Source: Spirochaetaceae bacterium | GTDB taxonomy: Bacteria > Spirochaetota > Leptospiria > Leptospirales > Leptonemataceae | Length of the DNA: 64,000 nucleotides | Assembly: GCA_002730875.1 (NCBI GenBank) | Contig: PCBI01000005.1 | Coordinates: 901,191-965,190 of the forward strand | Direction: 5' to 3' | In this document: piece by piece, positions 1 to 64,000 of the stretch | How positions within the stretch are numbered: the first letter of the stretch is position 1 | Layout of the letters: each line of letters opens with the position of its first letter | Made by a program: the position numbers and the translations under genes | Notes under the pieces: generated by a model | The model's database searches: none | Seen by the model: only the letters and a program-made list of their open reading frames with translations | Told to the model about the DNA's origin: nothing

Positions 1-1290
1 TTCTGTATGCCGCACGTGCCGGATCGAGTGAGTATAAAAGCTCGCTGGCCGGGCTTCCAGCGCCGGAAGCCGTCCCGGGTGGCTTTTGCCTCGTAGTTTC
101 CATAGAGATTCCGGAATTGTAGATGGGATCCAGATTGATGGCGCACGGGAAGGTCTAGAGGCTCCGTAGTCTTGCCTATCTGTAGAACAGGCTCGTTCAT
201 ATCGTTCCAGATACCGGAGACGCCAGCATCGAACAAAGTCTTATGGTGACTGGCCCACCAGATGCGTGTCTTTTCCTCAATGAAGTCCGGAAACACGGTG
301 GGGCCGGGCCATACCTTGCCCAGGAAATTGTTGTCGGAGTCCTTTTCTTTGCAGTAAAGGTCTTGCTTTAGTCCATCCTGATAGACCGAGTAATCATCTC
401 CTGTGTACACTCCGGGATCCACAATGGCCACCGTGCGAATCCCCTTTTCTTCCAGTTCGCGATGCAGCCCTTCCGGATCCGGAAATCTCTTCTGATTCCA
501 GGTGAATACCCGATATCGGTCCATATAATGGATATCCAGGTGAATAGCGTCGCAGGGCAGATCCCTTCCTCGAAAGCCTTCGGCAATTTCTCGAACCTTA
601 TCGGCCGTTTTGTAGGACCATCTGGATTGATGAAAACCCATGGACCAAAGCGGAGGGTGAATCGGCCGACCGGTGAGCGCCGTGTAGGCATCCAGGATAT
701 CCTTCAAACCGCCAACAAAGCAGAACAGATCCACAGGTAGCGGGCCTTCCGGCCGGTAGTTCTGAACGATGATCGAAGCTCCTTCCTCGCTTGATGGATC
801 GCTTATCGTGGTTACATTCTGCGGATACGAAGTATGAAGATATAAAGCCCGAAAACGGTGGCCTTTTCTGAGCAGAAAGAAAGGGAAGGAAGAGTAGGTC
901 TGGCCCGGCAGTGAATAGAACTGAGTGTCCATGGTTCGGAGCAGGAATTCCTGATCCATTCGGTTTGGTTCGCCACTGGCCGCGCCAAGGCCGTAGAGCA
1001 TTTCATCGCGTTCGAGAACTATCCTTATTCTATCAAGGGGGTACTCGGCCATCCGAAACTGGCCGGATAAGACCTCATCGGCGCCCGCATCCAGACGAAA
1101 AATGCCGGTGGGTGGGTCATAGGCGAAGCGGAAATCCTTCTTCTTGGAGACTGCCTTTCCTTCCGCATCTCGATGCACCGGAATGGTCTGGTATCCTTCC
1201 GTGGTCAGCTCCGGATCTGCGGGGATATCGATGGCCGGTTCGGGAAAGATACAGAACCGGAACGCATTATTCCCGGCTATTTGTGTCATA
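1..1290 (-). CDS. Glycoside hydrolase family 31 alpha-glucosidase, N-terminal part; gene runs off the window start
   Basis: Not in the ORF track because it hits the window edge. Reverse-strand translation from ATG at 1288-1290 gives MTQIAGNNAF... with GH31 blocks 'DIHYMDRYRVFTWN' and 'GIWNDMNEP' (WxDMNE nucleophile region) and 'RAFILTRSG'. Confidence 0.7.
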
Positions 1291-1406
1291 ACGCTATGAG
1301 TGTTGCGCTGCTGGATTTCGGGCATAGGTGATCCGTCGGAAAAAAACTTTTCCTTAGCTTGGTCTGTCATAGGTTCGGCAGACGTACAGATTATCGGATC
1401 GGAAAT

Positions 1407-2435
1407 ATGGAAAAAGAAACACCTGTGTACCGCAAATGGAAGCTATACGCCGCTCTGGCCGGATTACTGGTTCTGGGCTACGTACTGCTGCCAGGACAAA
1501 GCTACGAGTATCATAGCAGTCTCACCGAAGAACAGAAAGGCAACTTCGATGTCTTCCTGCAATCCAGGCTGCAAGAGGGCTCAGAAAAGGGGGCCCGCCC
1601 CGGAAATGAGGAGAAGCTCATTCGATATGGCGAAAAGACTCCTATCGCCTTTCTCTATATCCATGGGTTCGGAGCTTCCCGAGCTGAAGGGGAAATGGTA
1701 ATGGATGAGATCGCTGCCAAATTCCAGGCGAATACCTTCTATGCCCGCTTGCCCGGTCATGGGACGAACATGGATGACCATGCTTCCGTTCAGATGGCCG
1801 ATTACCTGGATTATGCTGCCGACACACTGATTATGATGCATGAATTGGGCGAACGGGTCATCGTTGTGGGTACCAGCATGGGCGGTCTGGTCTCTACCTA
1901 CCTGGCAGCCCATCATCCGGACAAAGTGGATGCGTTAATCCTGGCATCCCCTTTTTACGAGTTCCGGGACAAGACCGGTAATGTACTGGGATTTCCCGGC
2001 GGATTGGCTCTGGCCGAAATGGTAAACGGCGGGGAGATTCGAGACTCCTCCCGGGATCCGAAAAACCCCCGTTCGGTGGACGGTTACGAGGAGTTCTGGT
2101 ATGGAAGGCAGTACATGTCGGCCCTTGTCCCGCTCTACGAACTCAAGGAATTTGTAGCCCGTCCGGCAACTTTTGAGGCTGTGCAATGCCCGACGTTAAT
2201 GCTATACTACTACAAGAACGAACAGGAGCAGGACCCTACCGCTGACGTGAATGCAATGCTGGAGGGATTTGCCCAATTCGATGCTCATCCGTTGAATCGT
2301 TCGGTTGCCATTGAAGATGGAGCCCATGTGCTTCTGAGCAAATATGTAAGAACCGATAAAGAAAGAATTACTGAAGAGATTGTGAGCTTTGTAAACGATT
2401 ATCAGGAGTTTTCCAACAAAGCGAAGCAGAACTAA
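1407..2435 (+). CDS. Alpha/beta hydrolase fold esterase/lipase-like protein
   Basis: ORF 1359..2435, probable start MEKETPVY at 1407. N-terminal TM/signal segment, 'IHGFGAS' and nucleophile elbow 'GTSMGG' (GxSxG). Confidence 0.75.
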   Translation: MEKETPVYRKWKLYAALAGLLVLGYVLLPGQSYEYHSSLTEEQKGNFDVFLQSRLQEGSEKGARPGNEEKLIRYGEKTPIAFLYIHGFGASRAEGEMVMDEIAAKFQANTFYARLPGHGTNMDDHASVQMADYLDYAADTLIMMHELGERVIVVGTSMGGLVSTYLAAHHPDKVDALILASPFYEFRDKTGNVLGFPGGLALAEMVNGGEIRDSSRDPKNPRSVDGYEEFWYGRQYMSALVPLYELKEFVARPATFEAVQCPTLMLYYYKNEQEQDPTADVNAMLEGFAQFDAHPLNRSVAIEDGAHVLLSKYVRTDKERITEEIVSFVNDYQEFSNKAKQN

Positions 2436-2437
2436 CC

Positions 2438-2785
2438 TTGGAAATGCACGCCTACATACTTGTCATTACGGACGATGACGGACTCCGCAACGTGGTTCGC
2501 GGAGTATTGGAAGATGAAGGCCATGTCTTTGATATGGCCGACTCTTCGGCTCCCATCGGGCCCGATTACTGTCTGGTAATTGCCGGTCCGGATATCGAAG
2601 GCTGCGTGATGGAAGAAAAACTGAGCGCGGTGCCGGGTATCCCACCGCGGATGCTCTATCTGCGGTACCAGCATGAGCCTTTTAAGGGCCGTTGCGCCAA
2701 ATGCCAGACCCTGACTCTGCCTATGGACATGCTCCGCATTCGAGATTTTATCAAAGACATGATGCGCGTCGAATTTGCCGATTGA
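2438..2785 (+). CDS. Small hypothetical protein with degenerate CheY-like receiver features
   Basis: TTG start 3 nt after the upstream stop; 'ILVITDDDGLRNVVRGVLEDEGHVF' resembles receiver beta1-alpha1 but the remaining motifs are degenerate. Competes with antisense ORF 2432..2998. Confidence 0.35.
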   Translation: MEMHAYILVITDDDGLRNVVRGVLEDEGHVFDMADSSAPIGPDYCLVIAGPDIEGCVMEEKLSAVPGIPPRMLYLRYQHEPFKGRCAKCQTLTLPMDMLRIRDFIKDMMRVEFAD

Positions 2786-3126
2786 ACTTGCCAAATGAAC
2801 TGGCGGGAAAGCCCGGATGACCTTTTTTCCATCGTAGCCCAACCACAGGTCGCAAAAGGGTTCGCCAATACCTACCTCCAAACAACCTGCACTGTATAAG
2901 AGCGTCTCCTGATTGGTCCCATCGGAATAGATGGAGTCAGGGAATGAGTCCAGGCCCCTACAGCTAAAGGATTCCGGGGTCCAGGCCTGATCCTCCATTG
3001 GTTGCGCTTGACCGGGTTTTCCTTTCTATGTTCCCTGGATCTCTTCCTGTGAAATGCCGGAGCCTGCCATTGTTGCCCATGATACAGGACGGCTTTTCCG
3101 GACGGCATCCGAAGTGGAGTTTCCCA

Positions 3127-3588
3127 ATGAACGAAAGCGAAATGCTGCACATTGCAATCGAAGAGGCGCGAAAGGGTCTCGAAGAAGGTGGAGTGCCCGT
3201 GGGAGCGGCGCTCTTTGACTCCTCCGGCAAATTGCTGGGTAAAGGCCACAATCAAAGAGTGCAAAAGGACGACCCTTCGGTGCATGGGGAAACGGATGCA
3301 TTTCGAAACGCTGGCCGGCAGAGAACTTACAAAGATAAGATCATGGTCACTACCCTTGCTCCCTGCTGGTATTGTAGCGGCCTAATTCGCCAGTTCCAGA
3401 TTGGAACGGTCATTGTCGGCGAGTCCCAGAACTTCTCCGGCGGTATAGATTGGCTCCGTGAAGCTGGCGTGAAAGTCGTAGACATGAACTCCCAGGAATG
3501 CATAGAGTTGATGAAAGGCTTTATAGAGTCCAATCCCGCCATATGGAACGAAGATATTGGCGAAGACATCGGAGAAGACGTTGACTGA
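3127..3588 (+). CDS. CMP/dCMP-type zinc deaminase, yeast Fcy1-like cytosine deaminase
   Basis: 'HGETDA' (H[AC]E zinc motif), 'PCWYCSG' (PCxxC), and C-terminus 'FIESNPAIWNEDIGE' closely resembling the Fcy1 C-terminus 'FIDERPQDWFEDIGE'. ATG at 3127 within ORF 2998..3588. Confidence 0.75.
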   Translation: MNESEMLHIAIEEARKGLEEGGVPVGAALFDSSGKLLGKGHNQRVQKDDPSVHGETDAFRNAGRQRTYKDKIMVTTLAPCWYCSGLIRQFQIGTVIVGESQNFSGGIDWLREAGVKVVDMNSQECIELMKGFIESNPAIWNEDIGEDIGEDVD

Positions 3589-5539
3589 TTTTCTCTATTC
3601 TCCTCGCTTCCGGCTCCAACCCGGAATTCGGGGAAACCAGTGGAGCGCGCCGGCAAAGACCCATAGAAGTTCGTTCCGTTCCAGGCTTCTGACTTTCGCC
3701 TATTCATTCGTCCTTTTCGGCGGATTGCTGATCGGGACAACTGCTCTTGTGGCGAAGCCGAATCCCCTGGAGCAACCTCTATCCGGTCCGGAAGCGGAAC
3801 AAAGCCAGAATAAAGATACAATCCTGCAGGACCAGGGTCAGACGCCCGCTCTGGCTCTGGATTCGGTGCGCCTGCAGCTTAAGTGGAAGCATCAGTTTCA
3901 ATTTGCGGGTTACTACGCTGCCGTGGAAAAGGGGTTCTACCGGGAAGCTGGCCTGGATGTGCAGATTCTGGAAGCCCGGGAAGGCCAGGATACCATCGAA
4001 CGCGTACTGGACGGACATGCGGAATTCGGAGTAGGAACTACGGACCTGGTGCTTCTTCATCAAAAAGGGGAACCGGTGGTAGTGTTGGCTGTGATCTTTC
4101 AGCATTCGCCTTTGTCTTTGCTTCTGCGAAAGGACTCCGGCATTCAGACCCTTCATGGCCTGGAAGGGAAGCGAGTCATGATCGAGCCCCATTCCGCAGA
4201 ACTCTTTGCGTATCTGAATCGCGAAGGTGTTTCTCTGCATAAGTTAATACAGCCTCCCCATACCTTCAGTACCTCCGCCCTTGTTGAAGGCGAGGCGGAT
4301 GCGATGTCGGTGTACATCACCGACGAGCCTTATGCGTTGCGAAGACAGAATGTACCCTATTTGCTTTTTTCTCCCAGAGCGGCGGGCATTGATTTCTACG
4401 GAGATAACATGTTCACCACCGAGGCGCAAATTCATGATCATCCAGAAAGGGTTCGCCGCTTTCGAGAGGCCAGTCTTCGCGGGTGGCGCTATGCGATGCA
4501 GAACAAAGAAGAGATTGTGCAACTGATATACAATAAGTATAGCAAGCGACACACTCTGGATCATCTTCGCTTTGAAGCCCGCCAGATGGACTTACTCATG
4601 CCGGACATTGTAGAAATCGGTCACATGTATCCGGGTCGATGGGAACACATTGCCAGCGTATACTCTGAATTGAATATGATGCGTCCGGACTACGACCTGG
4701 ACGGCTTCATGTACGATCCGAATCCGGCGCCAGATCTGACATTTCTCTATATTGCGCTGGGCGTGACCTTTCTGGTTGCTGCGGCCGTTTCGGTCGTGGC
4801 CCTTATGATTCATCGACTCAACCTGGAGTTACGAAAGAGCGAGAATCTGCGGGTTGAGGCTGAGCGAATTATTCAGCATGACTTGAAGAGCCCTCTGGGC
4901 GTTATTCTGGGCTACACGGAAATGCTCATGGCAGAAGGGGGGGACTCTGCGAATGCCGATGTATATCGTCGGATCAACCGTTCCGCCGCACAAATGCTGG
5001 AAATGGTGAATCGTTCCCTGGATATTTCTGCCATGGAGTCCGGGAGCCATGCGCTGTCCCGAAATCCGGTGGATCTAAATCAGCTGCTCCAGGAAGTGCT
5101 GGCCGGATTTGCTCGAATGGCCAGAAGTAAAGAACTGACTCTATCAGCCTATTATCGCGATGCATTACTGGAAAAATCGCCGCCCTGTATGGTGTCGGGG
5201 GATGAACTCTACATAAAGACCATGCTGGAGAATCTAATCAAGAATGCGATTGAGGCGGCGCCGGAAGATAGCGTCGTATCGGTTTCCATTGGCAATGGAT
5301 CCGGAAACCCTCGGGAAACCACTGCTTCTACTACTATTGCGATTCACAATCAGGGCGTAATACCGGAATCGGTGCGAGGCACCTTTTTTGAACGCTATTC
5401 CCGAGGACCGGGCTCTGGAGGCGCCGGCCTGGGCACGTATAGCGCTCGGCTCATTGCCAGAGCCCATGGCGGCGATATTACGTTTACTACCGATGAAGCC
5501 AAAGGCACCGAGATCACGGTAACGTTGCCCGGTACCTAA
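3557..5539 (+). CDS. Sensor histidine kinase with periplasmic NMT1/THI5/SsuA-like substrate-binding domain
   Basis: TM segment, SBP-like domain ('QLKWKHQFQFAGYYAAVEKGFY...'), second TM, H-box 'HDLKSPLGVILGYTEML', HATPase N/G boxes ('NLIKNAIEA', 'GAGLGTYSARLIA'). The start may lie downstream of 3557. Confidence 0.8.
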   Translation: MAKTSEKTLTDFLYSPRFRLQPGIRGNQWSAPAKTHRSSFRSRLLTFAYSFVLFGGLLIGTTALVAKPNPLEQPLSGPEAEQSQNKDTILQDQGQTPALALDSVRLQLKWKHQFQFAGYYAAVEKGFYREAGLDVQILEAREGQDTIERVLDGHAEFGVGTTDLVLLHQKGEPVVVLAVIFQHSPLSLLLRKDSGIQTLHGLEGKRVMIEPHSAELFAYLNREGVSLHKLIQPPHTFSTSALVEGEADAMSVYITDEPYALRRQNVPYLLFSPRAAGIDFYGDNMFTTEAQIHDHPERVRRFREASLRGWRYAMQNKEEIVQLIYNKYSKRHTLDHLRFEARQMDLLMPDIVEIGHMYPGRWEHIASVYSELNMMRPDYDLDGFMYDPNPAPDLTFLYIALGVTFLVAAAVSVVALMIHRLNLELRKSENLRVEAERIIQHDLKSPLGVILGYTEMLMAEGGDSANADVYRRINRSAAQMLEMVNRSLDISAMESGSHALSRNPVDLNQLLQEVLAGFARMARSKELTLSAYYRDALLEKSPPCMVSGDELYIKTMLENLIKNAIEAAPEDSVVSVSIGNGSGNPRETTASTTIAIHNQGVIPESVRGTFFERYSRGPGSGGAGLGTYSARLIARAHGGDITFTTDEAKGTEITVTLPGT

Positions 5540-5667
5540 CATTTGGATTATCAACCAGGTTGCGAAACCATGCGCCGGGGCCAAAGAGCATTGCCGGCTA
5601 CGGTCAAGCGAGCGCGTCATATTCTTGCAGGAATACCAACCTGACCCCAACCCCTTCAGGACCCCTG

Positions 5668-7182
5668 TCAGTAGCCGTAAAGCTTCATACTCCAGGATGT
5701 GAATGTACCGTTGGCTGTACCGCGTACTCCTTGATCTCTCAGACGCAATGACCAGGTGCCATCCGCCGACTCACCCATGGTACGCAGCACACCAAATCGC
5801 CAGGTTCCGGTAAAGGGGCAGTTTCCGTTGGCTTCAATCGTCGGTGAGGCTACGGCAATATTAACGCAGATTCCGTCACTGCCCCTGGATAGAAGGATAC
5901 TTTGCGTCCCGGACGGAGACGTAAGAGTGATATCCAGATCGCGATAGTAGTTGTGACTGAAGGTAACGTTGACGTCTACGGACTCAATTGTGCTTATCCC
6001 GCTACCGCTCACCACAATGCTGTTTGTTACTCCGGTAGCGTTGCCGTCGGTAACGGTTGCACTCACTGTACTCGTAGAAGTCTGGAATGTCTTTTGTGTC
6101 GCCAGGCTGATCCAGTTCCGCGCCAGGTTTACTGCTGCGTTAGCATCTACCACGCCAAAGCCATATTTATGGTTGATGTTCAGTCCCGCCCCGTTGGTGG
6201 TCCAGTCCGAGTCCCCAGAGTTGTTCTTGCGCGCCGTACGTGCCAGGATCATGCGAACATCGCGCCAGGAAAGGTTGGGGTTGGCATAGAGCATCATCGC
6301 CGTTACTCCTGCTACTTCAGCGACGGCTGTGCCGGTGCCCGTGGCCAGCTTCGTATAATTCGAATCGCTATAGTCCGAGCCGGAACTGCCGTTGTTGTAG
6401 CCGCCGGCGCCCGTCGTATCGGTGGTGCGGATTCCAATATCTCCATTTCCTTTTGAGTGACCGCAAACTAGCAGGTTGGCGCCCTGTTCGGAAAATGATG
6501 CGCGGACTCCGTCGTGGCCCACCCCGCAGATGGCCATTACGCCGTGATAATTTGTATATCCATTGAGGTTGGAATTGTCTATACCCGAGAATGACGAAAC
6601 TGTATCGCCGTCGCCGGAACCAAAGAAGTAGAGCGCGCCCAGGCCGTTTCTGCCCAGGGATAGTCCGCTATCTATGGCGCTTCTCCATTCGCTGGTTGAG
6701 TCCTGGAACTTCCCGCTGAATTCAGGCTCCGACCATCCGTTGGCATAGACGGAAACTTCGGACAGGCCTCTTATCATCGCATCTGCGTCATTGGTCGTGC
6801 TTCTGTTCTGCGAAACGTTGAAGCCTCGCAATTTTGCATAGGGAGAAACACCGCGTCCCCCTTTGTTGTTTGGCTCCGCTGCAATGATGCCGGCCATGGC
6901 CGTGCCCAGTCCGGTACCGGCCGTTCCTGGATCGGTTCCTCCATTCGAATAATTATGGCTTTTGCCCCTTTCTACGTTATTCGCCAGGTCCTCATGGTCT
7001 ATGTCCAGGCCGTCGCTCACAATGGCAATGGATACTCCGGTGCCGCAGTTACCGGTATTCCAGAGATTACTGACGTTTGCATCTTCGCCGGAGGTGCCGC
7101 TGGTTTGCCCCGTATTCTCCAGGTGCCATTGATCAGAAAACAGGGAATCCGAGTTAGTGGAGCAGTTTGCTTGATTGAGCAA
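5668..7182 (-). CDS. Kexin/furin-like (S8B) subtilase homolog with P-domain, predicted catalytically inactive; possible pseudogene
   Basis: Blocks align to Kex2/furin: 'AIVSDGLD' vs 'AIVDDGLD', 'LGTAMAGIIAAEPNN' vs 'HGTRCAGEVAAVANN', 'GTGTAVAEVAGV..NPNLSWRDV' vs 'GTSASAPLAAGI..NKNLTWRDM'; P-domain 'DLDITLTSPSGTQSILL..WSLRL'. TTG start immediately after an in-frame TGA; no ATG or n-region. Confidence 0.7.
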   Translation of the reverse strand: MLNQANCSTNSDSLFSDQWHLENTGQTSGTSGEDANVSNLWNTGNCGTGVSIAIVSDGLDIDHEDLANNVERGKSHNYSNGGTDPGTAGTGLGTAMAGIIAAEPNNKGGRGVSPYAKLRGFNVSQNRSTTNDADAMIRGLSEVSVYANGWSEPEFSGKFQDSTSEWRSAIDSGLSLGRNGLGALYFFGSGDGDTVSSFSGIDNSNLNGYTNYHGVMAICGVGHDGVRASFSEQGANLLVCGHSKGNGDIGIRTTDTTGAGGYNNGSSGSDYSDSNYTKLATGTGTAVAEVAGVTAMMLYANPNLSWRDVRMILARTARKNNSGDSDWTTNGAGLNINHKYGFGVVDANAAVNLARNWISLATQKTFQTSTSTVSATVTDGNATGVTNSIVVSGSGISTIESVDVNVTFSHNYYRDLDITLTSPSGTQSILLSRGSDGICVNIAVASPTIEANGNCPFTGTWRFGVLRTMGESADGTWSLRLRDQGVRGTANGTFTSWSMKLYGY

Positions 7183-7569
7183 AGCCAGGAGCAGGGGAAG
7201 GTTGTTGGTGCGACTGCTGAATCAAACAGCACGTCTAACGTACGCCCTGGGTAGTAGATTTGGATGGTCTCAAGCTTTCCCTATTGAGAAACAGTTTGGC
7301 TCATGCCGCTATCCCTCTGGTACGCCGTTCAGCCGGAATCGGAACTCGCCTGGCGCCAGGTTGCGGGGGCACAGACTTGCCTGCCCAGGAATGAACTCGT
7401 TGTCCGGTGGTTAAATCCAAGGCTACCTCCGTGCGGCCCCTCCGGGCTGGCTATCCTCTTGCGGCTTCGCTGCATCCAGGGTTGGAATCGTGGCCGGAGG
7501 GGAAGGACATCCCAAAAATCGCTGTTCCACTTGCCTTCTGAGGCCAATTTTGCATATTGAGTTCTAACG

Positions 7570-8631
7570 ATGGCTGCTACTCAGAACTTACACGTACGAT
7601 CCTTTGAAAAACTAAGACCCGCCACCGAGCTTCTGAAAGAGATTCCGGCCTCTCCGGAAATCAGCAAGCTGGTGAGCGAAAGCCGTGCCACTATCGCGCG
7701 TATCCTTTCCGGGGAAGATCCCCGATTCATGGTTATATCCGGCCCGTGTTCTATCCATGACGAAAAGGCGGCGTTCGAATACGCCGAGCGCTTCGCCGCA
7801 CTGAGCAAGGAAATCGATGATAAGATCTATCCTGTGATGCGAGTGTATTTCGAAAAACCCCGTACCACGGTGGGCTGGAAAGGACTCATCAACGATCCCC
7901 ATATGGACGGGTCTTACGACATAAACACCGGGCTGGAAAAGGCCAGACGCATTCTTTTGAAGATCCTGGAGATGGGACTTCCCACGGCCACGGAATTTCT
8001 GGACCCATTCGTTCCTCAGTACACCGGCGATCTGGTCTGTTGGGCCGCCATTGGCGCGCGCACTACCGAATCCCAGACTCACCGGGAAATGGCCAGCGGC
8101 CTTTCCATGCCCGTAGGTTTTAAGAACAATACGGATGGAAATACCCAGGTGGCCCTGGAAGCAGTGGAGTCGGCGGCCCATCCGCATAACTTCCTGGGAG
8201 TGGACGAAAACGGAGCGGTAAGCGTGGTTCGTACCACCGGAAATCCGCACTGCCACATTATCCTTCGCGGAGGCCGCAGCAAACCTAACTACGATGAAGC
8301 GAGTGTGGCCGAAGTCATGAAAGCCATGGAAAAATCTGGTTCCCGCAATCGGATCATTGTGGATTGTTCCCATGCGAATTCCGGCAAGCAGCACGGCAAG
8401 CAGGAGATTGCCCTTCAAGAGATTGTAGCTCAGCGACGCTCAGGAAACGATCAACTCGTAGGCATCATGCTGGAAAGCCATCTGTTCGAAGGAAATCAGA
8501 AGATCCCGGATGACCTGAAGGATCTGAAATACGGAGTCTCGGTCACCGATGCCTGTATTGATTTTCCCACTACCGAGCGCCTCTTGCGCGATGCGCATGC
8601 GAACTTGAGCCCCGTTGCGGCCGGGGTGTAG
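7570..8631 (+). CDS. aroG: 3-deoxy-7-phosphoheptulonate (DAHP) synthase, class I (AroF/G/H type)
   Basis: 'GPCSIHD', 'VYFEKPRTTVGWKGLINDP', 'IVDCSHANS'; 353 aa is typical class I-alpha length. Confidence 0.9.
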   Translation: MAATQNLHVRSFEKLRPATELLKEIPASPEISKLVSESRATIARILSGEDPRFMVISGPCSIHDEKAAFEYAERFAALSKEIDDKIYPVMRVYFEKPRTTVGWKGLINDPHMDGSYDINTGLEKARRILLKILEMGLPTATEFLDPFVPQYTGDLVCWAAIGARTTESQTHREMASGLSMPVGFKNNTDGNTQVALEAVESAAHPHNFLGVDENGAVSVVRTTGNPHCHIILRGGRSKPNYDEASVAEVMKAMEKSGSRNRIIVDCSHANSGKQHGKQEIALQEIVAQRRSGNDQLVGIMLESHLFEGNQKIPDDLKDLKYGVSVTDACIDFPTTERLLRDAHANLSPVAAGV

Positions 8632-8853
8632 GTTGCTTCCCCTGGGACTGTTTTGTCGTTTCGATTCCAGTAGAGGGCCGGGTGTAAAAGGCAAGGGCCC
8701 TGCCCGAAACAGGCGTACTATCTCTGTGCGTTGTGCGGGAAAAAGAGCCTGACCTGTGCGGGATAGCAAGAAACCAGGGCCCGGCAAAACTTGTTCTGAG
8801 CCTGAGTTTGACTCCAGACATGCAACAGGTTCATACAAGACCAGGTTCCTGTT

Positions 8854-9783
8854 TCAGTATTGTGTGATGTCGATGTCTGCGCAACCTACATTGCTACGAA
8901 GTATCGTATTGTTTGTGCCATTTTCGCGTACCCGGCCAATCTCCTGGTCTCCGGTGTTACAATAGTAGATATAGTCGCTGGTGGGATCCAATGCCAATCC
9001 GCGCGGACCATTTAGCCCCGCCAGGATGAGTTGATTGTTGGTTCCGTCCAGGTTGGCCGAGCGCAATTCGCCGTTGGGGAAGTCTACCCAGTACATGGTC
9101 TGTTGCGACTGTTCAATCTCCAGATCGTGGCCGGTTGTTGGGCCGCCCACCAAAAGCGTATACCCGGAACCATCCAGATTGTAACGGTGAATTTCATTGT
9201 TAGCCAGGAGATAAATCTGGTCATCTCCAGTATCAATATCCAGCCCACCGGGCGTGCCTGGTGTGACCAGGTTGCTCACGTTGTTACCTTGCAGGTCAGT
9301 CCTTTGCAGATCTCCGCTACCATTTTCTGCCAGATAGATTTCGTTTCGATCTTCGAGTACGTGCATACCCCAGTAGTCAGCCGATGGGTAGTTCTTCAGA
9401 AAGGTCACATTTCCATCGTCCGGCATTACTCTGGACAGGTCTCTTCCGTTGTTGCTGATAAACCAGAGGGTCTGGCCGGTTGAGTTGAAGCCGAGCCTCT
9501 CTACTGCGTTGGCGGTAGTGAACAGGTTCACCGGAGTTTGCTCTTCCAGGTCCATGCGGTAGAAGCCCAGATCCAGAGAATTGCCATAGTAGAGGGCGTA
9601 GTCCGGGGCAAGCAGGCTCCACAGGGTCAGGAAAGAACTCTCCGAACAGGAAGGATCCTCCGGCCTACAGGGAAGCTCGCCGCAGCTCACAAACGGAACC
9701 CAGGTGCTCAGGGTCAGGATAAGGAGCAATCTGAGACCCTTTCTTGATACTCGGCAAATGGAGATAATTCGTTTCATCAGCAA
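8854..9783 (-). CDS. YWTD/LDL-receptor class B repeat beta-propeller lipoprotein
   Basis: Signal peptide with lipobox-like 'FVSCG'; repeated 'IYLL/MYWVD/IYYCN' YWTD-type blades. Confidence 0.7.
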   Translation of the reverse strand: MLMKRIISICRVSRKGLRLLLILTLSTWVPFVSCGELPCRPEDPSCSESSFLTLWSLLAPDYALYYGNSLDLGFYRMDLEEQTPVNLFTTANAVERLGFNSTGQTLWFISNNGRDLSRVMPDDGNVTFLKNYPSADYWGMHVLEDRNEIYLAENGSGDLQRTDLQGNNVSNLVTPGTPGGLDIDTGDDQIYLLANNEIHRYNLDGSGYTLLVGGPTTGHDLEIEQSQQTMYWVDFPNGELRSANLDGTNNQLILAGLNGPRGLALDPTSDYIYYCNTGDQEIGRVRENGTNNTILRSNVGCADIDITQY

Positions 9784-10003
9784 TCCCCTTTGTGATTTTT
9801 ATTCAACGCAGATTGCCTGTCAAGTAGTCCGTCTCCTGGATCAGGCTTGGATGTAACGTCTACTCAGGATCCGGAGCCGCTTCTTTGGGAGCGAAGGCAG
9901 TCCTCGCATTTGCGAGGTGGGCAGAAGCCGCAACCTGGCTTCGCGCGCCTGGGCAGGGCCGCTTCGCGTCCGTTCTGATTGAGCGATAGTCCGATTCCCA
10001 TCT

Positions 10004-11791
10004 TCATAGCCGGCGTTCGATGGGTGCTTGTTGGAGAAGTTCTGCAGCGGATTGCAGCGCATATACCTTGAGCGGCGCCTGTCGGCCACGTACGGACACC
10101 TCATGGCTGGAGAGCCCCTCTGTGCGGATTTCTGTCTGATCCAGCACATCCTCCGATACAACCAGATTGCAGTGTAATGCGCGGGTCATTCCTTCCAGAC
10201 GACTGGCGGTGTTCACCGGATCGCCTACAGCAGTTAAACCGATGGTGCGCCCATAACCCATTCGTCCTACAATCACATGACCGCAATGGATGCCAATACT
10301 CATCTGCAACGGTTCAATCAAGTCCATGGCCATACGATGATTCAAGGCCGCCATCTCCTGCTCCATGGATCCGGCCGCGCGAATTGCGGAAAGGCAGCCA
10401 GTGGAAAGGTCGCTGTGCAATCCAAACAGCGCCATGATTCCGTCACCAATGAACTTATCTACATGTCCTCCCTGCTGTTCGATGGCCCGACCCATCTGTT
10501 GAAAGTACTGGTTGAGCATGAAGACAATATCGTACGGCAGTTTGTTTTCGGAGAGTTGTGTGAATCCTCTGAGGTCTGCGAAAAGAATGGCGATGTCCGT
10601 GTCCCGGCCAAAGCTGAATTCGTCCGAACGAGTCAGAGTCATTTCCGAGGCATCCTGAATCCCCAGCAAAGGTTGAACTTCCACAGCCGCCAGTACGCTG
10701 GCCGAGCATGCCAGCCGTACGTTGGGCGCCGCGCGTATTCGGGAAAGGACCCTCTTTTCTTCTTCGGAGGGAGCGCTCAAATTTTCAGCCCCGTCAGATA
10801 CTCGGATCCTGCAGGTAGAGCAACGACCTCTTCCGCCACACACCGACGGATGGCGGACTCTAGCCAGAGCGCTGGCATTCAGAACCGTAATCCCCGGAGG
10901 CACCAGGATTTCGGTTCCATCGCTGTATCGGATCCGAATGGTCCTTCTTCTTCTGCTCACGGATTGAGTAATGAATCGGGCCGCCAGAGCAATGGCCAGA
11001 AACGCTGTGTAACCGGCGCTGGCCACATTCCCGAGTTGCAATGCCTCGCTCACCAGTTCCTCTTCGGTAGAGGCGCCGTGGGATTCCAGCAATGCCTGTT
11101 TGATCGCTGGATCCTGGATCTGGAGCATGACTTCTTTGCCGCCGGCTACAAAGCCCGCCACGGCCAGAACGGGCAGAGCAATGGCCGGACCAATCGCCCA
11201 TTTCCAGGCCGTAGAGTACCAGGACTTGAAGCGAAGCCAGTAATGGAGTCCCATGCATCCGTGACCCCAGGAAACCACAATCAGAAATACCATTACGGGA
11301 AAGATGAACGGATTGAACATGGAGTAGATCGAACTCGCATATTCGGGTCGGTATCCGAGAAGAACCGGCGTTAGATGGGAACCCAGATAGTGAGCGATTA
11401 GAGCATAGGGGATCAGAAATCCCAGAATTAACCTTAACCAGTAACCTCGACTGAATTGTAGTCGGGGAAGTCTTACCAGCTCATAAATGGCCGAGCATAC
11501 GTGCAATAGTGCGGCCAGAGGCACCACCCAGCCAACGCCAAACGGGTTCCATACCGGTTGCATCACTCTGAGGCCGGCATTCATCCAATCCAGAGAAAAC
11601 AAGCCCAGGGACGTGTTCAGCAGGTGCGTGAACAAATACGTCATCAGCACAAGTCCCGCATATAAGCGGATCCGTGAGTGTATCTCCTTCAGCCCGGATC
11701 CCTTGCTTTCGACCCTTTGTAGATGCATGAACCGGTTCTGAACCTGAACCCTGGGTTTGTCAACCCGCTGCTCGGCCGGGCGAGGGCACAA
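10004..11791 (-). CDS. Membrane-anchored class III adenylate/guanylate cyclase with 2Fe-2S ferredoxin-type domain
   Basis: About 6 N-terminal TM helices; 'CGGRGRCSTCRIRV...LACSASV' 2Fe-2S ferredoxin cysteine pattern; CYCc 'FADLRGFTQLSE', 'FIGDGIMALFG', 'GDPVNTASRLE'. Confidence 0.8.
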   Translation of the reverse strand: MCPRPAEQRVDKPRVQVQNRFMHLQRVESKGSGLKEIHSRIRLYAGLVLMTYLFTHLLNTSLGLFSLDWMNAGLRVMQPVWNPFGVGWVVPLAALLHVCSAIYELVRLPRLQFSRGYWLRLILGFLIPYALIAHYLGSHLTPVLLGYRPEYASSIYSMFNPFIFPVMVFLIVVSWGHGCMGLHYWLRFKSWYSTAWKWAIGPAIALPVLAVAGFVAGGKEVMLQIQDPAIKQALLESHGASTEEELVSEALQLGNVASAGYTAFLAIALAARFITQSVSRRRRTIRIRYSDGTEILVPPGITVLNASALARVRHPSVCGGRGRCSTCRIRVSDGAENLSAPSEEEKRVLSRIRAAPNVRLACSASVLAAVEVQPLLGIQDASEMTLTRSDEFSFGRDTDIAILFADLRGFTQLSENKLPYDIVFMLNQYFQQMGRAIEQQGGHVDKFIGDGIMALFGLHSDLSTGCLSAIRAAGSMEQEMAALNHRMAMDLIEPLQMSIGIHCGHVIVGRMGYGRTIGLTAVGDPVNTASRLEGMTRALHCNLVVSEDVLDQTEIRTEGLSSHEVSVRGRQAPLKVYALQSAAELLQQAPIERRL

Positions 11792-11865
11792 AAAAAGCCG
11801 CTGGGAGCGGCCTTCGTAGGGAGCCGAAATGCATCCGGCTTATGCTGTTTCTTCTATAGGAAATG

Positions 11866-11949
11866 TGGGCAGGGGAGGATTCGAACCTCCGTAGACTCGC
11901 GTCGGCAGATTTACAGTCTGCTGCCATTAACCACTCGGCCACCTACCCG
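11866..11949 (-). tRNA. tRNA-Tyr (anticodon GTA), type II long variable arm
   Basis: Reverse complement GGGTAGGTGGCCGAGTGGTTAATGGCAGCAGACTGTAAATCTGCCGACGCGAGTCTACGGAGGTTCGAATCCTCCCCTGCCCA folds as a cloverleaf; anticodon loop ACTGTAAAT. Confidence 0.85.
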
Positions 11950-11950
11950 A

Positions 11951-12027
11951 TGGTGCTGCCTGTAGGCCTCGAACCCACGACCTGCTGATTACAAGTCAGC
12001 TGCTCTACCAGACTGAGCTAAGGCAGC
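11951..12027 (-). tRNA. tRNA-Thr (anticodon TGT), CCA encoded
   Basis: Reverse complement GCTGCCTTAGCTCAGTCTGGTAGAGCAGCTGACTTGTAATCAGCAGGTCGTGGGTTCGAGGCCTACAGGCAGCACCA; acceptor stem pairs fully; anticodon loop CTTGTAA; 1 nt from tRNA-Tyr. Confidence 0.85.
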
Positions 12028-12195
12028 GCTCGCAAGCACGGTCCCGGAAGGGCCCCCCTGAGTCAAGCAAAGTAAAGCGATTGTGTCCCTGGGCCGGGCT
12101 CATATTTTGGGATTCTGTGCCCGCAGCAAGCGGAACCCGGGCCCTGACAGCCATTTCAAGCATTTGCAGTGGCTGATCGGAGCGTGAGCTGATCT

Positions 12196-12867
12196 ATGAG
12201 TATTGTAGATAATTGTAAGTCATTCTATGAACGCGCCAAAGTGGAAAACTCGCTGCGCTTCAAAATATCCGCCTCCAGTCTGGTGATCATTTTTCTTGGA
12301 AGCGCGGTGTTGGCCGATGCCAATCCTCTCAAGCTTTTGATACCCGGTACTCTGTATCCATTTCCCGCCTATGATGCACGGGACTCGGTGAAGATTTATG
12401 CTACCGAGAAAGAAACCGGCAAACTCATCCAGGTGGAAGAACCAATTCTCATGGATGGAACAGCAGTGGATCGGATCCATCGACTGGCGGCGGCTGTGGC
12501 CAGTCCCTCGGCCGGTTCTGTGCGAAACTTCAAAGAACTTGTGTATGCCGTCCCCTATCCGGCGTTTAATCTTTCGATTCAGAGAGTTTGGATCCAGGAC
12601 GGAAAGCTCGTGCTCGCCCTGGACGGGGAGAGTTTGCGTCACGAACTCAAGGCCCGCTTCAAAGATGAGAGGCTGGAGGATAACTCCGAACCCGCGGCTC
12701 TGCTGGATGGCTACTTTCGCTGCCTTACATTAACGCTGGCGGAAGCGGAGCTGGGCACAGAAAAGCCTATCCAATTCATTAGCTACAGTCTGCAAAACGA
12801 AGAAGCTCTCGGTGAATACAAAGAGTTTCTGAAATTCTCCTTCGAAGCCAGATATTCGACGAAATGA
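12196..12867 (+). CDS. Hypothetical protein with N-terminal hydrophobic segment
   Basis: 223-aa ORF upstream of cdd on the same strand; no recognisable domain; the overlapping antisense ORF 12220..12642 is judged less likely. Confidence 0.4.
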   Translation: MSIVDNCKSFYERAKVENSLRFKISASSLVIIFLGSAVLADANPLKLLIPGTLYPFPAYDARDSVKIYATEKETGKLIQVEEPILMDGTAVDRIHRLAAAVASPSAGSVRNFKELVYAVPYPAFNLSIQRVWIQDGKLVLALDGESLRHELKARFKDERLEDNSEPAALLDGYFRCLTLTLAEAELGTEKPIQFISYSLQNEEALGEYKEFLKFSFEARYSTK

Positions 12868-12939
12868 TTTGAAGCAGGCTCGATTTCTCTTTCCTGCCGC
12901 GAATTTCTCGTCCTCCGGAGCCCGCGGCAAACGCATCTA

Positions 12940-13314
12940 ATGGATTCCTTAATTCAAACAGCGCAAAACCTGGCCGGCGAATTTGCTCTCGCTCGCCCTT
13001 CCTTCACCGCCGGCGCCGTGGGAGCCGCGCTTAAATCGGCCAGCGGGAAGGTCTACACGGGTATTTGCGTAGAGCTTGCCTGCGGCATCGGCTTTTGCGC
13101 CGAACATGCTGCCATGGCGGAGATGCTAAAGATGCGGGAAACAGTGATCGATACAATCGTGGCCTGCAAGGTGGACGAAATCGTCGCTCCCTGCGGTCGA
13201 TGCCGGGAAATGATGTACCAGGTGGATGCTCGAAATAGGAGTGCGAAAATCATCCTGACTGAGAATCGGATCGTTACCCTGGATGAGCTTCTGCCGGAGC
13301 ACTGGAAGATATAG
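12940..13314 (+). CDS. cdd: Cytidine deaminase (homotetrameric type)
   Basis: 'CAEHAA' (H[AC]E) and 'PCGRCRE' zinc-ligand motifs; 124 aa. Confidence 0.85.
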   Translation: MDSLIQTAQNLAGEFALARPSFTAGAVGAALKSASGKVYTGICVELACGIGFCAEHAAMAEMLKMRETVIDTIVACKVDEIVAPCGRCREMMYQVDARNRSAKIILTENRIVTLDELLPEHWKI

Positions 13315-13521
13315 GCAATGCTGGCCTATCCCTGGAGCTGGGATTTCTAAGCGATAACGGAAACTACATACGGCTCGAAGATACCGGGCCAGGGCAGGAA
13401 TCTCCACAAGGGCCTTCCCGCGTTGCTCCGTGGTCGTATTGCAAGCTCGCCCGGCTTCCGCAAATAAAGTCAAAAACGACGAAGAGACCCGAGCCCGGAT
13501 CTCTCCGCCAGGAGTGAATGT

Positions 13522-14706
13522 TTATGGCAAGCTGCTTAGCTGTCGCAATCGTTCCCGCTTTTCGGGCGAGTCGTACGGATCATCGGGAAATTCCGAAGCC
13601 GCATACTTGCGGGTTTCATGGCGGGCCGCGGAATATGGAATAAGCATTCGCTTGGGTCGATCCTCGCGAACGTTCTTCAAGAATCGCTCAACCTCGGCAG
13701 GCGATTGGGCCAGAATCTCCGGCTGGATCACATCGGTATTCAGATAACCTCGAAGATCCTTCAGTTCAAAGGGACCGTCAATTTCTCGGTCATGGAGCAC
13801 CTTGCCGAAGAATTCAAGCTCGACGAACTGCAGACCTGGATCCAGTTTCGCATCTTCCCTGGCATAAGCGATAGGTTGCTCGTCGCCAAAAAGATTGGCT
13901 TCAATCGTATAGTTGCCGGGTTTCATTACTTCCAGTTCAGCCGAAATGAACAACGAACCATCTCTGTATGTTTCGTTGAACCTGCCTGTGAAGCGAGCCG
14001 GAGCTACCGGCGAAGAAAAGAAGTGCGTGGACAGAGAAAGCTCGGTGCTGCGGTTCCCGTCGAGCACCGCAAAGTTAATGGTTACGTGAATGTCCCCCCA
14101 ATCCTGCTTTTTGGGCGAAAAGCTGAAAGTATGGATGCCATCGCCTGCATTCGGGTCTCCATTTGTGCCATCATCAAACGGACCCAGAATCTCCTCCGGC
14201 GAGAATTTCTTTACGCCGGCGCGGCCTACGGTCTTTATTTCTACAAGTTTGATGGGCAACGGAGTAATGGAGCCCTTGCCGGTGCAGGCCAGGAATAGTT
14301 GCATCTTTTCGCCTTCCGTTACGCTGTGCGTAGCCGGCTGCAAAAGGCACTGATAGCCCGAGTCCTGCGGCTTTCCGTCTTGCATCACCGGCATGGTCTG
14401 CAGGGCCACAGGTATTTCCCTGTGACGAATCACATCCCTGTGTTCCGGCAGCAAGGGCCTGGAATCTGGCGGATACTTTGACCACTCTTTGTAATTTTTT
14501 ATTAGATCTTCTTTCTTAACGGAGCCATCGAATAACAATTCGGACTGATTTCCCAGAGGACCTGGAGCCCGACTGAGTATTCGACTGTCTTGACTGTCGC
14601 TTTCTTCCAGCTCGTACCCAACGTGCACGTTTTCTGTTTGTAACAGTATGATGGCGGTGGCTACAAGACCGATGATTACTGCGATGATTACATAGTATTT
14701 CTTCAT
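13522..14706 (-). CDS. Hypothetical membrane-anchored or secreted protein
   Basis: 'MKKYYVIIAVIIGLVATAIILL' anchor; 394 aa with no recognised catalytic motif; own intergenic region separate from the upstream lipase terminator. Confidence 0.55.
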   Translation of the reverse strand: MKKYYVIIAVIIGLVATAIILLQTENVHVGYELEESDSQDSRILSRAPGPLGNQSELLFDGSVKKEDLIKNYKEWSKYPPDSRPLLPEHRDVIRHREIPVALQTMPVMQDGKPQDSGYQCLLQPATHSVTEGEKMQLFLACTGKGSITPLPIKLVEIKTVGRAGVKKFSPEEILGPFDDGTNGDPNAGDGIHTFSFSPKKQDWGDIHVTINFAVLDGNRSTELSLSTHFFSSPVAPARFTGRFNETYRDGSLFISAELEVMKPGNYTIEANLFGDEQPIAYAREDAKLDPGLQFVELEFFGKVLHDREIDGPFELKDLRGYLNTDVIQPEILAQSPAEVERFLKNVREDRPKRMLIPYSAARHETRKYAASEFPDDPYDSPEKRERLRQLSSLP

Positions 14707-14741
14707 GGTGAATCTCCAATGCCGATAATCGTCGGCTTAGA

Positions 14742-14770
14742 ATGAAAAATGGCGGGGGATAATCCCCCGC
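14742..14770 (-). terminator. Rho-independent terminator candidate after the lipase gene
   Basis: Hairpin GCGGGGGAT-AAT-CCCCCGC at 14752-14770, followed on the minus strand by a U-tract (plus-strand 'gaaaaat' at 14741-14751). Confidence 0.4.
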
Positions 14771-14781
14771 GCATGCCAGGC

Positions 14782-15645
14782 CTAATCCAACAGGATGTAG
14801 GTGGGGTCGTTATGAGGTTCAGTGTGACGCATGGGAATTCCACCGTTGGGAACAGAAGGATGCATCACGTGTCCATCCCAGGGGGTAATCAGCTGCTTTC
14901 GCTGCCAGAAGCACCAGTTACACTGACGGATCTTTTCGCCCATGCACTGGCTAAAGGCGCCAGTGGTTCGATAACCGCAGGCGCTGTGGAAGGCCACCAG
15001 GGTATCGTCCTCCCCAGGAAGGAATGGCTCGGCAATCCAGATGGATTTATTCGCGGCTACGTGGTAGAACACCGTACCATTTGTTCGGTTATGATCGAAC
15101 AGTCCCCGGGCATTGCTTGTAACCAGGGCTTGAATCGCATCGTGGTTTTCCACCAGGTTATCCGTAAGTTGATTATCCTGCAGACCGAACACAAACTTCA
15201 AGATTTCGATGGCGGTGTCGCCCAGGTTGGCGATTTCCGATCCGCCCTCAGCCGAAACAATCTGAGTTGTGTACAGAACGTTGTAGAGTCCTGTGCGATT
15301 GTACATTGCCAGGGTTCCCGCTGTAGTGAATCCACCCAGGGATTCAGCCACGATTCGGCAGGTCTGTCCCTGATCCTTTCGGCAGTACTTGTTCAGTAGC
15401 TCGAGCAGGCGAACGCTGCCGGCTGTGGGAACGGCCACAAAGGGATTTCTGCGTCCATCGTATCCCGCAAGTGTGTAGTCATCCACCGGAAGGTTTTGCC
15501 AGTAGCCATTACAGGAACCGGTTGTATCCTGGCATTCTTCGTTGGATTCAATCAAGCTCATCCCGTGGACGAAGATTACCTTTTCCGCATGCACTCCGCT
15601 GACGCTCATGCAAATGGCGGCCAGCATTAGTATTATCTTTTTCAT
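14782..15645 (-). CDS. Secreted alpha/beta hydrolase, lipase family
   Basis: Signal peptide 'MKKIILMLAAICMSVSGVHA'; 'VIFVHGM' oxyanion region; 'AESLGG' nucleophile elbow; RBS GGAGAAA before the ATG. Confidence 0.75.
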   Translation of the reverse strand: MKKIILMLAAICMSVSGVHAEKVIFVHGMSLIESNEECQDTTGSCNGYWQNLPVDDYTLAGYDGRRNPFVAVPTAGSVRLLELLNKYCRKDQGQTCRIVAESLGGFTTAGTLAMYNRTGLYNVLYTTQIVSAEGGSEIANLGDTAIEILKFVFGLQDNQLTDNLVENHDAIQALVTSNARGLFDHNRTNGTVFYHVAANKSIWIAEPFLPGEDDTLVAFHSACGYRTTGAFSQCMGEKIRQCNWCFWQRKQLITPWDGHVMHPSVPNGGIPMRHTEPHNDPTYILLD

Positions 15646-15697
15646 TTTCTCCTCTCATCGTTTGCCCCGAACTTCGTCGGGCGTTTCCGAGAGCATT

Positions 15698-15712
15698 TCA
15701 AGAATCGTGCCA
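15698..15712 (-). promoter_or_regulatory. Sigma-54 (-24/-12)-like promoter candidate upstream of the lipase gene
   Basis: Minus-strand TGGCACGATTCTTGA matches TGGCACG-N4-TTGCW with exact spacing, except -12 'GA' instead of 'GC'; about 50 nt upstream of the lipase ATG and immediately downstream of the bEBP gene. Confidence 0.3.
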
Positions 15713-15970
15713 CCCCGGCAATGCCGCGGTTTTGGCCCCGGCCGCCCGTGCTGGACAGATTGGCGCTGCGGAAGGAAAAACAGCCAGATAGGCACCGTTT
15801 CCGCCAGGCAGGGCGCACAGGGCCATTAAGGCCCATTAAGGCGCTTTTACTGGCGATTGATTTCTGATGGTCGGGACCGGATTCTGCGAGTTCTCAGGTC
15901 GTTTCAGCCTGGGTAGCAGATCAGAATTAACGAAATGGCTGCCTCGAAAGAGTGAATGGTAGACGAACCG

Positions 15971-16020
15971 GCCAGATCTGGCCGGTGGAAAATGGCCAGG
16001 TGGCCGGATCTGGCCACCTG
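15971..16020 (-). terminator. Two adjacent perfect palindromes, CCGGCCAGATCTGGCCGG and CAGGTGGCCGGATCTGGCCACCTG, just 3' of the bEBP gene; candidate terminator and/or protein-binding site
   Basis: Exact inverted repeats read directly; on the minus strand the second palindrome is followed by GCCAUUUUCC. Confidence 0.35.
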
Positions 16021-16028
16021 TTTCGGTC

Positions 16029-18494
16029 TCAGTTGTCCAAACCCAGTTCTTTCATTCTATTTCTCAGGGTACTTCGTTTGAGTCCCAGGATTTCTGCGGC
16101 TCTGGTCTTGTTTCCTCCGGATAAGCTCAGGGCCCTCTTGACCATGGCCCGACCGTAATCTCGAATTTCCCGGTCATAGGGAATGTTTACGCTGTCCGGT
16201 CCGGTAGATTCCCCGGAATCCCGGACCATGCCCTCATCTTTGCGGCTATCAGTCCGGGAACCGATGCCCCCTGGTCGAGGCAATACCCGGCTTCTATCTG
16301 AATCAGAGAGTAGATGCAAAAACTGCGAAGGGGCCAGGCTTTCACTTTCGTTTAGAACGATGGTCCGTATTAGCAGGTTTTCCAGTTCGCGAATGTTTCC
16401 GGGCCAGGAGTAGCTCATTAAAGCCCGTAGAGAGTCTGCCGGGATTTCAGGTGGTGAGATCTTATGCTCGCTGCAGATTCGGTCTACGAGATAATGCACG
16501 AGACCGGGGATATCTTCTGGTCTTTCCCGCAGAGGAGGCAACTGCAAAGTGAATACATTTATTCGGTAGAGCAGATCCTGCCTGAAGCTGCCTTCTTTTA
16601 TCATGCTATCCAGATCGCGGTTCGTGGCGAACAAGAATCGACAGCGCGCTTCCACAGTGCCTTCGGCTCCCAGGGGACTGAAAACCCTCTCTTGAAGGAC
16701 TCGCAATAGTTTGGCCTGCATGTTCAGCGGCATTTCGCCGATCTCATCCAGAAAAAGCACTCCGCCGGCCGCTTCGGCAATGCGGCCGGTGCGCTCCGAA
16801 CGTGCATCGGTAAAGGCCCCGCGTCTATGCCCAAACAACTCCGATTCCCACAGAGTTTCCGGAATGGCCGCACAGTTCACGGCTACAAACGGGCCGCCGG
16901 AAGAGCTACCGATAAGCCGGGCCACCAGCTCCTTTCCTGTACCCGTTTCTCCGTGAATCAGCACGGATTGGTTTACCGGTTGCAGCTTGCGAATCTGGTC
17001 GATCACTCGTCGCATGGCGACGCTGCGAATTACCATGTTCCGACCGCCGCCAGTGGGTATTAGATCTGGCTCGGTGCGAACTACCCTTTCCAGTTCTTCT
17101 AAATGAACGGAAAAATCAGGTAATTCCTTTCTGGCCGTGCGAAGCATGTCAGTCATATCTTCAAATGCCGCCCGCAGCTTCAGGATTTCATCGCCTTCCT
17201 GCCTGCCATCGCTTTTCTGGCCGCGTAGCTTGCCCATGTCTTCCAGCAGCCGATGTATTGGTCTAATAATACTTCCGCGAAAGAGCACAGGAAAAAGAAG
17301 TAGCGTTAACCCGGAAGCTGCCAGAAGCAGAACGGCATGGATCATGGCAGAATCGTGCAATTCCTGGCGAAATGAAGAGTACGGAAATCCCACAAGATAA
17401 GAGCGACCTGCATGGTTGAATGTCGCGCCAGCAAAGGCTTTTCTGTCGTAGAGGCCATACTGGATCCAGGGGTCTGAATGCCCTGGCTCCAAAGCCTTAC
17501 TTTCGAGGCGCTTTTCCTGCGAACCGTCTTGATCGAAGTGGCTCTCTTCCAACATTTCATCAAACTGAACAGGCTGCAAAAACAGAATGTCGGAGTTTGC
17601 TTCCCCTCTGGCCAGCGCCAGCTTCCCGATCAGGATGGATTTTTGTCTGAAGGATTCCATGAACCATCGATCGCTCTGAACCGATGCGAAACTCAGCAAT
17701 CCCAGGACCGTGACGAAGGTAATCCCTATTAATCGATGCATGAAGCCGGTACGTGCGGTGGCCGCGGAGGAATAGACTACTACATAGATACCGAAAATAA
17801 GCAGCATGACGGCATTCATTGTGAATGCCAGGCCTGCATTATCCAGAAGGCTGGCCCGACTCATCAGGTATACGGTGTTCACTCCCAGTTCCACGGATGT
17901 TACGAAGACCAGGAATACGGAAGCACGAAGGCGGGCATCGCTCTGCCACGCCGACTTCAGGCTGGCCAGACTACTCGACTGCGTTGCTTTTCGATGCTGC
18001 TGTATGAAATGAAGGGCCGATCGCAGGGCTACCAGGATACTCCCCAGGAAACAAAGAAAGCTTACAAGGGGGACCCAGAGTGAGCTGTAGGAGGATCCGT
18101 AGGTGTGGACTCCAAAGACGGGTCCGAAATCCGTGCCTGCGCGGACCAGATACTCCATGGTGGCAGCCGTGGCGGCCAAACCGCTAATGTAGAGCACTGG
18201 TTTTCGCTCTCTTTCAAAAGGAGAATCCGGAAAGACATAGGCGAATTGTAGTCTGGCCACTCCGGCGAAGGCAATGATGCAGGCGAAGTACCAGGAATAA
18301 CCGGCATACGGGCTGTTCCAGCAGTAACCTACAAAATAGCTTAGATTGAATGCGGTCAAACAGCTGAAGTAGATAGCGAGCCACAGGCTGCTAAGCTCGC
18401 CCCTGGACCGATACCAGAGGTAAGCGCTAATGGCGGAGGTGAGAAGTAGCGGCCCCAGGCGTCCTATGGCAAAATAGGTGAGCTGAATCTCCAC
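16029..18494 (-). CDS. Sigma-54-dependent transcriptional activator (bEBP) with N-terminal 7TMR-DISM-type 7-TM domain and C-terminal Fis-type HTH
   Basis: Seven N-terminal TM helices; AAA+ 'VLIHGETGTGKELVA'; 'GAFTDA' variant of GAFTGA; 'FRQDLLYRINVFTLQLPPLRERPEDI'; HTH 'GNKTRAAEILGLKRSTLRNRMKEL'. GTG start overlaps the upstream stop (TAGTG). Confidence 0.85.
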   Translation of the reverse strand: MEIQLTYFAIGRLGPLLLTSAISAYLWYRSRGELSSLWLAIYFSCLTAFNLSYFVGYCWNSPYAGYSWYFACIIAFAGVARLQFAYVFPDSPFERERKPVLYISGLAATAATMEYLVRAGTDFGPVFGVHTYGSSYSSLWVPLVSFLCFLGSILVALRSALHFIQQHRKATQSSSLASLKSAWQSDARLRASVFLVFVTSVELGVNTVYLMSRASLLDNAGLAFTMNAVMLLIFGIYVVVYSSAATARTGFMHRLIGITFVTVLGLLSFASVQSDRWFMESFRQKSILIGKLALARGEANSDILFLQPVQFDEMLEESHFDQDGSQEKRLESKALEPGHSDPWIQYGLYDRKAFAGATFNHAGRSYLVGFPYSSFRQELHDSAMIHAVLLLAASGLTLLLFPVLFRGSIIRPIHRLLEDMGKLRGQKSDGRQEGDEILKLRAAFEDMTDMLRTARKELPDFSVHLEELERVVRTEPDLIPTGGGRNMVIRSVAMRRVIDQIRKLQPVNQSVLIHGETGTGKELVARLIGSSSGGPFVAVNCAAIPETLWESELFGHRRGAFTDARSERTGRIAEAAGGVLFLDEIGEMPLNMQAKLLRVLQERVFSPLGAEGTVEARCRFLFATNRDLDSMIKEGSFRQDLLYRINVFTLQLPPLRERPEDIPGLVHYLVDRICSEHKISPPEIPADSLRALMSYSWPGNIRELENLLIRTIVLNESESLAPSQFLHLLSDSDRSRVLPRPGGIGSRTDSRKDEGMVRDSGESTGPDSVNIPYDREIRDYGRAMVKRALSLSGGNKTRAAEILGLKRSTLRNRMKELGLDN

Positions 18495-21265
18495 TAGATG
18501 TCTCCTACGGATGCTACCATATCAGTGTCGTCGTCCGATGCCGTTCCCGCGGCCGCCTCAAGCGCTGCACGAAGCGCCGGAAGGGAGGGTTCACCAGGAT
18601 TCGCATTCTCCAGCTCCTGGATAAGTTCCCTGGCGCGGCGGAAGTCACGGGAAATAAGATAAAGACGGACCAGATGGCGGAGGTTATCGCTTCTTTCCGG
18701 GGCCCGTAGCAGCAAACGCTCGCCCAGGTCAATGGCTTCTGTGATACGGTCTCCCTTGCGACAGGCCCTGGACGCAGAAAGCAGGAACTCGGTGTCTTCC
18801 GGGATCAGAGACACTCGCCGCATGGACAGAATGGCCGCCAGGGACCAATCCTCGGCCGCGATGGCTTCCTTAAGTTGGCCTGTAACCGTTCGGTAATCCG
18901 GAGCCTGTCCATCAAACCCAATGGACATCAGGGAAAGATCGTCAGTGATTTCTCCTGTGGCCTGAAGGATTTCGTAGATGCGGGAAAGGTCTCCCTGGCT
19001 CCTTTCGACTATGTCAAGAAATGGTTTTTCGCTGGTATTCATTTGCGGACCTGACTCCGTCTCCACGATGATGTCATCACGACCATCAGATCCCAGAATC
19101 AATAATTGCTCCGGAAGTAATCTGAAAACCTGAACGCGTAGTCTTCGCGCATCGGCCGGGGTACCCAGCTTCATCAATTGATCGCTGATATCCAGGAACC
19201 GGGCTTTTCCATCCTCATAGATGACCGGAGCCGGATGTTCGGCGCTGATACAGTAAACTACCCCTGTGGCTTCATCAATCAAACCCAGCACAAAGCTTAT
19301 GAGCATGCTGCCGTCGAAAGCGCGAAAGACCGAGTTCATTTCTTCAAAGGATGTTTTCAGCCATCGCTCCGGCGAATACCTCTGAAGCGCCGAGGCCGAC
19401 CGACTACGGTGCAGAATAGCCTTGAAAAGACTGCCCAGAACCAGTATTCCACCGCCCCCCTGAATGGATTTACCCATGGCATCGGCATTTAGAAAGACCG
19501 TGTAAGTCCTCTGTCCGAGCTGAAAGCGATCGGCCACGCAGTAATCACCGCCTATCTCGGATTTCCATTTTTTGAAGGCGAATTCCTTTTTCTGTTTTAA
19601 AAGAAACTCTACATGAACCAGCCCATTGGCCGTTTCATTGTGTACAAGGGGCGTAAGTAGCAGGGACGTAAGAAAATAATCCCCATCCTGCCTGGATTTG
19701 GCCTCATGCAGTGCATCATTGGTTTCGCTCAATTCCCTGGTTCTCGCTTCGACCATTTGTTCCAGGTTCTCCGCGTATTGTTGTAATCTCTGTCTTGCAT
19801 CCTGGACGCTACGTACCATGGAATTGAAGGATCGAGCCAGAAATCCGATCTCATCCTCAACCTGCACCGGTACATGAACGGTAAGGTCCCCTTCGTTTAC
19901 CTGTTTAACTCCGGAGAGCAGGGAATTCAGCGGTCGTATCAAGCTACTGGAAAAGAAAAACGGAAATAGCACCAGTAGCAAAAAGGTCAATAGCAGCACG
20001 AGTGCACTGTATTCCAGGACGCTGTCATGTACTTCCCGGCGAAAAACTTCATATGGGAAACCGAATTCAATCCAGCCCGTATTGGTAGGAGCGGAGTAGA
20101 AGACAATTCTCCTGTCTTCCGCGATTCGGTAATCCCTTTGAAGCTGACTTCTGGTTTTTCCCAGGATCTCCTCCCTGGCCCGGGTGAGGGCTTCCTCTTC
20201 GCTTACTTGCTTTTCCCCTATGATCTTTAGGGCCCGTTTCTCGATAAGATAGTCACTCCGGTTTATATCGCTGTCCTTCAGCGCTTCTGCGCTCCATTCC
20301 GACCCGGTAACTTCCAGATAGGTGTCGGGATACCGCCGGTCGGCGGGCAGTGACGCAAGATAAATAGCTCCTGGCGGAAGGGTGGGTACATCCCGGGTGA
20401 GCATGGACTGGATCGCGGCCCGGTTCTTCTGATCAAAGGAGTCTTCAATTCGCTGAATGCTTCTGGATCCCAGCAGGGAAGTGGCGACCAGCAGAGTCAC
20501 GAGAGAGATACCCACCAGTCGAACCATGATACTTGTATTCTCTCGGGAATGGTTGATGTAGACAATGAAGTAGAAGAAATACACAAACATGAGCCCCAGA
20601 TTGAAGATCTGATTAATCGTAAGGGCAGATACGAAATCCGTAACCGTGGAGATCATGTACAGAATATTGACGATTAATTCAGCCAGTGCGATCAACAGGA
20701 AGGAGCGTACGGCCACGATGTTTCTGTGAGATGGTCGAAACAAAGCCTGGAAAAAGCTTTGCGAGTTTGCTTTGCCGAGAGCTCGAATCTGCCGGAGAAA
20801 AATAATCATCACACCAAAGAACATGATCATGGTAACCAGAGGAACATACGGAGAGGCATAGAGCGATCCGTAGATATGGTTATCGAAAAAGAATCTGTAG
20901 GGCGTTTGCTCGGCAACGTACGAGTATTCCGCAATGGCAAACAGGGAGATTAGCAAAGAAAGGATGAGTACCACTTTGGATTCCCGGGGGAACCGGTTTG
21001 CCGGCATATGATACGCAAACTGTAGCTTAAAAACCAGAGCAAGTGTGATGCAGCAAGCAATATAGAAGCCATATCTCCCTTCCGGTACATCCAATGCAAA
21101 GGCAAGGAGATATCCAATATTGAAGAGCGAAAGGAATCCAAAGAAACCGCCCAGATAAAGCGCCGGCCGCGAATTTCGCACAAAGAGTAGCATATGTCCG
21201 GCCAGAAGGATTGTAAGGATTGTTGGCGTTAGCCGATCGAAGAAATTTGCATTTAATAGGATCAT
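18494..21265 (-). CDS. 7TMR-DISM 7-TM receptor / HAMP / PP2C (SpoIIE/RsbU-type) serine phosphatase with C-terminal TPR repeats
   Basis: Seven TM helices; HAMP-like linker; PP2C motifs 'NADAMGKSIQGGGG' (GDxxGKG-like, as in RsbU) and 'ILGSDGRDD'; TPR-like C-terminus. Confidence 0.85.
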   Translation of the reverse strand: MILLNANFFDRLTPTILTILLAGHMLLFVRNSRPALYLGGFFGFLSLFNIGYLLAFALDVPEGRYGFYIACCITLALVFKLQFAYHMPANRFPRESKVVLILSLLISLFAIAEYSYVAEQTPYRFFFDNHIYGSLYASPYVPLVTMIMFFGVMIIFLRQIRALGKANSQSFFQALFRPSHRNIVAVRSFLLIALAELIVNILYMISTVTDFVSALTINQIFNLGLMFVYFFYFIVYINHSRENTSIMVRLVGISLVTLLVATSLLGSRSIQRIEDSFDQKNRAAIQSMLTRDVPTLPPGAIYLASLPADRRYPDTYLEVTGSEWSAEALKDSDINRSDYLIEKRALKIIGEKQVSEEEALTRAREEILGKTRSQLQRDYRIAEDRRIVFYSAPTNTGWIEFGFPYEVFRREVHDSVLEYSALVLLLTFLLLVLFPFFFSSSLIRPLNSLLSGVKQVNEGDLTVHVPVQVEDEIGFLARSFNSMVRSVQDARQRLQQYAENLEQMVEARTRELSETNDALHEAKSRQDGDYFLTSLLLTPLVHNETANGLVHVEFLLKQKKEFAFKKWKSEIGGDYCVADRFQLGQRTYTVFLNADAMGKSIQGGGGILVLGSLFKAILHRSRSASALQRYSPERWLKTSFEEMNSVFRAFDGSMLISFVLGLIDEATGVVYCISAEHPAPVIYEDGKARFLDISDQLMKLGTPADARRLRVQVFRLLPEQLLILGSDGRDDIIVETESGPQMNTSEKPFLDIVERSQGDLSRIYEILQATGEITDDLSLMSIGFDGQAPDYRTVTGQLKEAIAAEDWSLAAILSMRRVSLIPEDTEFLLSASRACRKGDRITEAIDLGERLLLRAPERSDNLRHLVRLYLISRDFRRARELIQELENANPGEPSLPALRAALEAAAGTASDDDTDMVASVGDI

Positions 21266-21324
21266 GGCGTCTAAAGTGGAATGAATTCTCCTCGGAATTT
21301 GTTTTGAATCAATCCTTTTTCGGA

Positions 21325-21341
21325 TGCAGAAAACGTGCCAG
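21325..21341 (-). promoter_or_regulatory. Sigma-54 promoter candidate upstream of the 7TMR-DISM PP2C / bEBP operon
   Basis: Minus-strand CTGGCACGTTTTCTGCA = TGGCACG-N4-CTGCA (-24 GG and -12 GC, correct spacing); about 60 nt upstream of the ATG at 21265. Confidence 0.5.
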
Positions 21342-21626
21342 GAATCAGAACGGCAGCCAGGACTCCTGCTTTGAATTCAGCCCCGGGAGCATTTAGCAGG
21401 AATACCGGGCAAGGCTTTCCGCTAAATCGATTGGCCAATGGATGGATTCTTCAGAAGCAATTCTGCATACGGGCGCGGGCAAAAAGCTATCCTGAATACC
21501 GCCGCGGGAAAAAAGCCAGAAATTACAAAGTGGCTTAATGAGTAGTTAGTGGGCTACCCGTGCCTGTGACACTTGCTAACTTGACTGCTCTTCAGGAGTA
21601 GCAAAGAATGCGTCGAATCCCCGGAA

Positions 21627-22415
21627 CTACATAGCCAGAACAATGGCAACGTTGGCCGCCGAATGAACCAGAAATGTCCAGAGGAGTGAATCGGTCTGAA
21701 TACGAAGGGCCGAAAGCGTAATCCCACATAGCGTATAGTAAAGAGCCAATTCTGGATCCAGGGTTGTGGGAACGTGGGCTGCCGTGAATATTGCCGCCGA
21801 AACAAAATGACCAATCCAGTGCGGGGCCCGACCTATACGCGAAGGAAGCCAGTGCCTGAAAGCAATCTCTTCGAAGAGCGGAGCGATTCCTATACCAATC
21901 AGCCAAATTGTAAGATGGAACCCATCCATACGGCCGGAACTTACCGGTACATCCTGGTTGATGCTGGCCAGAAGCATGGTCAGGGCCGTGAAGGCCAGAA
22001 TCGAATGAAGCAAACTGGAAGGGCGTGTATCCAGGCGGAAGAAGAGCTTTCGCTCCAGGTTGCTTAGAAGATAGAGCGAGAATGGGGCCAGCGCGGCCAG
22101 AAGAAGGGGCTGAAACACATAGAACCGGAGTAGCTCCTTGTTAGGATAGAGCGTCGTATGAACAATCAACAGAACGCACCATGCCAGCATACCGGCAATT
22201 CCCAGATAGGCCGGAAGTCTGGCGGCTGGCCCGGAAAGAAGACTCCGCAATTCCAGGGCCGTGGCGCGCCTGGTCGCGTCGGATTCCCGGCCCAGTTTAT
22301 CATAGTGGTCGTTTAGGCTGGTTCTTTCTTCACTGGTCAGTAGACGCCGAAGCTCGACGTTGTTACGCACCATCCGCCAAAGAAGCGCTGCTCTGTATCT
22401 GTCCCTTTTTGCCAT
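21627..22415 (-). CDS. CPBP family intramembrane metalloprotease (CAAX protease / Abi family)
   Basis: 'EEIAFRHWL' (EExxxR), 'FxxxH' and 'HSAANVA' motifs; probable start MAKRD at 22415, to avoid overlap with divergent asd. Confidence 0.7.
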   Translation of the reverse strand: MAKRDRYRAALLWRMVRNNVELRRLLTSEERTSLNDHYDKLGRESDATRRATALELRSLLSGPAARLPAYLGIAGMLAWCVLLIVHTTLYPNKELLRFYVFQPLLLAALAPFSLYLLSNLERKLFFRLDTRPSSLLHSILAFTALTMLLASINQDVPVSSGRMDGFHLTIWLIGIGIAPLFEEIAFRHWLPSRIGRAPHWIGHFVSAAIFTAAHVPTTLDPELALYYTLCGITLSALRIQTDSLLWTFLVHSAANVAIVLAM

Positions 22416-22459
22416 TGCCACTGCAGGGCTTCTCTCAAACCTGGTAATCGGAGGAACCC

Positions 22460-23464
22460 ATGAAAGCCAGAAAGTTAGCCATAGTAGGGGCCACCGGAGC
22501 GGTGGGCCAGGAGATGCTAAAGGTGCTGGAAAAGCGCAATTTCCCCTACGATGAACTCGTGTTACTTGCATCGGCAAGATCTGCAGGAAAGAAGATTACC
22601 TTTCGCGGCACGGAACACACGATTCAGGAGCTAACCGAAGATTCCTTTCATGGGATCGATCTGGCCCTTTTCAGCGCCGGCGGATCCATCACAAAGAAAT
22701 TCGCGCCCGTTGCCGTATCTGCGGGTACAGTGGTCGTGGATAATTCCAGCGCTTACAGACTGGATCCCGATGTTCCTTTGATCGTTCCGGAAATCAATCC
22801 CCAGGATGCGAAAAGCCACAAGGGAATTCTGGCCAACCCAAACTGTTCTACGATTATCATGCTAATGGCGGTGTATCCCATCTACAAGCTCTATGGCATT
22901 CGTCGACTGGTAGTGTCTACTTATCAGGCGGCCTCCGGAGCCGGGGCCGCAGCCATGGAAGAGCTGGAAGAGCAGGCCAGGGCGATGCTGGCCGGAAATC
23001 AACCGCCCACGGAATCGTTTCCCTTTCCTCTCGCATTTAATGTCTTCAGTCATAATTCCGCTCTTTATCCAGAGAACGGATTTAACCAGGAAGAAGTGAA
23101 AATGGTAAAGGAAAGCCATAAGATCCTGGGAAACAGCAATTTGCGAATCAGTCCTACCTGCATTCGAGTAGGTACGTTTCGCGCCCATGCGGAATCCATT
23201 CATGTGGAACTGGAAAAGGAAGGCGATCTGGACGAGATTCGCAATGCGCTGGCAGACTTTCCGGGAGTGCAACTAAAAGAGGACATGGAAAAGAACCATT
23301 TCCCCATGCCGCTGGAAGTATCCGGCCAGGACGACGTCTACGTCGGTCGCATTCGCTGGGATCTGGACGATCCAGAACATAAGAATCTGCAATTATTCTG
23401 CGTAGGTGATCAGCTGCTGAAAGGCGCGGCCCTGAATGCAGTGCAGATTGCCGAGATCCTTTAG
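22460..23464 (+). CDS. asd: Aspartate-semialdehyde dehydrogenase
   Basis: 'LAIVGATGAVGQEML' NAD(P)-binding; 'NPNCSTI' active-site Cys; 334 aa. Confidence 0.9.
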   Translation: MKARKLAIVGATGAVGQEMLKVLEKRNFPYDELVLLASARSAGKKITFRGTEHTIQELTEDSFHGIDLALFSAGGSITKKFAPVAVSAGTVVVDNSSAYRLDPDVPLIVPEINPQDAKSHKGILANPNCSTIIMLMAVYPIYKLYGIRRLVVSTYQAASGAGAAAMEELEEQARAMLAGNQPPTESFPFPLAFNVFSHNSALYPENGFNQEEVKMVKESHKILGNSNLRISPTCIRVGTFRAHAESIHVELEKEGDLDEIRNALADFPGVQLKEDMEKNHFPMPLEVSGQDDVYVGRIRWDLDDPEHKNLQLFCVGDQLLKGAALNAVQIAEIL

Positions 23465-23585
23465 CTTTCGGCAAGCGGGCGGCGGGCCCTGTGATGGATG
23501 TACGGGATGAGCCTCTTTTCCGGGCCCCGTTGCCGGGAGCCGAACCGGGCCGCACTTTCTCCTTTCCCGGCGCTCCATTTCCGAA

Positions 23586-23879
23586 ATGAAGTGTTACGGC
23601 CCCGGAAAGGATCCAACTTTGCGCGAGGAAACAATTACCATGGATGAACGAGAGCAAGTTCTGCGAGACATTCTTCAAATATTCAAGTCGAACGGGGTCA
23701 AAGCGGGCGACGTTATGGACAAAAAGCAGATGATGGATGAAATCAAATCCTGGCCACAGGAGCGCAAGCTCATGGTTCGGGATGCATGGCATATGCTCGT
23801 CGGTAATGGCCTCATCCAGGAAGGGGATCCGGCGGGTCCCAGACTAACGCCGCGTGGCGAGCAGTTCATGAATTCGTAA
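23586..23879 (+). CDS. Small hypothetical protein
   Basis: 97-aa ORF in a 590-nt gap between asd and the DJ-1 gene; no motif; start uncertain (an internal MDEREQ is also possible). Confidence 0.3.
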   Translation: MKCYGPGKDPTLREETITMDEREQVLRDILQIFKSNGVKAGDVMDKKQMMDEIKSWPQERKLMVRDAWHMLVGNGLIQEGDPAGPRLTPRGEQFMNS

Positions 23880-24103
23880 TGGGCCCGTAGGTCGCCACGA
23901 AGTATTCGATCATACAGATTCCTTTTCTAGTGGAGGCGGACTTCTTTGGCCGTTGTATCGCTACTGAGGCTCGTTTTCTTTGGGCTGCTCGGGCCGATTC
24001 CCGCCTGCCCTGGCTGGCCCCATCCATCTGGCGCCATGAGAAGTGACCATGAGGGATGGTCCGATTTGTTGACATCTGGAGCGAAAGTTTGCATCCTGAG
24101 GTC

Positions 24104-24664
24104 ATGAAAGTACTGGTACCACTGGCCGACGGCTTTGAAGAAATGGAAGGAATCATCATTATCGATGTTCTACGTCGCGCTGGACTGGAAGTGCGAACTG
24201 CATCCCTGAAGCCGGGGGAGGTTCTGGCATCCCGCAAAACGCGGCACCTGGCAGATACTACAGTGGATGCTGTGCGCAAGGAAACGTTTGATGCTGTGGT
24301 GCTTCCAGGCGGCGCCGAGGGAGCGCGAAACCTGGCGGCCAATGGGGATCTTGCCAATATCCTGAAGGACATGCAGGAGCGCGGTAAGGTTATTGGAGCC
24401 ATCTGTGCCGCTCCCAACGTTCTACTACAACATGGCATTCTCGGAGATAAAGACCGCTTCACTTTGCATCCGGGAACCAGGCCGGACAGCTACCCCGGCC
24501 ATTACGATGCCGACGCACGTGTGGTGCGTTCAGGACAGGTTTTTACTAGCAAGGGGCCAGGCACGGCTTTTGAATTTGCGCTAGCTATAGTAGAAGAGCT
24601 CTGCGGCAAAGAAACTCGCGAGAAGGTGGCGGCACCCATGTTTGTAGCGGAGCCGGCGGTGTAG
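24104..24664 (+). CDS. DJ-1/PfpI family protein (ThiJ/YajL-like)
   Basis: 'MKVLVPLADGFEEMEG', 'AICAAP' nucleophile elbow Cys, 'VVLPGG'. Confidence 0.8.
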   Translation: MKVLVPLADGFEEMEGIIIIDVLRRAGLEVRTASLKPGEVLASRKTRHLADTTVDAVRKETFDAVVLPGGAEGARNLAANGDLANILKDMQERGKVIGAICAAPNVLLQHGILGDKDRFTLHPGTRPDSYPGHYDADARVVRSGQVFTSKGPGTAFEFALAIVEELCGKETREKVAAPMFVAEPAV

Positions 24665-24790
24665 CAGGGATCGGACCATGGCGACTCAATCGGAATTTGA
24701 GTTTCATCGGTATTGTAACCGAGGCTTAGATCGCAGAGATGAAAAGCAAGGCTGCCCATAGGCAGCCTTTTTCCATTGGATCCGTCCGGA

Positions 24791-24991
24791 TCAGTCCCCT
24801 TTCGTAGAAAGCTTTAGCGGAAGATAAAGCGGACAGAATCCCACCAGGCTGGTGAGCACAAACACACCGCCCAGCACCAGAAGTACAATTCCCAGAGTTC
24901 CGGTGATTATACCCTGCCAATACAGAACGCCAATTACTACAGCCACAGCTACTCGGAGAACCCGGTCTACAACACCCATATTCAGTTTCAT
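24791..24991 (-). CDS. DUF2892 (YgaP-like) small inner-membrane protein
   Basis: Two TM helices and a 'GFCPLY' motif. Confidence 0.6.
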   Translation of the reverse strand: MKLNMGVVDRVLRVAVAVVIGVLYWQGIITGTLGIVLLVLGGVFVLTSLVGFCPLYLPLKLSTKGD

Positions 24992-25054
24992 ATCATGCTC
25001 CTCATATTGAGAGATACTTATTTATCGACACTTATCTGGATCCATCGCTCCGTG

Positions 25055-25147
25055 TTATTGAATGGCAACTTCTACGATCAGAACAATTGCCGCAACGAGT
25101 GCGATACATGAGATGCAGGCGATAAGCAGTTTTTTGCCTTTGCTCAT
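25055..25147 (-). CDS. 30-aa single-TM peptide (MSKGKKLLIACISCIALVAAIVLIVEVAIQ)
   Basis: Below the ORF-track cutoff; GGAG 9 nt upstream of the ATG; immediately upstream of DUF2892 on the same strand. Confidence 0.3.
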   Translation of the reverse strand: MSKGKKLLIACISCIALVAAIVLIVEVAIQ

Positions 25148-25340
25148 TTTGACGGCTCCAGACAACGCATCTTACCTTTCATATTCGACGAAATAAAGCT
25201 CAGAGTTTCAGTTGCGGATGCAAATCACTCATCAGAAGTTGATAAGGATTCGCAACATCAAGTCCGGAGACTCCGAAAGTACAATCTGGACCGAGCATGG
25301 GAGAAGAAACCGCCCTTTAGATGCGTCGGTCCCGTTGGGA

Positions 25341-26111
25341 CTAAATCTTTCTGACATCCAGAAAGCTTCCCGAAGCGCTGGCGGCGATTTGATCCCACTT
25401 ATTTAAGATCCTGCTGGCAGCCTCCAATGGCTGCGGCATATTTTCGGTCCCTCGGGCCTGTTGCAGTCTCTTGAGGGCCGGAAAGGTATCCGTGTCTTCC
25501 AATCCGGAGATGGTTTCCTGCATATCGGTATCGATCAAGCCGGGGGCCAGAGAAATGAAATGCACATCCGGCAATTCTTCCGAGTAAAGCTTAATAAGCA
25601 TGTTTAGCGCGGCTTTGCTTATGCTGTACCCTGCCCAGCCCCGGTGGCCGTTAACAGAAGCTCCCGAGGATATACCAACAATGTGCTCGGAGAAAAAGGG
25701 ACAATCTGGCGAATTCAGTGAGTCTATTAGCAGCTTGTTCGCCCACAGGTTGACGTCGGTGATTTTCTGTAATTCGGACAGACGCGTGTTCTGAAGATCG
25801 TCTATCCGACCCAGAATGCCGGCGTTCAGCCATGTGCGGTGGATGGTAATTTTGCCGTCTTTGTTTCTTTTCAGCGGCGCGGAGTTAGGACCGCTCAGTC
25901 TTTCGCGAAGTAGTTGATAGTATTGCCTTAGCCTGGCCGGGAGTTCCGCCAGATTGGCCAGATCGCATTCCTGGTGAAAATATAGATCGGGGAATTCATG
26001 ATTAAGCGGCGAAGGTCTTCTGCTCATACCCGCAACAAAATGGCCTTTCTGGAGCAGATACTTTGCCAGGCCGTAGCCCAGGCCGGAACTGGTTCCTGTA
26101 ATGAATTCCAT
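25341..26111 (-). CDS. Short-chain dehydrogenase/reductase (SDR) family oxidoreductase
   Basis: 'ITGTSSGLGYG' (TGxxxGxG); 'YSISKAALN' (YxxxK). Confidence 0.8.
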   Translation of the reverse strand: MEFITGTSSGLGYGLAKYLLQKGHFVAGMSRRPSPLNHEFPDLYFHQECDLANLAELPARLRQYYQLLRERLSGPNSAPLKRNKDGKITIHRTWLNAGILGRIDDLQNTRLSELQKITDVNLWANKLLIDSLNSPDCPFFSEHIVGISSGASVNGHRGWAGYSISKAALNMLIKLYSEELPDVHFISLAPGLIDTDMQETISGLEDTDTFPALKRLQQARGTENMPQPLEAASRILNKWDQIAASASGSFLDVRKI

Positions 26112-26340
26112 AGACTTTTTCTGAATTCACGGGGCTAAAGTGCAATCGGCTTTTGAACAGACGGTTCGATGCCCGGTTCTGGCGCGATTGAAAAGATACG
26201 GTCAGTCATTATCCGGGATATAGAAGTAAGCCTCCCTTCTCCCGGATGCCCTTTGCATCCGCCCGGGCCTGGCTGCCGGAAGTCACAAGAGCGCGGCTCC
26301 AGGAGGGTAGCGCTCCATTTCTAGCTTTCCTTTTTCGGGG

Positions 26341-26865
26341 TTACGCTTCGGACTGCTTATCCGCAAGCTTTCGGGACTTCAATGTACTTCTTTGTGAGCT
26401 ACGGCAGCAATTGTTCTGCATCTCTTCCAGTTGGCCGCCTTTTCCATTGAGCTTTCCGCGCACAATGATGGATGTTTCCAGAACCTCGGCGCCTTCCAGC
26501 GGAGAGCCTTCCAGAACCGGGGCTTCAATCATATGGGCCGGTAGATCGTAGATTCCGCCCGAATCCACATCCACGAAATGATGGTGCTTGTCCGTGTTAG
26601 AATCGTAATAGATTCGATCTGCGGAAAAGATGAGCTCGCGCACCACTTCTTTCTCGACAAAAAGGCGTAGAGTGTTGTACACTGTCGCCTGGCTGCACTT
26701 CTCGTACTCGGAATTCATCCGCTGGCGGATTTCTTCCGCGGACAGATGCTGCGGTTTTTCGAACAATAAATGAGCAATCTCAATCCGCTGCGTAGTGGGA
26801 TTGATGTCGCGATCCCGCAACAGATCGGCGATTTCTCTTTTATTCAGACCATATTTGCCGTTCAT
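26341..26865 (-). CDS. Fur family transcriptional regulator (Fur/PerR-like, atypical C-terminus)
   Basis: 'QRIEIAHLLFEKPQHLSAEEIRQRMN...ATVYNTLRLFVEKEVVREL' winged-helix region; 'HHHF'; lacks the usual CxxC pairs. Confidence 0.65.
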   Translation of the reverse strand: MNGKYGLNKREIADLLRDRDINPTTQRIEIAHLLFEKPQHLSAEEIRQRMNSEYEKCSQATVYNTLRLFVEKEVVRELIFSADRIYYDSNTDKHHHFVDVDSGGIYDLPAHMIEAPVLEGSPLEGAEVLETSIIVRGKLNGKGGQLEEMQNNCCRSSQRSTLKSRKLADKQSEA

Positions 26866-27049
26866 AATGACTGAAACCCTGTAACCCCGAGGGGTAATAA
26901 CCTTTCTAAATATAGAATTACTATCGGAAAGGAAGCCCTGTGACCAGTAGATGACAAGGATTTTTCCTGCCAGAAGTGTCCAGGGCTACCTTGGAACCCT
27001 GGTCAGAATGGTTTCCTGTCCAAAGCGTGGGTGGTCTTGACAGGCCCTT

Positions 27050-28483
27050 TTGCATTCCGTTTCTGGCTCTATGCTGTTTAACTCAGCAATCTTTGTTCTA
27101 CTATTTTTGATTGTGTATTCTATGTACTGGTTCCTGCCAGTGCGGGGTAAGCATTATCTGATCATTGTAGCCAGTCTGCTGTTCTACTCCTGGTATAGCG
27201 TTCCGTTCTTACTTCTATTTCTGGCTCTCATCGTCTGGAACTACTATGTATCCCTTACTCTTCTGAATCGAAAGCTACGCTGGCTTCTGGCGCTCACGGT
27301 AATTCTGGACCTTTCGGTGCTGGGATTCTTCAAATACTTTTATCTGCTGGCCCACACAGTTGGTTATGCTCTCGGGATTCCGTATATTCAGGAGCTCCGC
27401 GCTAATTGGGAGCAGGACTATGATGTTGTCATCATATTGCCCATAGCCATCAGTTTTTATACGTTTCAGATTATCGCCTACGTGGTGGATACCTATCGCG
27501 GCGTAATCAATGAGCCACTGGCTCCAAGACGCTTTTTTGTTTTTATCCTTTTCTTTCCGCAATTTGTGGCGGGCCCCATTCTTCGTTCCCAGGACTTCAT
27601 TCCCCAGATCGACACTCCCAATATTGATCCGGAGCGCATGATGCGCGGATTGATGCTGCTGATACAGGGCACAATCAAGAAGGTTCTCATCGCAGACAAC
27701 CTGGGGAAGTTTACGGGTCCGGTCTGGATGAACCCGGAAGGCTACGACGCTTTGGTTCTGTACACGTTGCCCTTTTCGTTCATGGCCAGGATCTATTGCG
27801 ATTTTTCCGGATATACCGACATGGCCCGGGGTATGGCGAAGCTCATGGGCTACGAAATCCCGGAAAACTTCAGCGGACCCTTTCTGTCCACGTCCATGTC
27901 CGAACTCTGGACCCGTTGGCACATTACCCTCTCCACCTGGTTGCGCGACTATATCTATATTCCTCTAGGGGGATCCAAACTAGGCGAATTTCGCACAGTG
28001 ATGAATCTACTGATTACCATGGGGCTGGGCGGCCTATGGCATGGAGCCACCTGGAATATGTTATTCTGGGGAGTTTACATTGGCTTTTTCCTTGTTGCGG
28101 AAAGAGAGATGCGCGTTGCTGGAATTCGTTTGCTTCCGGAAGGAGCGATCGGCAATACCTTTCGCAGGCTCTATGTAGTGTTTGTCTTTGGTATGAGCGC
28201 TCTGTTTTTTGCTTCGCCGGACCTGGAAAGCACCGGAGCCATCCTTTCGGGCATGTTCAGTTTTCAGCGCGGGGAACCCGTAACTGGCTTTGAAACAGTC
28301 TTCTTTCTGATCATTCTGTCGTTCGTATTCAACTATCTGCAGTACCGACCGAGGCTGCATGACAAATTACTGGAGCGTCCCAGGCTGCAGTATGCTCTGA
28401 CCATTGCAGGCACTTTTATCACCGGTTTTCTCGTCTATCTCTACGGAGACGCGTCCGGCAGCTTTATATACTTTGCCTTCTAG
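27050..28483 (+). CDS. MBOAT family membrane-bound O-acyltransferase (AlgI/DltB-like)
   Basis: Polytopic; 'WHITLSTWLRDYIYIPLGGSK' with conserved His and 'LWHGATWN'. Confidence 0.8.
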   Translation: MHSVSGSMLFNSAIFVLLFLIVYSMYWFLPVRGKHYLIIVASLLFYSWYSVPFLLLFLALIVWNYYVSLTLLNRKLRWLLALTVILDLSVLGFFKYFYLLAHTVGYALGIPYIQELRANWEQDYDVVIILPIAISFYTFQIIAYVVDTYRGVINEPLAPRRFFVFILFFPQFVAGPILRSQDFIPQIDTPNIDPERMMRGLMLLIQGTIKKVLIADNLGKFTGPVWMNPEGYDALVLYTLPFSFMARIYCDFSGYTDMARGMAKLMGYEIPENFSGPFLSTSMSELWTRWHITLSTWLRDYIYIPLGGSKLGEFRTVMNLLITMGLGGLWHGATWNMLFWGVYIGFFLVAEREMRVAGIRLLPEGAIGNTFRRLYVVFVFGMSALFFASPDLESTGAILSGMFSFQRGEPVTGFETVFFLIILSFVFNYLQYRPRLHDKLLERPRLQYALTIAGTFITGFLVYLYGDASGSFIYFAF

Positions 28484-28494
28484 TTTACGCTGCG

Positions 28495-29763
28495 ATGTGT
28501 TTCGATACGCTACCCGCATCAGGAGATAATGTGAAATCCAGTCAATCTGCCCCATTGGTTAGCTCAACTTCCAAACGCCGTGTACCTATTCTGCTGTTAT
28601 CGTTGCATACCCTGCTGGCGCTGTTATTAACTCTGCTCCTGGGCTGTAACGGAGGAACAGTCCTGAACGGTTCGCAGGAGCCTCTGCAAATCGAAAACGA
28701 AAAGCTCAAGGTTTCCGATTTCCATCTAAATGCATTTGTCCCAATAGAGAAGAAAATCTATGATTATCCGGAGTTGCCGGCCCTGTACGAAAGCCTGCGT
28801 AGCTCCAGCGACGGTTATTGCGAAATCATACACAACCGCAAGCCCTTTCGCAGGGATGTCGCTTTAAAGCTCATCTCCGAAGAATATCTAAGTCAATTCT
28901 GGAAAGATCGTTTCTGGGGCAGCTTCCACAACCTGGTCTCCGGCTGTTGGAACTTCTACATAATGAATGATGTCCGCCCCTTTGACGATTTTCGTTTGGT
29001 CAAGAGCCTATTTCCGGAAGCCACGAAGCACTGTTACTCCGTGGGACTGATGCAGCCCTATATTATGCATAACATCCTGGGTTGTGAGGATTTGAACTTC
29101 CTGGATGTGGACTGGCGAATTCATTACGCCCACTTTCAGCTCGAACAAATGTTTCGCGACCAGATGTTTGCCAGCGTCGGCGATGTGCCGGAGAGTATTC
29201 GCAAGTTACATCTGGGATGGATTGCATTTTCTCCTACACCGGTACAGGCAAAGCATGCCGTGACTCCGGCCACCCTTTGCCGATTGAATCAAAACGAATG
29301 CATGGAGCATCTCAGTCTTTATCAGAAGAACCGAGTGAATCTAAGTTCCATCACCTGGAATCTAGCCAAATTGCATGATGCCGACTTTCCCCGGCATCCG
29401 GGAATGCCAGTGGTTTATCTCAGCAATGCAATTGAGGAGCTATATACATCTCGCTCCCAGTTCGATCTGCTTCTGGGCCGAGTGGCCGCCTCCATTCAAG
29501 TGGGCAAGCAAGCTCTATTTGCCTACCATGCAGCCGGCACGGACGAGATCGGCCTTTACCGTCTGGTTCGAAAAGCCGAGAAGACCGTGGATGCGTCTGG
29601 TCCGTTAACTCCCAACTATGAGATCGAGACTATTTGCAGGGATCGGTATCATCGTGCGAACACTGGAGCTCTCAAGGAGTATACGACCTACTTCGAGACT
29701 GTGAGCAAGACACAAAACCCGACGGCCTGCAAGACGCTTATTCAAGAAATGGATCGGGACTAA
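28495..29763 (+). CDS. Hypothetical lipoprotein/secreted protein immediately downstream of MBOAT
   Basis: Signal peptide with 'LLLGCNGG'; 422 aa; no SGNH motif recognised by eye. Confidence 0.55.
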   Translation: MCFDTLPASGDNVKSSQSAPLVSSTSKRRVPILLLSLHTLLALLLTLLLGCNGGTVLNGSQEPLQIENEKLKVSDFHLNAFVPIEKKIYDYPELPALYESLRSSSDGYCEIIHNRKPFRRDVALKLISEEYLSQFWKDRFWGSFHNLVSGCWNFYIMNDVRPFDDFRLVKSLFPEATKHCYSVGLMQPYIMHNILGCEDLNFLDVDWRIHYAHFQLEQMFRDQMFASVGDVPESIRKLHLGWIAFSPTPVQAKHAVTPATLCRLNQNECMEHLSLYQKNRVNLSSITWNLAKLHDADFPRHPGMPVVYLSNAIEELYTSRSQFDLLLGRVAASIQVGKQALFAYHAAGTDEIGLYRLVRKAEKTVDASGPLTPNYEIETICRDRYHRANTGALKEYTTYFETVSKTQNPTACKTLIQEMDRD

Positions 29764-29969
29764 CCACCTGGCAGCCCTTCCTCCCAGGAATTCGCGATGG
29801 CGGAAAAGGTTCTGCACCGCAAACACTTCGGGGACGTAGTGGCTACGTCCTGGCTGACGCAATAGTGATACGGGGATGGCCGGTATGTCCTGGACTTTTT
29901 TCCGCTGGACGAAGCCAGGTCACCCTTTCTGATCTGAGCGTGCACATAAAGGAACGCGTACGGCCCGGG

Positions 29970-30536
29970 ATGCTATTTCGGGCAATCATTCGAATCAATG
30001 CTCTGGGATTTCTGATGATCTGTTTGGTCTACCCGTCAAAGCCTGGGGCCGAGCCCCGGGAGGCTGACATTGAAGCCGTTTCCGAAAATCCCAGGAACCC
30101 CGGCGGCGAAGGCGACGAGCAAACGGGACCAGACTCCGAAGAGCGCAAAGCTCTGGAGTTCTTTGAACTTCATCAAGAGCTGGCCGCAAACTTTGATCCC
30201 GGACTGGCAAAGCACTACCATCCGGAGGCCAGGATTCGAATGGTAAGGATTGGCGCCGACGGTTCCGTGCGAAAGATGGAACTGACCGGAAGTCAGTGGT
30301 CCTCATTAATGCCTGCTATGATGGATGCCGCCGAGAAATCGGGAGACGTCAGTGTATACAGCGACATCCGATTACAGTCCATGGATACAGGCATCAAGAT
30401 ATTGGCCAGCCGCTACTCTAAATTAAAGTGCTACACGGATAGTAAATACTATATGGTGGTGGCGCCGGGCCCGGACGGAAGTCTGCTCGTCGTAGAAGAG
30501 CACATAGAAGGCCAGGCAGAGAACCAATGCGAATAG
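29970..30536 (+). CDS. Hypothetical secreted protein
   Basis: Within ORF 29634..30536; start at MLFRAIIRINALGFLMICLVYPS (signal peptide) avoids overlap with the upstream gene. Confidence 0.4.
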   Translation: MLFRAIIRINALGFLMICLVYPSKPGAEPREADIEAVSENPRNPGGEGDEQTGPDSEERKALEFFELHQELAANFDPGLAKHYHPEARIRMVRIGADGSVRKMELTGSQWSSLMPAMMDAAEKSGDVSVYSDIRLQSMDTGIKILASRYSKLKCYTDSKYYMVVAPGPDGSLLVVEEHIEGQAENQCE

Positions 30537-31084
30537 CGCTGGCAATCACGGACGAGGAAATCCAGCGGTGCTATCCGGCGCTTTCGCAGCTACGGCCGCA
30601 TATCTCTGAAGGCCAGTTCCTGGAACGGATCCGGCAACAAATGCAGGGCGGTTATGAACTGGCCTACCTGATTGGCGTGCCAACCCCGTCTGCGGATTCT
30701 ACTCCGCTCGTCGATACTACTCCGGTCGCTGATTCTACTCGGGCGGCTGCGGGAAACGGTCTGGCTCAGTCCGTAAGCGAGCCTCAAGAGCCGCCATCTC
30801 GAGCCTCCGAAACCGAACGAGTATTGACCGTAGCCGGGTTTCGCATGGGTCTGAACCTGGCCTGGGGTAAGTATCTTTACGTGGATGATCTGGTTACGGC
30901 AGAGGTTGCCCGTAGCTCCGGTTGGGGGAGGCAAATGCTATCCTGGTTAATGGATCTGGCTCGATCGAGAAGCTGCGATCAATTCCATCTGGACTCGGGG
31001 CTGCAACGAAGAGAGGCCCACCGGTTCTACGAAAGGGAAGGAATGGAGATTAGCAGTTACCATTTCTTCAAACAGTTACATTGA
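30527..31084 (+). CDS. GNAT family N-acetyltransferase with internal low-complexity insertion
   Basis: 'YLYVDDLVT..SGWGRQMLSWL..AHRFYEREGM' acetyl-CoA-binding blocks; 'PTPSADSTPLVDTTPVADSTRAAAG' insert. Confidence 0.7.
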   Translation: MRIALAITDEEIQRCYPALSQLRPHISEGQFLERIRQQMQGGYELAYLIGVPTPSADSTPLVDTTPVADSTRAAAGNGLAQSVSEPQEPPSRASETERVLTVAGFRMGLNLAWGKYLYVDDLVTAEVARSSGWGRQMLSWLMDLARSRSCDQFHLDSGLQRREAHRFYEREGMEISSYHFFKQLH

Positions 31085-31169
31085 TTAGTTGCATCGATTC
31101 GTAGTCATTCTTCTTTCCCGTAGCCGCGCCTCCTGAGCCATTTGTCACACCCAGGCCTTAGACTGTCCC

Positions 31170-31421
31170 TTGTTGAGTAGATCGAAAGGAGCTGAGATGA
31201 CAAAAGAAGAAAGAGATAAGTACGAAAAATGGGTGAGAGACTACGGCGGCACGCCGGAAGATGAGTTTATGGAATTGCCCATCCACATGTCGCTGGAGTT
31301 CAATGAAAGCTATGGGTTCCCGGGGAACTCTTCTGAAATGGAGAGTCCAGACTCCGTTCAGAGGGAGCCCGGGCAGGCGCCAGAAATAAGAATGTATCCT
31401 CGTATCCTCTGGGAGCTCTAA
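31170..31421 (+). CDS. Small acidic hypothetical protein
   Basis: 83-aa ORF convergent with the SPFH gene; no motif. Confidence 0.25.
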   Translation: MLSRSKGAEMTKEERDKYEKWVRDYGGTPEDEFMELPIHMSLEFNESYGFPGNSSEMESPDSVQREPGQAPEIRMYPRILWEL

Positions 31422-31450
31422 ACAGGGCTCCCGGGCTCGGAAACCTTATC

Positions 31451-32551
31451 TCAGGAACTATCGCCCTTACGATCCGAAAGAAGCGATCCAAGCTGATCCA
31501 GAAAGGAGCCGCCGCCCATGAGTTTGATCTCTTGCACTTTTTCGATCATCTTTTCCAGGGATTCCAGTTCTTTCAGGCGAAGTAGCGTGGGATTGTTCTC
31601 CATTAGCTTTGCCGTGTTCATCAGGCTTCGTGTGGATGCAGTTTCTTCGCGTCTTTGAATGATGTTTGCCTGCGCCTGCTTTTCCGCCAGAAGCACCCGA
31701 TTCATGATTTCGCGCACCTCGCCGGGCAGGATAATGTCCCGGGCTCCTGCGGAAATCAACTTGTAGCCGATAGCCTCGGCCTTTTCTTTTACATGCTCAA
31801 GTACGGTAGTCCCGATCTTTTCGCGGTTCTCGAGTAGCTCGTCCAGAGTGAACCCTCCGGTGTATTCGCGCAGCGATAGCTGCCATGCTGAATAAAGCTG
31901 CTGCAAAGGGTTGACCGATTGTCGCAGGACTTTTTCTGGATCCGCCGCCTGGATCTGGCAGGTGAAATTGATTCGTAGAGTGACTTTGTCTTTGGACAGA
32001 AGCTCCTGCCCGCTTATGTCCAATTGTTGTATTCGCAGATCGCAGGTATGGACTTCTACTGCGTCGGCGCATTTCCAGTATGCGTAATCCCCGGGCTCCA
32101 AAAGTCTCTGGAAGGTCCGATCAATATAGAGCGCGCCCTTCTCATAGCTCTGCACAGTGAATACCTGGACTTGCTCTATAACTCCCGGCTTTCGTAGCCA
32201 ATCGCGTTTGATGTTTTCATGAATAAAAGGTTGTGAGACATCAGCGAATACGAAGTCATAGTTATGCAAGCCGTGCCAGTAGGCGTAGTTTCCTGGTTTC
32301 AACGCTTCCAGATACACCGAATCCTGGAAAACCAGACAGATCTGACCCTCTTCCACTCTGGCGAACCGGAGAAACCTCTCGGCGTCTGCTGCTTTCTCTA
32401 GAAGAGCGATGTCCAGCTCCGCCGCAACTCGTCCTTTTCTGTGGTAGGTGCGAATATTGAAGCCCGGGTCGAAGTAAAAGCCCGGTCCGAGCACCTTCTT
32501 GAGGGAGCCCTGCTTGAACACTACTCCGCATTCATGGTCTGCAATTCTCAT
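31451..32551 (-). CDS. SPFH/Band 7 (stomatin/flotillin-like) domain protein
   Basis: 'LLSKDKVTLRINFTCQIQAADPEKV' and the C-terminal helical segment are typical of SPFH. Confidence 0.65.
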   Translation of the reverse strand: MRIADHECGVVFKQGSLKKVLGPGFYFDPGFNIRTYHRKGRVAAELDIALLEKAADAERFLRFARVEEGQICLVFQDSVYLEALKPGNYAYWHGLHNYDFVFADVSQPFIHENIKRDWLRKPGVIEQVQVFTVQSYEKGALYIDRTFQRLLEPGDYAYWKCADAVEVHTCDLRIQQLDISGQELLSKDKVTLRINFTCQIQAADPEKVLRQSVNPLQQLYSAWQLSLREYTGGFTLDELLENREKIGTTVLEHVKEKAEAIGYKLISAGARDIILPGEVREIMNRVLLAEKQAQANIIQRREETASTRSLMNTAKLMENNPTLLRLKELESLEKMIEKVQEIKLMGGGSFLDQLGSLLSDRKGDSS

Positions 32552-32879
32552 GGAATCCTCCGATACGTCCCTTTTTGCCTTCGGGCATCACAGGCCCCAT
32601 CCGCGCCGGAAGCAGGCGGTTTATTGTCCAAATAGAGAGGAAAAGAGGCCGCCCTGCCATTCGTCCCGGGCGGGGAATCGGTTAAGCAACGGTTCTTCCC
32701 TTTGATCAGGAGTTCCGATTTTGACCGTAGCCGCCATCTTCATTCCGTCTCGCAGGAGGGCGCGATGCGGTATCCCCTTTTCCTCGAGGCCCCTTTCGAA
32801 CTGCCGCAAGCGGCGGGCACGGGCAGCCCCCTTTCCAGGATGATCCTTTTTACAAGGGATCAGCTTATCTACCACAGAT

Positions 32880-32950
32880 TAACAGTCTGTTGCCTTTACC
32901 GTTAGGCTACCAGTCAGTAACTGGACGGGATTCGAACCCGCATGGAGCAC
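32880..32950 (-). other. tRNA-like fragments in non-canonical order (T-arm/acceptor fragment followed by tRNA-Asn(GTT)-like D and anticodon arms); possible pseudo-tRNA or integration scar
   Basis: Minus strand GCGGGTTCGAATCCCGTCCAGTTAC, then TGACTGGTAGCCTAACGGTAAAGGCAACAGACTGTTAATCTGT; no complete cloverleaf can be assembled. Confidence 0.3.
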
Positions 32951-33199
32951 GTTCCTGTGCGAAGGCGGAATGCCGTACCTGAGTCAGGCGGCACCGTCTG
33001 GCGCTGTGAAACCAGGACCCCGGGCCTATCGCGTCGGACTACGCGCGACGCTATGGGAAGCGATTTCGGATAACATTGCAAGTCTTTTCTGCTCTGTGCA
33101 TTTCCGGGAGCTGGCTTATTTCCGTGGAGCAGCTCTTTTGCGAAGCCCCCTGACTTACAATTTCGTTGCCGCAATTCAAGTGGCGGAATACATTGCACC

Positions 33200-33700
33200 A
33201 TGCGAGTTAATGTCAATCCGCTGGATCTGGGCTGGACAACCCTGTTCTTCATGCTTCGGCGAAAAGGGACGTGGGTTAGCTGGATTGTTTACTCGCTGGT
33301 TGCCTTTCTAATTCTGTTCTTTTTTCTCGAGATTGAAAGGACTGTGCCCGACATCATTGCCCTGGTTCTGATCTCCCTGATAGGCGGTCTTGTTGGAATC
33401 ACACTCAGTATTCTGATTCAGGTGATTCTGGTTATGGTCGTTTACAGACAGAAGGATGGCTTCACCGGAGAGCATGAATTCTACGTAGAGGAGGCCGGTC
33501 TGCGAGAAAAAACACATGCGAACGATTCGCTTCATCACTGGGCCTCCATTCGGGACGTGTCCATCACCAGGCGCTACACCTGGGTCTGGATCAATGCCAT
33601 ACAGGCCCACATATTGCCAAGGCGCTCCTTTCCGGACGATGCCACTTACCGAGAATTCGTAGGTAGCATCTACCAGCGCTGGATCGAGCATCGCGATTGA
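33200..33700 (+). CDS. Hypothetical membrane protein (two TM helices plus cytoplasmic domain)
   Basis: 166-aa ORF; hydrophobic helices 'WVSWIVYSLVAFLILFFFL' and 'IIALVLISLIGGLVGITLSILIQVILVMVV'. Confidence 0.5.
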   Translation: MRVNVNPLDLGWTTLFFMLRRKGTWVSWIVYSLVAFLILFFFLEIERTVPDIIALVLISLIGGLVGITLSILIQVILVMVVYRQKDGFTGEHEFYVEEAGLREKTHANDSLHHWASIRDVSITRRYTWVWINAIQAHILPRRSFPDDATYREFVGSIYQRWIEHRD

Positions 33701-33735
33701 CTGGCACGGTCCGCTTTCTATCAATATCTGATGCA

Positions 33736-35037
33736 TTACAGGGCGGAGCTTTCCTCTGCATGCTGACGGGCTTGACGACCGGAAATACCGATTAGCCAGC
33801 CCAGTCCAAGAGCGCAGGCCGCGTAAAGAACAGCCCAGAAGAATGGCACATGCATGAGACCGGCGCCTACTGGCTCTGGAAGCCATTCCCGGTAGCTGGA
33901 CGTAAGCAGTATGCAAAGGACAGCCGTAAGCGACAGTCGCATCGCTTCCAGCTGCTTCCAGCGCCGTGTCTCGGAGAGCATTTGGCCCAGAGCTACGAGA
34001 GACAAGGTGCTCCACAGTACGACTGCGAGCAAAACCCATACACTCGTTGACTCCGATACCAGAAAGGCCAGAGAAAGTCCACTCACCACGGCAAACCAGA
34101 AACCAACGTATAGGATCCGCGCCCAGGATGTGCTCTGGCGATATGGCTGCGCTCCCGGGCGGACACTGGGAACGACAATGGGCTTCTCTGGATGCTCCGG
34201 CTCAAATCCAGGTGGTCGGAACAGGATCCGCAGTTTGTCCAGCGGACCGGAAGCGCGCCGCATTAGTCCGACAATTTCGCGCCAGTATTGCAGATTCGCA
34301 TATAGCGGGTCGTAGCTGCGAAACGGCTTTACGATACCGTACACCGGTTCTTCGCGCTCCCGGGCAAACGTTCCAAATAATCGGTCCCAGATGATCAATG
34401 TGCCGCCATGGTTCTTATCTATGTATTCCGGATTTCTGCCATGGTGTACTCTATGATGCGAAGGCGTGTTTAGAATCCACTCCAGCAGACCCAGGTCCTT
34501 TATCACCCTGGTATGAATCCAGAACTGATAGATCAGACTGATTTCTCCTATCGCTATCAGTACGGCCGGATGGATGCCCAGCAGTGCAAGGGGCAAAAAG
34601 AAAATCCAGGTAAACAGTTGATGAAACGCGGGCTGTCGGAGGGCAACAGTAAGGTTGAACTCTTCGCTCTGATGGTGCACCACATGTCCGGCCCATAGAA
34701 CGTTCCATTCATGGCTCATGCGATGAGCCCAGTAGTACAGGAAATCAAATACCAGAAATCCCAGAATGGCGGACATCCAGAGCTGAGCCGGATCCTCCAA
34801 ATCCCAGCGGACCAGGCGCAGCTTTTCGAAGAGCAAAGAATATGCGGCAACGGTGAAGCCAATATAAAGCAATGTGAACCCGCGGTTCAATACCCCTGTG
34901 GAGAGATCAGCGATGCTGTCGCGGAAATTGTAGAGCTTGCGCCCGGTGATCCACTGGAAGGACAGTTCCACTCCGATGAGCAGAAAAAAGGCCGGAATGG
35001 CATAGGTGATAAATGAAGGTATTTCAAGGGTTTCCAT
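33736..35037 (-). CDS. Fatty acid hydroxylase superfamily / sterol desaturase-like membrane protein with C-terminal TM extension
   Basis: His boxes 'HRMSHE', 'HVVHHQSEE', 'HHRVHHGRN'. Confidence 0.8.
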   Translation of the reverse strand: METLEIPSFITYAIPAFFLLIGVELSFQWITGRKLYNFRDSIADLSTGVLNRGFTLLYIGFTVAAYSLLFEKLRLVRWDLEDPAQLWMSAILGFLVFDFLYYWAHRMSHEWNVLWAGHVVHHQSEEFNLTVALRQPAFHQLFTWIFFLPLALLGIHPAVLIAIGEISLIYQFWIHTRVIKDLGLLEWILNTPSHHRVHHGRNPEYIDKNHGGTLIIWDRLFGTFAREREEPVYGIVKPFRSYDPLYANLQYWREIVGLMRRASGPLDKLRILFRPPGFEPEHPEKPIVVPSVRPGAQPYRQSTSWARILYVGFWFAVVSGLSLAFLVSESTSVWVLLAVVLWSTLSLVALGQMLSETRRWKQLEAMRLSLTAVLCILLTSSYREWLPEPVGAGLMHVPFFWAVLYAACALGLGWLIGISGRQARQHAEESSAL

Positions 35038-35169
35038 ACGCTGCTCCAGGATAGATTATTCTGACACTGTGTCAGCTTTCTGGGGAGAGTCAAACGGTTA
35101 TTGGGCTTATTTGAAGGTTATCCGGCGCTTGCTCCCGATACGAATGCCCGCGGTGTTGGTGGCCTCGGT

Positions 35170-35528
35170 GGAGTTCGGGTTAGAGCTCCGGGGCGGTGAT
35201 TACACGAACCCGGGGCTCTGGTTGCTCCGGCCGGAGTTCGGGTTAAAGCTCCGGGGCGGTGATTACACGAACCCGGGGCTCTGGTTGCTCCGGCTGGAGT
35301 TCGGGTTATAGCTTCCGGGCGTTGATTAAGCGAACCCGGGGCTCTGGTTGCTCCGGCCGGAGTTCGGGTTAAAGCTTCCGGGCGTTGATTAAGCGAACCT
35401 GGGGCTCTGGTTGCTCCGGGTGGAGTTCGGGTTAAAGCTTCCGGGCGGTGATTAGACGAACCCGGGGCTCTGGTTGCTCCGGCCGGAGTTCGGGTTATAG
35501 CTTCCGGGCGTTGATTAAGGGAACCCGG
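35170..35528. repeat. Tandem repeat, 63-bp unit x ~5.7 copies (GGAGTTCGGGTTAAAGCTCCGGGGCGGTGATTACACGAACCCGGGGCTCTGGTTGCTCCGGCC and variants)
   Basis: Copies start at 35170, 35233, 35296, 35359, 35422 and 35485, with a few substitutions each; open in frames on both strands. Confidence 0.9.
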
Positions 35529-35562
35529 TCGATTTTCTGGTCGATTTTCTGGTCGATTTCCT
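35527..35562. repeat. Tandem repeat, 12-bp unit GGTCGATTTTCT x 3
   Basis: Directly abuts the 63-bp array. Confidence 0.85.
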
Positions 35563-35678
35563 GGTGATGACCGGGTGTAGCCCCGGCGAGGGCCAACGAG
35601 GACTTGCAGAAATCGCGGCGCAGAAGCCGGGAATTTCGGTTGCGTAAGACAGACCGAACGCATAGACTCTGGAAATCC

Positions 35679-36008
35679 ATGAATCTGAGCGATTGGTTAC
35701 ACGTATCCTTTGACGATGCACAGGTGCATATGAAGGCGAATCCCCCGGAAAAACCGGGCTGGGAGCAATCCTTCGCCTGGGATGACATCATTCGAATTTG
35801 TTTTGAAAACGGTGACTGGCTAAGTTCAGACACCATCTACGTTTTCACGAACCAGCGGAAAGAAAGCTACGTTATTCCCACCGAAGCCGATGGTGGGGCG
35901 GAGTTCTGGTCCGAAGTGATCAGCCGAAAGTTGTTTGATGCGGAACTGGCTATTGAAATGGCCACGCAGTCCGAAGGCTTCGCCTGCTGCCCGCCGGAAG
36001 ACTCATAG
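35679..36008 (+). CDS. Small hypothetical protein
   Basis: ORF 35604..36008, probable start MNLSDW at 35679; no motif. Confidence 0.35.
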   Translation: MNLSDWLHVSFDDAQVHMKANPPEKPGWEQSFAWDDIIRICFENGDWLSSDTIYVFTNQRKESYVIPTEADGGAEFWSEVISRKLFDAELAIEMATQSEGFACCPPEDS

Positions 36009-36089
36009 AGCAGTTCCGCAATTGGACCCATGGTTGCCTGGTTGTAGTCGAAATACTTCAAGGAGCTTCCCACCAGGAAAGCATCGACT

Positions 36090-37415
36090 CTAGTTCGGGT
36101 CGCTCGGATCGTCGAGATCATTCGGATCCGCCGCTTGAACCGCGCGAATGAGCTCTTCGATATGCGAATCAAGCATAGTCAGGCCATCTATGGTCCATTG
36201 AAAGATACCGGCTTCAGACAGAGCGCAAAGCCCCTCCTTTTCCATTGACTTCAGCTTCTTAATCAATGCGTTCCACAGGTTATCTGTTTGGGTCTGGCTC
36301 CATCCTTGCTCGCCCCAGACGTTCTGTATTCTGTGGATGTCTATGGGAAGCGTAATGCGGAATAGATTCAGAAATACATCGATGATCGGATCGTGGAGCT
36401 CGCTTTCCTGATTGTGTCCCGGGCCGCTTGCCCATGCGTTCAGGTTTCGCGGATTCGCATACCGTCGATATCCATCGAATCCGTGAGCGCCCGGACCTAA
36501 GCCAAGGTAAGGGAGATACTGCCAGTACTTCCAATTGTGTAGACAGATCGCATTTCCTTGAGCATAGTTCGAAATCTCGTATTGATTCCACCCGCGATCC
36601 GCCAGATGCTCGGGTAGTTCGCGAAAGATTTTTTCCTGAAGCTTTTCTTCCGGCGAACCCTGCCGTCCGCGCTTGATGTTTCGAGCGTATCGGGTTTCCG
36701 GTTCTACAGTAAGGGAGTATACCGATAGATGATGAATGGGATACTCAAGCACGCGATTCAGATCCTCCAGAAAGTCTTCGTAGCTCTGTCCGTGAAAGCC
36801 ATAGATCAGGTCCACTCCCACCCGGGGAATGGGGGAGCTTACCAGGGTTTCCAGGAGTTCGGCGTAACGCTCCGTATGATGGTAGCGATTCATATCTTTT
36901 AGAAAGCGCGCGTTGTACGTCTGGAGTCCGGAGTTAACGCGATTCACGCCTATTTCGTGCAGAGCTACGAGATATTCCGGGTTAAGGTTTTCCGGGTTTC
37001 CCTCCAGCGTGACCTCTGCGGCCTGATCGATGTCCAGGTATTCCTGCAAAGCCTGGAGGATTCGCCGAATCATGTCCGGAGGCATGAGCGATGATGTGCC
37101 CCCTCCGAAATAGATAGTATCAAATGACTGATTCGAAAACGAGGGCTGCTGGCTGTGGTCAGAACCCGACCTGGCTATTCCGGACTCCAGGGCTGTCGGT
37201 GTCCTGGAATCAGAGCAGCGAACCTGGAGTTCCTGCAGCAACGCAGATTCGTACTCTTTGAGTCTGCGCTGAAAGTCGGCCCCGGGGATTTCGTCCAGAC
37301 CCACGGAATAGAAGTCGCAGTAATGGCACTTCTGCAGGCAGTACGGGAAGTGCAGGTAGATTCCCGATTTAGTGCTGGACACCGGCTGAATTGGCTGGAC
37401 TTTCGGAATTCTCAC
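36090..37415 (-). CDS. Radical SAM HemN/HemW family protein (oxygen-independent coproporphyrinogen III oxidase-like / heme chaperone)
   Basis: 'YLHFPYCLQKCHYCDFYS' CxxxCxxC radical SAM motif; 'GGGTSS' SAM-binding; 441 aa. Confidence 0.8.
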   Translation of the reverse strand: MRIPKVQPIQPVSSTKSGIYLHFPYCLQKCHYCDFYSVGLDEIPGADFQRRLKEYESALLQELQVRCSDSRTPTALESGIARSGSDHSQQPSFSNQSFDTIYFGGGTSSLMPPDMIRRILQALQEYLDIDQAAEVTLEGNPENLNPEYLVALHEIGVNRVNSGLQTYNARFLKDMNRYHHTERYAELLETLVSSPIPRVGVDLIYGFHGQSYEDFLEDLNRVLEYPIHHLSVYSLTVEPETRYARNIKRGRQGSPEEKLQEKIFRELPEHLADRGWNQYEISNYAQGNAICLHNWKYWQYLPYLGLGPGAHGFDGYRRYANPRNLNAWASGPGHNQESELHDPIIDVFLNLFRITLPIDIHRIQNVWGEQGWSQTQTDNLWNALIKKLKSMEKEGLCALSEAGIFQWTIDGLTMLDSHIEELIRAVQAADPNDLDDPSDPN

Positions 37416-37416
37416 T

Positions 37417-38358
37417 ATGAGCTACGCTCCAGAATCCATTGCCTATCATCAAGGTGAATACAAGCCTCTGAAAGACTGCAATGTGAATATTATGACCCAT
37501 GCGCTTCAGTATGGCACCATGGTATTCGGCGGCCTAAGAGGATACTATGATGCGGAATCGGACAACGTCTATCTGTTCCGTCCGGAAGACCATATGCGGC
37601 GCCTCCACCGAAGCGCCCACATAATGCAGATGGTTCCGCCATTGAGCGAATCCAAAATGGTGGAAGTGGCTCTGGAGATTACCCGTCGAAACAACTACCG
37701 CTGTAACGTGTACTACCGGCCATTCGTCTACAAGGACGCTCTACAACTGTCGCCCAGATTGCACGACGTAACCGATGACTTTGCCATGTATTCGCTGGTT
37801 CTGGACGACTATCTGGATACGAGCCGCGGTATGCGCACCGTGGTTTCCAGCTGGCGACGAATTGACGAAAACATCATTCCTACACGCGCCAAGGTTTCCG
37901 GCGGTTACGCCAACTCGGCTCTGGCAAAATCGGAAGCGGTTCAACATGGTTTTGACGAAGCTATCTTTCTGGATTCACGGGGATTCGTAAGCGAAGGAAG
38001 CGCCGAAAACATCTTCATGGTGCGCGACGGAGTCTTGATCACTCCTCCGGTGACGGCCTCCGTGCTGGAAGGAATTACCCGTCGCAGCATACTGGAACTG
38101 GCCCGGCTGGAAGGAATGACCGTACTGGAGCGCGACATCGCGCGCACCGAGCTTTATATCGCTGACGAGCTTTTCTTCTGCGGCACCGGCGCGCAGGTAG
38201 CCTGGATTGAAGAAGTGGATCGGCGCATTATCGCCGATGGTCAGATCGGGCCCATCACGCGCCGACTCCGCGACCGCTTTCGTCAGGCAGTGATTGGCAA
38301 AGATCCGGAAACCAGAAACTGGGTGCGACCTGTATTCGAATCCCGGGTTAATGCTTGA
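37417..38358 (+). CDS. ilvE: Branched-chain amino acid aminotransferase (class IV)
   Basis: 313 aa; 'LQYGTMVFGGLRGYY', 'KVSGGYANSALAKSEA', 'EGSAENIFMV' typical of IlvE. Confidence 0.85.
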   Translation: MSYAPESIAYHQGEYKPLKDCNVNIMTHALQYGTMVFGGLRGYYDAESDNVYLFRPEDHMRRLHRSAHIMQMVPPLSESKMVEVALEITRRNNYRCNVYYRPFVYKDALQLSPRLHDVTDDFAMYSLVLDDYLDTSRGMRTVVSSWRRIDENIIPTRAKVSGGYANSALAKSEAVQHGFDEAIFLDSRGFVSEGSAENIFMVRDGVLITPPVTASVLEGITRRSILELARLEGMTVLERDIARTELYIADELFFCGTGAQVAWIEEVDRRIIADGQIGPITRRLRDRFRQAVIGKDPETRNWVRPVFESRVNA

Positions 38359-39815
38359 TGGCCACCGGATATGAGCGAAAGCTCGGATTATCCGAAACAC
38401 TTTCCATTGTAGTCGGCCGAATTATCGGATCCGGCATTTTTCGCACCCCTGCCTCGATAATGCTGGCTGTGGGCGTGGTTTCCATGTTCTACGGAGCCTG
38501 GATCGTCGGCGGCATCATAACTATCCTTTCCGCTTTGCTCTTTGCCGAACTTGTGGCCATGGTGCCTCGATCCGGGGGCCCTTACGTTTATCTTCGCCTG
38601 GCCTATCATCCCCTGGTGGCTTTTCTTCGCGGCTGGGCCATGTTTTTCGTATCGGAAACGGCCTCCATCGTAGCCGTGGCGCTGGTTTTTTCTGCGTACG
38701 GACTCGGGCTGGTAGCACAGATTTGGCCGGACTCCATCGTCGGTCTGGACGTGGTCAGCTCGCTTTTGATTCGCGGAAGCATTGCATTTGCGCTAATCTG
38801 GTTGCTTACCCTTGCGAATTGCTTCGGTGTCTTTTTGAGCGGCGTTATACAGGACATCTTTAGCGTAGTTAAGATTGGCGCATTGCTACTGATAGCCGCC
38901 GCCTGCTTTGGCTCTTCGCCGGACTTTTCGCATTTCGGAATGGAAGTAGTGACGCCGCCGGACAAGAATGCGCCGGAGGCCGGCAGTCTGGCCGCCTTAT
39001 TTGCGGCGTTACGATATAGCTTCTTCGCCTACAGCGGTTGGGAAGGCGCCACTTACGTGGCCGAAGAAGTAAAGCAACCGGAAAAGAATCTGCCGCGATC
39101 GTTGTTTCTGGGTATTGGCGCCGTGATGATCCTCTACCTGCTTGTGAATACGGCGTATCTGGTTCAGCTTTCGCCGCAGGAGATGGTGGAGAACCGCGCT
39201 GTGGCGGTGCAGTCCATGACCAATGCCGTTGGTATTGTAGGCGCCGTGCTTGTTGGACTGGCCATCATGATTTCTACGTTTGGCAACGTATCTTCACAGG
39301 TGCTCGTAAAAAGCAGAACCTGGCATGCCATGGCCAGAGACGGTTTATTTTTTGGATTCCTTGCGGATCTGAGCAGTCGCTATCGCACGCCTAACCGGGC
39401 CCTGATTTTCCAGGGATTCTGGGCCAGCTGTCTTCTCACTATGGCGGTAATGGGCGAACTCTTTTCCGGGGACACCGAAAAGGATAATCTGTACGAAACC
39501 CTCATCGATTTCTTTTCGTTTACCAGTACAATTTTTAATATACTGACTCTGGCGGCTGTGGCCGTGCTCCGCTACAGGTTGCCGGATATGCCGCGACCGT
39601 TCCGGGTGCCGTATCTTTCGGTAGTTCTGGGAGTGGTGATGCTTGTTCAGGGCGCTTTTCTAATCTATACGCTCATCGATAAGCCGATGCATTCTCTTCT
39701 GGGAGTGGCGCTTACTCTAACCGGGCTCGTCTATTGGTACGGTTTTGTAGATCCGGAAAAAAGGAAACCGGTCAGCCATGATCAGATTCTGGCAGAACTG
39801 AAAAAAAACGATTGA
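38355..39815 (+). CDS. APC superfamily amino acid permease
   Basis: 12-TM protein; 'SIVVGRIIGSGIFRTPASIM' amino-acid permease signature region; ATGA overlap with ilvE. Confidence 0.8.
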   Translation: MMATGYERKLGLSETLSIVVGRIIGSGIFRTPASIMLAVGVVSMFYGAWIVGGIITILSALLFAELVAMVPRSGGPYVYLRLAYHPLVAFLRGWAMFFVSETASIVAVALVFSAYGLGLVAQIWPDSIVGLDVVSSLLIRGSIAFALIWLLTLANCFGVFLSGVIQDIFSVVKIGALLLIAAACFGSSPDFSHFGMEVVTPPDKNAPEAGSLAALFAALRYSFFAYSGWEGATYVAEEVKQPEKNLPRSLFLGIGAVMILYLLVNTAYLVQLSPQEMVENRAVAVQSMTNAVGIVGAVLVGLAIMISTFGNVSSQVLVKSRTWHAMARDGLFFGFLADLSSRYRTPNRALIFQGFWASCLLTMAVMGELFSGDTEKDNLYETLIDFFSFTSTIFNILTLAAVAVLRYRLPDMPRPFRVPYLSVVLGVVMLVQGAFLIYTLIDKPMHSLLGVALTLTGLVYWYGFVDPEKRKPVSHDQILAELKKND

Positions 39816-39925
39816 GAAAGCGTTCGAAGCACGTCTAAATCTGCATCATGATAAGCCCATTCGCAAAGTCCATCTATGGATTTGTCCGTCCGTTGTGCTT
39901 CCGCTTTCCAGCGGCGCTCCGCCGC

Positions 39926-40261
39926 ATGTTTTTGAGCACTGTGCGTTCGGGATTCCCCGTGTCCCTGCTTCTGGGCCTGCCGCTGGCCACATTGCTTTTT
40001 GCCGGCGCTCCACTGCAGGCCGACGGCTGCTACATCTGCAAACCCGGAAGCGCGGCGAATTGCAAACATTACTGCAAGTACAGGGGCGAAGACGACTGGG
40101 AGAACCGTAAAAAATGCGAAAAGGCGGGCTGCGACATTGGCGGAACAGCCAGCTGTCCTACGGAGGGCGGCTACCAGGTGTGCTACGTCATTCTGGACCC
40201 GCAAGATCCGGCCAATTATCTGTCCTGGCGCTTTGGCCTGGATCACCTCTCCGACCAGTAA
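39926..40261 (+). CDS. Small secreted cysteine-rich protein
   Basis: Signal peptide 'MFLSTVRSGFPVSLLLGLPLATLLFAGAPLQA', then 8 Cys in ~70 aa ('CYICKPGSAANCKHYCKY..CEKAGCDIGGTASC..CYV'). Confidence 0.45.
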   Translation: MFLSTVRSGFPVSLLLGLPLATLLFAGAPLQADGCYICKPGSAANCKHYCKYRGEDDWENRKKCEKAGCDIGGTASCPTEGGYQVCYVILDPQDPANYLSWRFGLDHLSDQ

Positions 40262-40339
40262 CGGCCGAGCCCGAGCCTGCGGGGGAATCGCTCCCCCATG
40301 ACTGTCCTCCTGCGCGGAGAATCCCCGTAAAAAGCCCTG

Positions 40340-41131
40340 TTACGAGCTTTCTTCCGGTTCCGCTGTCCCGGACAGGGCTTCTTCACGTTTGCGATGCTGC
40401 TGCGTATGGGTCTTAAGGTCAAAGTAGATTTTCAGAGCCACAAAAACGCATAGAAAGGCGATGCCTGCCCATTCCTTGCCGGTCAATGTCATAACTCCCG
40501 TATAGAGCGAAGCGCCAAAAATGATTGTTAGGTGCATTACGAAGATGCGCGAATAGGGAAGCATCATAAGGTCTTTATCCGGAATGGCGCGGTACTCCTT
40601 CTTCATAAAATCATGCACCACCAGGGAATTCAGATGGCCCAGAAAGATTGCCGCGAGAATGGCCACCTGAAAGGGTTCGGCCACGGCGAGGTCCCCGCTA
40701 TGTTTGAATGCCTCCGATGAGAAACCTGTCCAGTTAAGCAGAGTATCCACAAAGTCTGGATCTCTTCCGTAAACCAGAAGGGCCGGAAGCACCACCAGAA
40801 ATACCAGGTGACCGGCATTGAATCCGTTGAAATGTATCAGAAAGAAAAAAGCCATAAAAAGCAGGGACATCATTCGGATCGGATTCTTCAGGTCCGGCGC
40901 CGGGGAGAATGCGGATAGCAGGAATCGCATAAAATGGATGATTCCAATGCAGACGCTTTCGAACCAGAAGAGAAACATTAGCTGCCATGCATCCCAGCGA
41001 AAGAAGATGGTGCCGGCAATAATGAGCAGGTTGGCGATTACCAGAATCGTCGAGCTATAAACCAGGTTCCTGGAAGCCCCTCCCAGTTGCGGTAAGATGA
41101 ACTGAAATATTCTAAAGATCCACTGAGTCAT
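40340..41131 (-). CDS. Hypothetical polytopic membrane protein
   Basis: 263 aa with about 7 hydrophobic helices; no motif. Confidence 0.55.
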   Translation of the reverse strand: MTQWIFRIFQFILPQLGGASRNLVYSSTILVIANLLIIAGTIFFRWDAWQLMFLFWFESVCIGIIHFMRFLLSAFSPAPDLKNPIRMMSLLFMAFFFLIHFNGFNAGHLVFLVVLPALLVYGRDPDFVDTLLNWTGFSSEAFKHSGDLAVAEPFQVAILAAIFLGHLNSLVVHDFMKKEYRAIPDKDLMMLPYSRIFVMHLTIIFGASLYTGVMTLTGKEWAGIAFLCVFVALKIYFDLKTHTQQHRKREEALSGTAEPEESS

Positions 41132-41292
41132 CGCTTTCTCCCGCTGACCAGAGATACCAGACGGCCGGATATGACAAGACGGTAATTGGCGGACGACGCA
41201 TTTGTGAGACTGCTCAAGCGCACTCAGAAAATCGGGGCTCCACCGCGTGGGGCCGCAGCTGCGCCGTCCGATGTCAGAGACGATATCTGCTT

Positions 41293-42222
41293 TCAGAGAT
41301 CCCGGTCGGGCATAAGCGATTGTAGCTCCGAAAGGACCTGGCAGAACTCGCTTTGAATCTTTCCGTTGCTGGCTATGAGCAGCGGCATGCCCGGTATATA
41401 TTTTTCGCCCGCCAGATTGGTTACTGCGCCGCCTGCTTCGCGCACTATACAGGTGGCCGCCGCCGTATCCCAGGGCTTCAAGAAGAATTCATAATGAGCG
41501 TCGAAAATCCCTTCGGCCAGATAGGTCATGTCCACACAGCATGCTCCGGTTCTTCGCAGACCACGGGCGTTCTGCAAAGTCAGCTTGATTCCGGTGAGCA
41601 ACGTATCCAGAAATTCCTGCCGTGAATACGGAAAGCCGGTAACTACCAGGCACTGCGATAGCTCGCCCCTGTCAGAAACCCGGATTGGTTTTCCGTTCTT
41701 GAAGGCTCCATTGCCCTGGATGGCTGTGTATAGATCGCCGGTAGCTGGATGTAATATGGCGCCGGCCACACAATCGGAACCCTGCATGATTCCTGCAGAG
41801 ATGGCGTACTGCGGACTTCCGTGGGTGTAATTTACGGTTCCGTCCAGAGGATCCAGCACCCACTGATACTGGCCCTGTCCGGCACCTTGCGTCCATTGAA
41901 TTGTACTGGCTCCCGCCTTCTCCCTGGTCTCATTGTGGCTGTCTTCCGCCGGCCTGGCCCGGTTGGCCTGCTTATCAGATGATCCGCTGGTTCGGGCCGC
42001 TGTTTCGCCGGATTCTTCCGCAAGTATGGAGTCTTCGGGGAAGGAGCTCTGAATTGCCTGGATCAGTATATCTTCGCTTTCTTTGTCGGCCCGGGTTACC
42101 AGGTCCCGGGGATTGCTTTTGGACGATACCTGTAGGTCTCCGTGTTGCAGGCTACGCAGTAGCTCCGCGCTGCGCTCCATGGCCGGAATGATGGTGTCCA
42201 GACGCTTCTGCAGATCCGGCAT
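41293..42222 (-). CDS. Inositol monophosphatase family protein (SuhB-like) with internal insertion
   Basis: 'VLDPLDGTVNYTHG' and 'WDTAAA' IMPase motifs; ~45-aa low-complexity insert; start MPDLQ right after the FmdB stop. Confidence 0.7.
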   Translation of the reverse strand: MPDLQKRLDTIIPAMERSAELLRSLQHGDLQVSSKSNPRDLVTRADKESEDILIQAIQSSFPEDSILAEESGETAARTSGSSDKQANRARPAEDSHNETREKAGASTIQWTQGAGQGQYQWVLDPLDGTVNYTHGSPQYAISAGIMQGSDCVAGAILHPATGDLYTAIQGNGAFKNGKPIRVSDRGELSQCLVVTGFPYSRQEFLDTLLTGIKLTLQNARGLRRTGACCVDMTYLAEGIFDAHYEFFLKPWDTAAATCIVREAGGAVTNLAGEKYIPGMPLLIASNGKIQSEFCQVLSELQSLMPDRDL

Positions 42223-42224
42223 TT

Positions 42225-42455
42225 TTAGTTCTGCGGAAAGCAGCCGCAGGCGGATCCGCATGGACCGCCGCTCTGGAAAGATCTCTCCGGAAGACGATCG
42301 GAAGAGCCCACCGCCACCGCCGCAAATAGTTGATGCGTGTTTTTGGACCCGCAATTGGGACATTCCACCGGATTGCCCACTTCTTTTTGGGCCAGGGAAA
42401 GCTTCACCTCGGCGGTGTTCTGGCAGTCATCGCATTTGTAATCGTAGTAAGGCAT
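42225..42455 (-). CDS. FmdB family zinc-ribbon protein
   Basis: 'MPYYDYKCDDCQN...ECPNCGS' CxxC...CxxC. Confidence 0.7.
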   Translation of the reverse strand: MPYYDYKCDDCQNTAEVKLSLAQKEVGNPVECPNCGSKNTHQLFAAVAVGSSDRLPERSFQSGGPCGSACGCFPQN

Positions 42456-42534
42456 AATCGCAAGGAAGCCCGGCGGTGAACGGGTAGCAACTAAAAATCC
42501 TTTGCCAGGAAGCGCCCCGGAGGATGCTGCCGGC

Positions 42535-43215
42535 ATGCTTGACGTTTACCTGATACGGCATGGAGAGACAATCTACAACAGCCAGCATCGAATCCAGGGG
42601 ACTCTGGACTCGGCGCTTTCCGAAAAAGGAAAGCGGCAATGCGAATCCCTGGGCCGTTCTTTGCAGCGACGCCTGCAGGGGCTGGAAATACATGACTGGT
42701 ACGTATCGCCTCAAGGCCGGGCCCGCCAATCGTCCGCCATTATTCGTCAATTCCTGGGCCGCTCGGACCTCCCCGAAGAGACCGTGGAGAACGATCTTAG
42801 AGAGATCGACTGCGGCGAAGCGGAGGGCATGATTCGTTTTGATCTGGACGCCGAGCTCCTGGAGAATCTGCATCGGGATCCGTATCAGAGGTATCCGGGT
42901 GGCCAGAGCGTGGCGGATCTAATCGAACGGGGAAAATCTCTGCGGGATACGATTCTGCGTGTGCCCGGAAAGGAAGAAATCCCCCGGGATTCGATTCCGG
43001 TTTCTCTGGAAAGGCAGCAAACGCGAAGGGTGGTGATCGTTTCCCATGGCAATTTTATTCGTGCCCTGGCTACGGCTCTTACCGGTATGCCGCCGGAGTT
43101 CTCTCTACGAATAAGTAAAGGCAATACCGGACTGAGCCATCTGGCCCGTCGCACCGGCGAAAAGGATTTTAAGATTTATTTGTGGAATGACCTTTCGCAT
43201 GCGGCAGAAGTCTAG
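42535..43215 (+). CDS. Histidine phosphatase (phosphoglycerate mutase) family protein
   Basis: 'VYLIRHGETIYN' RHG motif; C-terminal 'VVIVSHGNFIRAL'. Confidence 0.75.
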   Translation: MLDVYLIRHGETIYNSQHRIQGTLDSALSEKGKRQCESLGRSLQRRLQGLEIHDWYVSPQGRARQSSAIIRQFLGRSDLPEETVENDLREIDCGEAEGMIRFDLDAELLENLHRDPYQRYPGGQSVADLIERGKSLRDTILRVPGKEEIPRDSIPVSLERQQTRRVVIVSHGNFIRALATALTGMPPEFSLRISKGNTGLSHLARRTGEKDFKIYLWNDLSHAAEV

Positions 43216-43371
43216 CCCGTCGGATTGTTCGGCGGGTAGATGGCAGGTCGACAATATCTATGCCTGGCAGGCCCGTTCACGGGATTGTCCACGGGCCGTT
43301 TCGACGATAGAGCGGATAGAGACAATAGGGCGGATAGAGCCAGAAAGGTGCGGGCTCCTTCAATCCGGTTA

Positions 43372-45519
43372 CTATTCTTCGGGCAGGTGATTCAGATACT
43401 GAAGCATGGCGCGAAAGAAGAGTTTATCTTCTTCTTTCGTGTTTAGCTGGATCGTGGTTCCGCCGCTAACCTGTACGCCAGAGGCCTGGTCCAATTTGCT
43501 TTTGAACTTCTCAATCAGTTCCTTCTTGTGACCATGAACATAATCGTGTCCGGCATAAACGTGACCCTTCCCGGGTACCGGAATACGAATTAAGGCCGCG
43601 GTGGATTGCGCTCCTGCATCCACAAGACCCAGGACCTTCTGGGCGATCTCCCGCTGGTTGGCATTTGCCAGTCTGAGCACCTGCTCCCGGTCGGGATAGA
43701 AGCTCTTGTCCCACATCATATTCACCTGGGTTAGCAGATAGTTCAGAACCTCCTGGGCTTCGTGGTCGAATCCGGCGGAATCCTGTTTGCTATTGAGATC
43801 CGCCAGCGGGGAGCTTTCTTCGCGTGCTCGCTGTCGGGCCAGGGTCTTTACGTCCTGTTTCGCCCGTTTAGTGTTCGCCCGGCTCTTTCTTTCTGCACGA
43901 CTTCTTTCCTCTTCGCCCCGCTCCATATCCAGGCGTCGCTGGATCTTCTTGATTTTCGCATCGCTAATGCGCTTGCCAGTGAGCGCCATCCAGATTCGCT
44001 CCAGGGGCGAAAGGTATGCCTTGTAGGAGTCTCGAATCGCTTCCCTCAGTTGCTCCAGGTATGCGGGGGCCACATAGTGCTTGAGTTCGGAATCCGGTAA
44101 TTTGTTTAGCTGCAGCAGGTCTTCCAGAATTCGAATCAGAAATGTGTCTTCTGTTTTGTTGTATGAGTCCAGAGCTGTTTGAATGGCCTGACCCGTGATG
44201 GTACGGTCTTTGTAGAGCAAATAGATAGTGTCATAGTCTGATGCTTCGCGGTGACCGCCCTTGCTCAGCGGTGGATCCGCCGCAATGAGGACCGGGCTGT
44301 TGGATTCGTTCAAGAACAGATTCAGGTACTTTTCGTCTATGTTAATCTTCCTTCCATTCTTTGCGCGAAAGATCCCCTTCTGGCCCTTTAATCGCTGCAG
44401 TATCTGCTGAATCTCTTGCTTCTGCTTATCCTTCTTATGCTCTTTCGACTTTTCGTCATACCATTGTCGCAAACGAATGGCTTCGGCCGCTATTTCCACC
44501 AGGAAGCCGGGGATGCTTTCTTGCGACTTTGCATGTTCCAGAAGGAAGTGTGCCCCGGTTTCGGCCGCGTCTTCAAGATGGCCGGATTGCATGAAGCGGT
44601 GCATCTGCTGTCGGGTTCGGTCGTCCACCAGTTCCAGAACTGCCTGATGACTCAGGATTTCGCACAGCCTGGCGAATCGATGCTGTACATTTTCCAGGAT
44701 GTTAAACAATACAATGTCAGGAATCTTCTGGCCGGTCTGGTTTCGGATGTCCTGACAGGAAAGACTGAAGATCATCTTCTCCCGCAGAAGATCCATAACT
44801 AGCGGCCGAAATAGTTTGATCCGCAGGGACTGATTGACTCGCTTCAGAGTGACTTCATCGGAATGGCCATCTTCGTCCTCTTCCTGAACTGCTGCCCCGG
44901 CATTCATGGAAGAGAAATACATATTGCCCAGCATGGATTCCACGCGCCCGGCTCGGGGATTGGCATCCTGTATTTTGTTAAAGGCAGGCCCGCCGGGCAA
45001 GGGCGGATCCAGATCCCGGATCATGGACTTAATATGAACCAGGTTGTTGCGAATCGTAGAGCGATAAGCCACTGACACCTTGTCCGGATGCTTTTCGGTT
45101 GGAGCCACCAGTCTGGTAACGAATTCGGGCGAAGTGGCGTTAGTTGGGATCTCGCGTAAAATGTGCAGGAATGGCGGGGACTGCACGGACATCAGACAAA
45201 CGGTTCGCAGCAGCTCAGCTTCCGACGGCATGGGGGTCTTGTCGGAAATGGCCCGCTTGTGCATCTGCAGATCGCCATAAATGTCGGCCAGGGAAGGATA
45301 ATAGGCGTCCTTGCCAGCCCGGGCTCCGGTGAGAAAGCTTTGCACCAGGTCATAAACCTGGTTGGCCAACCTGGATCGGCTCTTGAGCGGAGCGATGATC
45401 CTGGAATCGTCCAGCTGAAGATTGCTCAAGGTCTTCAGAGCCACATCCGGGGCCATTGCATCGAAAATGCCGCTGCCTTCCCCCTTTTCCTGGGAAGCGG
45501 CGCTCTGATTCTCGCTCAC
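43372..45519 (-). CDS. Large (715 aa) hypothetical cytoplasmic protein with central coiled-coil/charged region
   Basis: Long intact ORF with no recognised domain; lysine/arginine-rich helix 'KKIQRRLDMERGEEERSRAERKSRANTKRAKQD'; His-rich 'GKGHVYAGHDYVHGHKKE'. Confidence 0.6.
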   Translation of the reverse strand: MSENQSAASQEKGEGSGIFDAMAPDVALKTLSNLQLDDSRIIAPLKSRSRLANQVYDLVQSFLTGARAGKDAYYPSLADIYGDLQMHKRAISDKTPMPSEAELLRTVCLMSVQSPPFLHILREIPTNATSPEFVTRLVAPTEKHPDKVSVAYRSTIRNNLVHIKSMIRDLDPPLPGGPAFNKIQDANPRAGRVESMLGNMYFSSMNAGAAVQEEDEDGHSDEVTLKRVNQSLRIKLFRPLVMDLLREKMIFSLSCQDIRNQTGQKIPDIVLFNILENVQHRFARLCEILSHQAVLELVDDRTRQQMHRFMQSGHLEDAAETGAHFLLEHAKSQESIPGFLVEIAAEAIRLRQWYDEKSKEHKKDKQKQEIQQILQRLKGQKGIFRAKNGRKINIDEKYLNLFLNESNSPVLIAADPPLSKGGHREASDYDTIYLLYKDRTITGQAIQTALDSYNKTEDTFLIRILEDLLQLNKLPDSELKHYVAPAYLEQLREAIRDSYKAYLSPLERIWMALTGKRISDAKIKKIQRRLDMERGEEERSRAERKSRANTKRAKQDVKTLARQRAREESSPLADLNSKQDSAGFDHEAQEVLNYLLTQVNMMWDKSFYPDREQVLRLANANQREIAQKVLGLVDAGAQSTAALIRIPVPGKGHVYAGHDYVHGHKKELIEKFKSKLDQASGVQVSGGTTIQLNTKEEDKLFFRAMLQYLNHLPEE

Positions 45520-45674
45520 ATTACTTGCTTATCATGCTGCCTCCAGAAAGGCAAGTAATGCGCAAACATTATGGCCCTTTTCGGGAAGCTGGTACCCTAA
45601 TCCAGGTAGGCTATGGGCGCGATTATGGGTGGTTGTGTCGACGCTCCTCTTGAAGAGGAGATCTGACTCCGAGG

Positions 45675-46292
45675 CTATTCCTGATCCGGCAGGGGTTCTG
45701 GCTGACGATTCAGGCTTCGGTAAGAGCCGGCAATATCCCAGCCGGCTTCGTCCGGCAGAAGCAGAGACCCCACGATGCAGGCGCCGAGCACTCCCGGATA
45801 GATCCAGAAAGGAAGTAGTATCTCGTAGGTTGTTTCGGGATGGAAGTTCACATGAAGCAACGACGGCCAGATAAGTCCAACGATCCAGGCAACCATAGCC
45901 ACGCTGGCGATGGTAAGGTACAGGATGCGTCGGTAGGGAAACTGAATAAGAACGGCAATCATGCCAAGAACGCCGGCAAATGTGAAAAATGTCCAGAATC
46001 TGGAACGAACTCCATAGAATTCGATCTGTTCAAACTGGATCTGATAGCTGAACCACGGCCAGCCCGCAACCAGCACCGTAACGAATGATAGCAGCAATAA
46101 GACCCAGCCCCCGCCCAGCGAACTAAGAAAATCGATCAACAGCTTGTAGGCGCCCTGAATCAGCCTCCACCAACCGCGAAAAAAGGCAACGGGCGTCTTC
46201 CAGATCAGGGCAATTAGGTTTTGTATGGCCTGGCTCATTGGTTTTAGGATCGATCGTTCAAACTGGCGACTTTGAGGGGGAGCTAACGGCAA
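45675..46292 (-). CDS. Hypothetical membrane protein
   Basis: 4-5 TM helices; no motif; start uncertain. Confidence 0.45.
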   Translation of the reverse strand: MPLAPPQSRQFERSILKPMSQAIQNLIALIWKTPVAFFRGWWRLIQGAYKLLIDFLSSLGGGWVLLLLSFVTVLVAGWPWFSYQIQFEQIEFYGVRSRFWTFFTFAGVLGMIAVLIQFPYRRILYLTIASVAMVAWIVGLIWPSLLHVNFHPETTYEILLPFWIYPGVLGACIVGSLLLPDEAGWDIAGSYRSLNRQPEPLPDQE

Positions 46293-46313
46293 CCATTGCT
46301 TTCCACTCCGGAA

Positions 46314-46769
46314 TTAGTCCTGAACCTCAAATAGCATTTCAAGCTCCACCGCAGCGTTCAGTGGTAGGGCCGCCACTCCCACGGCCGCTCGACTGTGTAT
46401 ACCTGCCTGGCCCAGGATTTGCTGCGCCAGGTTCGAGGCGCCGTTGGCAACGATGTGATGACCATGAAAGTCGGGGCTGGAAGAGACGAATGCTCCCAAA
46501 CGGACTAGCTGCTTTATGCTATCCAGATCGGCCACCGTGGAAAGTGCCGCCAGACCGTTCAGGAAGCACTGGGCCATGGCGGCCTGGGCTGCTTCCACAT
46601 CGTCGTCGGTCTTTAGTTGCCCCATAAGGATGAGCTTGCCATCCCTTACAGGAAGCTGACCGCTGATAAAGACCTGGTTTCCGATTCTTTTGGCCGGCAC
46701 GTAGGAAGCCACAGGAGGATTCACCACCGGCAACTCCAGTCCGAGTTCCTTTAGCTTTTCACGTACCAT
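46314..46769 (-). CDS. RidA/YjgF family protein
   Basis: About 150 aa; 'QVFISGQLP...GKLI' and 'AAVGVAALPLNAAVELEM' fit the Rid-family fold signature. Confidence 0.7.
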   Translation of the reverse strand: MVREKLKELGLELPVVNPPVASYVPAKRIGNQVFISGQLPVRDGKLILMGQLKTDDDVEAAQAAMAQCFLNGLAALSTVADLDSIKQLVRLGAFVSSSPDFHGHHIVANGASNLAQQILGQAGIHSRAAVGVAALPLNAAVELEMLFEVQD

Positions 46770-46878
46770 ACCTACGGCATGGCCGGCGGGGCTGCTGGAT
46801 GCAAACCTTTTTGCATCATAGGGTTGCTACTCCGGACGGGTAAGCCCGGATGCGATGAAAATGGGCCCTGTAATGCGC

Positions 46879-47394
46879 TTAATTGTAGAGCGAATCGTCG
46901 CCGGGCTGGAAGATGGTTCGTGCTCCTGCGTAGGTGTTTTTCCAGTATTTCAGCCTGAGATCAGCCAGACTTACGTTTTTTCCGCTCGAAGGGGCGTGAA
47001 TGAACCTGTAATTCCCTACATAAATGCCCACATGCGAGATTGACTTTCCATCAATGCGAAAGAATACCAGGTCGCCGACTTCCGGTACACGGACAGGCCG
47101 CAGAGCAGTGTACTGGCTGGATGCGGATCGAGGAATGGAATAGCCTGCTTCTTTGTACACGTAACTTGTAAGTCCGGAACAATCGAAGCCCGAAGGCGAG
47201 TAGCCCCCCGGTCTATACGGCACGCCCAGATATTGCTCGGCCAGACGAGCGATTCCGCCGCCGTCATACACAGTGATCCTGCGATGGTTCACTTCGGTGG
47301 TGTCCTCCGGGCTATAGGCCACCACTACGGCCGCTGGTATCAAAAATGCCAGGGCAAGCAGGCTCAATTTCCATCTGGCTCTTCGCTTCATCAT
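46879..47394 (-). CDS. NlpC/P60 (C40) family cell-wall peptidase
   Basis: Signal peptide 'MMKRRARWKLSLLALAFLIPAAVV'; 'GFDCSGLTSYVY' catalytic Cys; 'HVGIYVGNYRFIHA' His. Confidence 0.75.
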   Translation of the reverse strand: MMKRRARWKLSLLALAFLIPAAVVVAYSPEDTTEVNHRRITVYDGGGIARLAEQYLGVPYRPGGYSPSGFDCSGLTSYVYKEAGYSIPRSASSQYTALRPVRVPEVGDLVFFRIDGKSISHVGIYVGNYRFIHAPSSGKNVSLADLRLKYWKNTYAGARTIFQPGDDSLYN

Positions 47395-47527
47395 CTGAGA
47401 GTCCCCATTGCTTTCTATTATCGGCATTTCTGAACCTGCTTTAATACCACAGCCGCAAATTGGTCATTCCAGGGATGGCTGAATCCCGACTGGATCACTA
47501 TTTGGAAAGCCAGAGCCAATCCGAAGT

Positions 47528-48661
47528 TCAGTTTTTTTCTGGATAGAAGCAGGCCACCAGTCGCGAGCCGCTCCGGGGACCGCCCCCTGAATCCGGCTGC
47601 TCGGCGGAGGTCAGGGAATCGGATCGGACCGAACCTGGAATCTCGGATCTCAGCGAACCCGCAAAATCCGATCCAGGCACATCAGCAGAAGTCATGGACG
47701 ATGTCGAATCCATGGACGGAGACGATGCTGAATCCATGGAGTCCAAAGTCTCCAGAGGCGGGATTCTCTGAGAGCAATCCTCTTTTGCCCGGGGACACCG
47801 TGGATGAAAGACGCAGCCCGAGGGCAGATTGGAAGGAGAGGGAACCTCGCCGCCCAGAAGTTTCGGTCGACGGTCCGGGTGGAGGGATGGAATTGCCTCC
47901 ATTAGAGCCCTCGTATACGGATGGGCCGGATTACGGAATAGATCCTCTGTTCGGGCAACTTCCATAACTCGTCCGCCATACATTACGCAAACCCGGTCGC
48001 TCATGTTTCGCACAAGACTTAAATCGTGGGTGATGAAGACCAGGCTCAGCTTCAGTTCCGCCTTTAGTTTTAGCAAGAGCTGAATGATCTGCGCCTGCAC
48101 CGAAACATCCAGGGCACTGGTAACCTCATCGCATACAATCAGTCGGGGTCGCAGACCGACCGCCCGCGCAATTCCGATTCGCTGGCGCTGCCCGCCGGAA
48201 AAGGCATGGGGAAAACGGTCCATGGCGCTTGCCGGGAGGCCTACCAGGTCCAGCAACTCCGTCACTTTCTGTCGGGCGTTGCTGCGATCGCAAAGCCCAT
48301 GGATTCGCATGGGCTCGCTCAGAATCTCAAAGATCGTATGCCGGGGATTCAGCGAAGAATAGGGATCCTGAAAGATAATCTGAAAATCGCTGCGAAATGG
48401 TTTCCAGGAACTCGCCTTGCGAATGTCGATCTCCTGGCCTTCCAGAAATAATCGTCCGGAAGTGGGAAGAGTGAGCCCCAGGATGCTGTTTCCCAGGGTG
48501 CTCTTGCCGCAGCCGGATTCGCCTACAACGGCCAGGACCTCGCCTTCTTCCACGGAAAGGGTCACTCCATCCACAGCTTTCGTCCAGCCCACGGTCTTGC
48601 GAAACAATCCACCGGTAATGGGAAAATGGGTACGGAGATCTTCTACTTTCAGGAGGCTCAT
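47528..48661 (-). CDS. oppF: Peptide ABC transporter ATP-binding protein (OppF/DppF-type) with Ser-rich C-terminal extension
   Basis: Walker A 'GESGCGKST', signature 'FSGGQRQRIGIARA', Walker B 'LIVCDE'; C-terminal oligopeptide-type Cys/His region; ~60-aa S/D-rich tail. Confidence 0.85.
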   Translation of the reverse strand: MSLLKVEDLRTHFPITGGLFRKTVGWTKAVDGVTLSVEEGEVLAVVGESGCGKSTLGNSILGLTLPTSGRLFLEGQEIDIRKASSWKPFRSDFQIIFQDPYSSLNPRHTIFEILSEPMRIHGLCDRSNARQKVTELLDLVGLPASAMDRFPHAFSGGQRQRIGIARAVGLRPRLIVCDEVTSALDVSVQAQIIQLLLKLKAELKLSLVFITHDLSLVRNMSDRVCVMYGGRVMEVARTEDLFRNPAHPYTRALMEAIPSLHPDRRPKLLGGEVPSPSNLPSGCVFHPRCPRAKEDCSQRIPPLETLDSMDSASSPSMDSTSSMTSADVPGSDFAGSLRSEIPGSVRSDSLTSAEQPDSGGGPRSGSRLVACFYPEKN

Positions 48662-49611
48662 ACCCGGGCCTCCTCATACAAAAAACAACAGACCTTCTGA
48701 TTGGGTTCCGGTTCGAATTCGGGCACCGTCTGGGAGCAGGGCGCAAAGGCTTGCTTGCACCGAGGACGAAAGCGGCAACCTTCCGGAAAATCTCCGGCGG
48801 ACGGTACCTGGCCGGGGATAGGATGCAGTTCTTTTCGCTCGTCTACATCGGGCAATGCGCTCATCAGGCCCTGACTGTAGGGATGATACGGTTGTCGTAA
48901 AAAGTCGGCTACATTCCTTTGTTCAATCATATGGCCGGCATACATAACGCCTACGCGATCGGCATACTGAGCGATGAGGCCAATGTTATGCGTGATGAGC
49001 AATACAGCGCATCCTTCCTCTTTTTGTAGTTCTACCAGAAGCTCCATGATCTGGGCCTGCACGGTAACGTCCAGGGCAGTCGTGGGTTCGTCTGCGATAA
49101 TCAAAGACGGGTGCAGGAGCAAGGCCAGAGCAATAACCACTCGCTGAAGCATTCCACCGGATAGCTGATGAGGATAAGATGAAAGAATTCTCTCCGGATC
49201 CGAAAACCCAACGCGACGAAGAACCTGATCCATACGTTCTTCTGGATCTCCATTGAACTCATGAAATTCGAAGAGTTCGGCCAGTTGCTTGCGAATGCTC
49301 AGCAATGGATTGAGCGCGCTGGTAGGTTCCTGGAAAATCATGCTGATTTCGGAACCCCGAATTTGACGCAGTCTTTCGGGCTTCAACGAATGGATGTCTT
49401 CTCCTTTGAAGAAGATGCGACCCTGCAGGAGTTTTCCGCCGGGCTCCGGAAGCATGCCCAGACAGGAGAGCGCAGTGATCGTCTTTCCGCAACCGGACTC
49501 GCCGACGATTCCGTAGATCTGACCCGGCTCAATGGAGAAGCTCACGTTTTCGGTAATACCCGTGGAGCCAATTCCAATGGACAAGTTTTGGACTTCCAGC
49601 ACCGGCTCCAT
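48658..49611 (-). CDS. oppD: Peptide ABC transporter ATP-binding protein (OppD/DppD-type)
   Basis: 'GESGCGKT', 'LSGGMLQRVVIALAL', 'IIADEPTTALD'; ATGA overlap with oppF. Confidence 0.85.
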   Translation of the reverse strand: MEPVLEVQNLSIGIGSTGITENVSFSIEPGQIYGIVGESGCGKTITALSCLGMLPEPGGKLLQGRIFFKGEDIHSLKPERLRQIRGSEISMIFQEPTSALNPLLSIRKQLAELFEFHEFNGDPEERMDQVLRRVGFSDPERILSSYPHQLSGGMLQRVVIALALLLHPSLIIADEPTTALDVTVQAQIMELLVELQKEEGCAVLLITHNIGLIAQYADRVGVMYAGHMIEQRNVADFLRQPYHPYSQGLMSALPDVDERKELHPIPGQVPSAGDFPEGCRFRPRCKQAFAPCSQTVPEFEPEPNQKVCCFLYEEARV

Positions 49612-50027
49612 CAGTTCAGCTCTTTGTAGTACTTATATAGCTCTTCGAGAAGAAACTCGCACACGTACCTATCCCGAATGTTTGGCTCTTTTTGATCCAG
49701 CAGAATTTCTTTTAGACGAAGCAGCTTGTAATTCATCATTTTTTGCTTCGTGGTCTTGTCTTGTGTCTTACTATGAAGCACATACATCGTCAATGTGCCC
49801 GGATCGGAGGTGAGGATTTTGGCTTTCGCATGCACCTCCAGAAATCTGCGTAATTTCTCCAGCAGATCCTCTCTATGCATTGCTTCCACGGGCCCAATAT
49901 GGCCGCACCCATCAGGATTCAAAGTACTTTCCAGAGCTGACTGGCTGCCATTTAAGCTGATGCAGCCAGATATGTCTGAGCAGTCATTTACGACTGCCCG
50001 GCCACTTGCGATTGTCTGGCCATTCAC
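49611..50027 (-). CDS. Small hypothetical protein in a low-GC islet, translationally bridging PP2C paralog and oppD
   Basis: ORF overlaps the PP2C stop (50024-50027) and the oppD start (49611); the segment is visibly AT-richer than its surroundings; true start may be internal (MHREDL). Confidence 0.3.
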   Translation of the reverse strand: MNGQTIASGRAVVNDCSDISGCISLNGSQSALESTLNPDGCGHIGPVEAMHREDLLEKLRRFLEVHAKAKILTSDPGTLTMYVLHSKTQDKTTKQKMMNYKLLRLKEILLDQKEPNIRDRYVCEFLLEELYKYYKELN

Positions 50028-52699
50028 GCCTGGGCGGCCGAGCGAATCAAATCTGACAGCTTTTTAGCCGAAGGGTTTTCCGGCTCCAGGTCCAGGGCCT
50101 TTTCCGCAAGCTCCCGGGCCCGATCCAGATTCCCTGTAACACGATAGCTATCCGCCAGATTGATCAAGTTGGCAATCCTACCCGGTTGAGCTGAGGCCAC
50201 CCTTTCGCCGGTTTGAATGGCCATGTCATGCTGACGCAGATGTTTGTAGCATACGGAAAGCGAAAAGAAAGCGTCGCTGTTATCCGGCTCCAATTCCGCA
50301 AGCTGGCTTAAAGGCTGCACGGCCTCCTGATATCGGTTTTCCATCATCAGGATTCGTCCTTTGAGGCGTAGAGCATTTCCGTGATCGGGATCGATCTCCA
50401 GAAGCTGATCCAGTTTTCTCAGCGCGCCGCTTACATCATTTCCCTGCTGGCCTTCCCGGGCCATACGCAGAAGACTGTCGATATCGCCTATCTTCGATCC
50501 AGAGCCAGTTTCTTGAAAGCCCACTCGCAGGAGGCTCAAATCGTCGGTAACAGTGCCCGTGGCATGGATTCGATCTACAATGGCCAGCAGATCCCCGTCG
50601 GCCTCTTCTACGTACTTCAAAAACAGGGTCTCGTCTTCATTGATGGTGCGAACATCGGCGCCGCCGCTAAGATCCAGGTCGTCCCGTCCGTCGGAGCCGG
50701 CAAAGAGTACGTCCCCGGGTTCCAGCTGGAAACGCTGGACCTGAAACTTGAACTCGGAGGGGGATCCCAGCTTTCGGAGCATCAACTCCTGTTCGATGAA
50801 TGTTGCCTGTCCCTTTCGGTATAGCACCGTCCACGGATGCTCGGCGTTGAAATAGGTCATCATGCCGGTTTCCTCATCGATAACGCCCACAACTGCCGAA
50901 AGCATCATAAGACCGTCAAAGGCCAGAAACAGGTTATGCAATTCTTCATAGGTTTCGGTTAGCCATTCTTCGGGACTAACATTCAAAACTCGGTCATCGC
51001 CAGCGGACCGGGCCAGTATGTTGTTCATCGCCGTTCCCATTACGATGGCGCCGCCGGCTCCCTGCATGGATTTGCCCATGGCATCGCCGTTCATGAATAC
51101 GGTGTGTCGCCGAGCTTGCGGCCCAAGACGCAGGTTTCCGGTAACGCATATATCGCCGCCCAGGTCCGCGGACCGTTCTTTGAAGACAAACTTCTTCTTT
51201 TGCTCCACGTAGAACTCGGTGTTGATTCGATCCGATTTGTTTCGATTGGTCTGCAGCGGTCGTCCAATCAGATAAGTCAGGTAATAGTCTCCGTCCTGCT
51301 GGACTTTCATCTCATGGATCTGCTGCATCTTTTCGGTAACTTCTTTGGTGCGCTCATCGACCTTGAGTTCCAGGTTTTCGGCGTAGTCCTGGAGTTTCTG
51401 TCGGGCGTCCAGAATACTCTTTACCATGTTGTTGAAAGCCCGGGATAGATAGCCGATTTCATCCTCCACCATCACGGGGATCTTGACTTCGAAGTCTCCT
51501 TCTTCTACCTGGCCCACGCCGTCCAGAAGCGAATGCAGCGGTTTTACCAGGCTTCGCGAAAAGAAAATGGGGTAGAGGATCAGAACGCTGAGAACCAGAG
51601 CAAGAGTCAGGATTGCCGTTCCGATCATGGAATCATGGATGAACTGCCTGTATTCTTGATAGCGGTAGCCTACTTCGATGACATCTCCTTGATTTTCGCC
51701 TGCAGGCGGCACGTGGTAGGCTACGTACAGATCGTCTGAGTGCGGTTCCATCTGGCGAAAATGGCGCGCCATAAAGTCCGTGCGTTCGCTTCGCTTTACG
51801 AGCTTTCCCTGGTCCAGGGATTCCAGCGGTTTTGCATATGCCACCGGACTTACCGGTTCCTGGCCGGTTACAACATAGCTCTGGGCCTGGAGGCCATGGA
51901 TACGGTCATAGCTGCGATGAGTCTGCTGTCCGGAGAAAGCGGAAAGGGCCTGGATTGCCAGGAGTAGCGTAACCAGCGAAATCCCCACAATCTTGGTCAT
52001 GAAGCTGGTTCGCTCTACAGTGTTGTTTATGAATACAAGAACAATGGCCGTGTAGCCCAGAAGACTGGTGAGTACATATCCCTGTTGAAAAGTTGAATGG
52101 CTGATGCGGCCGCCGTTGTAGAGAACATTAACGATACCGGGAAGTAGCGTTGGAATGAGCATGGCCACTACCAATTGCCGGGCCGCCCGACGTTCCTTCC
52201 GCTCCATTTTGAAGCTTCGATACGTCAGGACCACCGTGAACCAGAGAATCATCAGAATCATGCCCCGGGCCACCCATGCTCCCATCTCCTGCGGATAATT
52301 GAAAAGTTCGCCCTGGAAGTCAAAGTCCGGACGAGTTTGCAATGCATTAAAATAGAAATGAACTACGAGCGCCAGGCCGAGTGTCAGGCTGGTCCAGAAG
52401 GCTATCCGCGAAGCGCGCGTCTTCTTATTCTCCGGGAAGTGATGAGCAAACTGAATCATGTAGACCAGAGGAATGAAGACAACACCCACCGTTATGAATC
52501 GATGATCGCCGCCCAGCGGTCCAATTACCAGGGCTGACCAGAGATAGCCTACATTGAGGCCAACGGCTCCAAAGAAGAATAGAGTCATGTCCCGGGTATA
52601 TAGCTGTTTCTCTTTCAGTGAAATCAGATACAGCAGAAGTACCAGAGTGTAGAGAGTGCAAACCAGGGTAGCAATTCCCCATTCATTGAAGTAGAGCAT
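50024..52699 (-). CDS. 7TMR-DISM 7-TM receptor / HAMP / PP2C (SpoIIE-type) phosphatase with TPR C-terminus (paralog of 18494..21265)
   Basis: Same architecture; linker and PP2C regions ~60% identical by eye ('PVMVEDEIGYLSRAFNNMVKSILDARQKLQDYAENLE' vs 'PVQVEDEIGFLARSFNSMVRSVQDARQRLQQYAENLE'); 'NGDAMGKSMQGAGG'. Confidence 0.85.
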   Translation of the reverse strand: MLYFNEWGIATLVCTLYTLVLLLYLISLKEKQLYTRDMTLFFFGAVGLNVGYLWSALVIGPLGGDHRFITVGVVFIPLVYMIQFAHHFPENKKTRASRIAFWTSLTLGLALVVHFYFNALQTRPDFDFQGELFNYPQEMGAWVARGMILMILWFTVVLTYRSFKMERKERRAARQLVVAMLIPTLLPGIVNVLYNGGRISHSTFQQGYVLTSLLGYTAIVLVFINNTVERTSFMTKIVGISLVTLLLAIQALSAFSGQQTHRSYDRIHGLQAQSYVVTGQEPVSPVAYAKPLESLDQGKLVKRSERTDFMARHFRQMEPHSDDLYVAYHVPPAGENQGDVIEVGYRYQEYRQFIHDSMIGTAILTLALVLSVLILYPIFFSRSLVKPLHSLLDGVGQVEEGDFEVKIPVMVEDEIGYLSRAFNNMVKSILDARQKLQDYAENLELKVDERTKEVTEKMQQIHEMKVQQDGDYYLTYLIGRPLQTNRNKSDRINTEFYVEQKKKFVFKERSADLGGDICVTGNLRLGPQARRHTVFMNGDAMGKSMQGAGGAIVMGTAMNNILARSAGDDRVLNVSPEEWLTETYEELHNLFLAFDGLMMLSAVVGVIDEETGMMTYFNAEHPWTVLYRKGQATFIEQELMLRKLGSPSEFKFQVQRFQLEPGDVLFAGSDGRDDLDLSGGADVRTINEDETLFLKYVEEADGDLLAIVDRIHATGTVTDDLSLLRVGFQETGSGSKIGDIDSLLRMAREGQQGNDVSGALRKLDQLLEIDPDHGNALRLKGRILMMENRYQEAVQPLSQLAELEPDNSDAFFSLSVCYKHLRQHDMAIQTGERVASAQPGRIANLINLADSYRVTGNLDRARELAEKALDLEPENPSAKKLSDLIRSAAQA

Positions 52700-53324
52700 C
52701 GGAGGCGAAATCTAACCTCGATTAAATCTCAGACAATCGGTTTTCCAGTCCCTGAATGAAAAAATGTGTCTGACTGCTTGCGGTCAAAGTTACGGTGCGT
52801 CGCATTATCTCTGGCGATTCTCAAGCTGTGGCATCCTGTCTGTTACGGCGCCGATTTTTGAAGAGAGGCGCAATAGGTGTCAGCTCTGTTACGGAGAACT
52901 CGGGTAGCCGGGAACCATTCGGCAAATAAAGGGCCCTCGGATTCCTGCACACGGAAGTAAAAAACGAAATCAAGCGTACCTTTTTTGATTTTGGACTTGA
53001 CCGGTTGCGGTAATTTCCGATCTTAAAATAGTGAGTGACGCGTCCCAAATTCAGAGCGTTTTCTCCGGTTCCCTGGTAACCGTGGCAGCTCTAGTTGCGT
53101 CCTCACTACTTCTAGCTTCCTCTCTGCTAGCCGGGCTTCGCCTGGCATAAGTATAACATATTACCGTACCCGTATTCTCCGTCGCCAGATTTACGGACCT
53201 CTTGCGCCCAATGGTCGCATGCATGGGGAATTGAGCGTTTGCAGTTCAGCTTCCGGGTCTTGTGAAGGTTCCGACGGAACGGTCGCTTCAAAAACGGCGA
53301 CCTGAGTCTAATTGAGAGGACATT

Positions 53325-54677
53325 ATGAAAAACAACGAAATCCATCCCGGTTCAAAATACCGACCAGTTGTGCCAGTGGAGCTTCCGGACCGAACGTGGC
53401 CATCGAAGCGAATCGAAGCCGCGCCCCGATTCTGTAGCGTAGATTTGCGCGATGGAAACCAGGCTCTTGTAATTCCCATGGAACCGGAAAAGAAGGCCCG
53501 GATGTTTCGGACGCTGGTCGGCATGGGCTTTAAAGAGATCGAGGCCGGTTTTCCATCGGCATCGGCGCCGGACTTTAATTTTCTGCGATGGCTGGCTACA
53601 TCGGGAGCGGTACCGGAAGATACGTATATCCAGGTATTGAGTCAGGCGCGACAGCATCTAATCGAAAGAAGTTTCGAGTCTATAAGAGGACTGGATAAGG
53701 TAATCTTTCATGTGTACAACAGCACTTCGCCGGCGCAGAGGGAGTACGTATTTCAGAAATCCAGAGAGGAAGTGATTCAAGTCGCGGTGGATGCCGTGCG
53801 TCAGATCAAGACTCTGGCCCGGTCCTTTCCTGGCGAATTTGTTCTGGAGTATTCGCCGGAAAGCTATTCGGCCACCGAGCCGGACTTTGCACTGGAAATT
53901 TGCCACGCAGTAATGGAAGAGTGGGCGCCGTTCGAACCAGGATCTTTGATCTTAAACTTACCATCGACCGTGGAAGTCACCACACCCAACTTGTTCGCCG
54001 ACCAAATTGAATGGTTCTGTCGTAACCTCAACAATCGCAAGGATGTCGTAATCAGCGTCCATCCGCACAATGACCGTGGCACTGCAGTGGCCGCGGCGGA
54101 GATGTCTCTTCTGGCCGGAGCCGATCGATTGGAAGGGACGCTCTTTGGTAACGGCGAAAGAACCGGAAACGTGGATCTGGTGACTGTGGGTCTCAATATG
54201 TTGAGCCAGGGAGTGGATCCGGGCATTGACTTTTCCCACCTTCCGGAAATCAGGCAGGTATACGAGCAAACCACGGGAATGACGGTTCCGCCCAGGCAAC
54301 CCTATGCCGGTGAACTTGTATTTACTGCCTTTTCGGGTTCGCATCAGGATGCCATTCGAAAGTCCCTGAATGCGCGAAAGAAGCGAGGCGATTCGGGGGC
54401 CTGGGATATCCCTTATTTGCCGGTAGACCCCGCCGACATCGGCCGGAGATACGAAAAGTACATTCGAATTAATAGCCAGTCCGGGAAGGGCGGCGTTGCC
54501 TATGTGCTCGAAGATCAGGGTTTGGATCTGAGTTCTATACCAGTACGAGACTTGATGGATTTCGCATCCCTGGTTCAAGCCGAGGCTGAAAAGAAAGGCA
54601 CCGAACTCAGTAGCCTGGAGATTCTGGAGCTCTGGTCCCGGAAGTCATCGAACGCCACAACAGCGGGCCCCGTCTAG
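53325..54677 (+). CDS. leuA: Long-form (LeuA type 2, actinobacterial-like) 2-isopropylmalate synthase homolog lacking the C-terminal regulatory domain
   Basis: 'KYRPVVPVELPDRTWPSKRIEAAPRFCSVDLRDGNQALVIPMEP' closely parallels the M. tuberculosis LeuA N-terminus; HMGL-like barrel with 'HPHNDRGTAVAA'; ends at 450 aa. Confidence 0.75.
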   Translation: MKNNEIHPGSKYRPVVPVELPDRTWPSKRIEAAPRFCSVDLRDGNQALVIPMEPEKKARMFRTLVGMGFKEIEAGFPSASAPDFNFLRWLATSGAVPEDTYIQVLSQARQHLIERSFESIRGLDKVIFHVYNSTSPAQREYVFQKSREEVIQVAVDAVRQIKTLARSFPGEFVLEYSPESYSATEPDFALEICHAVMEEWAPFEPGSLILNLPSTVEVTTPNLFADQIEWFCRNLNNRKDVVISVHPHNDRGTAVAAAEMSLLAGADRLEGTLFGNGERTGNVDLVTVGLNMLSQGVDPGIDFSHLPEIRQVYEQTTGMTVPPRQPYAGELVFTAFSGSHQDAIRKSLNARKKRGDSGAWDIPYLPVDPADIGRRYEKYIRINSQSGKGGVAYVLEDQGLDLSSIPVRDLMDFASLVQAEAEKKGTELSSLEILELWSRKSSNATTAGPV

Positions 54678-54786
54678 GCCCGTCGTTGGCTGCAGCCCTG
54701 GCACTCGCTTCGGGCTACGATAGGCCTGGAACGTAGAGGTCAGTGCGGCGGAACCTGCCAGACGGAGGGCGAACCTTGGCCACAGG

Positions 54787-54828
54787 CCACGGAGCTTAGC
54801 CATACGGCCACGGAGCTTAGCCATACGG
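54787..54828. repeat. Perfect 21-bp tandem duplication (CCACGGAGCTTAGCCATACGG x 2)
   Basis: Read directly in the convergent leuA/oppC intergenic region. Confidence 0.9.
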
Positions 54829-54849
54829 CGGTCAGCGCGGCGCCAGAGC

Positions 54850-55881
54850 TCAGGGATCATGATCCTGATATTTAGGATCAAACGCTTCGCGCGCCCCTTC
54901 GCCTATGAAGGTGGCCATGAGCAGAGTAAAAAACAGCGCCAGAACGGTGCTAATGGCAATCCAGGGAAAATCCAGATTGTCCAATCCCTGCTGGAGTAAT
55001 TCGCCCCAGGATGGAGTGGGAGGAGGCAGGCCAAAACCCAGGAAATCCAGCGCTGTGAGCGAACTAATGCCTGCGATCAAAGTGAACGGCAGAATTGTAA
55101 TCAATGGAGTCAGCGCATTGGGAAGGATCTGGCCCATAAAAATGCGAACCGAGCCCAGGCCGCTGGCCCGGGCGGCCTGCACATAGGTTTGACCGCGAAG
55201 CTTGAAGAATTCTCCGCGCATATAGTAAGAAAGGCCCACCCAGCTAAAGAGTGACATGACCACAAGGAGCATCCAGAAGTTCTGGCCGTAGATTGAGCCC
55301 AGCAGAATGACCACGTACAGAAAGGGCAGGGCGGACCAGACTTCTATGATTCGCTGCATGACGATATCGGTGCGTCCTCCCAGGTAACCCTGGATGCCGC
55401 CGATGATTACTCCGAGAAGACCGCTAAGAACGGTGAGACTCAGCGCAAATAGCATACAGATGCGAAAGCCGTAGAGCAGACGGGCAAACACATCCCGGCC
55501 AAGGCTGTCGGTGCCCAGCCAGTGTCGTAAGGAAGGCGGATGCGGCGGGGGGTCCTGGTCGGCCAGGTCGGCCTCCAGGGGATTGAATGGCACCGGCGGA
55601 AAGACGGCCCATCCCCTTTCTTCGAAGTCTGCGGTTTGTCTTAGAGCGCGGTAGTCGGCTTCGGTTCCGTACTGCTGGCCCAGTTCCTTGCCCGAGTAAA
55701 AGAACAGAAGCGGAAAGTAGGTACTTCCGTCGTAGCCCATGACAATGGGTCGGTTCTCGGCGATGCATTCACTGAACAGAGATAGGCCAAAGAGCGAACT
55801 CAGCAAGATAAGCGAAAAGTAGGCCCGCCGGATGCTGCGAAATCGTCGCCATCGCTCTATTGTCAGATCCGAGAATCTCAC
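54850..55881 (-). CDS. oppC: Peptide ABC transporter permease (OppC/DppC-type)
   Basis: 'HWLGTDSLGRDVFARLLYG' and the EAA-loop region; 6 TM. Confidence 0.85.
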   Translation of the reverse strand: MRFSDLTIERWRRFRSIRRAYFSLILLSSLFGLSLFSECIAENRPIVMGYDGSTYFPLLFFYSGKELGQQYGTEADYRALRQTADFEERGWAVFPPVPFNPLEADLADQDPPPHPPSLRHWLGTDSLGRDVFARLLYGFRICMLFALSLTVLSGLLGVIIGGIQGYLGGRTDIVMQRIIEVWSALPFLYVVILLGSIYGQNFWMLLVVMSLFSWVGLSYYMRGEFFKLRGQTYVQAARASGLGSVRIFMGQILPNALTPLITILPFTLIAGISSLTALDFLGFGLPPPTPSWGELLQQGLDNLDFPWIAISTVLALFFTLLMATFIGEGAREAFDPKYQDHDP

Positions 55882-56891
55882 TGCAGTCGAATCCTGGGAT
55901 CAATATACGTATAGAGCAGATCGGAAAACAGGCGTCCGAACAGAGTTAGGATAGAAGATATCAGAATGATTCCCATGACTACATTGTAGTCCCGGCTCAC
56001 GATGGAGTTCCAGACCAGAAGCCCCATGCCGTCGATATCGAATACCTTTTCGATGAGCAGTGCGCCGGCAAAGACGAGAGTGAAAATCTCGCTCATTCGT
56101 GTGGCAATAGGTATAAGAGCATTTCGCAAGGCATGGCGAAACAGCGCCGTTTTGGGAAGCATGCCTTTCAGGATCGCGGTTCGCATGTAGTCTTTCTTCA
56201 GTTCTTCCAGGATGCCATTCTTCATGAGCATGGTTAAGAAAGCGAATTCGCCTACCATGTAGCAAACCATGGGAAGGATCATATGGTGCAGGAAGTCCAA
56301 CACCTTTGCCCCGGGCGAAAGAAGTTCGAAGTTATCGGATACGACGCCGCGCAATGGAAAAAGGTCCAGAAAGGTACCCCCGGCGAAAAAAATGATCAGC
56401 AAGATACCCAATGCGTAACCGGGAATAACGTATCCAGCGAAAATAACAATTGAGCTGGCCGTGTCAAAAAGGGAGCGATGCTTTCGGGCCTTCCACATAC
56501 CCAGAGGAATGCACACAGCGTAAGAAAGTAGAAAAGACGTTAGGCCGAAGAACAGCGAAATGGGCATTCGCTCCAGGATCACTTCCAGCACCGGCCGATT
56601 ATAGGTGTAAGATTCGCCCAGATCGCCGGTGAGGGCGCTTCCCAGCCAGGTAAAATAGCGTACATAGGCAGGCTGATCAAAGCCGAAGTTTCGCTTGATG
56701 TTTTCGATTTCCGCTTCGGAGATGGCTGCGGCCGGATTGGCGCCCTGGGCGGCGCTGGCTGCCCGAATGTTGGCAATCATCTGCTCCACGGGTCCGCCCG
56801 GCACGAATTGGATCAGCACAAAACAGGCCACGGTGATCCCCAGAATCGTGGGGATCATGTAAAGTAGTCTTCTTAATACGTAGGTCTGCAC
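55878..56891 (-). CDS. oppB: Peptide ABC transporter permease (OppB/DppB/YejB-type)
   Basis: 'MQTYVLRRLLYMIPTILGITVACFVLIQFVPGGP' canonical OppB N-terminus; ATGA overlap with oppC. Confidence 0.85.
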   Translation of the reverse strand: MQTYVLRRLLYMIPTILGITVACFVLIQFVPGGPVEQMIANIRAASAAQGANPAAAISEAEIENIKRNFGFDQPAYVRYFTWLGSALTGDLGESYTYNRPVLEVILERMPISLFFGLTSFLLSYAVCIPLGMWKARKHRSLFDTASSIVIFAGYVIPGYALGILLIIFFAGGTFLDLFPLRGVVSDNFELLSPGAKVLDFLHHMILPMVCYMVGEFAFLTMLMKNGILEELKKDYMRTAILKGMLPKTALFRHALRNALIPIATRMSEIFTLVFAGALLIEKVFDIDGMGLLVWNSIVSRDYNVVMGIILISSILTLFGRLFSDLLYTYIDPRIRLQ

Positions 56892-56974
56892 AGTTCTATG
56901 GGCTTTCGGGAACCAGTATTTCGAACGTTAATCGAACATCATGGAGTGGCATTGCATGCATGAAACCTATGCGA

Positions 56975-58759
56975 TCAAGGGCCGGTGTAGTCTACGTTGG
57001 TTGCCGGTTTTTTCAGAGCCTGGTTGTTTTTTCGTGCTTCTTCCAGGGTCTTTTCCTGGTCCGGGTCAACCCACCAGTAGGTATTCACCGAATCGTCGGA
57101 GCCGTACTTCCCCAGCGGGTTTTCCGGAACGCCGTACCGGTTCCAGTAAAGCATACGATGGGAATCGGCCTGCCAGAGTAGAACGTAGGGATGAATCTCG
57201 TACAGGCGGCGGTCCAGTTGCTTGAGGATCTCTGTTCTTTCGGCCGGGCTACGGGCTACCTTGTAGGACTCGATTAAAGCATCCACTTTTGCGTCTTTTA
57301 CGCCGGCCAGGTTGATGCTTCCTTTGTCGCCGGCCGTTTTGGAGTGCCACATGGGTTCCGGATCCTTCAGCCGGCCGGCGCCCCAGTTGATCCAGTAGAG
57401 GTCAAAGTCGAACTCGTCCAGACGCTTTCGCGCTGTACTCAAACTGACCTGGTCGATGACCGCTTCAATGCCAACGCTCTTTAGATCCTGGAGGTAGATG
57501 TTAATGTGACGCAGGTCGGAACCGCTCTGCAAGAATCGAAGGCTCAGGACCTGGCCGTCTTTTTCGAGGAGTCCTTTTGCATTTGGTTCATAGCCGGCTT
57601 CGGTGAGTAGTTTTCGCGCTTTTTCCGGATCATATTTGATCACCGGTACTGCCGGATTAACGTATCCCGGATACAAATCCGGAATATATGAATTCAACAG
57701 AACGTACTCCTCATACATGAGCTTCTTGTTCATCAGCGACCGATTGAGCAGAAGCGACAAAGCCTCTCTTACTCTTTCGTCCTGGAACTTCTCGCGCCTT
57801 AGATTGATAACAAATCCTTGAAAACCACGGGGTGTTCGGTTCTGTATTTTTTGTCGGGCCACCCAGCCTTTCTGCACTTCTTCCAGATGGGTTTTGATGG
57901 CCCAGATAGAGGCGGTGTGTACCGGGAAATAATCGAACTCGCCTTTCTTGAACGCTTCCAGGGCTTTGTTTCTGTCTTCAATAAACCTGTAGCGGATGTA
58001 GTCGAAGTTGTATTTGCCACTGTTGAACTTGAGTTTTCGACCCCACCAATCGCCCCGACGCTTCAGGAGCACAAATCGATTCACTTTGTTCTGAACTACT
58101 TGATACGGGCCGCTGGTAACCTCAAACTCGTTTACATCGTTGAAGTCTTTGCCTTTCAGCGAGTGGGCGGGTAGCGCCACCAGGCTTCCGGCATCCCAGA
58201 AGTTCTTCCAGTGCTTCTCTTTCGCAGTGATGCGAACAGTCCGCTCATCCACGGCTTCCGGTCGCTCAAATCGACTCAGGGATACACGAAACACAGCGGT
58301 ATTGTGCTCTTTTTTCATCATCGTATCGTAGTAGAAAACAATGTCCTGGGCGGTGATGGGCTTTCCGTCGCTCCAGGTAGCTTGCTCGCGAAGCTTGAAC
58401 GTGAAGGTCATTCCGTCGGGACTGGTTTCCCAGGATTCGGCCAGGATTCCCACCGGCTCCTGCCTGGTTGTATGCATGGTGATCAACGGCTCAAACTGCA
58501 TGTAGGTGATTTCTGCTGATAGTGTATTGGTATCCAGCCAGTAGTTCAGGGACTTCGGGTACGAAGCGCCCCATACATTGTTTACCCCACCTCGGACGGC
58601 AGAAGGGTCGGCCATGGGATCGGTTTCTCCCACGGGCAATCCTTCCAGGGGCACGTCCTCTACGGGCTCCAGTTGAATCTCCTTTTCTTCTCCGCAATGG
58701 ATGGAAAAAAGGGTGGCTAGTAGTATTGCAGGGATCAGACTAGATTTCAGACCTTTCAT
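56975..58759 (-). CDS. ABC transporter substrate-binding lipoprotein, SBP family 5 (OppA/YejA-like)
   Basis: Signal with 'FSIHCGEE' lipobox-like Cys; 594 aa; family-5 SBP architecture. Confidence 0.8.
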   Translation of the reverse strand: MKGLKSSLIPAILLATLFSIHCGEEKEIQLEPVEDVPLEGLPVGETDPMADPSAVRGGVNNVWGASYPKSLNYWLDTNTLSAEITYMQFEPLITMHTTRQEPVGILAESWETSPDGMTFTFKLREQATWSDGKPITAQDIVFYYDTMMKKEHNTAVFRVSLSRFERPEAVDERTVRITAKEKHWKNFWDAGSLVALPAHSLKGKDFNDVNEFEVTSGPYQVVQNKVNRFVLLKRRGDWWGRKLKFNSGKYNFDYIRYRFIEDRNKALEAFKKGEFDYFPVHTASIWAIKTHLEEVQKGWVARQKIQNRTPRGFQGFVINLRREKFQDERVREALSLLLNRSLMNKKLMYEEYVLLNSYIPDLYPGYVNPAVPVIKYDPEKARKLLTEAGYEPNAKGLLEKDGQVLSLRFLQSGSDLRHINIYLQDLKSVGIEAVIDQVSLSTARKRLDEFDFDLYWINWGAGRLKDPEPMWHSKTAGDKGSINLAGVKDAKVDALIESYKVARSPAERTEILKQLDRRLYEIHPYVLLWQADSHRMLYWNRYGVPENPLGKYGSDDSVNTYWWVDPDQEKTLEEARKNNQALKKPATNVDYTGP

Positions 58760-58789
58760 TGGGGCAAAGATTTTCTGCTACCGGCTCGG

Positions 58790-60865
58790 GTGTCAAACAT
58801 GCATTTTAAATTTCGCGTACCGATACTACTATTGGGAGCCCGTTTTTTTTGCGCTGTCCATGGCCGGGGGCGGCAAGACCTTTCGCCGCCGCATCTGCGT
58901 CGCTCGAGACGCGGTTGTCGTTCGTTGGTCCGGGCCCTGTCGCAGCCATCTCTTGTGCTTCTCTTTCTGATCCTGCTCCCCGTCCTACACTGCAATCGTC
59001 CGCTGAATCATCCCTATCCGGAAACCGTTGGCAATAACTGGCATTTAATCGCCATGTCATCGGAGCCCTCCACAATGGATCCGGTGCGCATGGCCGATGG
59101 CCCTTCCTACACCGTGGCATCCAACCTGGCCATCACGCCTTTTCGGTATGCCTATCTGAAGCGGCCCATTCAAATGGAGCCCCTTCTGGCGAGAGAGATA
59201 CCCTCAATCAAGCCGGGCGCTTTAGACGGCCAGCCCGTCCACTTTTTTGACCTGAATCTGGACACCCATTACTACGCGCCCGTAGAAGAATGTCTCAAGG
59301 ATTCGCATCACGATGGTACCGGCCGTCCGGTATTGGCGGCGGATCTGGAATTGAATCTTAAGCGCAGCGCCGATCCTGCCAACGAAGCATTTATGATATC
59401 GCTGCTTTCAAAGAGTATTGTAGGTTTCGCCGATTATAGCGAATATCTGCAACTGGCGCGACAGGAAAAAGACATTGGCTCTTTGAGCGCCTCGGAGCAG
59501 GCCCGAGTCCTGGCGGAACTCTATTCGCGGCCCATTGATGGGGTAAAGGTTCTGGATGATGATACTCTCCGGATCTATTTAAATAGCAGCAGCGATCGGA
59601 TTCTCTATTTCTTTGCCATGGTGAGTGCGGCCCCCATTACGGAGGCCTGCTGGAGAGAATTCAACAGCCGCGATAAGGACCAGAACGCTCTGGAAAGAAC
59701 AATGATTTCCTCCGGCCCGTATTATTTGAAGAGCTGGGAACCAAGGGATCGCATTGTTCTGGAAAGAAACACTCTGTATCGTGATCGCTTTCCGGCCCTT
59801 CCGGAGGACTCCAGCCAGTGGCCGGATGGCCTGCAGAAACATCCGGAAAGAGCCCGAGAAATGTCTTCGCTTGAGGGAAAACCTCTTCCTTTGACCGATC
59901 GCGTAATCTTCTATCTTATCCAGTCCGGATCCACTGTATGGACCCTCTTCGAGCAGGGGTATCAAGATCGAGTAGCCCTTACGAAGGACTCTTACGAAGG
60001 AGTCCTGGATGGCGAAGAACTCCGGCCGGAGTACAGGGAGCGCGGGGTTCGACTGAGCACCGAGGCGGAGCTTACTACATTCGGTTGGATTTTCAATCTT
60101 CGCGACCCCGTCGTAGGTCGCAGCGTTGAATTGCGAAAAGCCATTCGATGCATCATTGATCCCCGGGAATTGATCAATCGGTTCTACGAAGGGCGAGCCA
60201 TGGTCGCTTACGGATTGCTTCCCCCAGGTATGGAAGGTTTCGAACCGGAAAAAGAGGCCCGGAAATGCACGAAAGGGTACGTCGACAATCTGCTATCCAG
60301 GGCCGGGTATGCGAAAGGCATTGATCCGGAAACCGGAAAGCCCCTGGTTCTGCGATTGATCGATGTGCCCCGGCCCGCCAGCGCAAGTTTCCATAGTTAT
60401 CTTGTGGAGCGCATTGCGAAGCTCGGCATTCGCCTGGAAGTGGATCTGTTCGATGCGCCTACATATTTCGAAAAGAGAATGAAGGGCAAATTTCAGATCA
60501 CCACCTGGGGATGGGGCGCCGATTATCCCGATCCGCAGAATTTCTTTCAACTATTCTACGGCGGAAATGCCGGAACGCCTTACAACGAGGCGCATTTTCA
60601 GAATGCCGCCTTTGACCAGGCCTATCGCGCACTGGACGAAGCCAAAGATCCTGCTCGTCGCCAGCAGTTGATAGATCGCATGAATTCAATTCTGGAAGAG
60701 GAAGTGCCCGTACTTCTGTTGTTTCACAGGATAAACTATGGTATTTCGCAACCCTGGCTTTCGGTCTACGAACCTCATCCCATGGGATACAATTTGCTAC
60801 AGTATCGGGGAGTAGATTCAGAGCAGAGGGATAGGTTCCAGAGCGAATACAACTCCATTTTCTGA
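58790..60865 (+). CDS. Second SBP family 5 peptide-binding protein, divergent from the first
   Basis: 691 aa; signal-like 'MHFKFRVPILLLGARFFCAVHG' and a second hydrophobic segment; family-5 SBP core; start uncertain. Confidence 0.75.
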   Translation: MSNMHFKFRVPILLLGARFFCAVHGRGRQDLSPPHLRRSRRGCRSLVRALSQPSLVLLFLILLPVLHCNRPLNHPYPETVGNNWHLIAMSSEPSTMDPVRMADGPSYTVASNLAITPFRYAYLKRPIQMEPLLAREIPSIKPGALDGQPVHFFDLNLDTHYYAPVEECLKDSHHDGTGRPVLAADLELNLKRSADPANEAFMISLLSKSIVGFADYSEYLQLARQEKDIGSLSASEQARVLAELYSRPIDGVKVLDDDTLRIYLNSSSDRILYFFAMVSAAPITEACWREFNSRDKDQNALERTMISSGPYYLKSWEPRDRIVLERNTLYRDRFPALPEDSSQWPDGLQKHPERAREMSSLEGKPLPLTDRVIFYLIQSGSTVWTLFEQGYQDRVALTKDSYEGVLDGEELRPEYRERGVRLSTEAELTTFGWIFNLRDPVVGRSVELRKAIRCIIDPRELINRFYEGRAMVAYGLLPPGMEGFEPEKEARKCTKGYVDNLLSRAGYAKGIDPETGKPLVLRLIDVPRPASASFHSYLVERIAKLGIRLEVDLFDAPTYFEKRMKGKFQITTWGWGADYPDPQNFFQLFYGGNAGTPYNEAHFQNAAFDQAYRALDEAKDPARRQQLIDRMNSILEEEVPVLLLFHRINYGISQPWLSVYEPHPMGYNLLQYRGVDSEQRDRFQSEYNSIF

Positions 60866-60957
60866 ACGAAACCATCGGCTTTGGGATACCTCCCCTGCAC
60901 CGGGCGATACGGTATTTGACCGGCTTGGAGGGAATTCTCTCTTCTTTCAGCCCCGGG

Positions 60958-61644
60958 CTATCGAAACTCGCGCAGATCTCTACGGGCTATGTGAAACTCG
61001 GCCAGGCCTTTATCCGATTCGGTGGAGTTGACCACTTCCAGAGCCTTCTGAATTAAATGGTCGCGCAATTCATTTTCTGTGTATCCAAGTTCGGCGGAAT
61101 ACTGTTCTATGATGTCGTTGAATGACTGATTAATCAAGAACGGAGTCTGGTCCTCGTTTAGCACAACCAGACCGTCCGGAATCACTTCCAGGATTGTGCT
61201 AATGAAAGACCGGTATCTTTCCTCGGTTCTTCGCAGGTTCTCCTGGGTCTTCTGCCTTTCTTTGAACACTGCATGGCTTCGCAGTTCCCGGGTCACCACA
61301 GGTATGAGCCGATCCATGCGATCCTTCATTACGAAATCCGTGGCGCCGGTTCGCATCATTTCCACCACCGTTTCTTCGCCGATCTTTCCGGATACGATGA
61401 TAAATGGTACGTTGGGGTCCCGTTCTCTTATTCGTTTTAGCGCCTCGGCGCAATCCAGGTTGGGCATGTAGTAGTCGGAAAGGATCAGGTCGTATTGTTG
61501 CGATTCCAGGGCCTCATCCAGATCCGGTCTATTGTCGACAATGCGATGCTCGAATTGAATGCCTTCTTGCTGTAGCGTCTTTACCAGCAACAGGGCGCTA
61601 ATCTGGGAATCCTCCAGGATTAGAATTCGGTAGTCTTCGCTCAT
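60958..61644 (-). CDS. Response regulator (receiver domain) with C-terminal PAS-like output domain
   Basis: 'ILILEDS', 'DLILSDYYMPNLDCAE', 'IIVSGK' receiver motifs. Confidence 0.75.
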   Translation of the reverse strand: MSEDYRILILEDSQISALLLVKTLQQEGIQFEHRIVDNRPDLDEALESQQYDLILSDYYMPNLDCAEALKRIRERDPNVPFIIVSGKIGEETVVEMMRTGATDFVMKDRMDRLIPVVTRELRSHAVFKERQKTQENLRRTEERYRSFISTILEVIPDGLVVLNEDQTPFLINQSFNDIIEQYSAELGYTENELRDHLIQKALEVVNSTESDKGLAEFHIARRDLREFR

Positions 61645-62966
61645 TTGGCCTCCGCGGCCGCCTTCTGTCCGGAAGACTGCAGGTCCGCTTCCAGCAGCGG
61701 CAACTGAATCTCGAAGTCCACCAGCAGCCGACCGGCTTGAATCTTTGTATCCCTGTAATCCTTAACGTTGGAAGCCGCAATACTTCCGCCCAATTTTTCC
61801 ACAATGGTGCGCACTATGTTCAGGCCCATGCCAATGTCCAGGGTGTCAAAATTTTCGAATACGCTATGCTCCAGGCGAAAGAAGGGCTCAAAAACCAGGT
61901 TTTGATACTCCAGTGGAATGCCGCCCTCTACGACCTTGCCGTTTCCCAGGTCACGAGTATCTCTTACCTCGTTTAGAATATTGATGTTCAGCTTGTTTCC
62001 GGACTGACGCAGCAACACCGATATGGTCGTGCCTTTTGGAGAGAACTTCATGGCGTTGATGAGCAATTCCCGTACCGCTCGCTTTAGTTGTTCCGCGTTG
62101 CACTTTACTTTCAGTTTCGAAAATGACTCTTTGTATTCAGAGATTACGATATGGTTTTCGTGAACCTTCTGCATATTTTCGGCCTCAACGACGGTTTCGG
62201 ACAGAATAGCGCGAATGTCGGCAGCAGTCATTTCTTCCGTGACGATGTCCTGTCCCAGTAGAATGTCGATTTCCTGGAGGGAGTCAATAATGCGACTGGC
62301 AGTGTAGGTGTTCTCACGCACCATATCCATGATGCCTTTGTCTATTTGATACTTGTTGTCCTTTAGTTCTGCAGACTCCAGCACAAATAGCAGAACCGAA
62401 ATGAGTTGCCCGAAGCCTGAGCCCTGGGTCAGGGAAGTGCGAAGATTGTAGAACAGCGCCTTTTCTTTCGCGGCTTTGTCGAAGGCGCCGCTCTGGGAGC
62501 GATCGTGCATCCATTTGAGCCAGCTCAGCTGATTCTCCAGCCTGATGGTACGCTCCTTCTCCGAAGCTCGGTTCACTTTCTTCAGGTAAGCCGATTCTAT
62601 GGCCCGCTGCACTTTCAGCAGTAGTTCGTTCAGATCAATGGGCTTGATCAGATAATCGTAGATGCCATTCTTCATTACATCTATGATGACTTCCGATTCG
62701 TTGTGACAGGTCTCTACTATGATTTCCGCATCGTTGCCGCTGTTGGATAAATGGCGAATCAGCTCCTGACCGTTTACCTCGGGCATCTCCAGATCGGTAA
62801 TGACCAGAGGAAAGTTGCGCTTTTCCAGAATGCTCTGCGCTTCTTTGCCGTTGGAGGCGAGTACCACGTTGTAGCCGCTGCCTTCCAGGACATCCTTTAG
62901 AAGCTGGCTGGAGCGTTCGTCGTCCTCTACTACAAGTATGCTGCGATCTTCATCCTTTAGATGCAT
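61641..62966 (-). CDS. Receiver domain fused to histidine-kinase-like ATPase (HATPase_c) domain without recognisable H-box
   Basis: 'ILVVEDDE', 'PLVITDLEMPEVNG' receiver; N-box 'LLINAMKFSP'; G-box 'DIGMGLNIV'; ATGA overlap with the downstream RR. Confidence 0.75.
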   Translation of the reverse strand: MHLKDEDRSILVVEDDERSSQLLKDVLEGSGYNVVLASNGKEAQSILEKRNFPLVITDLEMPEVNGQELIRHLSNSGNDAEIIVETCHNESEVIIDVMKNGIYDYLIKPIDLNELLLKVQRAIESAYLKKVNRASEKERTIRLENQLSWLKWMHDRSQSGAFDKAAKEKALFYNLRTSLTQGSGFGQLISVLLFVLESAELKDNKYQIDKGIMDMVRENTYTASRIIDSLQEIDILLGQDIVTEEMTAADIRAILSETVVEAENMQKVHENHIVISEYKESFSKLKVKCNAEQLKRAVRELLINAMKFSPKGTTISVLLRQSGNKLNINILNEVRDTRDLGNGKVVEGGIPLEYQNLVFEPFFRLEHSVFENFDTLDIGMGLNIVRTIVEKLGGSIAASNVKDYRDTKIQAGRLLVDFEIQLPLLEADLQSSGQKAAAEAK

Positions 62967-63103
62967 CTTTTTCCTCGGTTGACCTGCCGGACTCCATAAG
63001 AGGGACAGGTGCAGGCTTACGAGAGCCGGTTGGTTATCTTATACTTTTCTACTGCGGGGCCCGCTAACAGATCCAAAAAGGCCGATCACCGGACAGCTTG
63101 CGT

Positions 63104-63982
63104 TCAGTGGTAAGGCAGTCCAATTGTGAAGGTGGTCCCCGAGTTTTCCATTGTCTGAAGGGTAATGAATCCCTGGTGCATGTCAACTATTCTCTTTACG
63201 ATGGCCAGCCCCAGGCCCGCCCCCTCTCGTTTCCTTGAACGATTGGATACGCTTTGTTCGAAAGGTTCAAAGATACGGTCCTGGTCTTCCAGCGGTATTC
63301 CGGAACCGGTGTCCTGAACCCGGATCAGGATATTTTCCGTTCCTTCCAGAAGCGAGATCTTAACTGAACCCTGGGGATCCGTATGCTTCACTGCATTGGA
63401 GAGAAGGTTGTCCAGCACCTGGCGCATTTTCGTTTGATCGCACTCTATCTGCACGGAACCGGAGGGTAAATCCTCTTCCAGTTGGATCCCTTTTCCCTTG
63501 CAGATTGTCTTAAAACTCTGAGCCGACTCATGGATTAAGGCTGCAATATCGCAACGAGATCGATCCAGGGGCATTCTTCCGGCTTCCATCCGGGAGTAGT
63601 CCAGAATCTGTTCTACAAGCTTGAGTAGATGGCGCCCGCTACTTTCAATAGAAGAAACCGCTTCGGTCTGCCGGGGGGTGAGGGAGCCGAGTTGTGGCAT
63701 ATGCAAATACTGCGCATACCCCAGAAGGGAGTTCAATGGAGTCTTGAGTTCGTGGGTCATGTTGGCCAGAAACAGGGTTTTGGCACGATTGGCTTGCTCG
63801 GCCTGAGCCACCGACAGGCGTAAAAGCTCATTCTGGTTGCGAATCTCTTGCTCCGTATGCTTGCGTTCGGTGATGTCTCGCAGCGAAAGAATTAGATGCT
63901 TTTCTTCGCCTACCTGCATCGTGGAGAACTGGAGCTCTAGAAAGATGCCATCTATTTGGACTTCTTCTTTGTTTTCATCCAT
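63104..63982 (-). CDS. Sensor histidine kinase core (PAS tail + HisKA + HATPase_c); start unusually close to the kinase core
   Basis: H-box 'THELKTPLNSLLGY'; 'LLSNAVKHT'; 'DTGSGIPLED'; 'GAGLGLAIVKRIV'; in-frame stop 3 codons upstream of the ATG at 63982. Confidence 0.7.
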   Translation of the reverse strand: MDENKEEVQIDGIFLELQFSTMQVGEEKHLILSLRDITERKHTEQEIRNQNELLRLSVAQAEQANRAKTLFLANMTHELKTPLNSLLGYAQYLHMPQLGSLTPRQTEAVSSIESSGRHLLKLVEQILDYSRMEAGRMPLDRSRCDIAALIHESAQSFKTICKGKGIQLEEDLPSGSVQIECDQTKMRQVLDNLLSNAVKHTDPQGSVKISLLEGTENILIRVQDTGSGIPLEDQDRIFEPFEQSVSNRSRKREGAGLGLAIVKRIVDMHQGFITLQTMENSGTTFTIGLPYH

Positions 63983-64000
63983 TTCAGTATCTCATCAATG

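What the first reader, a model, noticed from the sequence alone, without database searches (positions are those of the whole stretch)
5668..7272. Kexin/furin-like subtilase homolog with P-domain but all three catalytic residues replaced and a stop-truncated signal peptide
The three catalytic blocks align unambiguously to Kex2/furin. Asp maps to Ser ('AIVSDGLD' vs Kex2 'AIVDDGLD'). His maps to Leu ('LGTAMAGIIAAEPNN' vs 'HGTRCAGEVAAVANN'). Ser maps to Gly ('TGTGTAVAEVAGV' vs 'TGTSASAPLAAGI'), followed by a convincing 'NPNLSWRDV'/'NKNLTWRDM' match. The proprotein-convertase P-domain is intact ('DLDITLTSPSGTQSILL...WSLRLRD'). The 504-codon frame stays open. However, it begins with TTG right after an in-frame TGA at 7222-7224, which sits inside what reads like a signal-peptide n/h-region ('RRAV*FSSRTNNLPLLLALLNQANC'), and there is no ATG. 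It is therefore either a recently decaying gene or a pseudo-protease (binding protein) that has lost its secretion signal. A bacterial P-domain convertase is uncommon, and a dead one is unusual.
Basis: partly seen in the sequence, partly recalled or inferred. Interest (0 to 1): 0.7.

Follow-up and report, generated by a model that had tools for sequence, protein, structure and literature searches.

The report
Dead kexin-like protease missing its export signal
This gene encodes a furin/kexin-type protease look-alike that lost all of its catalytic residues long ago but was kept by selection in a small group of marine Leptospira-like spirochaetes; in this species it has also lost the start of the gene that encodes its export signal, so this copy may or may not still be used.

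Summary
The minus-strand ORF 7182..5668 (504 codons, TTG start) is a kexin/furin-type S8 subtilase with a P-domain (Kex2 E=2e-46; AF2 pLDDT 94.9). Asp→Ser, His→Leu, Ser→Gly, and the oxyanion Asn→Asp as well.

Three points in the interpretation need correcting.
- Prokaryotic P-domain convertases are common: more than 695 protein clusters, mostly prodomain-less lipoproteins.
- The catalytic death is old and conserved, not recent decay. Four 90%-identity clusters (65–100% identical) form a monophyletic clade (100/100) and all lack the four residues. dN/dS is 0.05–0.10 in both domains. Ca2+ ligands and six cysteines are kept. The closest active relatives are 61% identical.
- The signal peptide is not cut by a stop. 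Homology to orthologues ends sharply at 7218/7219, and the start codon, Shine-Dalgarno sequence and lipoprotein signal peptide present in orthologues are simply absent.

The truncation is real. An independent Tara Oceans assembly is identical, and a second allele is also truncated.

The truncated ORF still shows some constraint between alleles: ω=0.38 (p=0.02) and no indels. It is therefore either still used without a signal peptide or a very young relic.

Verdict: a pseudoprotease lineage, a new variant of a known kind, of moderate interest.

The parts
5668..7182 (-). 504-codon ORF (TTG start at 7182-7180, TGA stop at 5670-5668) encoding the catalytically dead kexin-like protein. It is identical to database protein P0001 (MBU42852.1, 'Spirochaetaceae bacterium' MAG).
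6154..7044 (-). Peptidase_S8 (subtilase) catalytic domain, residues 47-343 counting the TTG as 1.
   Evidence: Pfam PF00082 at 3e-26. AF2 model with pLDDT 94.9. Foldseek to Kex2 gives TM 0.84/0.88.
5680..5988 (-). Proprotein-convertase P-domain, residues 399-501.
   Evidence: Pfam PF01483 at 9e-16. dN/dS 0.05-0.09 within the dead clade.
7015..7017 (-). AGC = Ser56 at the catalytic Asp position (Kex2 D175). Ser in all dead-clade members and Asp in 114 of 114 active relatives.
6907..6909 (-). CTG = Leu92 at the catalytic His position (Kex2 H213). Leu or Ser across the dead clade.
6610..6612 (-). GAC = Asp191 at the oxyanion-hole Asn position (Kex2 N314). Asp in all dead-clade members.
6331..6333 (-). 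GGC = Gly284 at the nucleophile Ser position (Kex2 S385). Gly, Asp or Arg across the dead clade, so this position is unconstrained.
7183..7221 (-). 13 in-frame codons (FSSRTNNLPLLLA) between the TGA and the TTG. They are homologous to the linker that follows the lipobox in orthologues. They are not conserved in the second allele L003 and are probably untranslated here.
7222..7224 (-). In-frame TGA. In an ungapped register it falls on the lipobox Cys codon (TGC) of P0002. It already lies in the stretch where identity is at chance level, so the match is probably coincidental.
7219..7523 (-). Non-coding stretch that occupies the place of the orthologues' Shine-Dalgarno sequence, ATG and signal-peptide codons. 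It has stops in all three frames, no homology to the orthologous loci, no repeat in the window, no Rfam hit and no unusual fold. The two alleles differ by indels that are not multiples of three.
6490..6610 (-). Tract just after the oxyanion position (DGDTVSSFSGIDNSNLNGYTNYHG; the S1-pocket loop in Kex2). Here allele L003 differs by 24 substitutions, with dS 1.5 and omega 0.07. This is a gene-conversion tract from an unsampled dead-clade lineage.

Best explanation
The gene belongs to a small monophyletic clade of kexin/furin-type (MEROPS S8B-like) pseudoproteases found in marine Leptospirales-like spirochaetes.

Shown:
- The clade's ancestor lost the catalytic Asp, His and Ser and the oxyanion Asn.
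- Since then the two-domain fold, both Ca2+ sites, six cysteines and the P-domain have stayed under strong purifying selection.
- Orthologues carry a lipoprotein signal peptide and have no prodomain.

Inferred: the orthologous protein is a lipid-anchored cell-envelope protein that binds something rather than cleaving it. This is the same logic as the subtilisin-like pseudoproteases CspC and CspA of Clostridioides difficile, or mature PCSK9. Changes shared by the whole clade fall in the active-site motifs (the Kex2 S272 position, the Pro four residues after the nucleophile, the conserved Leu that is Ser124 here, and Ile250 replaced by Arg). The S1 Asp325 is Asn in most members. The ligand is therefore probably not the dibasic peptide that kexins bind.

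Shown for this species: the 5' end of the gene is gone, including the Shine-Dalgarno sequence, the ATG and the signal peptide with its lipobox cysteine. Homology to orthologues stops at 7218/7219. What remains is a signal-less ORF starting at TTG 7182.

Inferred for this species: the remaining ORF is still under some constraint, so it is probably still expressed as a non-exported protein (my estimate about 0.55-0.6). Otherwise it is a very young relic (about 0.4).
For: Fold and family.
- Searches identify the fold and family.
- Triad and oxyanion replacements are placed by three alignments.

The dead clade.
- P0001, P0002, P0003 and P0004 carry SLDG, SLDG, SLDD and SSDR at the four positions. 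114 of the 120 nearest clusters carry DHNS.
- The clade is monophyletic in 100 of 100 NJ bootstraps. It is sister to the active P0005/P0006 in 79 of 100.
- Pairwise dN/dS is 0.068-0.10. By domain it is 0.07-0.10 for S8 and 0.05-0.09 for the P-domain.
- Ca1 ligands D135, D184 and N227 and Ca2 ligands D277 (as Asp or Glu), D320 and E350 are kept. Six cysteines are conserved.
- Clade-specific changes fall in active-site motifs.
- Orthologue P0003 sits in the same DAHP-synthase / histidine-kinase neighbourhood as the window gene.
- Orthologue N-termini are signal peptides ending in a lipobox cysteine. GGAG-type Shine-Dalgarno sequences precede their ATGs.

The truncation.
- The homology break lies at 7218/7219.
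- Independent assembly L001 is identical, and the exact protein is indexed in 229 blocks of the collection.
- The second allele, L003, also lacks the signal peptide. None of the six members of the 90%-identity cluster has one.

Residual constraint on the truncated ORF.
- Window against L003 outside the conversion tract gives 12 non-synonymous and 10 synonymous changes, omega 0.38, p=0.024.
- There are no indels in about 1500 coding bases. The 338-base upstream region has 12 substitutions and 2 gap columns, and the replaced patch at about 7190-7215 adds a 7-nt length difference.
- Tajima relative-rate test for window against P0002 gives 26 against 28 unique changes, so the window lineage is not accelerated.
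Against: - No function or ligand has been demonstrated. Gene neighbourhoods are not conserved across the clade, so they give no functional clue.
- Only four 90%-identity clusters are known. dS is near saturation, so the omega values are approximate.
- TTG 7182 has no Shine-Dalgarno sequence. No sigma-70-like promoter was found between 5400 and 7700.
- Six conserved cysteines and two Ca2+ sites point to a protein built for the oxidising cell envelope, so a cytoplasmic copy may not fold.
- The post-truncation constraint rests on only 22 substitutions. Gene conversion from functional relatives may inflate it, and such a tract is demonstrably present.
- A related genome keeps only a P-domain fragment of the P0004-type gene. 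The protein can therefore be lost.
Confidence: 0.7

Rival explanations
1. The window copy is a young unitary pseudogene. The already-dead lipoprotein gene lost its 5' end, is no longer translated or exported, and has not yet had time to accumulate stops.
For: - The start codon, Shine-Dalgarno sequence and signal peptide are missing.
- TTG 7182 has no Shine-Dalgarno sequence, and no promoter-like site was found.
- The cysteines and Ca2+ sites suit an exported protein.
- Within the species, this gene and its upstream region are far more diverged than the flanks: dS 0.03-0.08 against 0.01.
- A relative retains only a P-domain remnant.
Against: - The 504-codon ORF is intact in both alleles.
- omega is 0.38 (p=0.024) outside the conversion tract.
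- There are no coding indels, while indels occur in the adjacent non-coding DNA.
- The window lineage shows no rate acceleration relative to P0002.
- The truncated form appears fixed and widespread, with 229 index blocks.
Confidence: 0.4
2. The whole lineage is decaying: the triad loss is itself a sign of a pseudogene, as in the first reader's 'recently decaying gene'.
For: All four catalytic residues are replaced. The nucleophile and His positions vary freely within the clade.
Against: - Full-length open reading frames occur in at least five diverged lineages.
- dN/dS is 0.05-0.10 in both domains.
- Structural residues are conserved.
- The AF2 model is confident.
Confidence: 0.03
3. The TGA and the missing ATG are a sequencing or assembly error, or the TGA is recoded, and the real gene has a normal signal peptide.
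For: None beyond the oddity of the start.
Against: - An independent Tara Oceans assembly is identical across 7100-7580.
- A second allele has the same degenerate upstream region, and all three frames are closed.
- The gene's own stop codon is TGA.
- Homology to the orthologues' signal-peptide DNA is absent, not merely interrupted.
Confidence: 0.02
4. It is still an enzyme that uses a non-canonical catalytic set, for example the conserved Ser56 and Asp191.
For: Ser at the Asp position and Asp at the Asn position are invariant in the clade.
Against: - No conserved residue sits at the nucleophile position (Gly, Asp or Arg) or the general-base position (Leu or Ser).
- Neighbouring motif residues (the Kex2 S272 position and the Pro four residues after the nucleophile) are also lost.
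- I know of no precedent for this in subtilases.
Confidence: 0.03

Closest known systems
Kexin (Kex2) / furin proprotein convertases (MEROPS S8B)
   Same: Same two-domain architecture, S8 catalytic domain followed by a P-domain. Sequence E-values are 2e-46 and 3e-44, and TM-score is 0.84-0.89. The conserved motifs and Ca2+ ligands are shared.
   Different: No Asp/His/Ser triad and no oxyanion Asn. No prodomain. The kexin S2 acidic pair (D210, D211) is absent and the S1 Asp325 is Asn. The orthologues are bacterial lipoproteins rather than eukaryotic secretory-pathway enzymes.
Aeromonas sobria serine protease ASP (PDB 3HJR, 3WQB), the characterised bacterial kexin-like protease
   Same: A bacterial S8 plus P-domain protein. 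E=2e-40 and TM 0.84.
   Different: ASP is catalytically active, is about 600 residues long with extra insertions, and is crystallised with a separate chaperone, ORF2 (3WQB). From my own knowledge it also has no N-terminal propeptide. The protein here is dead and is a lipoprotein in the orthologues.
CspC and CspA subtilisin-like pseudoproteases of Clostridioides difficile (PMC7200643, PMC6636752)
   Same: Bacterial S8-family members whose catalytic triad is incomplete. They are conserved and act by binding and signalling rather than by cleavage (abstracts).
   Different: They belong to a different S8 subfamily, have no P-domain, and are spore germination proteins of Firmicutes. No partner active protease or ligand is known here.
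Closest active relatives: Leptospiraceae and Leptonemataceae lipoproteins P0005 to P0008 (L011 to L013)
   Same: 55-61% identical. Same length, the same six cysteines, the same N-terminal layout (lipobox, acidic linker, hydrophobic stretch, second Cys) and no prodomain.
   Different: They retain D/H/N/S and the S1 Asp. P0005 has a Kunitz-type inhibitor gene immediately upstream.
PCSK9 (comparison from my own knowledge)
   Same: A subtilase-fold protein whose mature function is non-catalytic binding.
   Different: PCSK9 keeps its triad for autocleavage, belongs to the proteinase-K branch and has a different C-terminal domain.

Membership tests
Peptidase S8 (subtilase) superfamily, by homology and fold | Significant match to the S8 catalytic-domain profile, and a subtilisin-like alpha/beta fold | tested here: met
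   PF00082 at 3e-26, full-length 1-288/288. AF2 pLDDT 94.9. Foldseek matches to Kex2, furin and subtilisin.
Kexin / proprotein-convertase subfamily (S8B) | P-domain (PF01483) directly C-terminal to the catalytic domain | tested here: met
   PF01483 at 9e-16, 1-86/86. Alignment to Kex2 and furin runs through the P-domain.
Kexin / proprotein-convertase subfamily (S8B) | Catalytic triad Asp-His-Ser in that order, plus an oxyanion Asn (Asp in PC2) | tested here: not met
   Ser56, Leu92, Gly284 and Asp191 occupy these positions. It is therefore a non-peptidase homologue, not a peptidase member.
Kexin / proprotein-convertase subfamily (S8B) | Ca2+-binding ligands of sites 1 and 2 | tested here: met
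   The positions equivalent to D135, D184, N227, D320 and E350 are conserved. D277 is Glu. This is a sequence-level test only.
Kexin / proprotein-convertase subfamily (S8B) | Acidic S1 and S2 pockets for basic residues (Kex2 D325, D210, D211, D176) | tested here: not met
   D325 is Asn, and D210 and D211 are Gly and Thr. Only D176 is kept. The active bacterial relatives also lack the D210/D211 pair.
Kexin / proprotein-convertase subfamily (S8B) | N-terminal prodomain acting as an intramolecular chaperone and inhibitor | tested here: not met
   Pfam finds only two domains. Orthologues have about 20-45 residues between the lipobox Cys and the first catalytic-domain motif.
Bacterial lipoprotein (Sec/SPII substrate) | N-terminal signal peptide ending in a lipobox cysteine | tested here: not met
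   The window copy has none: all three frames upstream are closed and homology ends at 7218. Orthologues P0002 to P0008 do have one, for example MNAKRLVVALLPFLLLAASC. That was judged by eye, because no SignalP-type tool was available.
Pseudoenzyme (conserved non-catalytic homologue) | Loss of catalytic residues together with purifying selection across diverged orthologues | tested here: met
   A monophyletic dead clade (100/100) with dN/dS 0.05-0.10.
Pseudoenzyme (conserved non-catalytic homologue) | A demonstrated non-catalytic function or ligand | not testable with these tools
   Needs biochemistry or genetics. Gene context gave no clue.

The most novel reading that the evidence does not exclude
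A previously undescribed family of lipid-anchored, catalytically dead kexin-like proteins in marine Leptospirales has turned the convertase cleft and P-domain into a ligand-binding module, acting as a receptor, decoy or regulator in the way CspC does. Its pocket loop is exchanged between lineages by gene conversion. In the widespread species of this window the protein has been retargeted to the cytoplasm by loss of its signal peptide, yet is still maintained.
Probability: 0.25. Interest if true: 0.6.

Novelty: new variant of a known kind. Interest (0 to 1): 0.4.

Why it matters
- Pseudoenzymes derived from proteases are established regulators. In bacteria, however, the only well-studied subtilase examples are the C. 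difficile Csp proteins.
- A second, unrelated case in the kexin/P-domain branch would be a natural experiment on what a convertase scaffold can do without catalysis. It is conserved for long enough to saturate synonymous sites, and active sisters at 61% identity are available for comparison.
- The finding corrects the impression that P-domain convertases are rare in prokaryotes.
- It gives a clean example for annotation. The protein is currently labelled 'serine protease', although it cannot be one by the canonical mechanism.
- The window copy is a dated example of 5' truncation whose consequences can be tested in Tara Oceans expression data.

Tried and rejected
- Alternative starts or frames supplying a signal peptide. 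All three frames of 7150-7332 were translated and none works. The GTG 7232 frame is in frame only in allele L003 and does not encode a signal peptide.
- TGA recoding. Rejected because the gene itself ends in TGA.
- A structured RNA or mobile element in the 300-nt upstream filler. There is no Rfam hit, no copy elsewhere in the window or in the loci, and folding z-scores are 0.4 and 0.1.
- A sigma-70 promoter scan of 5400-7700 found nothing. This is weak evidence either way.
- A paralogue in the window. tblastn found only this locus.
- The genome-contig scan did not retrieve the window's own species; the best hit was 61% identical, from a Leptonemataceae MAG. I therefore could not look for an active or signal-peptide-bearing paralogue in the same genome.
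- Apparent His-less loci (DGNS or DANS) appeared in my tblastn survey of GTDB loci, mostly Marine Group II archaea. The four I inspected were one-residue misalignments, so I read the whole group as such.
- A Kunitz inhibitor gene as a conserved partner of the active relatives. It is present only in L011.
- The match of the TGA to the lipobox TGC codon as evidence for a nonsense mutation. Rejected because upstream identity is at chance level, 19/66.
- The raw window-against-L003 omega of 0.23. It was down-weighted after I found that 24 of the substitutions come from one conversion tract.
Full report
WHAT IS THERE

On the minus strand an ORF runs from TTG 7182 to TGA 5668 (504 codons). In-frame TGA codons lie at 7224-7222 and 7272-7270, and there is no ATG, GTG or TTG between them. 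The plus-strand ORFs over the same span are short antisense ORFs; I did not examine them further.

The product matches Pfam Peptidase_S8 (3e-26, full model) and P_proprotein (9e-16, full model). By sequence it matches the solved structures of Kex2 (2e-46), furin (3e-44) and the Aeromonas sobria protease ASP (2e-40) from end to end. An AlphaFold2 model built on a 120-sequence alignment is very confident (pLDDT 94.9, pTM 0.95). Its best structural matches are Kex2 and furin (TM 0.84-0.89), followed by ASP.

THE CATALYTIC RESIDUES

The HMMER alignment to Kex2, a 14-sequence MAFFT alignment and a second alignment that includes Kex2 all agree:
- Kex2 Asp175 corresponds to Ser56.
- His213 corresponds to Leu92.
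- Ser385 corresponds to Gly284.
- The oxyanion Asn314 corresponds to Asp191.

HOW UNUSUAL IS IT

Prokaryotic S8 plus P-domain proteins are not uncommon.
- One search returned 695 clusters at E<=1e-10 among only 8000 scored candidates.
- A scan of species-representative genomes found them in Leptospira, Leptospiraceae and Leptonemataceae MAGs, Gammaproteobacteria, Nitrospiraceae, Myxococcota, Planctomycetota, cyanobacteria and many Marine Group II archaea.
- Most begin with a signal peptide ending in a lipobox cysteine, and none has a prodomain.

What is rare is the dead state. Among the 120 nearest 90%-identity clusters, 114 have D/H/N/S. The six exceptions are the window protein's own group (SLDG, SLDG, SLDD, SSDR), P0009 (DRDG) and P0015 (DQNS). 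My tblastn survey of the GTDB loci threw up apparent His-less sequences, mostly archaeal. The four I inspected were one-residue misalignments, so I read the group as such.

THE DEATH IS OLD AND THE PROTEIN IS CONSERVED

The window protein (identical to P0001), P0002 (84% identity), P0003 (72-74%) and P0004 (65%) form a clade with 100/100 NJ bootstrap support. The clade is sister to the active Leptospiraceae and Leptonemataceae proteins P0005 and P0006 (61% and 60% identity; 79/100).
- All members have Ser at the Asp position and Asp at the Asn position.
- The His position is Leu or Ser, and the nucleophile position is Gly, Asp or Arg. These two positions are therefore no longer constrained.
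- P0003 sits between the same DAHP synthase and NMT1-HisKA histidine kinase genes as the window gene, so it is a positional orthologue.

Nei-Gojobori dN/dS is 0.068 for window against P0002, 0.086 for window against P0003 and 0.10 for P0002 against P0003. By domain it is 0.07-0.10 for the catalytic domain and 0.05-0.09 for the P-domain. dS is 1.3-2.8, near saturation, so these ratios are approximate. The direction is not in doubt.

The residues that bind Ca2+ in Kex2 are retained: D135, D184 and N227, and D277 (as Asp or Glu), D320 and E350. Six cysteines are also retained. The assignment of these residues as Ca2+ ligands rests on my own knowledge of the Kex2 and furin structures.

Sixteen positions are at least 85% conserved in active relatives and changed in every dead member. 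Thirteen lie in the catalytic domain. Besides the four catalytic residues, they include the position equivalent to Kex2 S272 (the Ser of the SWG motif), the Pro four residues after the nucleophile, and the conserved Leu that is Ser124 here. Arg127 replaces Kex2 Ile250, and the S1 Asp325 is Asn in most members.

This is the signature of a pseudoenzyme: the scaffold is preserved and the cleft is remodelled. It is not the signature of a decaying gene.

THE N-TERMINUS

Orthologues start with a Shine-Dalgarno sequence, an ATG and a lipoprotein signal peptide:
- P0002: MNAKRLVVALLPFLLLAASC
- P0003: ...LTLISSC
- P0004: ...LTLALSC

A short linker follows, then a second hydrophobic stretch and a second cysteine.

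At the DNA level, ungapped identity to P0002's locus is 46/66 downstream of 7218 and 19/66 upstream, which is chance level. BLASTN homology likewise begins at 7218. The TGA falls in register with P0002's lipobox TGC codon, but it lies inside the non-homologous part. I read that match as coincidence, and the event as a deletion or replacement of the 5' end rather than a nonsense mutation.

The roughly 300 nt that fill the gap (7219-7523) have stops in all frames. They have no Rfam match, no copy elsewhere and no unusual folding energy.

NOT AN ARTEFACT

- A Tara Oceans contig assembled independently (L001, 1.05 Mb) is identical across 7100-7580.
- The exact 504-residue protein is indexed in 229 blocks of the collection.
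- None of the six sequences in its 90%-identity cluster has a signal peptide.
- A second allele (L003, encoding P0125, about 96% identical) has the same degenerate upstream region. It differs from the window there by a 1-nt indel, a 7-nt indel and a replaced patch at about 7190-7215. DNA upstream of TTG 7182 therefore evolves as non-coding.

IS THE TRUNCATED COPY STILL USED

Evidence for continued use:
- Both alleles keep the 504-codon frame.
- Outside one conversion tract they differ by 12 non-synonymous and 10 synonymous changes (omega 0.38; p=0.024 against neutrality).
- There are no indels in about 1500 coding bases, whereas the adjacent 338 non-coding bases carry 12 substitutions, 2 gap columns and, next to them, the replaced patch with its 7-nt length change.
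- A relative-rate test shows no acceleration of the window lineage compared with P0002 (26 against 28 unique changes).

Evidence against:
- TTG 7182 has no Shine-Dalgarno sequence, although the orthologues have GGAG.
- No promoter-like site was found.
- Cysteine pairs and Ca2+ sites suggest a protein designed for the cell envelope.
- Some of the 'purified' differences were clearly imported. The tract 6490-6610 has dS 1.5 against 0.03 elsewhere.
- Within the species, this gene and its upstream region are much more diverged than the flanking genes. The histidine kinase has dS 0.01, and the DAHP synthase shows no differences over the 165 bases compared.
- A related genome has reduced the P0004-type gene to a P-domain fragment.

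I put 'still expressed without a signal peptide' at about 0.55-0.6 and 'very young relic' at about 0.4.

MECHANISM

Shown: a kexin fold without catalytic residues, conserved, and lipid-anchored in the orthologues.

Inferred: it acts by binding. The cleft and P-domain would serve as a recognition surface for a ligand that is no longer a dibasic peptide, since the pocket has lost Asp325 and gained Arg127. The closest functional precedent in bacteria is the pair of subtilisin-like pseudoproteases CspC and CspA of C. difficile, which sense germinants and control the active CspB (PMC7200643, PMC6636752). Whether the dead clade regulates an active paralogue could not be tested, because only 64 kb of the genome is available and the window contains no paralogue.

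COMPARISON AND NOVELTY

By homology and architecture the protein belongs with the S8B kexin-like proteins. It fails the defining triad test, so it is a non-peptidase homologue. It also lacks the prodomain and the kexin S2 acidic pair, as do its active bacterial relatives.

Three literature searches found no description of a conserved dead kexin-type lineage in bacteria. The library does not cover most subscription journals.

I rate it as a new variant of a known kind, with interest 0.4. It is a solid, conserved pseudoenzyme clade with active sisters for comparison. It is taxonomically narrow (four clusters) and has no functional handle yet, and the window copy itself may be a relic.

Noticed in passing
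window 7524-7564 (+ strand, just upstream of the DAHP synthase ATG at 7570): A 41-nt stretch is 97.6% identical to the equivalent position in L006, L007 and L008, although synonymous sites between these genomes are saturated. By eye it contains TTGCCT, a spacer of 16-17 nt, then CATATT. It is probably the conserved promoter or leader of the DAHP synthase gene.
   Followed up: partly
window 6490-6610 compared with L003: Within one species, where the flanking genes have dS of about 0.01, a tract of about 100 nt after the oxyanion position carries 24 substitutions (dS 1.5, omega 0.07). It is a short gene-conversion tract from an unsampled dead-clade lineage. It covers the loop that forms the S1 pocket wall in Kex2.
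   Followed up: partly
L004 and L005, 5932-6303: A related genome (4.86-Mb contig) keeps only residues 415-538, the P-domain, of the P0004-type gene. It is 93.5% identical in protein but only 83% in DNA, and lies next to an amino-acid permease gene. It is called as a 101-residue protein (P0131) in 56 index blocks. It is either a remnant or a stand-alone P-domain mini-gene.
   Followed up: partly
L011 5646-5924: A Kunitz/BPTI-type serine-protease inhibitor gene lies immediately upstream of the closest active relative, P0005. A Cys-spacing pattern search found no other instance in the window or in any other fetched locus.
   Followed up: yes
N-termini of P0002 to P0008, P0046 and P0117 (the window equivalent is 7183-7221): In the Leptospirales subclade the lipobox cysteine is followed by an acidic GGDD-like linker, a second strongly hydrophobic stretch (LLLLxxL) and a second conserved cysteine, all before the catalytic domain. 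The role of this segment is unknown. No bacterial member has a prodomain.
   Followed up: no
P0009 and P0015 (database proteins): These are independent losses of catalytic residues in the same family (DRDG and DQNS). P0009 shares Arg119, Arg127, Asp191 and the S1 Asn with the dead clade, although the tree places it outside the clade together with its active sisters (96/100). This may be convergence or a long-branch artefact.
   Followed up: partly
window 11866-11948 and 11954-12027 (-): Two adjacent tRNA genes. They are the only Rfam gathering-threshold hits in the 64-kb window.
   Followed up: no
L001 / P0001 index statistics: The exact protein occurs in 229 blocks of the collection, and 61 of these have contigs longer than 1 Mb. 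That is unusually good and frequent assembly for an uncultured marine spirochaete. The species was nevertheless not retrieved from the GTDB species-representative collection.
   Followed up: no
L010 and L001: A P0004-type dead gene (52-kb contig) and the window-type gene (1.05-Mb contig) come from the same Tara sample, ERZ908389. GC content (0.51 against 0.53) does not tell whether they are two species or two paralogues of one genome.
   Followed up: partly

Follow-up and report, generated by a model that had tools for sequence, protein, structure and literature searches.

A probable sigma-54-dependent two-gene operon for a lipase-like hydrolase under a dedicated one-component activator in a marine spirochaete contig

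Results

Comparison of a 64-kb stretch of DNA (the window, by which we mean the entire sequence analysed) with related loci indicates that the region listed in Table 1 is quite probably an operon of two genes that depends on sigma-54 and is controlled by a one-component activator of its own. The window comes from a contig of the Tara Oceans marine metagenome, in which the exact proteins were found. We refer to the first gene as lip. The lip protein family comprises 37 clusters at 90% identity, mostly from Leptospirales, and we compared 37 related loci, 26 of them genomic and 11 metagenomic; the orthologous loci are related by descent, so the locus counts given below are not independent events. 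The lip proteins of the window's own clade are 57–74% identical to the window protein.

Table 1. Features of the region, with window coordinates and the basis of each assignment
Feature	Position	Strand	Basis or detail
Putative enhancer (UAS), three tandem 16-bp dyads	15969..16016	-	Pattern search and locus comparison
Sigma-54-type promoter TGGCACGATTCTTGAA	15697..15712	-	Sequence, and counterparts in 16 other lip copies
Predicted 5' leader, ~41 nt	15646..15686	-	GGAG ribosome-binding site 15652..15649; small hairpin CCCGA/TCGGG
Gene 1 (lip), 287 aa, signal peptide, alpha/beta-hydrolase, lipase-like	14782..15645	-	
Terminator-like element between gene 1 and gene 2	14745..14770	-	Terminator scan, folding
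Gene 2, 394-aa partner	13522..14706	-	GGAG ribosome-binding site 14717..14714
Terminal terminator of the two-gene unit	13477..13510	-	Terminator scan; 15-bp stem followed by TTTTT
Activator (821-aa one-component bEBP)	16029..18494	-	Pfam domains, translation
PP2C/SpoIIE phosphatase, just upstream of the activator	18494..21265		

A conserved sigma-54-type promoter upstream of lip

The candidate promoter TGGCACGATTCTTGAA reads 15712 to 15697 on the minus strand as GG, 10 nt and GA, and lies 67 nt upstream of the lip ATG (15645). The GG is at 15711/15710, the G at 15699 and the A at 15698, where the consensus has C. Measured against TGGCACG-N4-TTGCW, the TGGCACG, the spacing and the TTG are perfect, with C(-12) replaced by A; the perfect -24 half, correct spacing and -12 GA reported in a preliminary description of the region are therefore confirmed in the sequence. 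The site scores 11/12; when the 200 nt upstream were shuffled 2000 times with dinucleotides preserved, 2 shuffles scored as high.

The same type of element is found upstream of lip in 17 of the 17 orthologous or paralogous copies examined, always as GG-N10-G(C/T/A), and each site, when compared with its shuffles, was equalled in only 0–27 of 2000 (p ~0.0005–0.013). The distance from the element to the ATG is mostly 59–68 nt (elements at -59 to -68 in L003–L007, L026–L029 and L031) and 75–165 nt in the remaining copies (further upstream in L001, L002, L008 and L032). The GG, an A at +3 and a TG at -14/-13 are invariant among the copies, and the flanks are unalignable. Two distant sigma-54-linked lip copies, L026 and L037, also carry a -24/-12 element. 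For the lip genes of the Turneriella-type clade (40% identity), we found neither an adjacent bEBP nor a -24/-12 element.

A fortuitous TGGCAC in an ordinary intergenic region would explain the resemblance by chance alone, and a loose search that tolerates two mismatches does behave in that way, with 37 matches in the window against 30 ± 6 in shuffled sequence, i.e. at chance level. At the stringency of the lip promoter, however, only three sites in the whole window score at least 11/12 on either strand (128 kb of searched strand), and two of these three lie upstream of genes in this cluster. Together with the conserved position in orthologues and the co-occurrence of an enhancer (see below), this makes chance a highly improbable explanation, one that the comparative data effectively refute.

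The base at -12 varies among the 17 copies. Ten have TTGC or CTGC (L003–L007, L026, L029, L031, L032 and L037). The seven with a base other than C all belong to one clade, with T in L001a, L001b, L002a, L008 and L027, and A in the window and L002b (TGGCACGGGTCTTGAA, with the same GA). Orthologous intergenic regions had been proposed as the place to see whether TTGC is restored; it is (as TTGC/CTGC) in those 10 copies, but the window's clade keeps TTGT or TTGA. In known sigma-54 promoters the -12 C is present in 96% of cases and holds basal transcription low (PMC4551910). Given this figure, the confinement of the seven non-C sites to a single clade points to a variant maintained clade-wide rather than to decay. 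The deviating -12 element had previously been taken to weaken the promoter prediction, a reservation that is not supported, given that a base other than C is conserved in the window, L001, L002, L008 and L027. The absence here of a C that is so widely conserved does count against the explanation that we favour.

If the site had instead decayed, read-through from the PP2C-bEBP operon, or a sigma-70 promoter that escaped recognition, might account for lip expression. The rarity of non-C sites among known promoters is in keeping with such a history, as are the location of lip on the same strand as the bEBP gene and the palindrome that follows the bEBP gene, which has a tail of only four T and went uncalled in the terminator scan. 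Nevertheless, TGGCAC-N5-TTG followed by T or A at -12 persists in L001a, L001b, L002a, L002b, L008 and L027, which would be unexpected of a dead site, the three-dyad enhancer is retained, and a promoter scan of the 383-nt gap between activator and lip (15646..16028) found no sigma-70-like promoter. We consider decay very unlikely.

The maintained -24/-12 element very probably represents a true sigma-54 promoter, and we predict from its position that transcription starts near 15686. The strong ribosome-binding site noted in the preliminary description, GGAGAAA, is present at 15652..15646, directly 5' of the ATG. Of 11 orthologous leaders, 9 contain the small hairpin, with z-scores of -0.4 to -4 that leave it statistically insecure, and neither the leader nor the intergenic region matched a known RNA element when 13000..22000 was scanned against Rfam. 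No rpoN gene is present in the 64-kb window; we infer that the organism has one, since it encodes a bEBP and all Leptospira encode rpoN (PMC4758666).

A putative three-dyad enhancer that accompanies the promoter

The region between the activator gene and the promoter contains three dyads, TGGCCAGATCCGGCCA (16016..16001), TGGCCATTTTCCACCG (15998..15983) and CGGCCAGATCTGGCCG (15984..15969), of the form YGNCMA-N4-TKGNCR, the right half of the middle dyad being degenerate. Their start-to-start spacing is 18 and 14 bp. This array, which does not figure in the preliminary description, starts 13 nt past the activator stop codon and ~280 bp upstream of the -24 element, the longest such distance observed (75–170 bp in orthologues) and a point against the model that we favour. 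The 256-nt spacer between enhancer and promoter is unique sequence in which no repeats or mobile-element copies were found. When the window was searched with GGCCAGATCTGGCC, allowing 0–1 mismatch, the two outer dyads, both of them palindromes, were the only matches in the 64 kb.

The 18+14-bp three-dyad layout is shared by the window, L001, L002, L003 (17+14), L007, L027, L031 and L032, and L029 matches at the two outer dyads; examples of orthologous dyads are CGGCAAGATCTTGCCG in L008 and TGACAAAAAATTGTCA in L003. The layout occurs once per locus, always upstream of the sigma-54 element, in both GC-rich and AT-rich lineages. They accompany the lip promoter also in loci whose activator gene does not adjoin it in the same arrangement, being divergent in L027 and not found within 10 kb in L001 and L002. 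Because in these three loci the dyads go with the promoter and not with the bEBP gene, we rejected the idea that they are merely the terminator of the bEBP gene and interpret them as an enhancer. The first dyad could double as a terminator hairpin of that gene.

The comparison thus supports the dyads as a putative bEBP enhancer linking the promoter to the activator, and their number would fit three dimers, equivalent to one AAA+ hexamer. The earlier proposal that the lipase-like gene is a target of the adjacent bEBP is supported by the -24/-12 elements of the orthologues and by this conserved enhancer; we hold the reading of promoter and bEBP target, which the locus comparison supports well, with considerable confidence.

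The activator is a membrane-integral bEBP

The activator matches the Pfam families Sigma54_activat (E = 1e-61), AAA_lid_14 and HTH_8 (E = 4e-10), and its translation contains GETGTGKE, GAFTDA (one change from GAFTGA) and FLDEIGE. Walker A and Walker B, the GAFTDA loop and HTH_8 are all intact, as is required of a bEBP, and the strength of the Sigma54_activat match bears out the initial identification of this protein as a genuine sigma-54 activator. Its N-terminal part has ~7 TM segments, a loop, TM8 and a HAMP-like region, giving about eight hydrophobic segments before the AAA+ domain. A search for homologues of the 7TM sensor part returned no significant hit among 8000 word candidates, and Pfam at E values up to 10 gave a weak HAMP match alone. 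A 470-aa sensor of the 7TM-HAMP type is common to the activator and the PP2C/SpoIIE phosphatase (27% identity, E = 1e-37). The PP2C gene of L005 is located downstream of the gene pair instead.

Within the window's clade, an orthologous 7TM activator is encoded directly upstream of lip in L003–L008, L028, L029, L031 and L032, and divergently in L027. The window's lip gene had been placed immediately downstream of the bEBP gene; it is indeed the downstream neighbour on the same strand, but the gap between them is 383 nt. We found no sigma-54-like site upstream of the orthologous bEBP genes. The suggestion that the circuit senses a host is unlikely, given the marine (Tara Oceans) origin of the contig.

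Lip belongs to an unannotated lipase-like family

The lip open reading frame and its description as a secreted protein with an AESLGG motif were confirmed. The signal peptide is MKKIILMLAAICMSVSGVHA, followed by EK (…SGVHA/EKV), and AESLGG corresponds to residues 100–105, with Ser102 as the predicted nucleophile. In an alignment of 28 family sequences, H27-G28 and S102-x-G104 are invariant, as is S131-A-x-G-G, and D214, H220, H259 and H274 (each in at least 90% of sequences) are near-invariant, together with eight Cys. Lip has 8 or more conserved Cys, and Asp214 and His259 are the candidates for the remainder of the triad. The HG oxyanion motif and the small-x-Ser-x-small nucleophile elbow are both present and align to HG and HSTGG of PlaB.

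Searches for named relatives of lip gave little. Neither Pfam nor NCBIfam contains a match; ten remote relatives, taken from 254 representative relatives in an exhaustive profile search, have no hydrolase Pfam match and provide no bridge to a named family; and phmmer against the PDB returned nothing meaningful. Weak matches to the family profile were Legionella PlaB (E = 0.017) and Proteus lipases, in which the oxyanion, elbow and G-S-x-x-A blocks are aligned. A Foldseek search gave E values of 5e-6 to 5e-4 against 1qge, 1tah, 1cvl and 2es4_B, with TM-scores of ~0.35, for a structure model of moderate quality (pLDDT 74, falling below 50 around Asp214). The nearest structures are family I.2 lipases, consistent with a lipase fold.

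The structure model and motifs justify describing the predicted product as an exported lipase-like serine hydrolase. The name lipase given to it previously finds support in the alpha/beta-hydrolase motifs and the lipase structural neighbours, but not in any family model; lipase identity and lipolytic function are plausible readings of the model. As judged from sequence comparison, lip represents an unannotated lipase-like hydrolase family.

A proposed leaky terminator within a likely two-gene operon

The stop codon of lip is followed by a hairpin, GCGGGGGATTATCCCCCGC (14770..14752), and then by CA and TTTTT (14749..14745). The hairpin has an 8-bp stem with 7 G-C pairs and a 3-nt loop, and five U begin 2 nt past the stem. 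It folds with -18.4 kcal/mol (z = -2.7) and was also called by the terminator scan; it has the features of an intrinsic terminator. Nearly all spirochaete loci have a hairpin 6–30 nt past the stop codon of lip, usually with a T-tract, and its sequence is unrelated between loci. This conservation of position despite unrelated sequence argues that the intergenic terminator is a selected feature.

Gene 2 encodes the partner protein, which has an N-terminal membrane anchor (aa 2–24), a disordered linker (25–59) and tandem beta-sandwich domains (model pLDDT 88). Its best structural match is Legionella NttD/lpg0956 (DUF4785), and it has no homology to Lipase_chap, the alpha-helical Lif. As modelled, the topology of the partner and the position of its gene mimic those of a lipase-specific foldase, without homology; by analogy, a helper role for the partner is plausible.

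Since lip is followed by a terminator, it had been regarded as a monocistronic unit. Strictly, this would mean a sigma-54 unit with a fully efficient terminator and independent transcription of the 394-aa gene, and it would account for a good intrinsic terminator whose position is conserved in almost all spirochaete loci, and for the 45 nt that the window has between the T-tract and the next ATG. The comparative evidence argues otherwise. The partner gene lies downstream of lip in 30 of the 32 loci with downstream sequence, and on two Polyangiaceae contigs the pair overlaps or is separated by 11 nt. In L003, L005, L010, L012 and L013 the gap between them is only 43–46 nt and is filled by the hairpin, whose T-tract extends into the ribosome-binding site; in L005 it leads directly into GGGGGATG. 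A promoter could not fit into gaps of this size, so transcription has to pass the hairpin to reach gene 2. L002 has a third lip copy, which starts 38 nt past the stop codon of the partner gene and lacks a promoter-like site of its own. In the window, 14706..14745 contains neither a sigma-54 site nor a convincing sigma-70 site, and a strong terminator is encountered only after gene 2. Strict monocistrony is therefore unlikely.

We favour, and regard as likely, an operon of two genes whose internal terminator is leaky. The hairpin/U-tract of the preliminary description is real and correctly placed, but must be leaky, and we interpret the intergenic element as a leaky terminator or attenuator. 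The strength of the hairpin (-18 kcal/mol, five U) means that read-through could be very low, and a promoter inside lip might serve gene 2; both considerations speak against the operon.

Discussion

The features described above can be assembled into a model for the expression of lip and its partner. The membrane-embedded bEBP would bind the enhancer just past the stop codon of its own gene, as three dimers forming one hexamer. On triggering of the 7TM/HAMP sensor, the AAA+ ring would loop over the ~280 bp to the promoter and remodel the closed complex of the sigma-54 holoenzyme on TGGCACGATTCTTGAA, with transcription starting near the predicted position. The transcript would first encode the exported, disulfide-rich, lipase-like serine hydrolase. 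Most transcripts would probably end at the hairpin/U-tract (14770..14745), and a fraction would read through into the partner gene and end at 13510..13477, yielding more enzyme than partner. By analogy with E. coli work, the A at -12 would be predicted to relax the repressed closed complex, making basal expression leakier without abolishing the promoter.

A bolder version of this model is a self-contained, membrane-tethered circuit in which the 7TM/HAMP bEBP, unable to leave the membrane and assembled as three dimers on the three-dyad enhancer beside its own gene, holds the locus at the membrane and drives a new lipase-like family together with a DUF4785-type helper that would be a non-homologous replacement for Lif, while the non-C -12 and the leaky terminator set the basal level and the stoichiometry. 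We put this version forward only tentatively.

The closest known systems are the lipase-foldase operons of Pseudomonas, where sigma-54 and NtrC-family activators (CbrB, LipR) acting on a UAS drive transcription; lipA-lif is controlled by LipQ/LipR-sigma54 in P. alcaligenes and by CbrA/CbrB-sigma54 in P. aeruginosa, and putative sigma-54 promoters lie upstream of lipAB in Burkholderia glumae (PMC12134079). Like Pseudomonas lipA-lif, the locus described here combines an exported lipase-type enzyme with a probable -24/-12 promoter, a bEBP and a putative UAS; the next gene encodes an N-terminally membrane-anchored periplasmic partner, and the nearest structures to the enzyme are these same family I.2 lipases. 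The activators differ: that of Pseudomonas is a soluble REC response regulator, that of the present locus a one-component protein that passes through the membrane several times (7TM + HAMP). The products differ too: the enzyme family here has no Pfam or NCBIfam match, and the partner is a DUF4785-like beta-sandwich rather than an alpha-helical Lif. Further differences from the Pseudomonas system are the spirochaete host, the conserved terminator between the genes and the non-consensus -12. Natural promoters in which the -12 C is replaced within one clade form a series that would be useful for the tuning of basal versus activated transcription.

Within the same bacterial order, the EbpA/EbpB-RpoN systems of Leptospira likewise pair a dedicated bEBP with -24/-12 promoters, and their targets include envelope and lipoprotein genes important outside the host. 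EbpA (GAF-GAF) and EbpB (REC) are both soluble, and saprophytic Leptospira are stated to have EbpA only (PMC12655853, PMC4758666). Unlike these, the activator described here is of a third, membrane-integral type; two saprophytes, L. sarikeiensis (L003) and L. ognonensis (L007), carry an activator of this type beside their lip genes. The locus offers a concrete, testable regulon, consisting of an enhancer, a promoter and two targets, for a membrane-integral type of sigma-54 activator outside the EbpA/EbpB of Leptospirales.

With family I.1/I.2 lipases and Legionella PlaB, lip shares the alpha/beta-hydrolase fold, the HG, the x-[HDE]-S-x-G-G elbow, a G-S-x-x-A block that follows the next strand and an Asp motif of the form D-x-L-V. 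Its sequence similarity to family I lipases and PlaB is marginal, and the first position of its elbow holds A, N, S or V in place of G; compared with family I lipases, it also has a Cys-rich insert (C-x10-C-x6-C-x2-C) between the candidate Asp and His. The structural relative of the partner, Legionella pneumophila NttD (lpg0956, PDB 4kh9), is a DUF4785 type II secretion substrate of unknown function (PMC6617341). Unlike NttD, which is soluble and secreted, the partner has an uncleaved-looking anchor and a disordered linker, and is strictly paired with lip. An unannotated lipase-like family with an obligate DUF4785-like partner would provide a first functional handle on the DUF4785/NttD proteins.

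Overall, the regulatory logic proposed here, in which sigma-54 and a bEBP control a lipase operon, is known from Pseudomonas and is not new. What is new is the membrane-integral one-component activator, the putative three-dyad enhancer, the two unannotated product families, the conserved terminator with its proposed attenuating role and the clade-wide -12 variant.

Sigma-54-like elements and a sensor common to the activator and phosphatase

The sigma-54 activator encoded upstream of lip, the gene for an exported lipase-like hydrolase, and the PP2C/SpoIIE-TPR phosphatase have a ~470-amino acid N-terminal sensor in common (27% identity, E = 1e-37). In both proteins the sensor is laid out as 7TM, loop, TM8 and HAMP, and its 7TM part matched no Pfam model. 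In the window, the two genes overlap by an ATGA at position 18494; in L005 and L028, two of the related lip loci, the PP2C gene is instead placed after lip and its partner gene. A second good sigma-54-like element precedes the PP2C gene. We found no three-dyad enhancer near this element, and no sigma-54-like site upstream of the orthologous activator genes in other loci. The third site matching at least 11 of 12 sigma-54 consensus positions is probably a chance match. Elsewhere in the window, an unusual, redox-linked cyclase architecture is seen in a 595-amino acid protein, whose N-terminal TM segments are accompanied by a 2Fe-2S ferredoxin domain and an adenylate/guanylate cyclase domain.

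Coordinates of the features described
Feature	Location	Strand	Context
Sigma-54-like element TGGCACGTTTTCTGCA	21325..21340	-	60 nt upstream of PP2C ATG
Sigma-54-like site TGGCACGGCTTTCGCT	7675..7690	-	antisense within DAHP-synthase-like ORF 7570..8631 (+)
Activator gene	16029..18494	-	
Phosphatase gene	18494..21265	-	
lip gene	14782..15645	-	
Partner gene	13522..14706	-	
Cyclase gene	10004..11791	-	
lip-lip-partner-lip	L001 8772..13150; L002 6470..10870		
Distant lip-partner pairs	L026 9100..9433; L037 1250..1565		canonical sigma-54 promoters

Conservation and regulation of the lip-partner pair

Two motifs, W-x3-YPPDSRPL and FFSSPVAPARFTG, are near-invariant in the partner family (residues 75–85 and 229–241 of the window protein) and may form an interaction surface. 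Between candidate catalytic residues Asp214 and His259, Lip carries a Cys-rich insert (residues 223–244; C223-x10-C234-x6-C241-x2-C244). Close-clade members share this insert, whose structural model has low confidence, and its cysteines could pair in disulfides or coordinate a metal.

In L001 and L002, the window's closest relatives, three tandem lip paralogues surround a single partner gene. Sigma-54 elements precede the first two lip copies, and no activator gene was found within 10 kb of either cluster. The distant pairs of L026 and L037 (31–35% identity) also have inverted-repeat enhancers, but of a different kind, and the L026 bEBP differs from the window activator. Because these distant pairs combine canonical promoters with other enhancers and, in L026, another bEBP, our data suggest that sigma-54 was recruited to the lip-partner pair repeatedly or anciently.

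What the first reader, a model, noticed from the sequence alone, without database searches (positions are those of the whole stretch)
16029..21341. Two-gene 7TMR-DISM signalling operon: a PP2C phosphatase translationally coupled to a 7TM-fused sigma-54 activator, behind its own sigma-54 promoter
The 923-aa 7TM/HAMP/PP2C/TPR protein ends with TAG, sharing one nucleotide with the GTG start of an 821-aa protein (TAGTG at 18492-18496). That second protein carries the same type of 7-TM N-terminus fused to a sigma-54 AAA+ activator plus Fis HTH. A membrane-embedded bEBP is rare, and pairing it with a homologous 7TM phosphatase suggests a shared ligand, or a receptor/co-receptor pair with phosphatase cross-talk. 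Upstream of the pair, the minus strand reads CTGGCACGTTTTCTGCA (21325-21341). This is a -24 GG / -12 GC sigma-54 element with canonical spacing, implying positive autoregulation. The bEBP carries GAFTDA instead of GAFTGA in the sigma-54 contact loop. No STAS or anti-sigma antagonist partner for the PP2C is present in the window, so the phosphatase substrate is unknown.
Basis: partly seen in the sequence, partly recalled or inferred. Interest (0 to 1): 0.75.

Follow-up and report, generated by a model that had tools for sequence, protein, structure and literature searches.

The report
Membrane-embedded sigma-54 activator controlling a lipase operon
A spirochaete (Leptospirales-type) locus encodes a transcription activator built into the cell membrane that most likely switches on a neighbouring secreted lipase-like enzyme, with a related membrane phosphatase as a recurring partner; the design has not been described, but every part is of a known kind.

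Summary
Both ORFs, the TAGTG overlap, the domain calls and the -24/-12 element are real. The N-termini are paralogous (27% identity, E 5e-45).

The "7TMR-DISM" label fails. There is no Pfam hit at E<=10, hhalign probability is 0.5%, and the AF2 model shows 8 TM + periplasmic domain + 1 TM. The bundle is only GPCR-like at fold level. GAFTDA is a known functional variant and is conserved in this subfamily.

In 12 of 14 informative loci (Leptospira sarikeiensis, Leptospirales and other MAGs), this membrane bEBP sits beside a secreted lipase-like alpha/beta-hydrolase. A DUF4785-like gene follows the hydrolase in eight of them. Each hydrolase gene has a sigma-54 promoter 44-73 nt upstream of its start. 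In most loci 14-bp dyads lie by the bEBP gene end, and their half-sites covary with the HTH recognition helix. That operon (13522-15645) is the likely direct target.

The PP2C is a recurring accessory. Its orthologues pair with transcription factors carrying the same sensor module, either sigma-54 type (3 loci) or AraC type (2 loci).

The sigma-54 promoter upstream of the PP2C is a strong match but is not conserved and has no matching enhancer. Autoregulation therefore remains unproven.

Verdict: a new variant of a known kind. Interest 0.6.

The parts
18494..21265 (-). Membrane PP2C phosphatase, 923 aa: about 8 TM + periplasmic region (~270-415) + TM (~418-440) + HAMP 437-488 + SpoIIE/PPM 588-782 + C-terminal TPR
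   Evidence: ORF, Pfam, hydropathy. The metal-binding motifs GGD574, D595, SDG726-728 and DD775-776 are conserved in 23 family PP2Cs. The start matches that of orthologue P0003 (MLYLNLNFFDRFTPT).
16029..18494 (-). Membrane-integral sigma-54 activator (bEBP), 821 aa: TM1-8 (7-296), periplasmic beta domain 305-371, TM9 372-398, HAMP-like helices 400-473, AAA+ 477-736 (Walker A GETGTGK, GAFTDA), Fis-type HTH 773-816
18492..18496 (-). TAGTG stop/start overlap, with an AGGAG Shine-Dalgarno sequence 7 nt upstream of the GTG: translational coupling of PP2C and bEBP
   Evidence: The N-terminus is conserved with homologues (MEIQLTY / MQILLTY), alignment.
21325..21340 (-). P1: sigma-54-type -24/-12 element TGGCACGTTTTCTGCA, 60 nt upstream of the PP2C start codon
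   Evidence: About 0.005 chance matches expected in this intergenic stretch. Not conserved upstream of the PP2C in L012 or upstream of lone bEBPs.
21391..21427 (-). Inverted repeat ATTTAGCGGAA-N13-TTCCTGCTAAAT, 50-90 nt upstream of the P1 -24 element. Possible enhancer for P1; binding factor unknown
   Evidence: I3. Position only, no comparative support.
21455..21512 (.). Two tandem 29-nt direct repeats (79% identical), 115-190 nt upstream of P1. Function unknown
   Evidence: D2.
16002..16015 (.). Dyad GGCCGGATCTGGCC, 14 nt after the bEBP stop codon: candidate enhancer (UAS) site 1. It is also the stem of a possible hairpin followed by ATTTTCC
   Evidence: Equivalent dyads occur in 9 other loci. 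The half-site covaries with the HTH recognition helix.
15970..15983 (.). Dyad GGCCAGATCTGGCC, 32 bp (three helical turns) from site 1: candidate enhancer site 2, about 260 nt upstream of P2
   Evidence: Only these two exact copies exist in the 64 kb window.
15697..15712 (-). P2: sigma-54-type element TGGCACGATTCTTGAA, 52 nt upstream of the lipase-like start codon. The -12 dinucleotide is GA instead of GC
   Evidence: All 12 other regulatory regions examined carry a -24/-12 element 44-73 nt upstream of the orthologous gene. L008 has the same TTGAA variant.
14782..15645 (-). Secreted lipase-like alpha/beta-hydrolase, 287 aa: signal peptide, HGM motif, invariant Ser102 in (D/E)S(L/M)GG. Predicted direct target of the bEBP
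   Evidence: No Pfam hit and no PDB sequence hit. Family of only 37 clusters. AF2 pLDDT 79. Foldseek top hits are Burkholderia glumae, Proteus mirabilis and P. aeruginosa lipases, best E 7e-6, TM-score 0.42-0.49. Alignment.
13522..14706 (-). Membrane-anchored 394-aa protein with a weak DUF4785 third-domain match: second gene of the target operon
   Evidence: Pfam DUF4785_3rd, E 2.2e-6. Conserved partner in window, L002, L003, L005, L006, L007, L010, L012 and L018. No PDB sequence hit.
13477..13510 (-). Terminator-like hairpin (15-bp stem plus T run) ending the lipase/DUF4785-like operon

Best explanation
The locus is a four-gene signalling-and-response unit. Its conserved core is a one-component, membrane-integral sigma-54 activator.

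The activator's N-terminal 9-TM sensor (a GPCR-like helix bundle, then a small periplasmic domain, then one more TM helix) feeds through a HAMP-like linker into the AAA+ ATPase. The mechanism I infer is as follows. A membrane or periplasmic cue, possibly lipid or fatty acid, switches the sensor on. The AAA+ domains then oligomerise. The Fis-type HTH binds two 14-bp dyads (GGCCRGATCTGGCC, 32 bp apart) lying just past the activator's own stop codon. The ring remodels sigma-54 RNA polymerase at the -24/-12 promoter about 260 nt further on. This turns on a secreted family-I-lipase-like hydrolase and its membrane-anchored DUF4785-like partner.

The upstream gene encodes a paralogous sensor fused to an apparently active PP2C phosphatase and TPR repeats. 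It is a recurrent accessory of transcription factors that carry this sensor module. It most likely tunes the activator's signalling state, either through heteromeric contacts between the homologous sensor/HAMP parts or through Ser/Thr dephosphorylation.

In this genome the PP2C and the translationally coupled activator lie behind their own sigma-54 promoter. Their expression would therefore depend on sigma-54. Which activator fires that promoter is unknown.

Shown: the genes, the domains, the paralogy, the promoter and dyad sequences, and their conservation and covariation. Inferred: binding, activation, the nature of the signal and the PP2C's role.

For: (2) Gene neighbourhood. A lipase-like gene is adjacent to the membrane bEBP in 12 of 14 informative loci: window, L002, L003, L004, L005, L006, L007 (Leptospira sarikeiensis), L008, L010, L012, L015 and L018. 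It is absent from L001 and L016. The orientation varies (tandem or divergent), which argues for a functional link rather than inherited synteny.

(3) Every one of the 13 regulatory regions carries a sigma-54 -24/-12 element 44-73 nt upstream of the lipase-like start codon. Two are perfect 11/11 matches.

(4) Perfect GRCN-N6-NGYC dyads occur at 4.24 per kb in these regions against 0.24 per kb in all fetched loci.

(5) Covariation between the recognition helix and the half-site: TLRNRM goes with GGCC (window, L008), TLRYRM/L goes with GGCA (L002, L005, L006, L012), and TL(A/T)YR goes with GACA (L003, L007). L004 was examined afterwards and fits (TLRYRM with GGCA dyads).

(6) The target protein folds as a lipase-type alpha/beta-hydrolase and has an invariant Ser102 and HG motif.

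(7) PP2C pairing. PP2C orthologues lie beside a bEBP in the window, L012 and L018, and beside or near an AraC-type factor with the same module in L019 (1-nt gap) and L014. The PP2C metal-binding Asp motifs are conserved.

(8) P1 is a 10/11 match in the right place and on the right strand.
Against: - There are no expression, binding or activity data. Everything is sequence inference.
- rpoN is not in the window, and the genome could not be searched.
- The window's own lipase promoter has GA instead of the near-invariant GC at -12. The same variant in L008 suggests it is tolerated.
- The first dyad could equally be the stem of the bEBP gene's terminator.
- The more divergent loci L015 and L018 have the promoter but no dyad of this type.
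- The covariation is confounded by phylogeny and rests on few independent lineages.
- P1 is not conserved and has no matching dyad.
- The PP2C is absent from 11 of 14 bEBP loci, so it is not required for the core circuit.
- The PP2C and bEBP periplasmic regions differ in length (about 145 vs 75 aa), which argues against an identical periplasmic ligand.
- The lipase assignment rests on modest TM-scores (0.42-0.49). The Asp/His region of that model is low-confidence (pLDDT <50 at 213-237).
Confidence: 0.6

Rival explanations
1. The two genes form a self-contained, positively autoregulated operon. The bEBP activates its own sigma-54 promoter (P1) upstream of the PP2C, and both proteins sense one shared ligand.
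For: P1 is a strong -24/-12 match in the correct position. The genes overlap by one base. The sensor modules are homologous. An inverted repeat and a tandem repeat lie at enhancer-like distances upstream of P1.
Against: No copy of the candidate enhancer dyad occurs within 400 nt upstream of P1, or anywhere else in the window beyond the two exact GGCCRGATCYGGCC copies downstream of the bEBP; the only other matches to the looser GGCC-N6-GGCC pattern lie near 50 kb. L012 has the same PP2C-bEBP pair but no sigma-54 promoter upstream, and no lone bEBP has one. The periplasmic domains differ in size.
Confidence: 0.3
2. The PP2C is an ordinary RsbU/SpoIIE-type partner-switching phosphatase. Its substrate is a STAS-domain protein encoded elsewhere. 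It shares only co-expression, not a signalling interaction, with the bEBP.
For: This organism has several such proteins. A third paralogue with the same module-HAMP-PP2C-TPR architecture lies at 50024..52699(-), away from any transcription factor. 26 of the top 150 module-family representatives are PP2C fusions. Most bEBP loci lack a PP2C.
Against: The three PP2C-type proteins closest to this one in a search of 1.84 billion representatives are P0003, P0004 and P0009. Each lies next to or near a transcription factor with the same module, in different gene arrangements and with two different output types. L018 adds a fourth case. No STAS gene was detected in the window, although that search had low sensitivity.
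Confidence: 0.3
3. The activator does not work at the membrane. A signal triggers proteolytic release of the soluble AAA+-HTH portion, which then activates transcription.
For: A hexameric AAA+ ring tethered by 54 TM helices to the membrane while contacting DNA is sterically demanding. The HAMP connector (427-434) and the pre-HTH linker (737-771) are low-confidence, flexible segments.
Against: No protease gene is conserved in the loci. A HAMP-like linker is retained across the subfamily, which points to conformational signalling rather than cleavage. From my own knowledge, membrane-bound DNA-binding regulators such as ToxR and CadC do function in situ.
Confidence: 0.1
4. P1 is a fortuitous or vestigial match. 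The PP2C-bEBP pair is transcribed from an unrecognised housekeeping-type promoter, and only the lipase operon depends on sigma-54.
For: P1 is not conserved. Three of the five one-mismatch matches in the window are intragenic and are presumably chance. No enhancer has been identified.
Against: The chance expectation in this stretch is about 0.005. The sigma-70 consensus scan found no candidate on the minus strand in the 21266-21626 intergenic region. The P1 core is almost identical to the L002 lipase promoter (TGGCACGCTTTCTGCA).
Confidence: 0.2

Closest known systems
Bacterial enhancer-binding proteins of Leptospira: EbpA (GAF-GAF, LIC_10132) and EbpB (REC, LIC_11549)
   Same: Same AAA+ sigma-54 activation domain and Fis-type HTH, and the same bacterial order. 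EbpA also controls genes for environmental survival, including putative lipoprotein genes (PMC12655853).
   Different: Those proteins are soluble, with GAF or receiver input domains. This one has a 9-TM integral-membrane sensor plus a HAMP-like linker and a different predicted target (the lipase-like operon). The review of leptospiral sigma factors does not mention it (zero occurrences of 'transmembrane').
Sigma-54 control of the lipase-foldase operon lipA-lipH in Pseudomonas (LipQ/LipR, CbrA/CbrB). Recalled from my own knowledge, not checked here
   Same: A family-I lipase operon, with the lipase followed by a membrane-anchored helper gene, is transcribed from a sigma-54 promoter with an upstream enhancer. 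The target here is structurally closest to those lipases.
   Different: In Pseudomonas a separate histidine kinase phosphorylates a soluble bEBP. Here sensor and activator are one membrane protein. The second gene is DUF4785-like, not a recognisable Lif foldase.
7TMR-DISM receptors (Pfam PF07695/PF07696; described by Anantharaman and Aravind, recalled from my own knowledge)
   Different: No sequence or profile similarity. There is no N-terminal extracellular DISMED domain. The module has 8 TM + a periplasmic domain + 1 TM + HAMP instead of 7 TM followed directly by the output.
Membrane HAMP-PP2C phosphatases such as SiaA of Pseudomonas aeruginosa, and RsbU/SpoIIE
   Same: A membrane-anchored HAMP-PPM phosphatase with conserved metal-binding Asp motifs. 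The best NCBIfam hit is SiaA over the HAMP/linker region (E 3.9e-14).
   Different: The score of 52 bits is far below SiaA's 700-bit cutoff, so it is not an orthologue. It has a different sensor and an extra C-terminal TPR. No STAS or SiaC-like substrate gene is nearby. It is paired instead with a transcription factor that shares its sensor module.
Membrane-bound one-component transcription regulators (ToxR, CadC). Functional analogy from my own knowledge
   Same: Sensing and DNA binding are combined in one membrane-anchored polypeptide, often with a membrane co-sensor partner (ToxS, LysP).
   Different: Those are single-pass, sigma-70-type winged-helix activators. This one is a polytopic AAA+ ATPase that must oligomerise and contact sigma-54 polymerase.

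Membership tests
Sigma-54 activators (bEBP, Pfam Sigma54_activat) | AAA+ sigma-54 interaction domain above the curated threshold | tested here: met
Sigma-54 activators (bEBP, Pfam Sigma54_activat) | Walker A motif and the GAFTGA sigma-54 contact loop | tested here: met
   GETGTGK at 515 and GAFTDA at 559. GAFTDA is listed among the activity-compatible variants and occurs in the experimentally studied DVU2106 (PMC4641369). All 12 subfamily representatives except one carry G[AS][FY]TDA.
Sigma-54 activators (bEBP, Pfam Sigma54_activat) | C-terminal DNA-binding HTH with cognate enhancer sites near a sigma-54 promoter | tested here: met
   HTH_8 at 39.8 bits. Conserved dyads and promoters, with helix/half-site covariation. 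Binding itself was not tested.
Sigma-54 activators (bEBP, Pfam Sigma54_activat) | rpoN present in the genome | not testable with these tools
   rpoN was not found among the annotated ORFs of the window. The rest of the genome is unavailable. Leptospira species are reported to have rpoN (PMC12655853).
PPM/SpoIIE-type PP2C phosphatases | SpoIIE domain above threshold with conserved metal-binding aspartates | tested here: met
   PF07228 at 75.8 bits against a cutoff of 25. GGD574, D595, SDG726-728 and DD775-776 are conserved at 0.91-1.00 in 23 sequences. Assigning these to metal binding follows established PPM knowledge.
PPM/SpoIIE-type PP2C phosphatases | Cognate phosphoprotein substrate (STAS or other) encoded nearby | tested here: not met
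   tblastn with one STAS query found nothing better than E 0.6. No STAS domain appeared among the Pfam-scanned ORFs. The test has low sensitivity.
7TMR-DISM (Pfam PF07695 7TMR-DISM_7TM) | Match to the 7TMR-DISM_7TM profile | tested here: not met
   No hit at E<=10. Positive controls in L001 and L002 score E 6e-14 to 2e-37. hhalign probability is 0.5%.
7TMR-DISM (Pfam PF07695 7TMR-DISM_7TM) | Seven TM helices preceded by an extracellular DISMED domain | tested here: not met
   The AF2 model starts with TM1 at residue 7, and has eight TM helices, a periplasmic domain and then a ninth TM helix. No DISMED hit was found.
HAMP-linked sensors | HAMP domain after the last TM helix | tested here: inconclusive
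   In the PP2C, HAMP scores 51.6 bits (met). In the bEBP it scores only 16.5 bits, E 0.011, below the cutoff. The model nevertheless shows the two-helix HAMP-like unit at 400-473. 37 of 61 family members hit HAMP.
Sigma-54 promoter (-24 GG / -12 GC) | TGGCAC-N5-TTGCW with invariant GG and GC at canonical spacing | tested here: met
   P1 (21340..21325) matches 10/11 with GG and GC intact. P2 (15712..15697) matches 10/11 but has GA at -12, so it strictly fails the GC criterion. Its position is conserved in 12 other regions, and L008 shares the variant.
Family I bacterial lipases (alpha/beta-hydrolase) | Alpha/beta-hydrolase fold with a nucleophile elbow and an HG oxyanion motif | tested here: inconclusive
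   Foldseek top hits are B. glumae, P. mirabilis and P. aeruginosa lipases, with best E 7e-6 but TM-score only 0.42-0.49. H27-G28 and S102-x-G104 are invariant in 36 sequences. The elbow reads (D/E)-S-(L/M)-G-G, without the first Gly. There is no Pfam or PDB sequence match. The catalytic Asp and His were not assigned.

The most novel reading that the evidence does not exclude
The sensor-PP2C-TPR protein and the membrane-tethered transcription factor (sigma-54 type or AraC type) form a heteromeric receptor through their homologous 9-TM/HAMP modules. The phosphatase gates the transcription factor at the membrane. This would be a previously unrecognised 'paired-paralogue' signalling architecture, in which a polytopic, GPCR-like bacterial receptor directly drives sigma-54 transcription of a secreted lipase in response to a membrane lipid cue.
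Probability: 0.2. Interest if true: 0.8.

Novelty: new variant of a known kind. Interest (0 to 1): 0.6.

Why it matters
Sigma-54 activators are textbook soluble proteins that receive signals through receiver, GAF, PAS or V4R domains. A polytopic membrane version raises a mechanistic question: how does an ATPase ring assemble and reach promoter DNA while embedded in the membrane?

The comparative data give an unusually complete and directly testable circuit: sensor-activator, enhancer, promoter and target enzyme. It occurs in a group (Leptospirales) whose members live on long-chain fatty acids (established knowledge) and whose sigma-54 regulons are linked to environmental survival (PMC12655853).

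The sensor module is an unannotated family. It has 480 representative clusters, no Pfam model, and is fused to kinases, PP2Cs, AraC and sigma-54 outputs. The recurrent pairing of a PP2C paralogue with a transcription-factor paralogue suggests a wiring principle that has not been studied.

Orthologues exist in named species (Leptospira sarikeiensis, L. ryugenii), which offers a route to experiments.

Tried and rejected
- The word-indexed protein search with the sensor module found only the query itself, both as a single sequence and as a 9-sequence profile. TM-rich queries defeat the index, and two of the three searches were lost this way.
- The exhaustive representative search did work.
- The genome contigs and metagenome-contig scans returned only 3 and 1 loci. 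The first attempt failed for lack of conserved stretches. Most context came from the look-up of encoding contigs instead.
- afdb50 was unavailable.
- PDB sequence searches for the lipase-like and DUF4785-like proteins found nothing.
- The Hu 2017 and Zhang 2018 Leptospira sigma-54 papers were not held.
- Literature searches for membrane-bound bEBPs found nothing relevant.
- Considered and rejected: GAFTDA as a sign of inactivity.
- Considered and rejected: recent tandem duplication as the origin of the pair. The PP2C is 44-47% identical to PP2Cs of other loci but only 27% identical to its neighbour, so the duplication is old.
- Considered and rejected: the second operon gene as a Lif-type foldase (no support).


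Full report
**1. Observation**

The two ORFs are as described: 18494..21265(-), 923 aa, ATG start; and 16029..18494(-), 821 aa, GTG start. The stop and start codons share one base in ctaGTGgag, and an AGGAG lies 7 nt before the GTG.

Pfam finds HAMP (437-488), SpoIIE (588-782) and a sub-threshold TPR_19 in the first protein. In the second it finds Sigma54_activat (488-650, 207.7 bits), AAA_lid_14 and HTH_8. NCBIfam and PDB sequence searches agree that the second protein is a bona fide bEBP.

The N-terminal ~470 residues of the two proteins are paralogous (27% identity, E 5e-45).

TGGCACGTTTTCTGCA sits at 21340..21325 on the minus strand, 60 nt upstream of the ATG. One-mismatch matches to TGGCAC-N5-TTGCW number 5 in the window against 1.9 expected. 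The expectation for this 360-nt stretch on this strand is about 0.005.

**2. What the sensor is**

The '7TMR-DISM' label does not hold. Neither N-terminus hits any Pfam family at E<=10. Genuine 7TMR-DISM_7TM proteins encoded next to homologues in L001 and L002 score E 6e-14 to 2e-37. A profile-profile comparison of the module (17 sequences) with those genuine domains gives 0.5% probability.

An AlphaFold2 model of the bEBP was built with a 61-sequence alignment (mean pLDDT 83, above 90 over most of the TM module). It shows the following elements:

| Element | Residues |
|---|---|
| TM1 | 7-29 |
| TM2 | 34-58 |
| TM3 (kinked) | 62-87 |
| TM4 | 94-119 |
| External beta-hairpin | 123-134 |
| TM5 | 140-171 |
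| TM6 | 187-213 |
| TM7 | 219-243 |
| TM8 | 251-296 |
| Small beta domain | 305-371 |
| TM9 | 372-398 |
| HAMP-like helices | 400-473 |
| AAA+ domain and HTH | from 477 |

An exhaustive HMMER search of 1.84 billion representatives with a profile of the two modules finds 480 clusters at E<=1e-3 and 187 at E<=1e-10. Among the top 150, the outputs are:

| Output | Count |
|---|---|
| Histidine kinase | 54 |
| PP2C | 26 |
| AraC-type HTH | 14 |
| Sigma-54 AAA+ | 12 |
| Other or fragment | 46 |

These counts come, with a Pfam check on 61 members. The module is thus a promiscuous, unannotated membrane sensor.

**3. GAFTDA**

All but one of the 12 bEBP-type representatives carry G[AS][FY]TDA. GAFTDA is listed among the variants compatible with activation, and it occurs in the studied activator DVU2106 (PMC4641369). 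It is a subfamily signature, not a defect.

**4. The conserved context**

I recovered homologous bEBP loci from genome and metagenome collections and by exact-protein look-ups. Of 14 informative distinct loci, 12 have an orthologue of the window's 287-aa ORF (14782..15645-) directly beside the bEBP. Eight of these 12 also have an orthologue of the 394-aa ORF (13522..14706-).

The arrangement is usually tandem downstream. It is divergent in L008, L015 and L018, and L018 has a second copy downstream. The loci include Leptospira sarikeiensis (L007; named), Leptospirales MAGs (L002, L006) and a 'Spirochaetia' MAG (L003).

In every one of the 13 regulatory regions a -24/-12 element lies 44-73 nt upstream of the start codon. 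Examples are TGGCACGCTTTCTGCA in L002, and TGGCACACCCCTTGCA and TGGCACACCTCTTGCA, which are 11/11 matches in L018 and L015. The window's version, TGGCACGATTCTTGAA (15712..15697), has GA at -12. L008 has the same TTGAA.

In ten loci one to four 14-bp dyads of the form GRCN-N6-NGYC lie between the bEBP gene and the promoter, usually immediately after the bEBP stop codon. In the window these are GGCCGGATCTGGCC (16002-16015) and GGCCAGATCTGGCC (15970-15983), 32 bp apart and unique in the 64 kb. Such dyads occur at 4.24 per kb in these regions against 0.24 per kb across all fetched loci.

Their half-site tracks the HTH recognition helix:

| Recognition helix | Half-site | Loci |
|---|---|---|
| TLRNRM | GGCC | window, L008 |
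| TLRYRM/L | GGCA | L002, L005, L006, L012 |
| TL(A/T)YR | GACA | L003, L007 |

L004 was inspected only afterwards. It has TLRYRM, GGCA dyads, a -24/-12 element and the start of a lipase-like gene.

I conclude that the bEBP's direct target is this operon. The inference is strong for a sequence-only argument, but binding and activation are untested.

**5. The target proteins**

The 287-aa protein has a signal peptide and belongs to a very small family: 37 clusters at 90% identity among 5.8 billion proteins, with named members only in Leptospira. It has no Pfam or PDB sequence match.

Its AF2 model (pLDDT 79) is closest to family-I bacterial lipases from Burkholderia glumae, Proteus mirabilis and Pseudomonas aeruginosa (Foldseek best E 7e-6, TM-score 0.42-0.49). 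H27-G28 and Ser102 in (D/E)S(L/M)GG are invariant.

The 394-aa protein has an N-terminal membrane anchor and a weak DUF4785 third-domain match. DUF4785 is known from the Legionella type II secretion substrate NttD, whose function is unknown (PMC6617341).

A terminator-like hairpin closes the operon at 13510..13477.

**6. The PP2C**

Its PPM metal-binding motifs (GGD574, D595, SDG726-728, DD775-776) are conserved across 23 family PP2Cs, so it is probably active.

It is 44-47% identical to the PP2Cs of L012 and L018 but only 27% identical to its bEBP neighbour. The sensor duplication is therefore old.

The PP2C is present in only 3 of the 14 bEBP loci, in three different arrangements:

- In the window it lies upstream and overlaps the bEBP.
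- In L012 it lies upstream with a 50-nt gap.
- In L018 it lies at the end of the divergent lipase operon, after a hairpin.

Two further orthologues (37-41% identity) lie beside or near AraC-type regulators that carry the same sensor module. In L019 the stop and start are separated by one base. In L014 they are one gene apart.

So the closest PP2Cs to this one are recurrently linked with transcription factors of the same sensor family, whatever the output domain. This favours an interaction through the shared sensor/HAMP portion. The mechanism is conjecture.

No STAS gene was detected in the window (a weak test). A third module-HAMP-PP2C-TPR paralogue lies at 50024..52699(-).

**7. The P1 promoter and autoregulation**

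P1 is a good sigma-54 element. However, L012 has none upstream of its PP2C, and no lone bEBP has one. No GGCC-type dyad lies upstream of P1.

An inverted repeat (21427..21391) and a 29-nt tandem repeat (21455-21512) occupy enhancer-like positions, but they have no comparative support.

Sigma-54 dependence of the PP2C-bEBP transcript is therefore plausible. Self-activation is unproven.

**8. Comparison with known systems, and verdict**

The AAA+/HTH part is a standard bEBP. The PP2C is a standard PPM phosphatase.

The closest functional precedent for the circuit is sigma-54/enhancer control of the lipA-lipH lipase operon in Pseudomonas (recalled from my own knowledge, not checked here). That system uses a separate kinase and a soluble activator.

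Leptospira's described bEBPs, EbpA and EbpB, are soluble GAF and REC proteins (PMC12655853). I found no description of a polytopic membrane bEBP in the searchable literature, but absence from this library is weak evidence.

I classify the finding as a new variant of a known kind. It is of moderate-to-high interest (0.6), mainly because the comparative data define a complete circuit that can be tested directly, and because they reveal an unannotated sensor family with a recurrent PP2C/transcription-factor pairing.

Noticed in passing
window 50024-52699 (-): A third member of the same sensor family: 891 aa with module-HAMP-SpoIIE-strong TPR, 33% identical to the PP2C of the finding. It lies inside an Opp-type oligopeptide ABC transporter cluster (SBP 56975-58759, permeases 54850-56891, ATPases 47528-49611). 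A lone GGCCCAATATGGCC dyad lies just past its stop codon (49891-49904).
   Followed up: partly
window 15697-15712 (-) and L008 713-728 (-): The lipase-like promoter in the window and in its closest relative both read TTGAA at -12 (GA instead of the near-invariant GC). The other ten loci keep GC. These same two loci share the GGCC-type dyad and the TLRNRM recognition helix.
   Followed up: partly
L019 4827-8984; L014 1-6746: PP2C orthologues are paired with AraC-type (HTH_18) regulators that carry the same 9-TM sensor module. In L019 the two genes are separated by one base (TAGAATG). This implies membrane-tethered AraC regulators with a PP2C partner.
   Followed up: partly
window 14752-14770 (-): A GC-rich hairpin (GCGGGGGATTATCCCCCGC) followed by a T run lies in the 75-nt gap between the lipase-like and DUF4785-like genes. 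It may be an internal attenuator. L018 has a similar hairpin between its DUF4785-like and PP2C genes (about 3670-3760).
   Followed up: no
window 15815-15838: A tandem decamer GCCTTAATGG GCCTTAATGG lies between the dyads and the lipase promoter, at a position where a DNA-bending protein site would be expected. It is not conserved in the other loci as far as I looked.
   Followed up: no
window 10004-11791 (-): A 595-aa protein combines a 2Fe-2S ferredoxin domain (Fer2) with an adenylate/guanylate cyclase catalytic domain. This is an unusual redox-linked cyclase architecture.
   Followed up: no
L018 8394-9429 and 4934-5779: This locus has two lipase-like paralogues, one on each side of the bEBP. 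Each has its own sigma-54 promoter (TGGCACGTTAGTTGCT and TGGCACACCCCTTGCA).
   Followed up: partly
L005 4862-6969: The lipase-like and DUF4785-like genes downstream of this bEBP are split into several frames. This is either pseudogenisation or assembly error.
   Followed up: no
window 21627-22577 (-): A CPBP/Rce1-like intramembrane protease family gene lies immediately upstream of the P1 region on the same strand. It is not conserved next to the bEBP in other loci.
   Followed up: no

Follow-up and report, generated by a model that had tools for sequence, protein, structure and literature searches.

The 641-bp divergent gap at 35038..35678, between a fatty-acid hydroxylase gene and a small ORF of a Spirochaetaceae bacterium, carries a tandem array that is best explained, with a probability of about 0.68, as a young, lineage-specific, non-coding minisatellite (VNTR) lying upstream of a conserved promoter-like element. 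All positions refer to the window, i.e., the whole 64-kb stretch of DNA that was analysed, and the features of the gap are collected in Table 1. The original prediction of a 63-bp array of about 5.7 units, followed by three 12-bp units in a divergent intergenic region, was confirmed by TRF, and the positions of the flanking genes were confirmed as well.

Table 1. Features of the divergent gap and its two flanking genes in the 64-kb window
Feature	Position	Strand	Details
Fatty-acid hydroxylase / sterol desaturase family gene, 433 aa	33736..35037	-	PF04116, E = 3.4e-29
Promoter/operator-like element of the hydroxylase gene	35061..35093	-	TTGACT at 35093..35088, then palindrome CTGACAC-N-GTGTCAG at 35061..35075
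ORF181, 181 aa, ATG start, spanning both arrays	35118..35663	-	Called by metagenome gene callers
63-bp tandem array	35170..35528	.	TRF: period 63, 5.7 copies, 91% matches, score 571, 0 indels
Perfect 12-bp palindrome CTCCGGCCGGAG at unit junction	35225..35236	.	Units in register
12-bp tandem array, GGTCGATTTTCT	35527..35565	.	TRF: 3.2 copies, 96% matches
Lineage-restricted 109-aa hypothetical protein	35679..36008	+	Codon log-odds 0.30; position conserved in relatives

With its units in register, the 63-bp array comprises five full units and a sixth that ends at unit position 44 and is directly adjoined by the 12-bp array. The units are G+C-rich, diverge from one another by 9%, and are arranged head to tail within the size range of VNTRs or minisatellites (~10-100 bp). 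Two main unit types can be distinguished: units 1 and 2 are of type A (..GCTCCGGGGCGGTGATTACACG..) and units 3, 4, and 6 are of type B (..GCTTCCGGGCGTTGATTAAGCG..), while unit 5 is a mosaic of both, which points to exchange between units. Ten positions vary along the unit (14, 19, 21, 27, 34, 35, 36, 42, 62, and 63), and seven of these fall in unit positions 14-36, bearing out the earlier impression that variants are concentrated in mid-unit. The palindrome CTCCGGCCGGAG recurs every 63 bp: the copies at 35351 and 35477 are likewise perfect, and those at 35288 and 35414 contain one and two mismatches, respectively. A single copy is found outside the array in the 64-kb window (60020..60031), within an ORF at 58790..60865, probably by chance. 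Local alignment of either flank to the 63-bp unit was no better than that of shuffles and gave no evidence of flanking partial units. A CRISPR array was ruled out because the 63-bp units abut directly, without spacers, and a replication origin with iterons was ruled out because no skew inflection is present at the array locus.

Searches for further copies of the unit indicate that the array is a single-locus feature. When up to three mismatches were allowed, the remaining 63.6 kb of the window still contained no copy of the 63-bp unit, and none of the window shuffles matched it either. The exact 23-nt core of the unit was absent from 185,579 species-representative genomes, JGI metagenome contigs, and IMG/VR, collections which apparently do not include this organism; a scan of metagenome contigs for the 109-aa ORF likewise returned no match. 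The absence of the unit core from the rest of the window and from these collections argues against a dispersed or mobile repeat family. REP or BIME elements, which are dispersed and often made up of alternating palindromic units of ~21-65 bp, do not fit the array, as all of its copies are direct and lie at one locus. A MIRU-like family was rejected on similar grounds, with a single locus in the window and no core match in the genome, metagenome, or viral collections, and the divergent gap does not correspond to the MIRU position inside an operon with an ORF overlapping the ends of adjacent genes. MIRUs occupy ~40-50 loci per genome and are operon-internal, with small ORFs that overlap the ends of neighbouring genes (Supply et al. 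1997, per PMC3184786). The array shares with them tandem intergenic units of 40-100 bp, a high G+C content, internal inverted repeats, ORFs running through the repeats, and copy-number polymorphism (PMC3184786), but it differs in being known from one locus, in lying in a divergent rather than a polycistronic context, and in having an ORF that ends 81 bp before the start of the next gene.

Comparison with related species suggests that the array is recent. The closest homologues of the hydroxylase among 5.8 billion proteins are 58-60% identical, and a scan of species-representative genome contigs gave relatives of at most 60% identity among the matches listed. Three related species were available for comparison (loci L003-L006; L007; and L008/L009), all represented by Leptospiraceae, Leptonemataceae, or Spirochaetaceae MAGs. 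Gene order is the same on both sides of the gap in all three, with Inositol_P, DUF6498, amino-acid permease, class IV aminotransferase, radical SAM, small ORF, hydroxylase, Band_7, GNAT, and MBOAT genes following one another. In these three species, only 132-217 bp separate the small ORF from the hydroxylase gene, and this stretch contains neither a tandem repeat nor a called gene. Subtraction of the 396 bp of repeats from the 641-bp gap of the window leaves 245 bp, near the range of the relatives. Together, the short repeat-free gaps of the relatives and the size of this remainder indicate that the array arose, together with ORF181, as a lineage-specific expansion. An unrelated tandem repeat with 3.3 copies of a 40-bp unit, whose length is not a multiple of three, is present elsewhere in one relative (L008, 1332..1462; 92% matches). 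It lies between the DUF6498 and permease genes, a gap occupied by a small hypothetical ORF in other species. Its position at a different locus indicates that intergenic minisatellites arise at various loci in this clade.

Marine assemblies, among them those of Tara Oceans, contain hundreds of contigs encoding the flanking proteins, which are assigned to a Spirochaetaceae bacterium MAG; some of these contigs exceed 1 Mb. The 641-bp gap is base-for-base identical in ENA and JGI assemblies generated with different pipelines, which excludes an assembly artefact as the source of the array. Within the population, variant contigs carry no more than two substitutions in 3 kb relative to the window, indicating that the sampled population is nearly clonal, and contigs with a variant hydroxylase or small ORF are >99.9% identical to the window and are broken at the array. 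Copy number was scored on the 24 longest independent contigs containing the 109-aa ORF plus a short flank. The array has 5.7 copies in 20 of these contigs and 4.7 copies in the other four, and the two alleles have identical flanks over 1.9 kb. In the shorter allele, units 1 and 2 give way to one hybrid unit that begins as unit 1 and ends as unit 2, as would result from slippage or unequal exchange; the reading frame is kept, and the ORF encodes 160 aa. It should be noted that these length alleles were read from short-read assemblies; since units 1 and 2 share only 48 consecutive identical bases, fewer than the assembly k of 119, assembly collapse is an unlikely source of the 4.7-copy allele.

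These data support the locus as a true VNTR. A change in copy number amid at most two substitutions per 3 kb also indicates that the repeat changes faster than point mutations accumulate. Comparison of copy number across assemblies, as originally proposed, thus revealed two alleles, in support of the earlier view that expansion or contraction is ongoing. The further idea of a VNTR acting on two promoters is supported in its first half, the copy number being variable (4.7 copies in four of 24 contigs). An effect on the promoters would be conjectural; the promoter-like element of the hydroxylase gene lies outside the array. Among index blocks, the exact 181-aa product was found in 117, the 109-aa ORF in 307, and the hydroxylase in 237. 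Many contigs with the 109-aa ORF are short, and two that were examined end in or beside the array. The lower number of blocks with the 181-aa product and the short contigs are as expected, because the repeat breaks short-read assemblies.

MLVA typing makes use of intergenic VNTR or minisatellite loci, such as those of Leptospira and Mycoplasma (PMC4641467, PMC2585094). Like those loci, the array consists of head-to-tail intergenic units of tens of bp that are nearly identical apart from point variants, differs in copy number between almost identical strains, and is absent in related species. The present locus differs in that it belongs to an uncultured marine spirochaete recovered only from metagenomes, with two alleles that come from short-read assemblies. 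In practical terms, the repeat breaks many short-read assemblies of this organism, and the locus could be used to mark strains of an otherwise nearly clonal, globally distributed marine spirochaete.

The hydroxylase gene is annotated at NCBI as 'sterol desaturase [Spirochaetaceae bacterium]', and the 109-aa ORF on the other side of the gap, which has no Pfam or NCBIfam family, displays gene-like codon usage. Between the array and the hydroxylase gene lies an element, not part of the repeat, composed of a TTGAC motif and the palindrome CTGACAC-N-GTGTCAG. The same combination is found at the same position in all syntenic species (L003 ~5935..5964, L007 ~5930..5960, L008 ~5933..5963, and L009 ~2933..2963), ~35-75 bp before the hydroxylase start in every case, and the single sigma-70-like match of a promoter scan overlaps it in the window. 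The element occurs once in the window; the nearest other site, with two mismatches, is at 45072. The TTGAC motif with its 15-bp palindrome looks like a promoter with a repressor operator, and the array has left this promoter-like element undisturbed. On the opposite side, 113 bp separate the 12-bp repeats from the start of the 109-aa ORF. A promoter and terminator scan of the array itself yielded nothing but a weak terminator-like match formed by the 12-bp repeat.

Repeats located in promoters can drive phase variation at contingency loci, such as the TA repeats between hifA and hifB of Haemophilus influenzae. Tracts of this kind are built from 1-7-bp units between or beside the -35 and -10 boxes, and a single step alters promoter geometry. 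The array resembles contingency loci in being a repeat tract in a divergent promoter region, and the length of their tracts changes by slippage. It is distinguished from them by its 63-bp unit and its location outside the conserved promoter-like element: rather than lying in or between core promoter elements, it begins at 35170, while the element occupies 35061..35093.

The reading frame through the array demands separate consideration. The earlier claim that frames are open on both strands has to be corrected, since ORF181, on the minus strand, is the sole frame of six that is open through the whole array; one plus-strand frame, probably the one noticed earlier, is open through units 1-2 only, and the other four have a stop in every unit. 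In the frame of ORF181, the 63-bp unit encodes NQRPE and the 12-bp unit encodes NRPE. The stop codon lies 81 bp from the hydroxylase start, and the ATG lies 15 bp from the start of the divergent 109-aa ORF. In common with coding tandem repeats, the array has units whose length is a multiple of three and an ORF that begins with a start codon and runs through without interruption; it shows neither homologues nor gene-like codon usage or significant signs of purifying selection. The prediction had listed a repeat-protein coding region among its options, and had named a conserved repeat-protein gene with homologues as the finding that would make the array an ordinary coding repeat. Such a gene was looked for and not found, and the coding option is disfavoured by the lack of a syntenic orthologue in three species, the lack of any homologue with a 21-aa repeat, and codon statistics unlike those of genes. 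Overall, ORF181 is probably not a real protein-coding gene, as judged from its sequence; its frame would be open because 63 and 12 bp both amount to whole codons and the unit can be read in one frame without a stop.

Database searches with ORF181 gave consistent results. No Pfam or NCBIfam family was assigned, no signal peptide or domain was found, neither an orthologue nor any ORF exists at the syntenic site of the three related species, and the protein cluster collection contains no identical sequence. A word-indexed search returned one weak, low-complexity match only. Exhaustive phmmer against 1.84 billion representatives gave 211 matches, and those inspected were unrelated 6-8-aa repeats (for example, GVTRTPG, PEGATRA, and SAVNQTP), none of them with a 21-aa period.

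Codon statistics were calculated using log-odds trained on the 29 long genes of the window. ORF181 scores -0.17, below every real gene of the window (0.26 +/- 0.065, minimum 0.07), with wrong frames at -0.36 +/- 0.21; the values for its unique parts are -0.26 (5') and -0.32 (3'). GC contents at codon positions 1/2/3 are 0.65/0.75/0.42 in ORF181 versus 0.59/0.40/0.60 in genes, so that GC2 exceeds GC3, the reverse of real genes. When the effect of composition is removed, the synonymous-choice score is -0.03 against 0.11 +/- 0.04 for genes, and a score as low is seen in only 2.9% of 71-codon chunks from real genes. Five of the 12 types of unit variant are silent in the ORF181 frame and seven are replacements, where 3.4 silent variants are expected; the excess is not significant, even though this count is the highest of the six frames (1-4 in the others). 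A clear Shine-Dalgarno is present in only 10 of the 29 window genes, which makes this feature of little use for judging ORF181. Adapted codon usage is not to be expected of a gene that has only just arisen, and the codon tests therefore only lower the probability of a coding reading.

For this reason, the possibility that ORF181 is a real gene, born recently and de novo from an in-frame minisatellite expansion, deserves to be set out, although we regard it as unlikely. Its product would be a basic, Pro/Arg/Thr-rich, intrinsically disordered protein made of 21-aa repeats (TRTPAGATRAPGSLNQRPEAL) and NRPE repeats, encoded upstream of the hydroxylase gene on the same strand, with predicted tryptic peptides APGSLNQRPEALTR, APGSCNHRPGALTR, TPAGATR, and TPPGATR. 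Such a gene would account for a single open frame of 181 codons beginning with ATG, for the preservation of that frame in the length variant, and for the largest share of silent variants among six frames. It would also account for the fact that 63 and 12 are both divisible by three and share one open frame, a coincidence with a chance of roughly 1 in 9. Comparable de novo repeat peptides have been suggested to occur in Borg elements (doi 10.1101/2022.05.18.492195). In Borgs, the units of genic tandem repeats are all divisible by three, compared to only 14-38% of intergenic ones, and small intergenic ORFs consisting only of repeats are hard to tell from de novo peptides (doi 10.1101/2022.05.18.492195). 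The array resembles Borg repeats and 'aaTR' proteins in being recent and lineage-specific, in having a unit divisible by three and disorder-promoting residues, and in often ending contigs; in contrast, Borg repeats are perfect, A-rich, distributed genome-wide, and flanked by partial repeats, whereas this is a single G+C-rich array with divergent units. The proposed gene is opposed by the empty syntenic sites of the relatives, by the absence of any protein with such a repeat among the representatives searched, by the missing signal peptide or domain, and by the codon, GC, and synonymous-choice values given above, with no significant excess of silent variants to offset them. In addition, an ATG 15 bp from the start of a divergent gene leaves no room for a promoter outside that gene. 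The more specific scenario of a gene caught at birth, encoding a length-polymorphic disordered repeat protein of 160 or 181 aa that has no ancestor in sister species and is co-directional and possibly co-transcribed with a membrane lipid hydroxylase gene, would be slightly less probable still. If ORF181 were translated, it would represent a datable case of de novo gene birth by repeat expansion, and only with proof of translation would the locus be of wider interest.

The regular palindromes raise the possibility that the array acts as DNA or as RNA. One proposal, in line with the earlier option of an array of regulator binding sites, is that a dimeric DNA-binding protein occupies six sites in the array and modulates one or both divergent promoters, with copy number setting the dose. 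Each site would be a nearly invariant imperfect palindrome of ~40 bp centred on CTCCGGCCGGAG, and all sites would face the same side of the helix (63 bp = 6 turns). The 63-bp recurrence of the perfect 12-bp palindrome, the location of the array upstream of two divergent genes, and the clustering of variable positions outside the palindrome, which leaves a stretch of ~40 bp nearly invariant, are compatible with this model. That clustering was noticed post hoc and involves ten sites only, and the relatives regulate the same gene pair without an array. Moreover, the neighbourhood contains no lineage-specific regulator gene, and the only other palindrome in 64 kb sits inside a gene, so that we consider such a regulatory role quite improbable.

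Even less credit is due to the proposal that the array is transcribed as a structured non-coding RNA or a leader with repeated hairpins, such as a transcript sponging proteins or RNAs, which appears very improbable. For both strands, folding of the whole region is indeed more stable than that of shuffles (z = -3.5 and -3.75), and on the plus strand the type-A units 1-2 form a hairpin of 13 bp that includes G-U pairs (-34.5 kcal/mol, z = -3.3). The better folding of the region is explained by its CCGG-rich palindromes, namely CTCCGGCCGGAG at each junction and the type-A hairpin. Units of the majority type, B, do not fold better than shuffles (z = -1.3 for the plus strand and +0.06 for the minus strand). 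The type-A hairpin is not kept outside units 1-2, and uncompensated changes disrupt its pairs 14-49 and 21-42 in units 2-6. Rfam gave nothing at the gathering score, the only sub-threshold match being EBER1 (E = 0.2, noise); the array is not bracketed by a promoter or a terminator, and it is missing from the relatives. A structure-dependent RNA role is thus unlikely, and the palindromes may simply favour slippage.

Under the preferred explanation, a non-coding minisatellite, amplification of a 63-bp sequence in the upstream half of the gap would have produced about six copies arranged head to tail, along with three copies of a 12-bp sequence next to it. The likely process is slippage during replication or unequal recombination among the units, and whole units are still being gained or lost in the population, as the 5.7- and 4.7-copy alleles show. 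Because the array lies upstream of the hydroxylase element and ~113 bp remain before the small ORF, it most likely acts only as a length-variable spacer between two control regions. A step of 63 bp corresponds to 6.0 helical turns and would leave the helical phase unchanged, and the effect of the array on expression is probably neutral or at most modest. ORF181 would then be a by-product of unit lengths divisible by three and most likely would not yield a functional protein.

This reading has a consequence for annotation, as gene callers, and apparently also the public MAG annotation, report a 181-aa 'hypothetical protein' that is probably not a gene. The numbering of the flanking-gene accessions, MBU42877.1 and MBU42880.1, suggests that the public MAG annotation places two CDS in the 641-bp region, and both would be suspect. 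Other features were recorded elsewhere in the window. A perfect 21-bp repeat of 2.1 copies (GGCCACGGAGCTTAGCCATAC) occupies 54785..54829 in the convergent gap between the ORFs at 53325..54677 (+) and 54850..55881 (-). An imperfect 18-bp repeat of 3.1 copies (30695..30749) lies within the GNAT acetyltransferase ORF at 30527..31084 and can be presumed to be a normal coding repeat. On the minus strand, 11866..12027 contains a pair of adjacent tRNA genes (Rfam RF00005, 61 and 68 bits).
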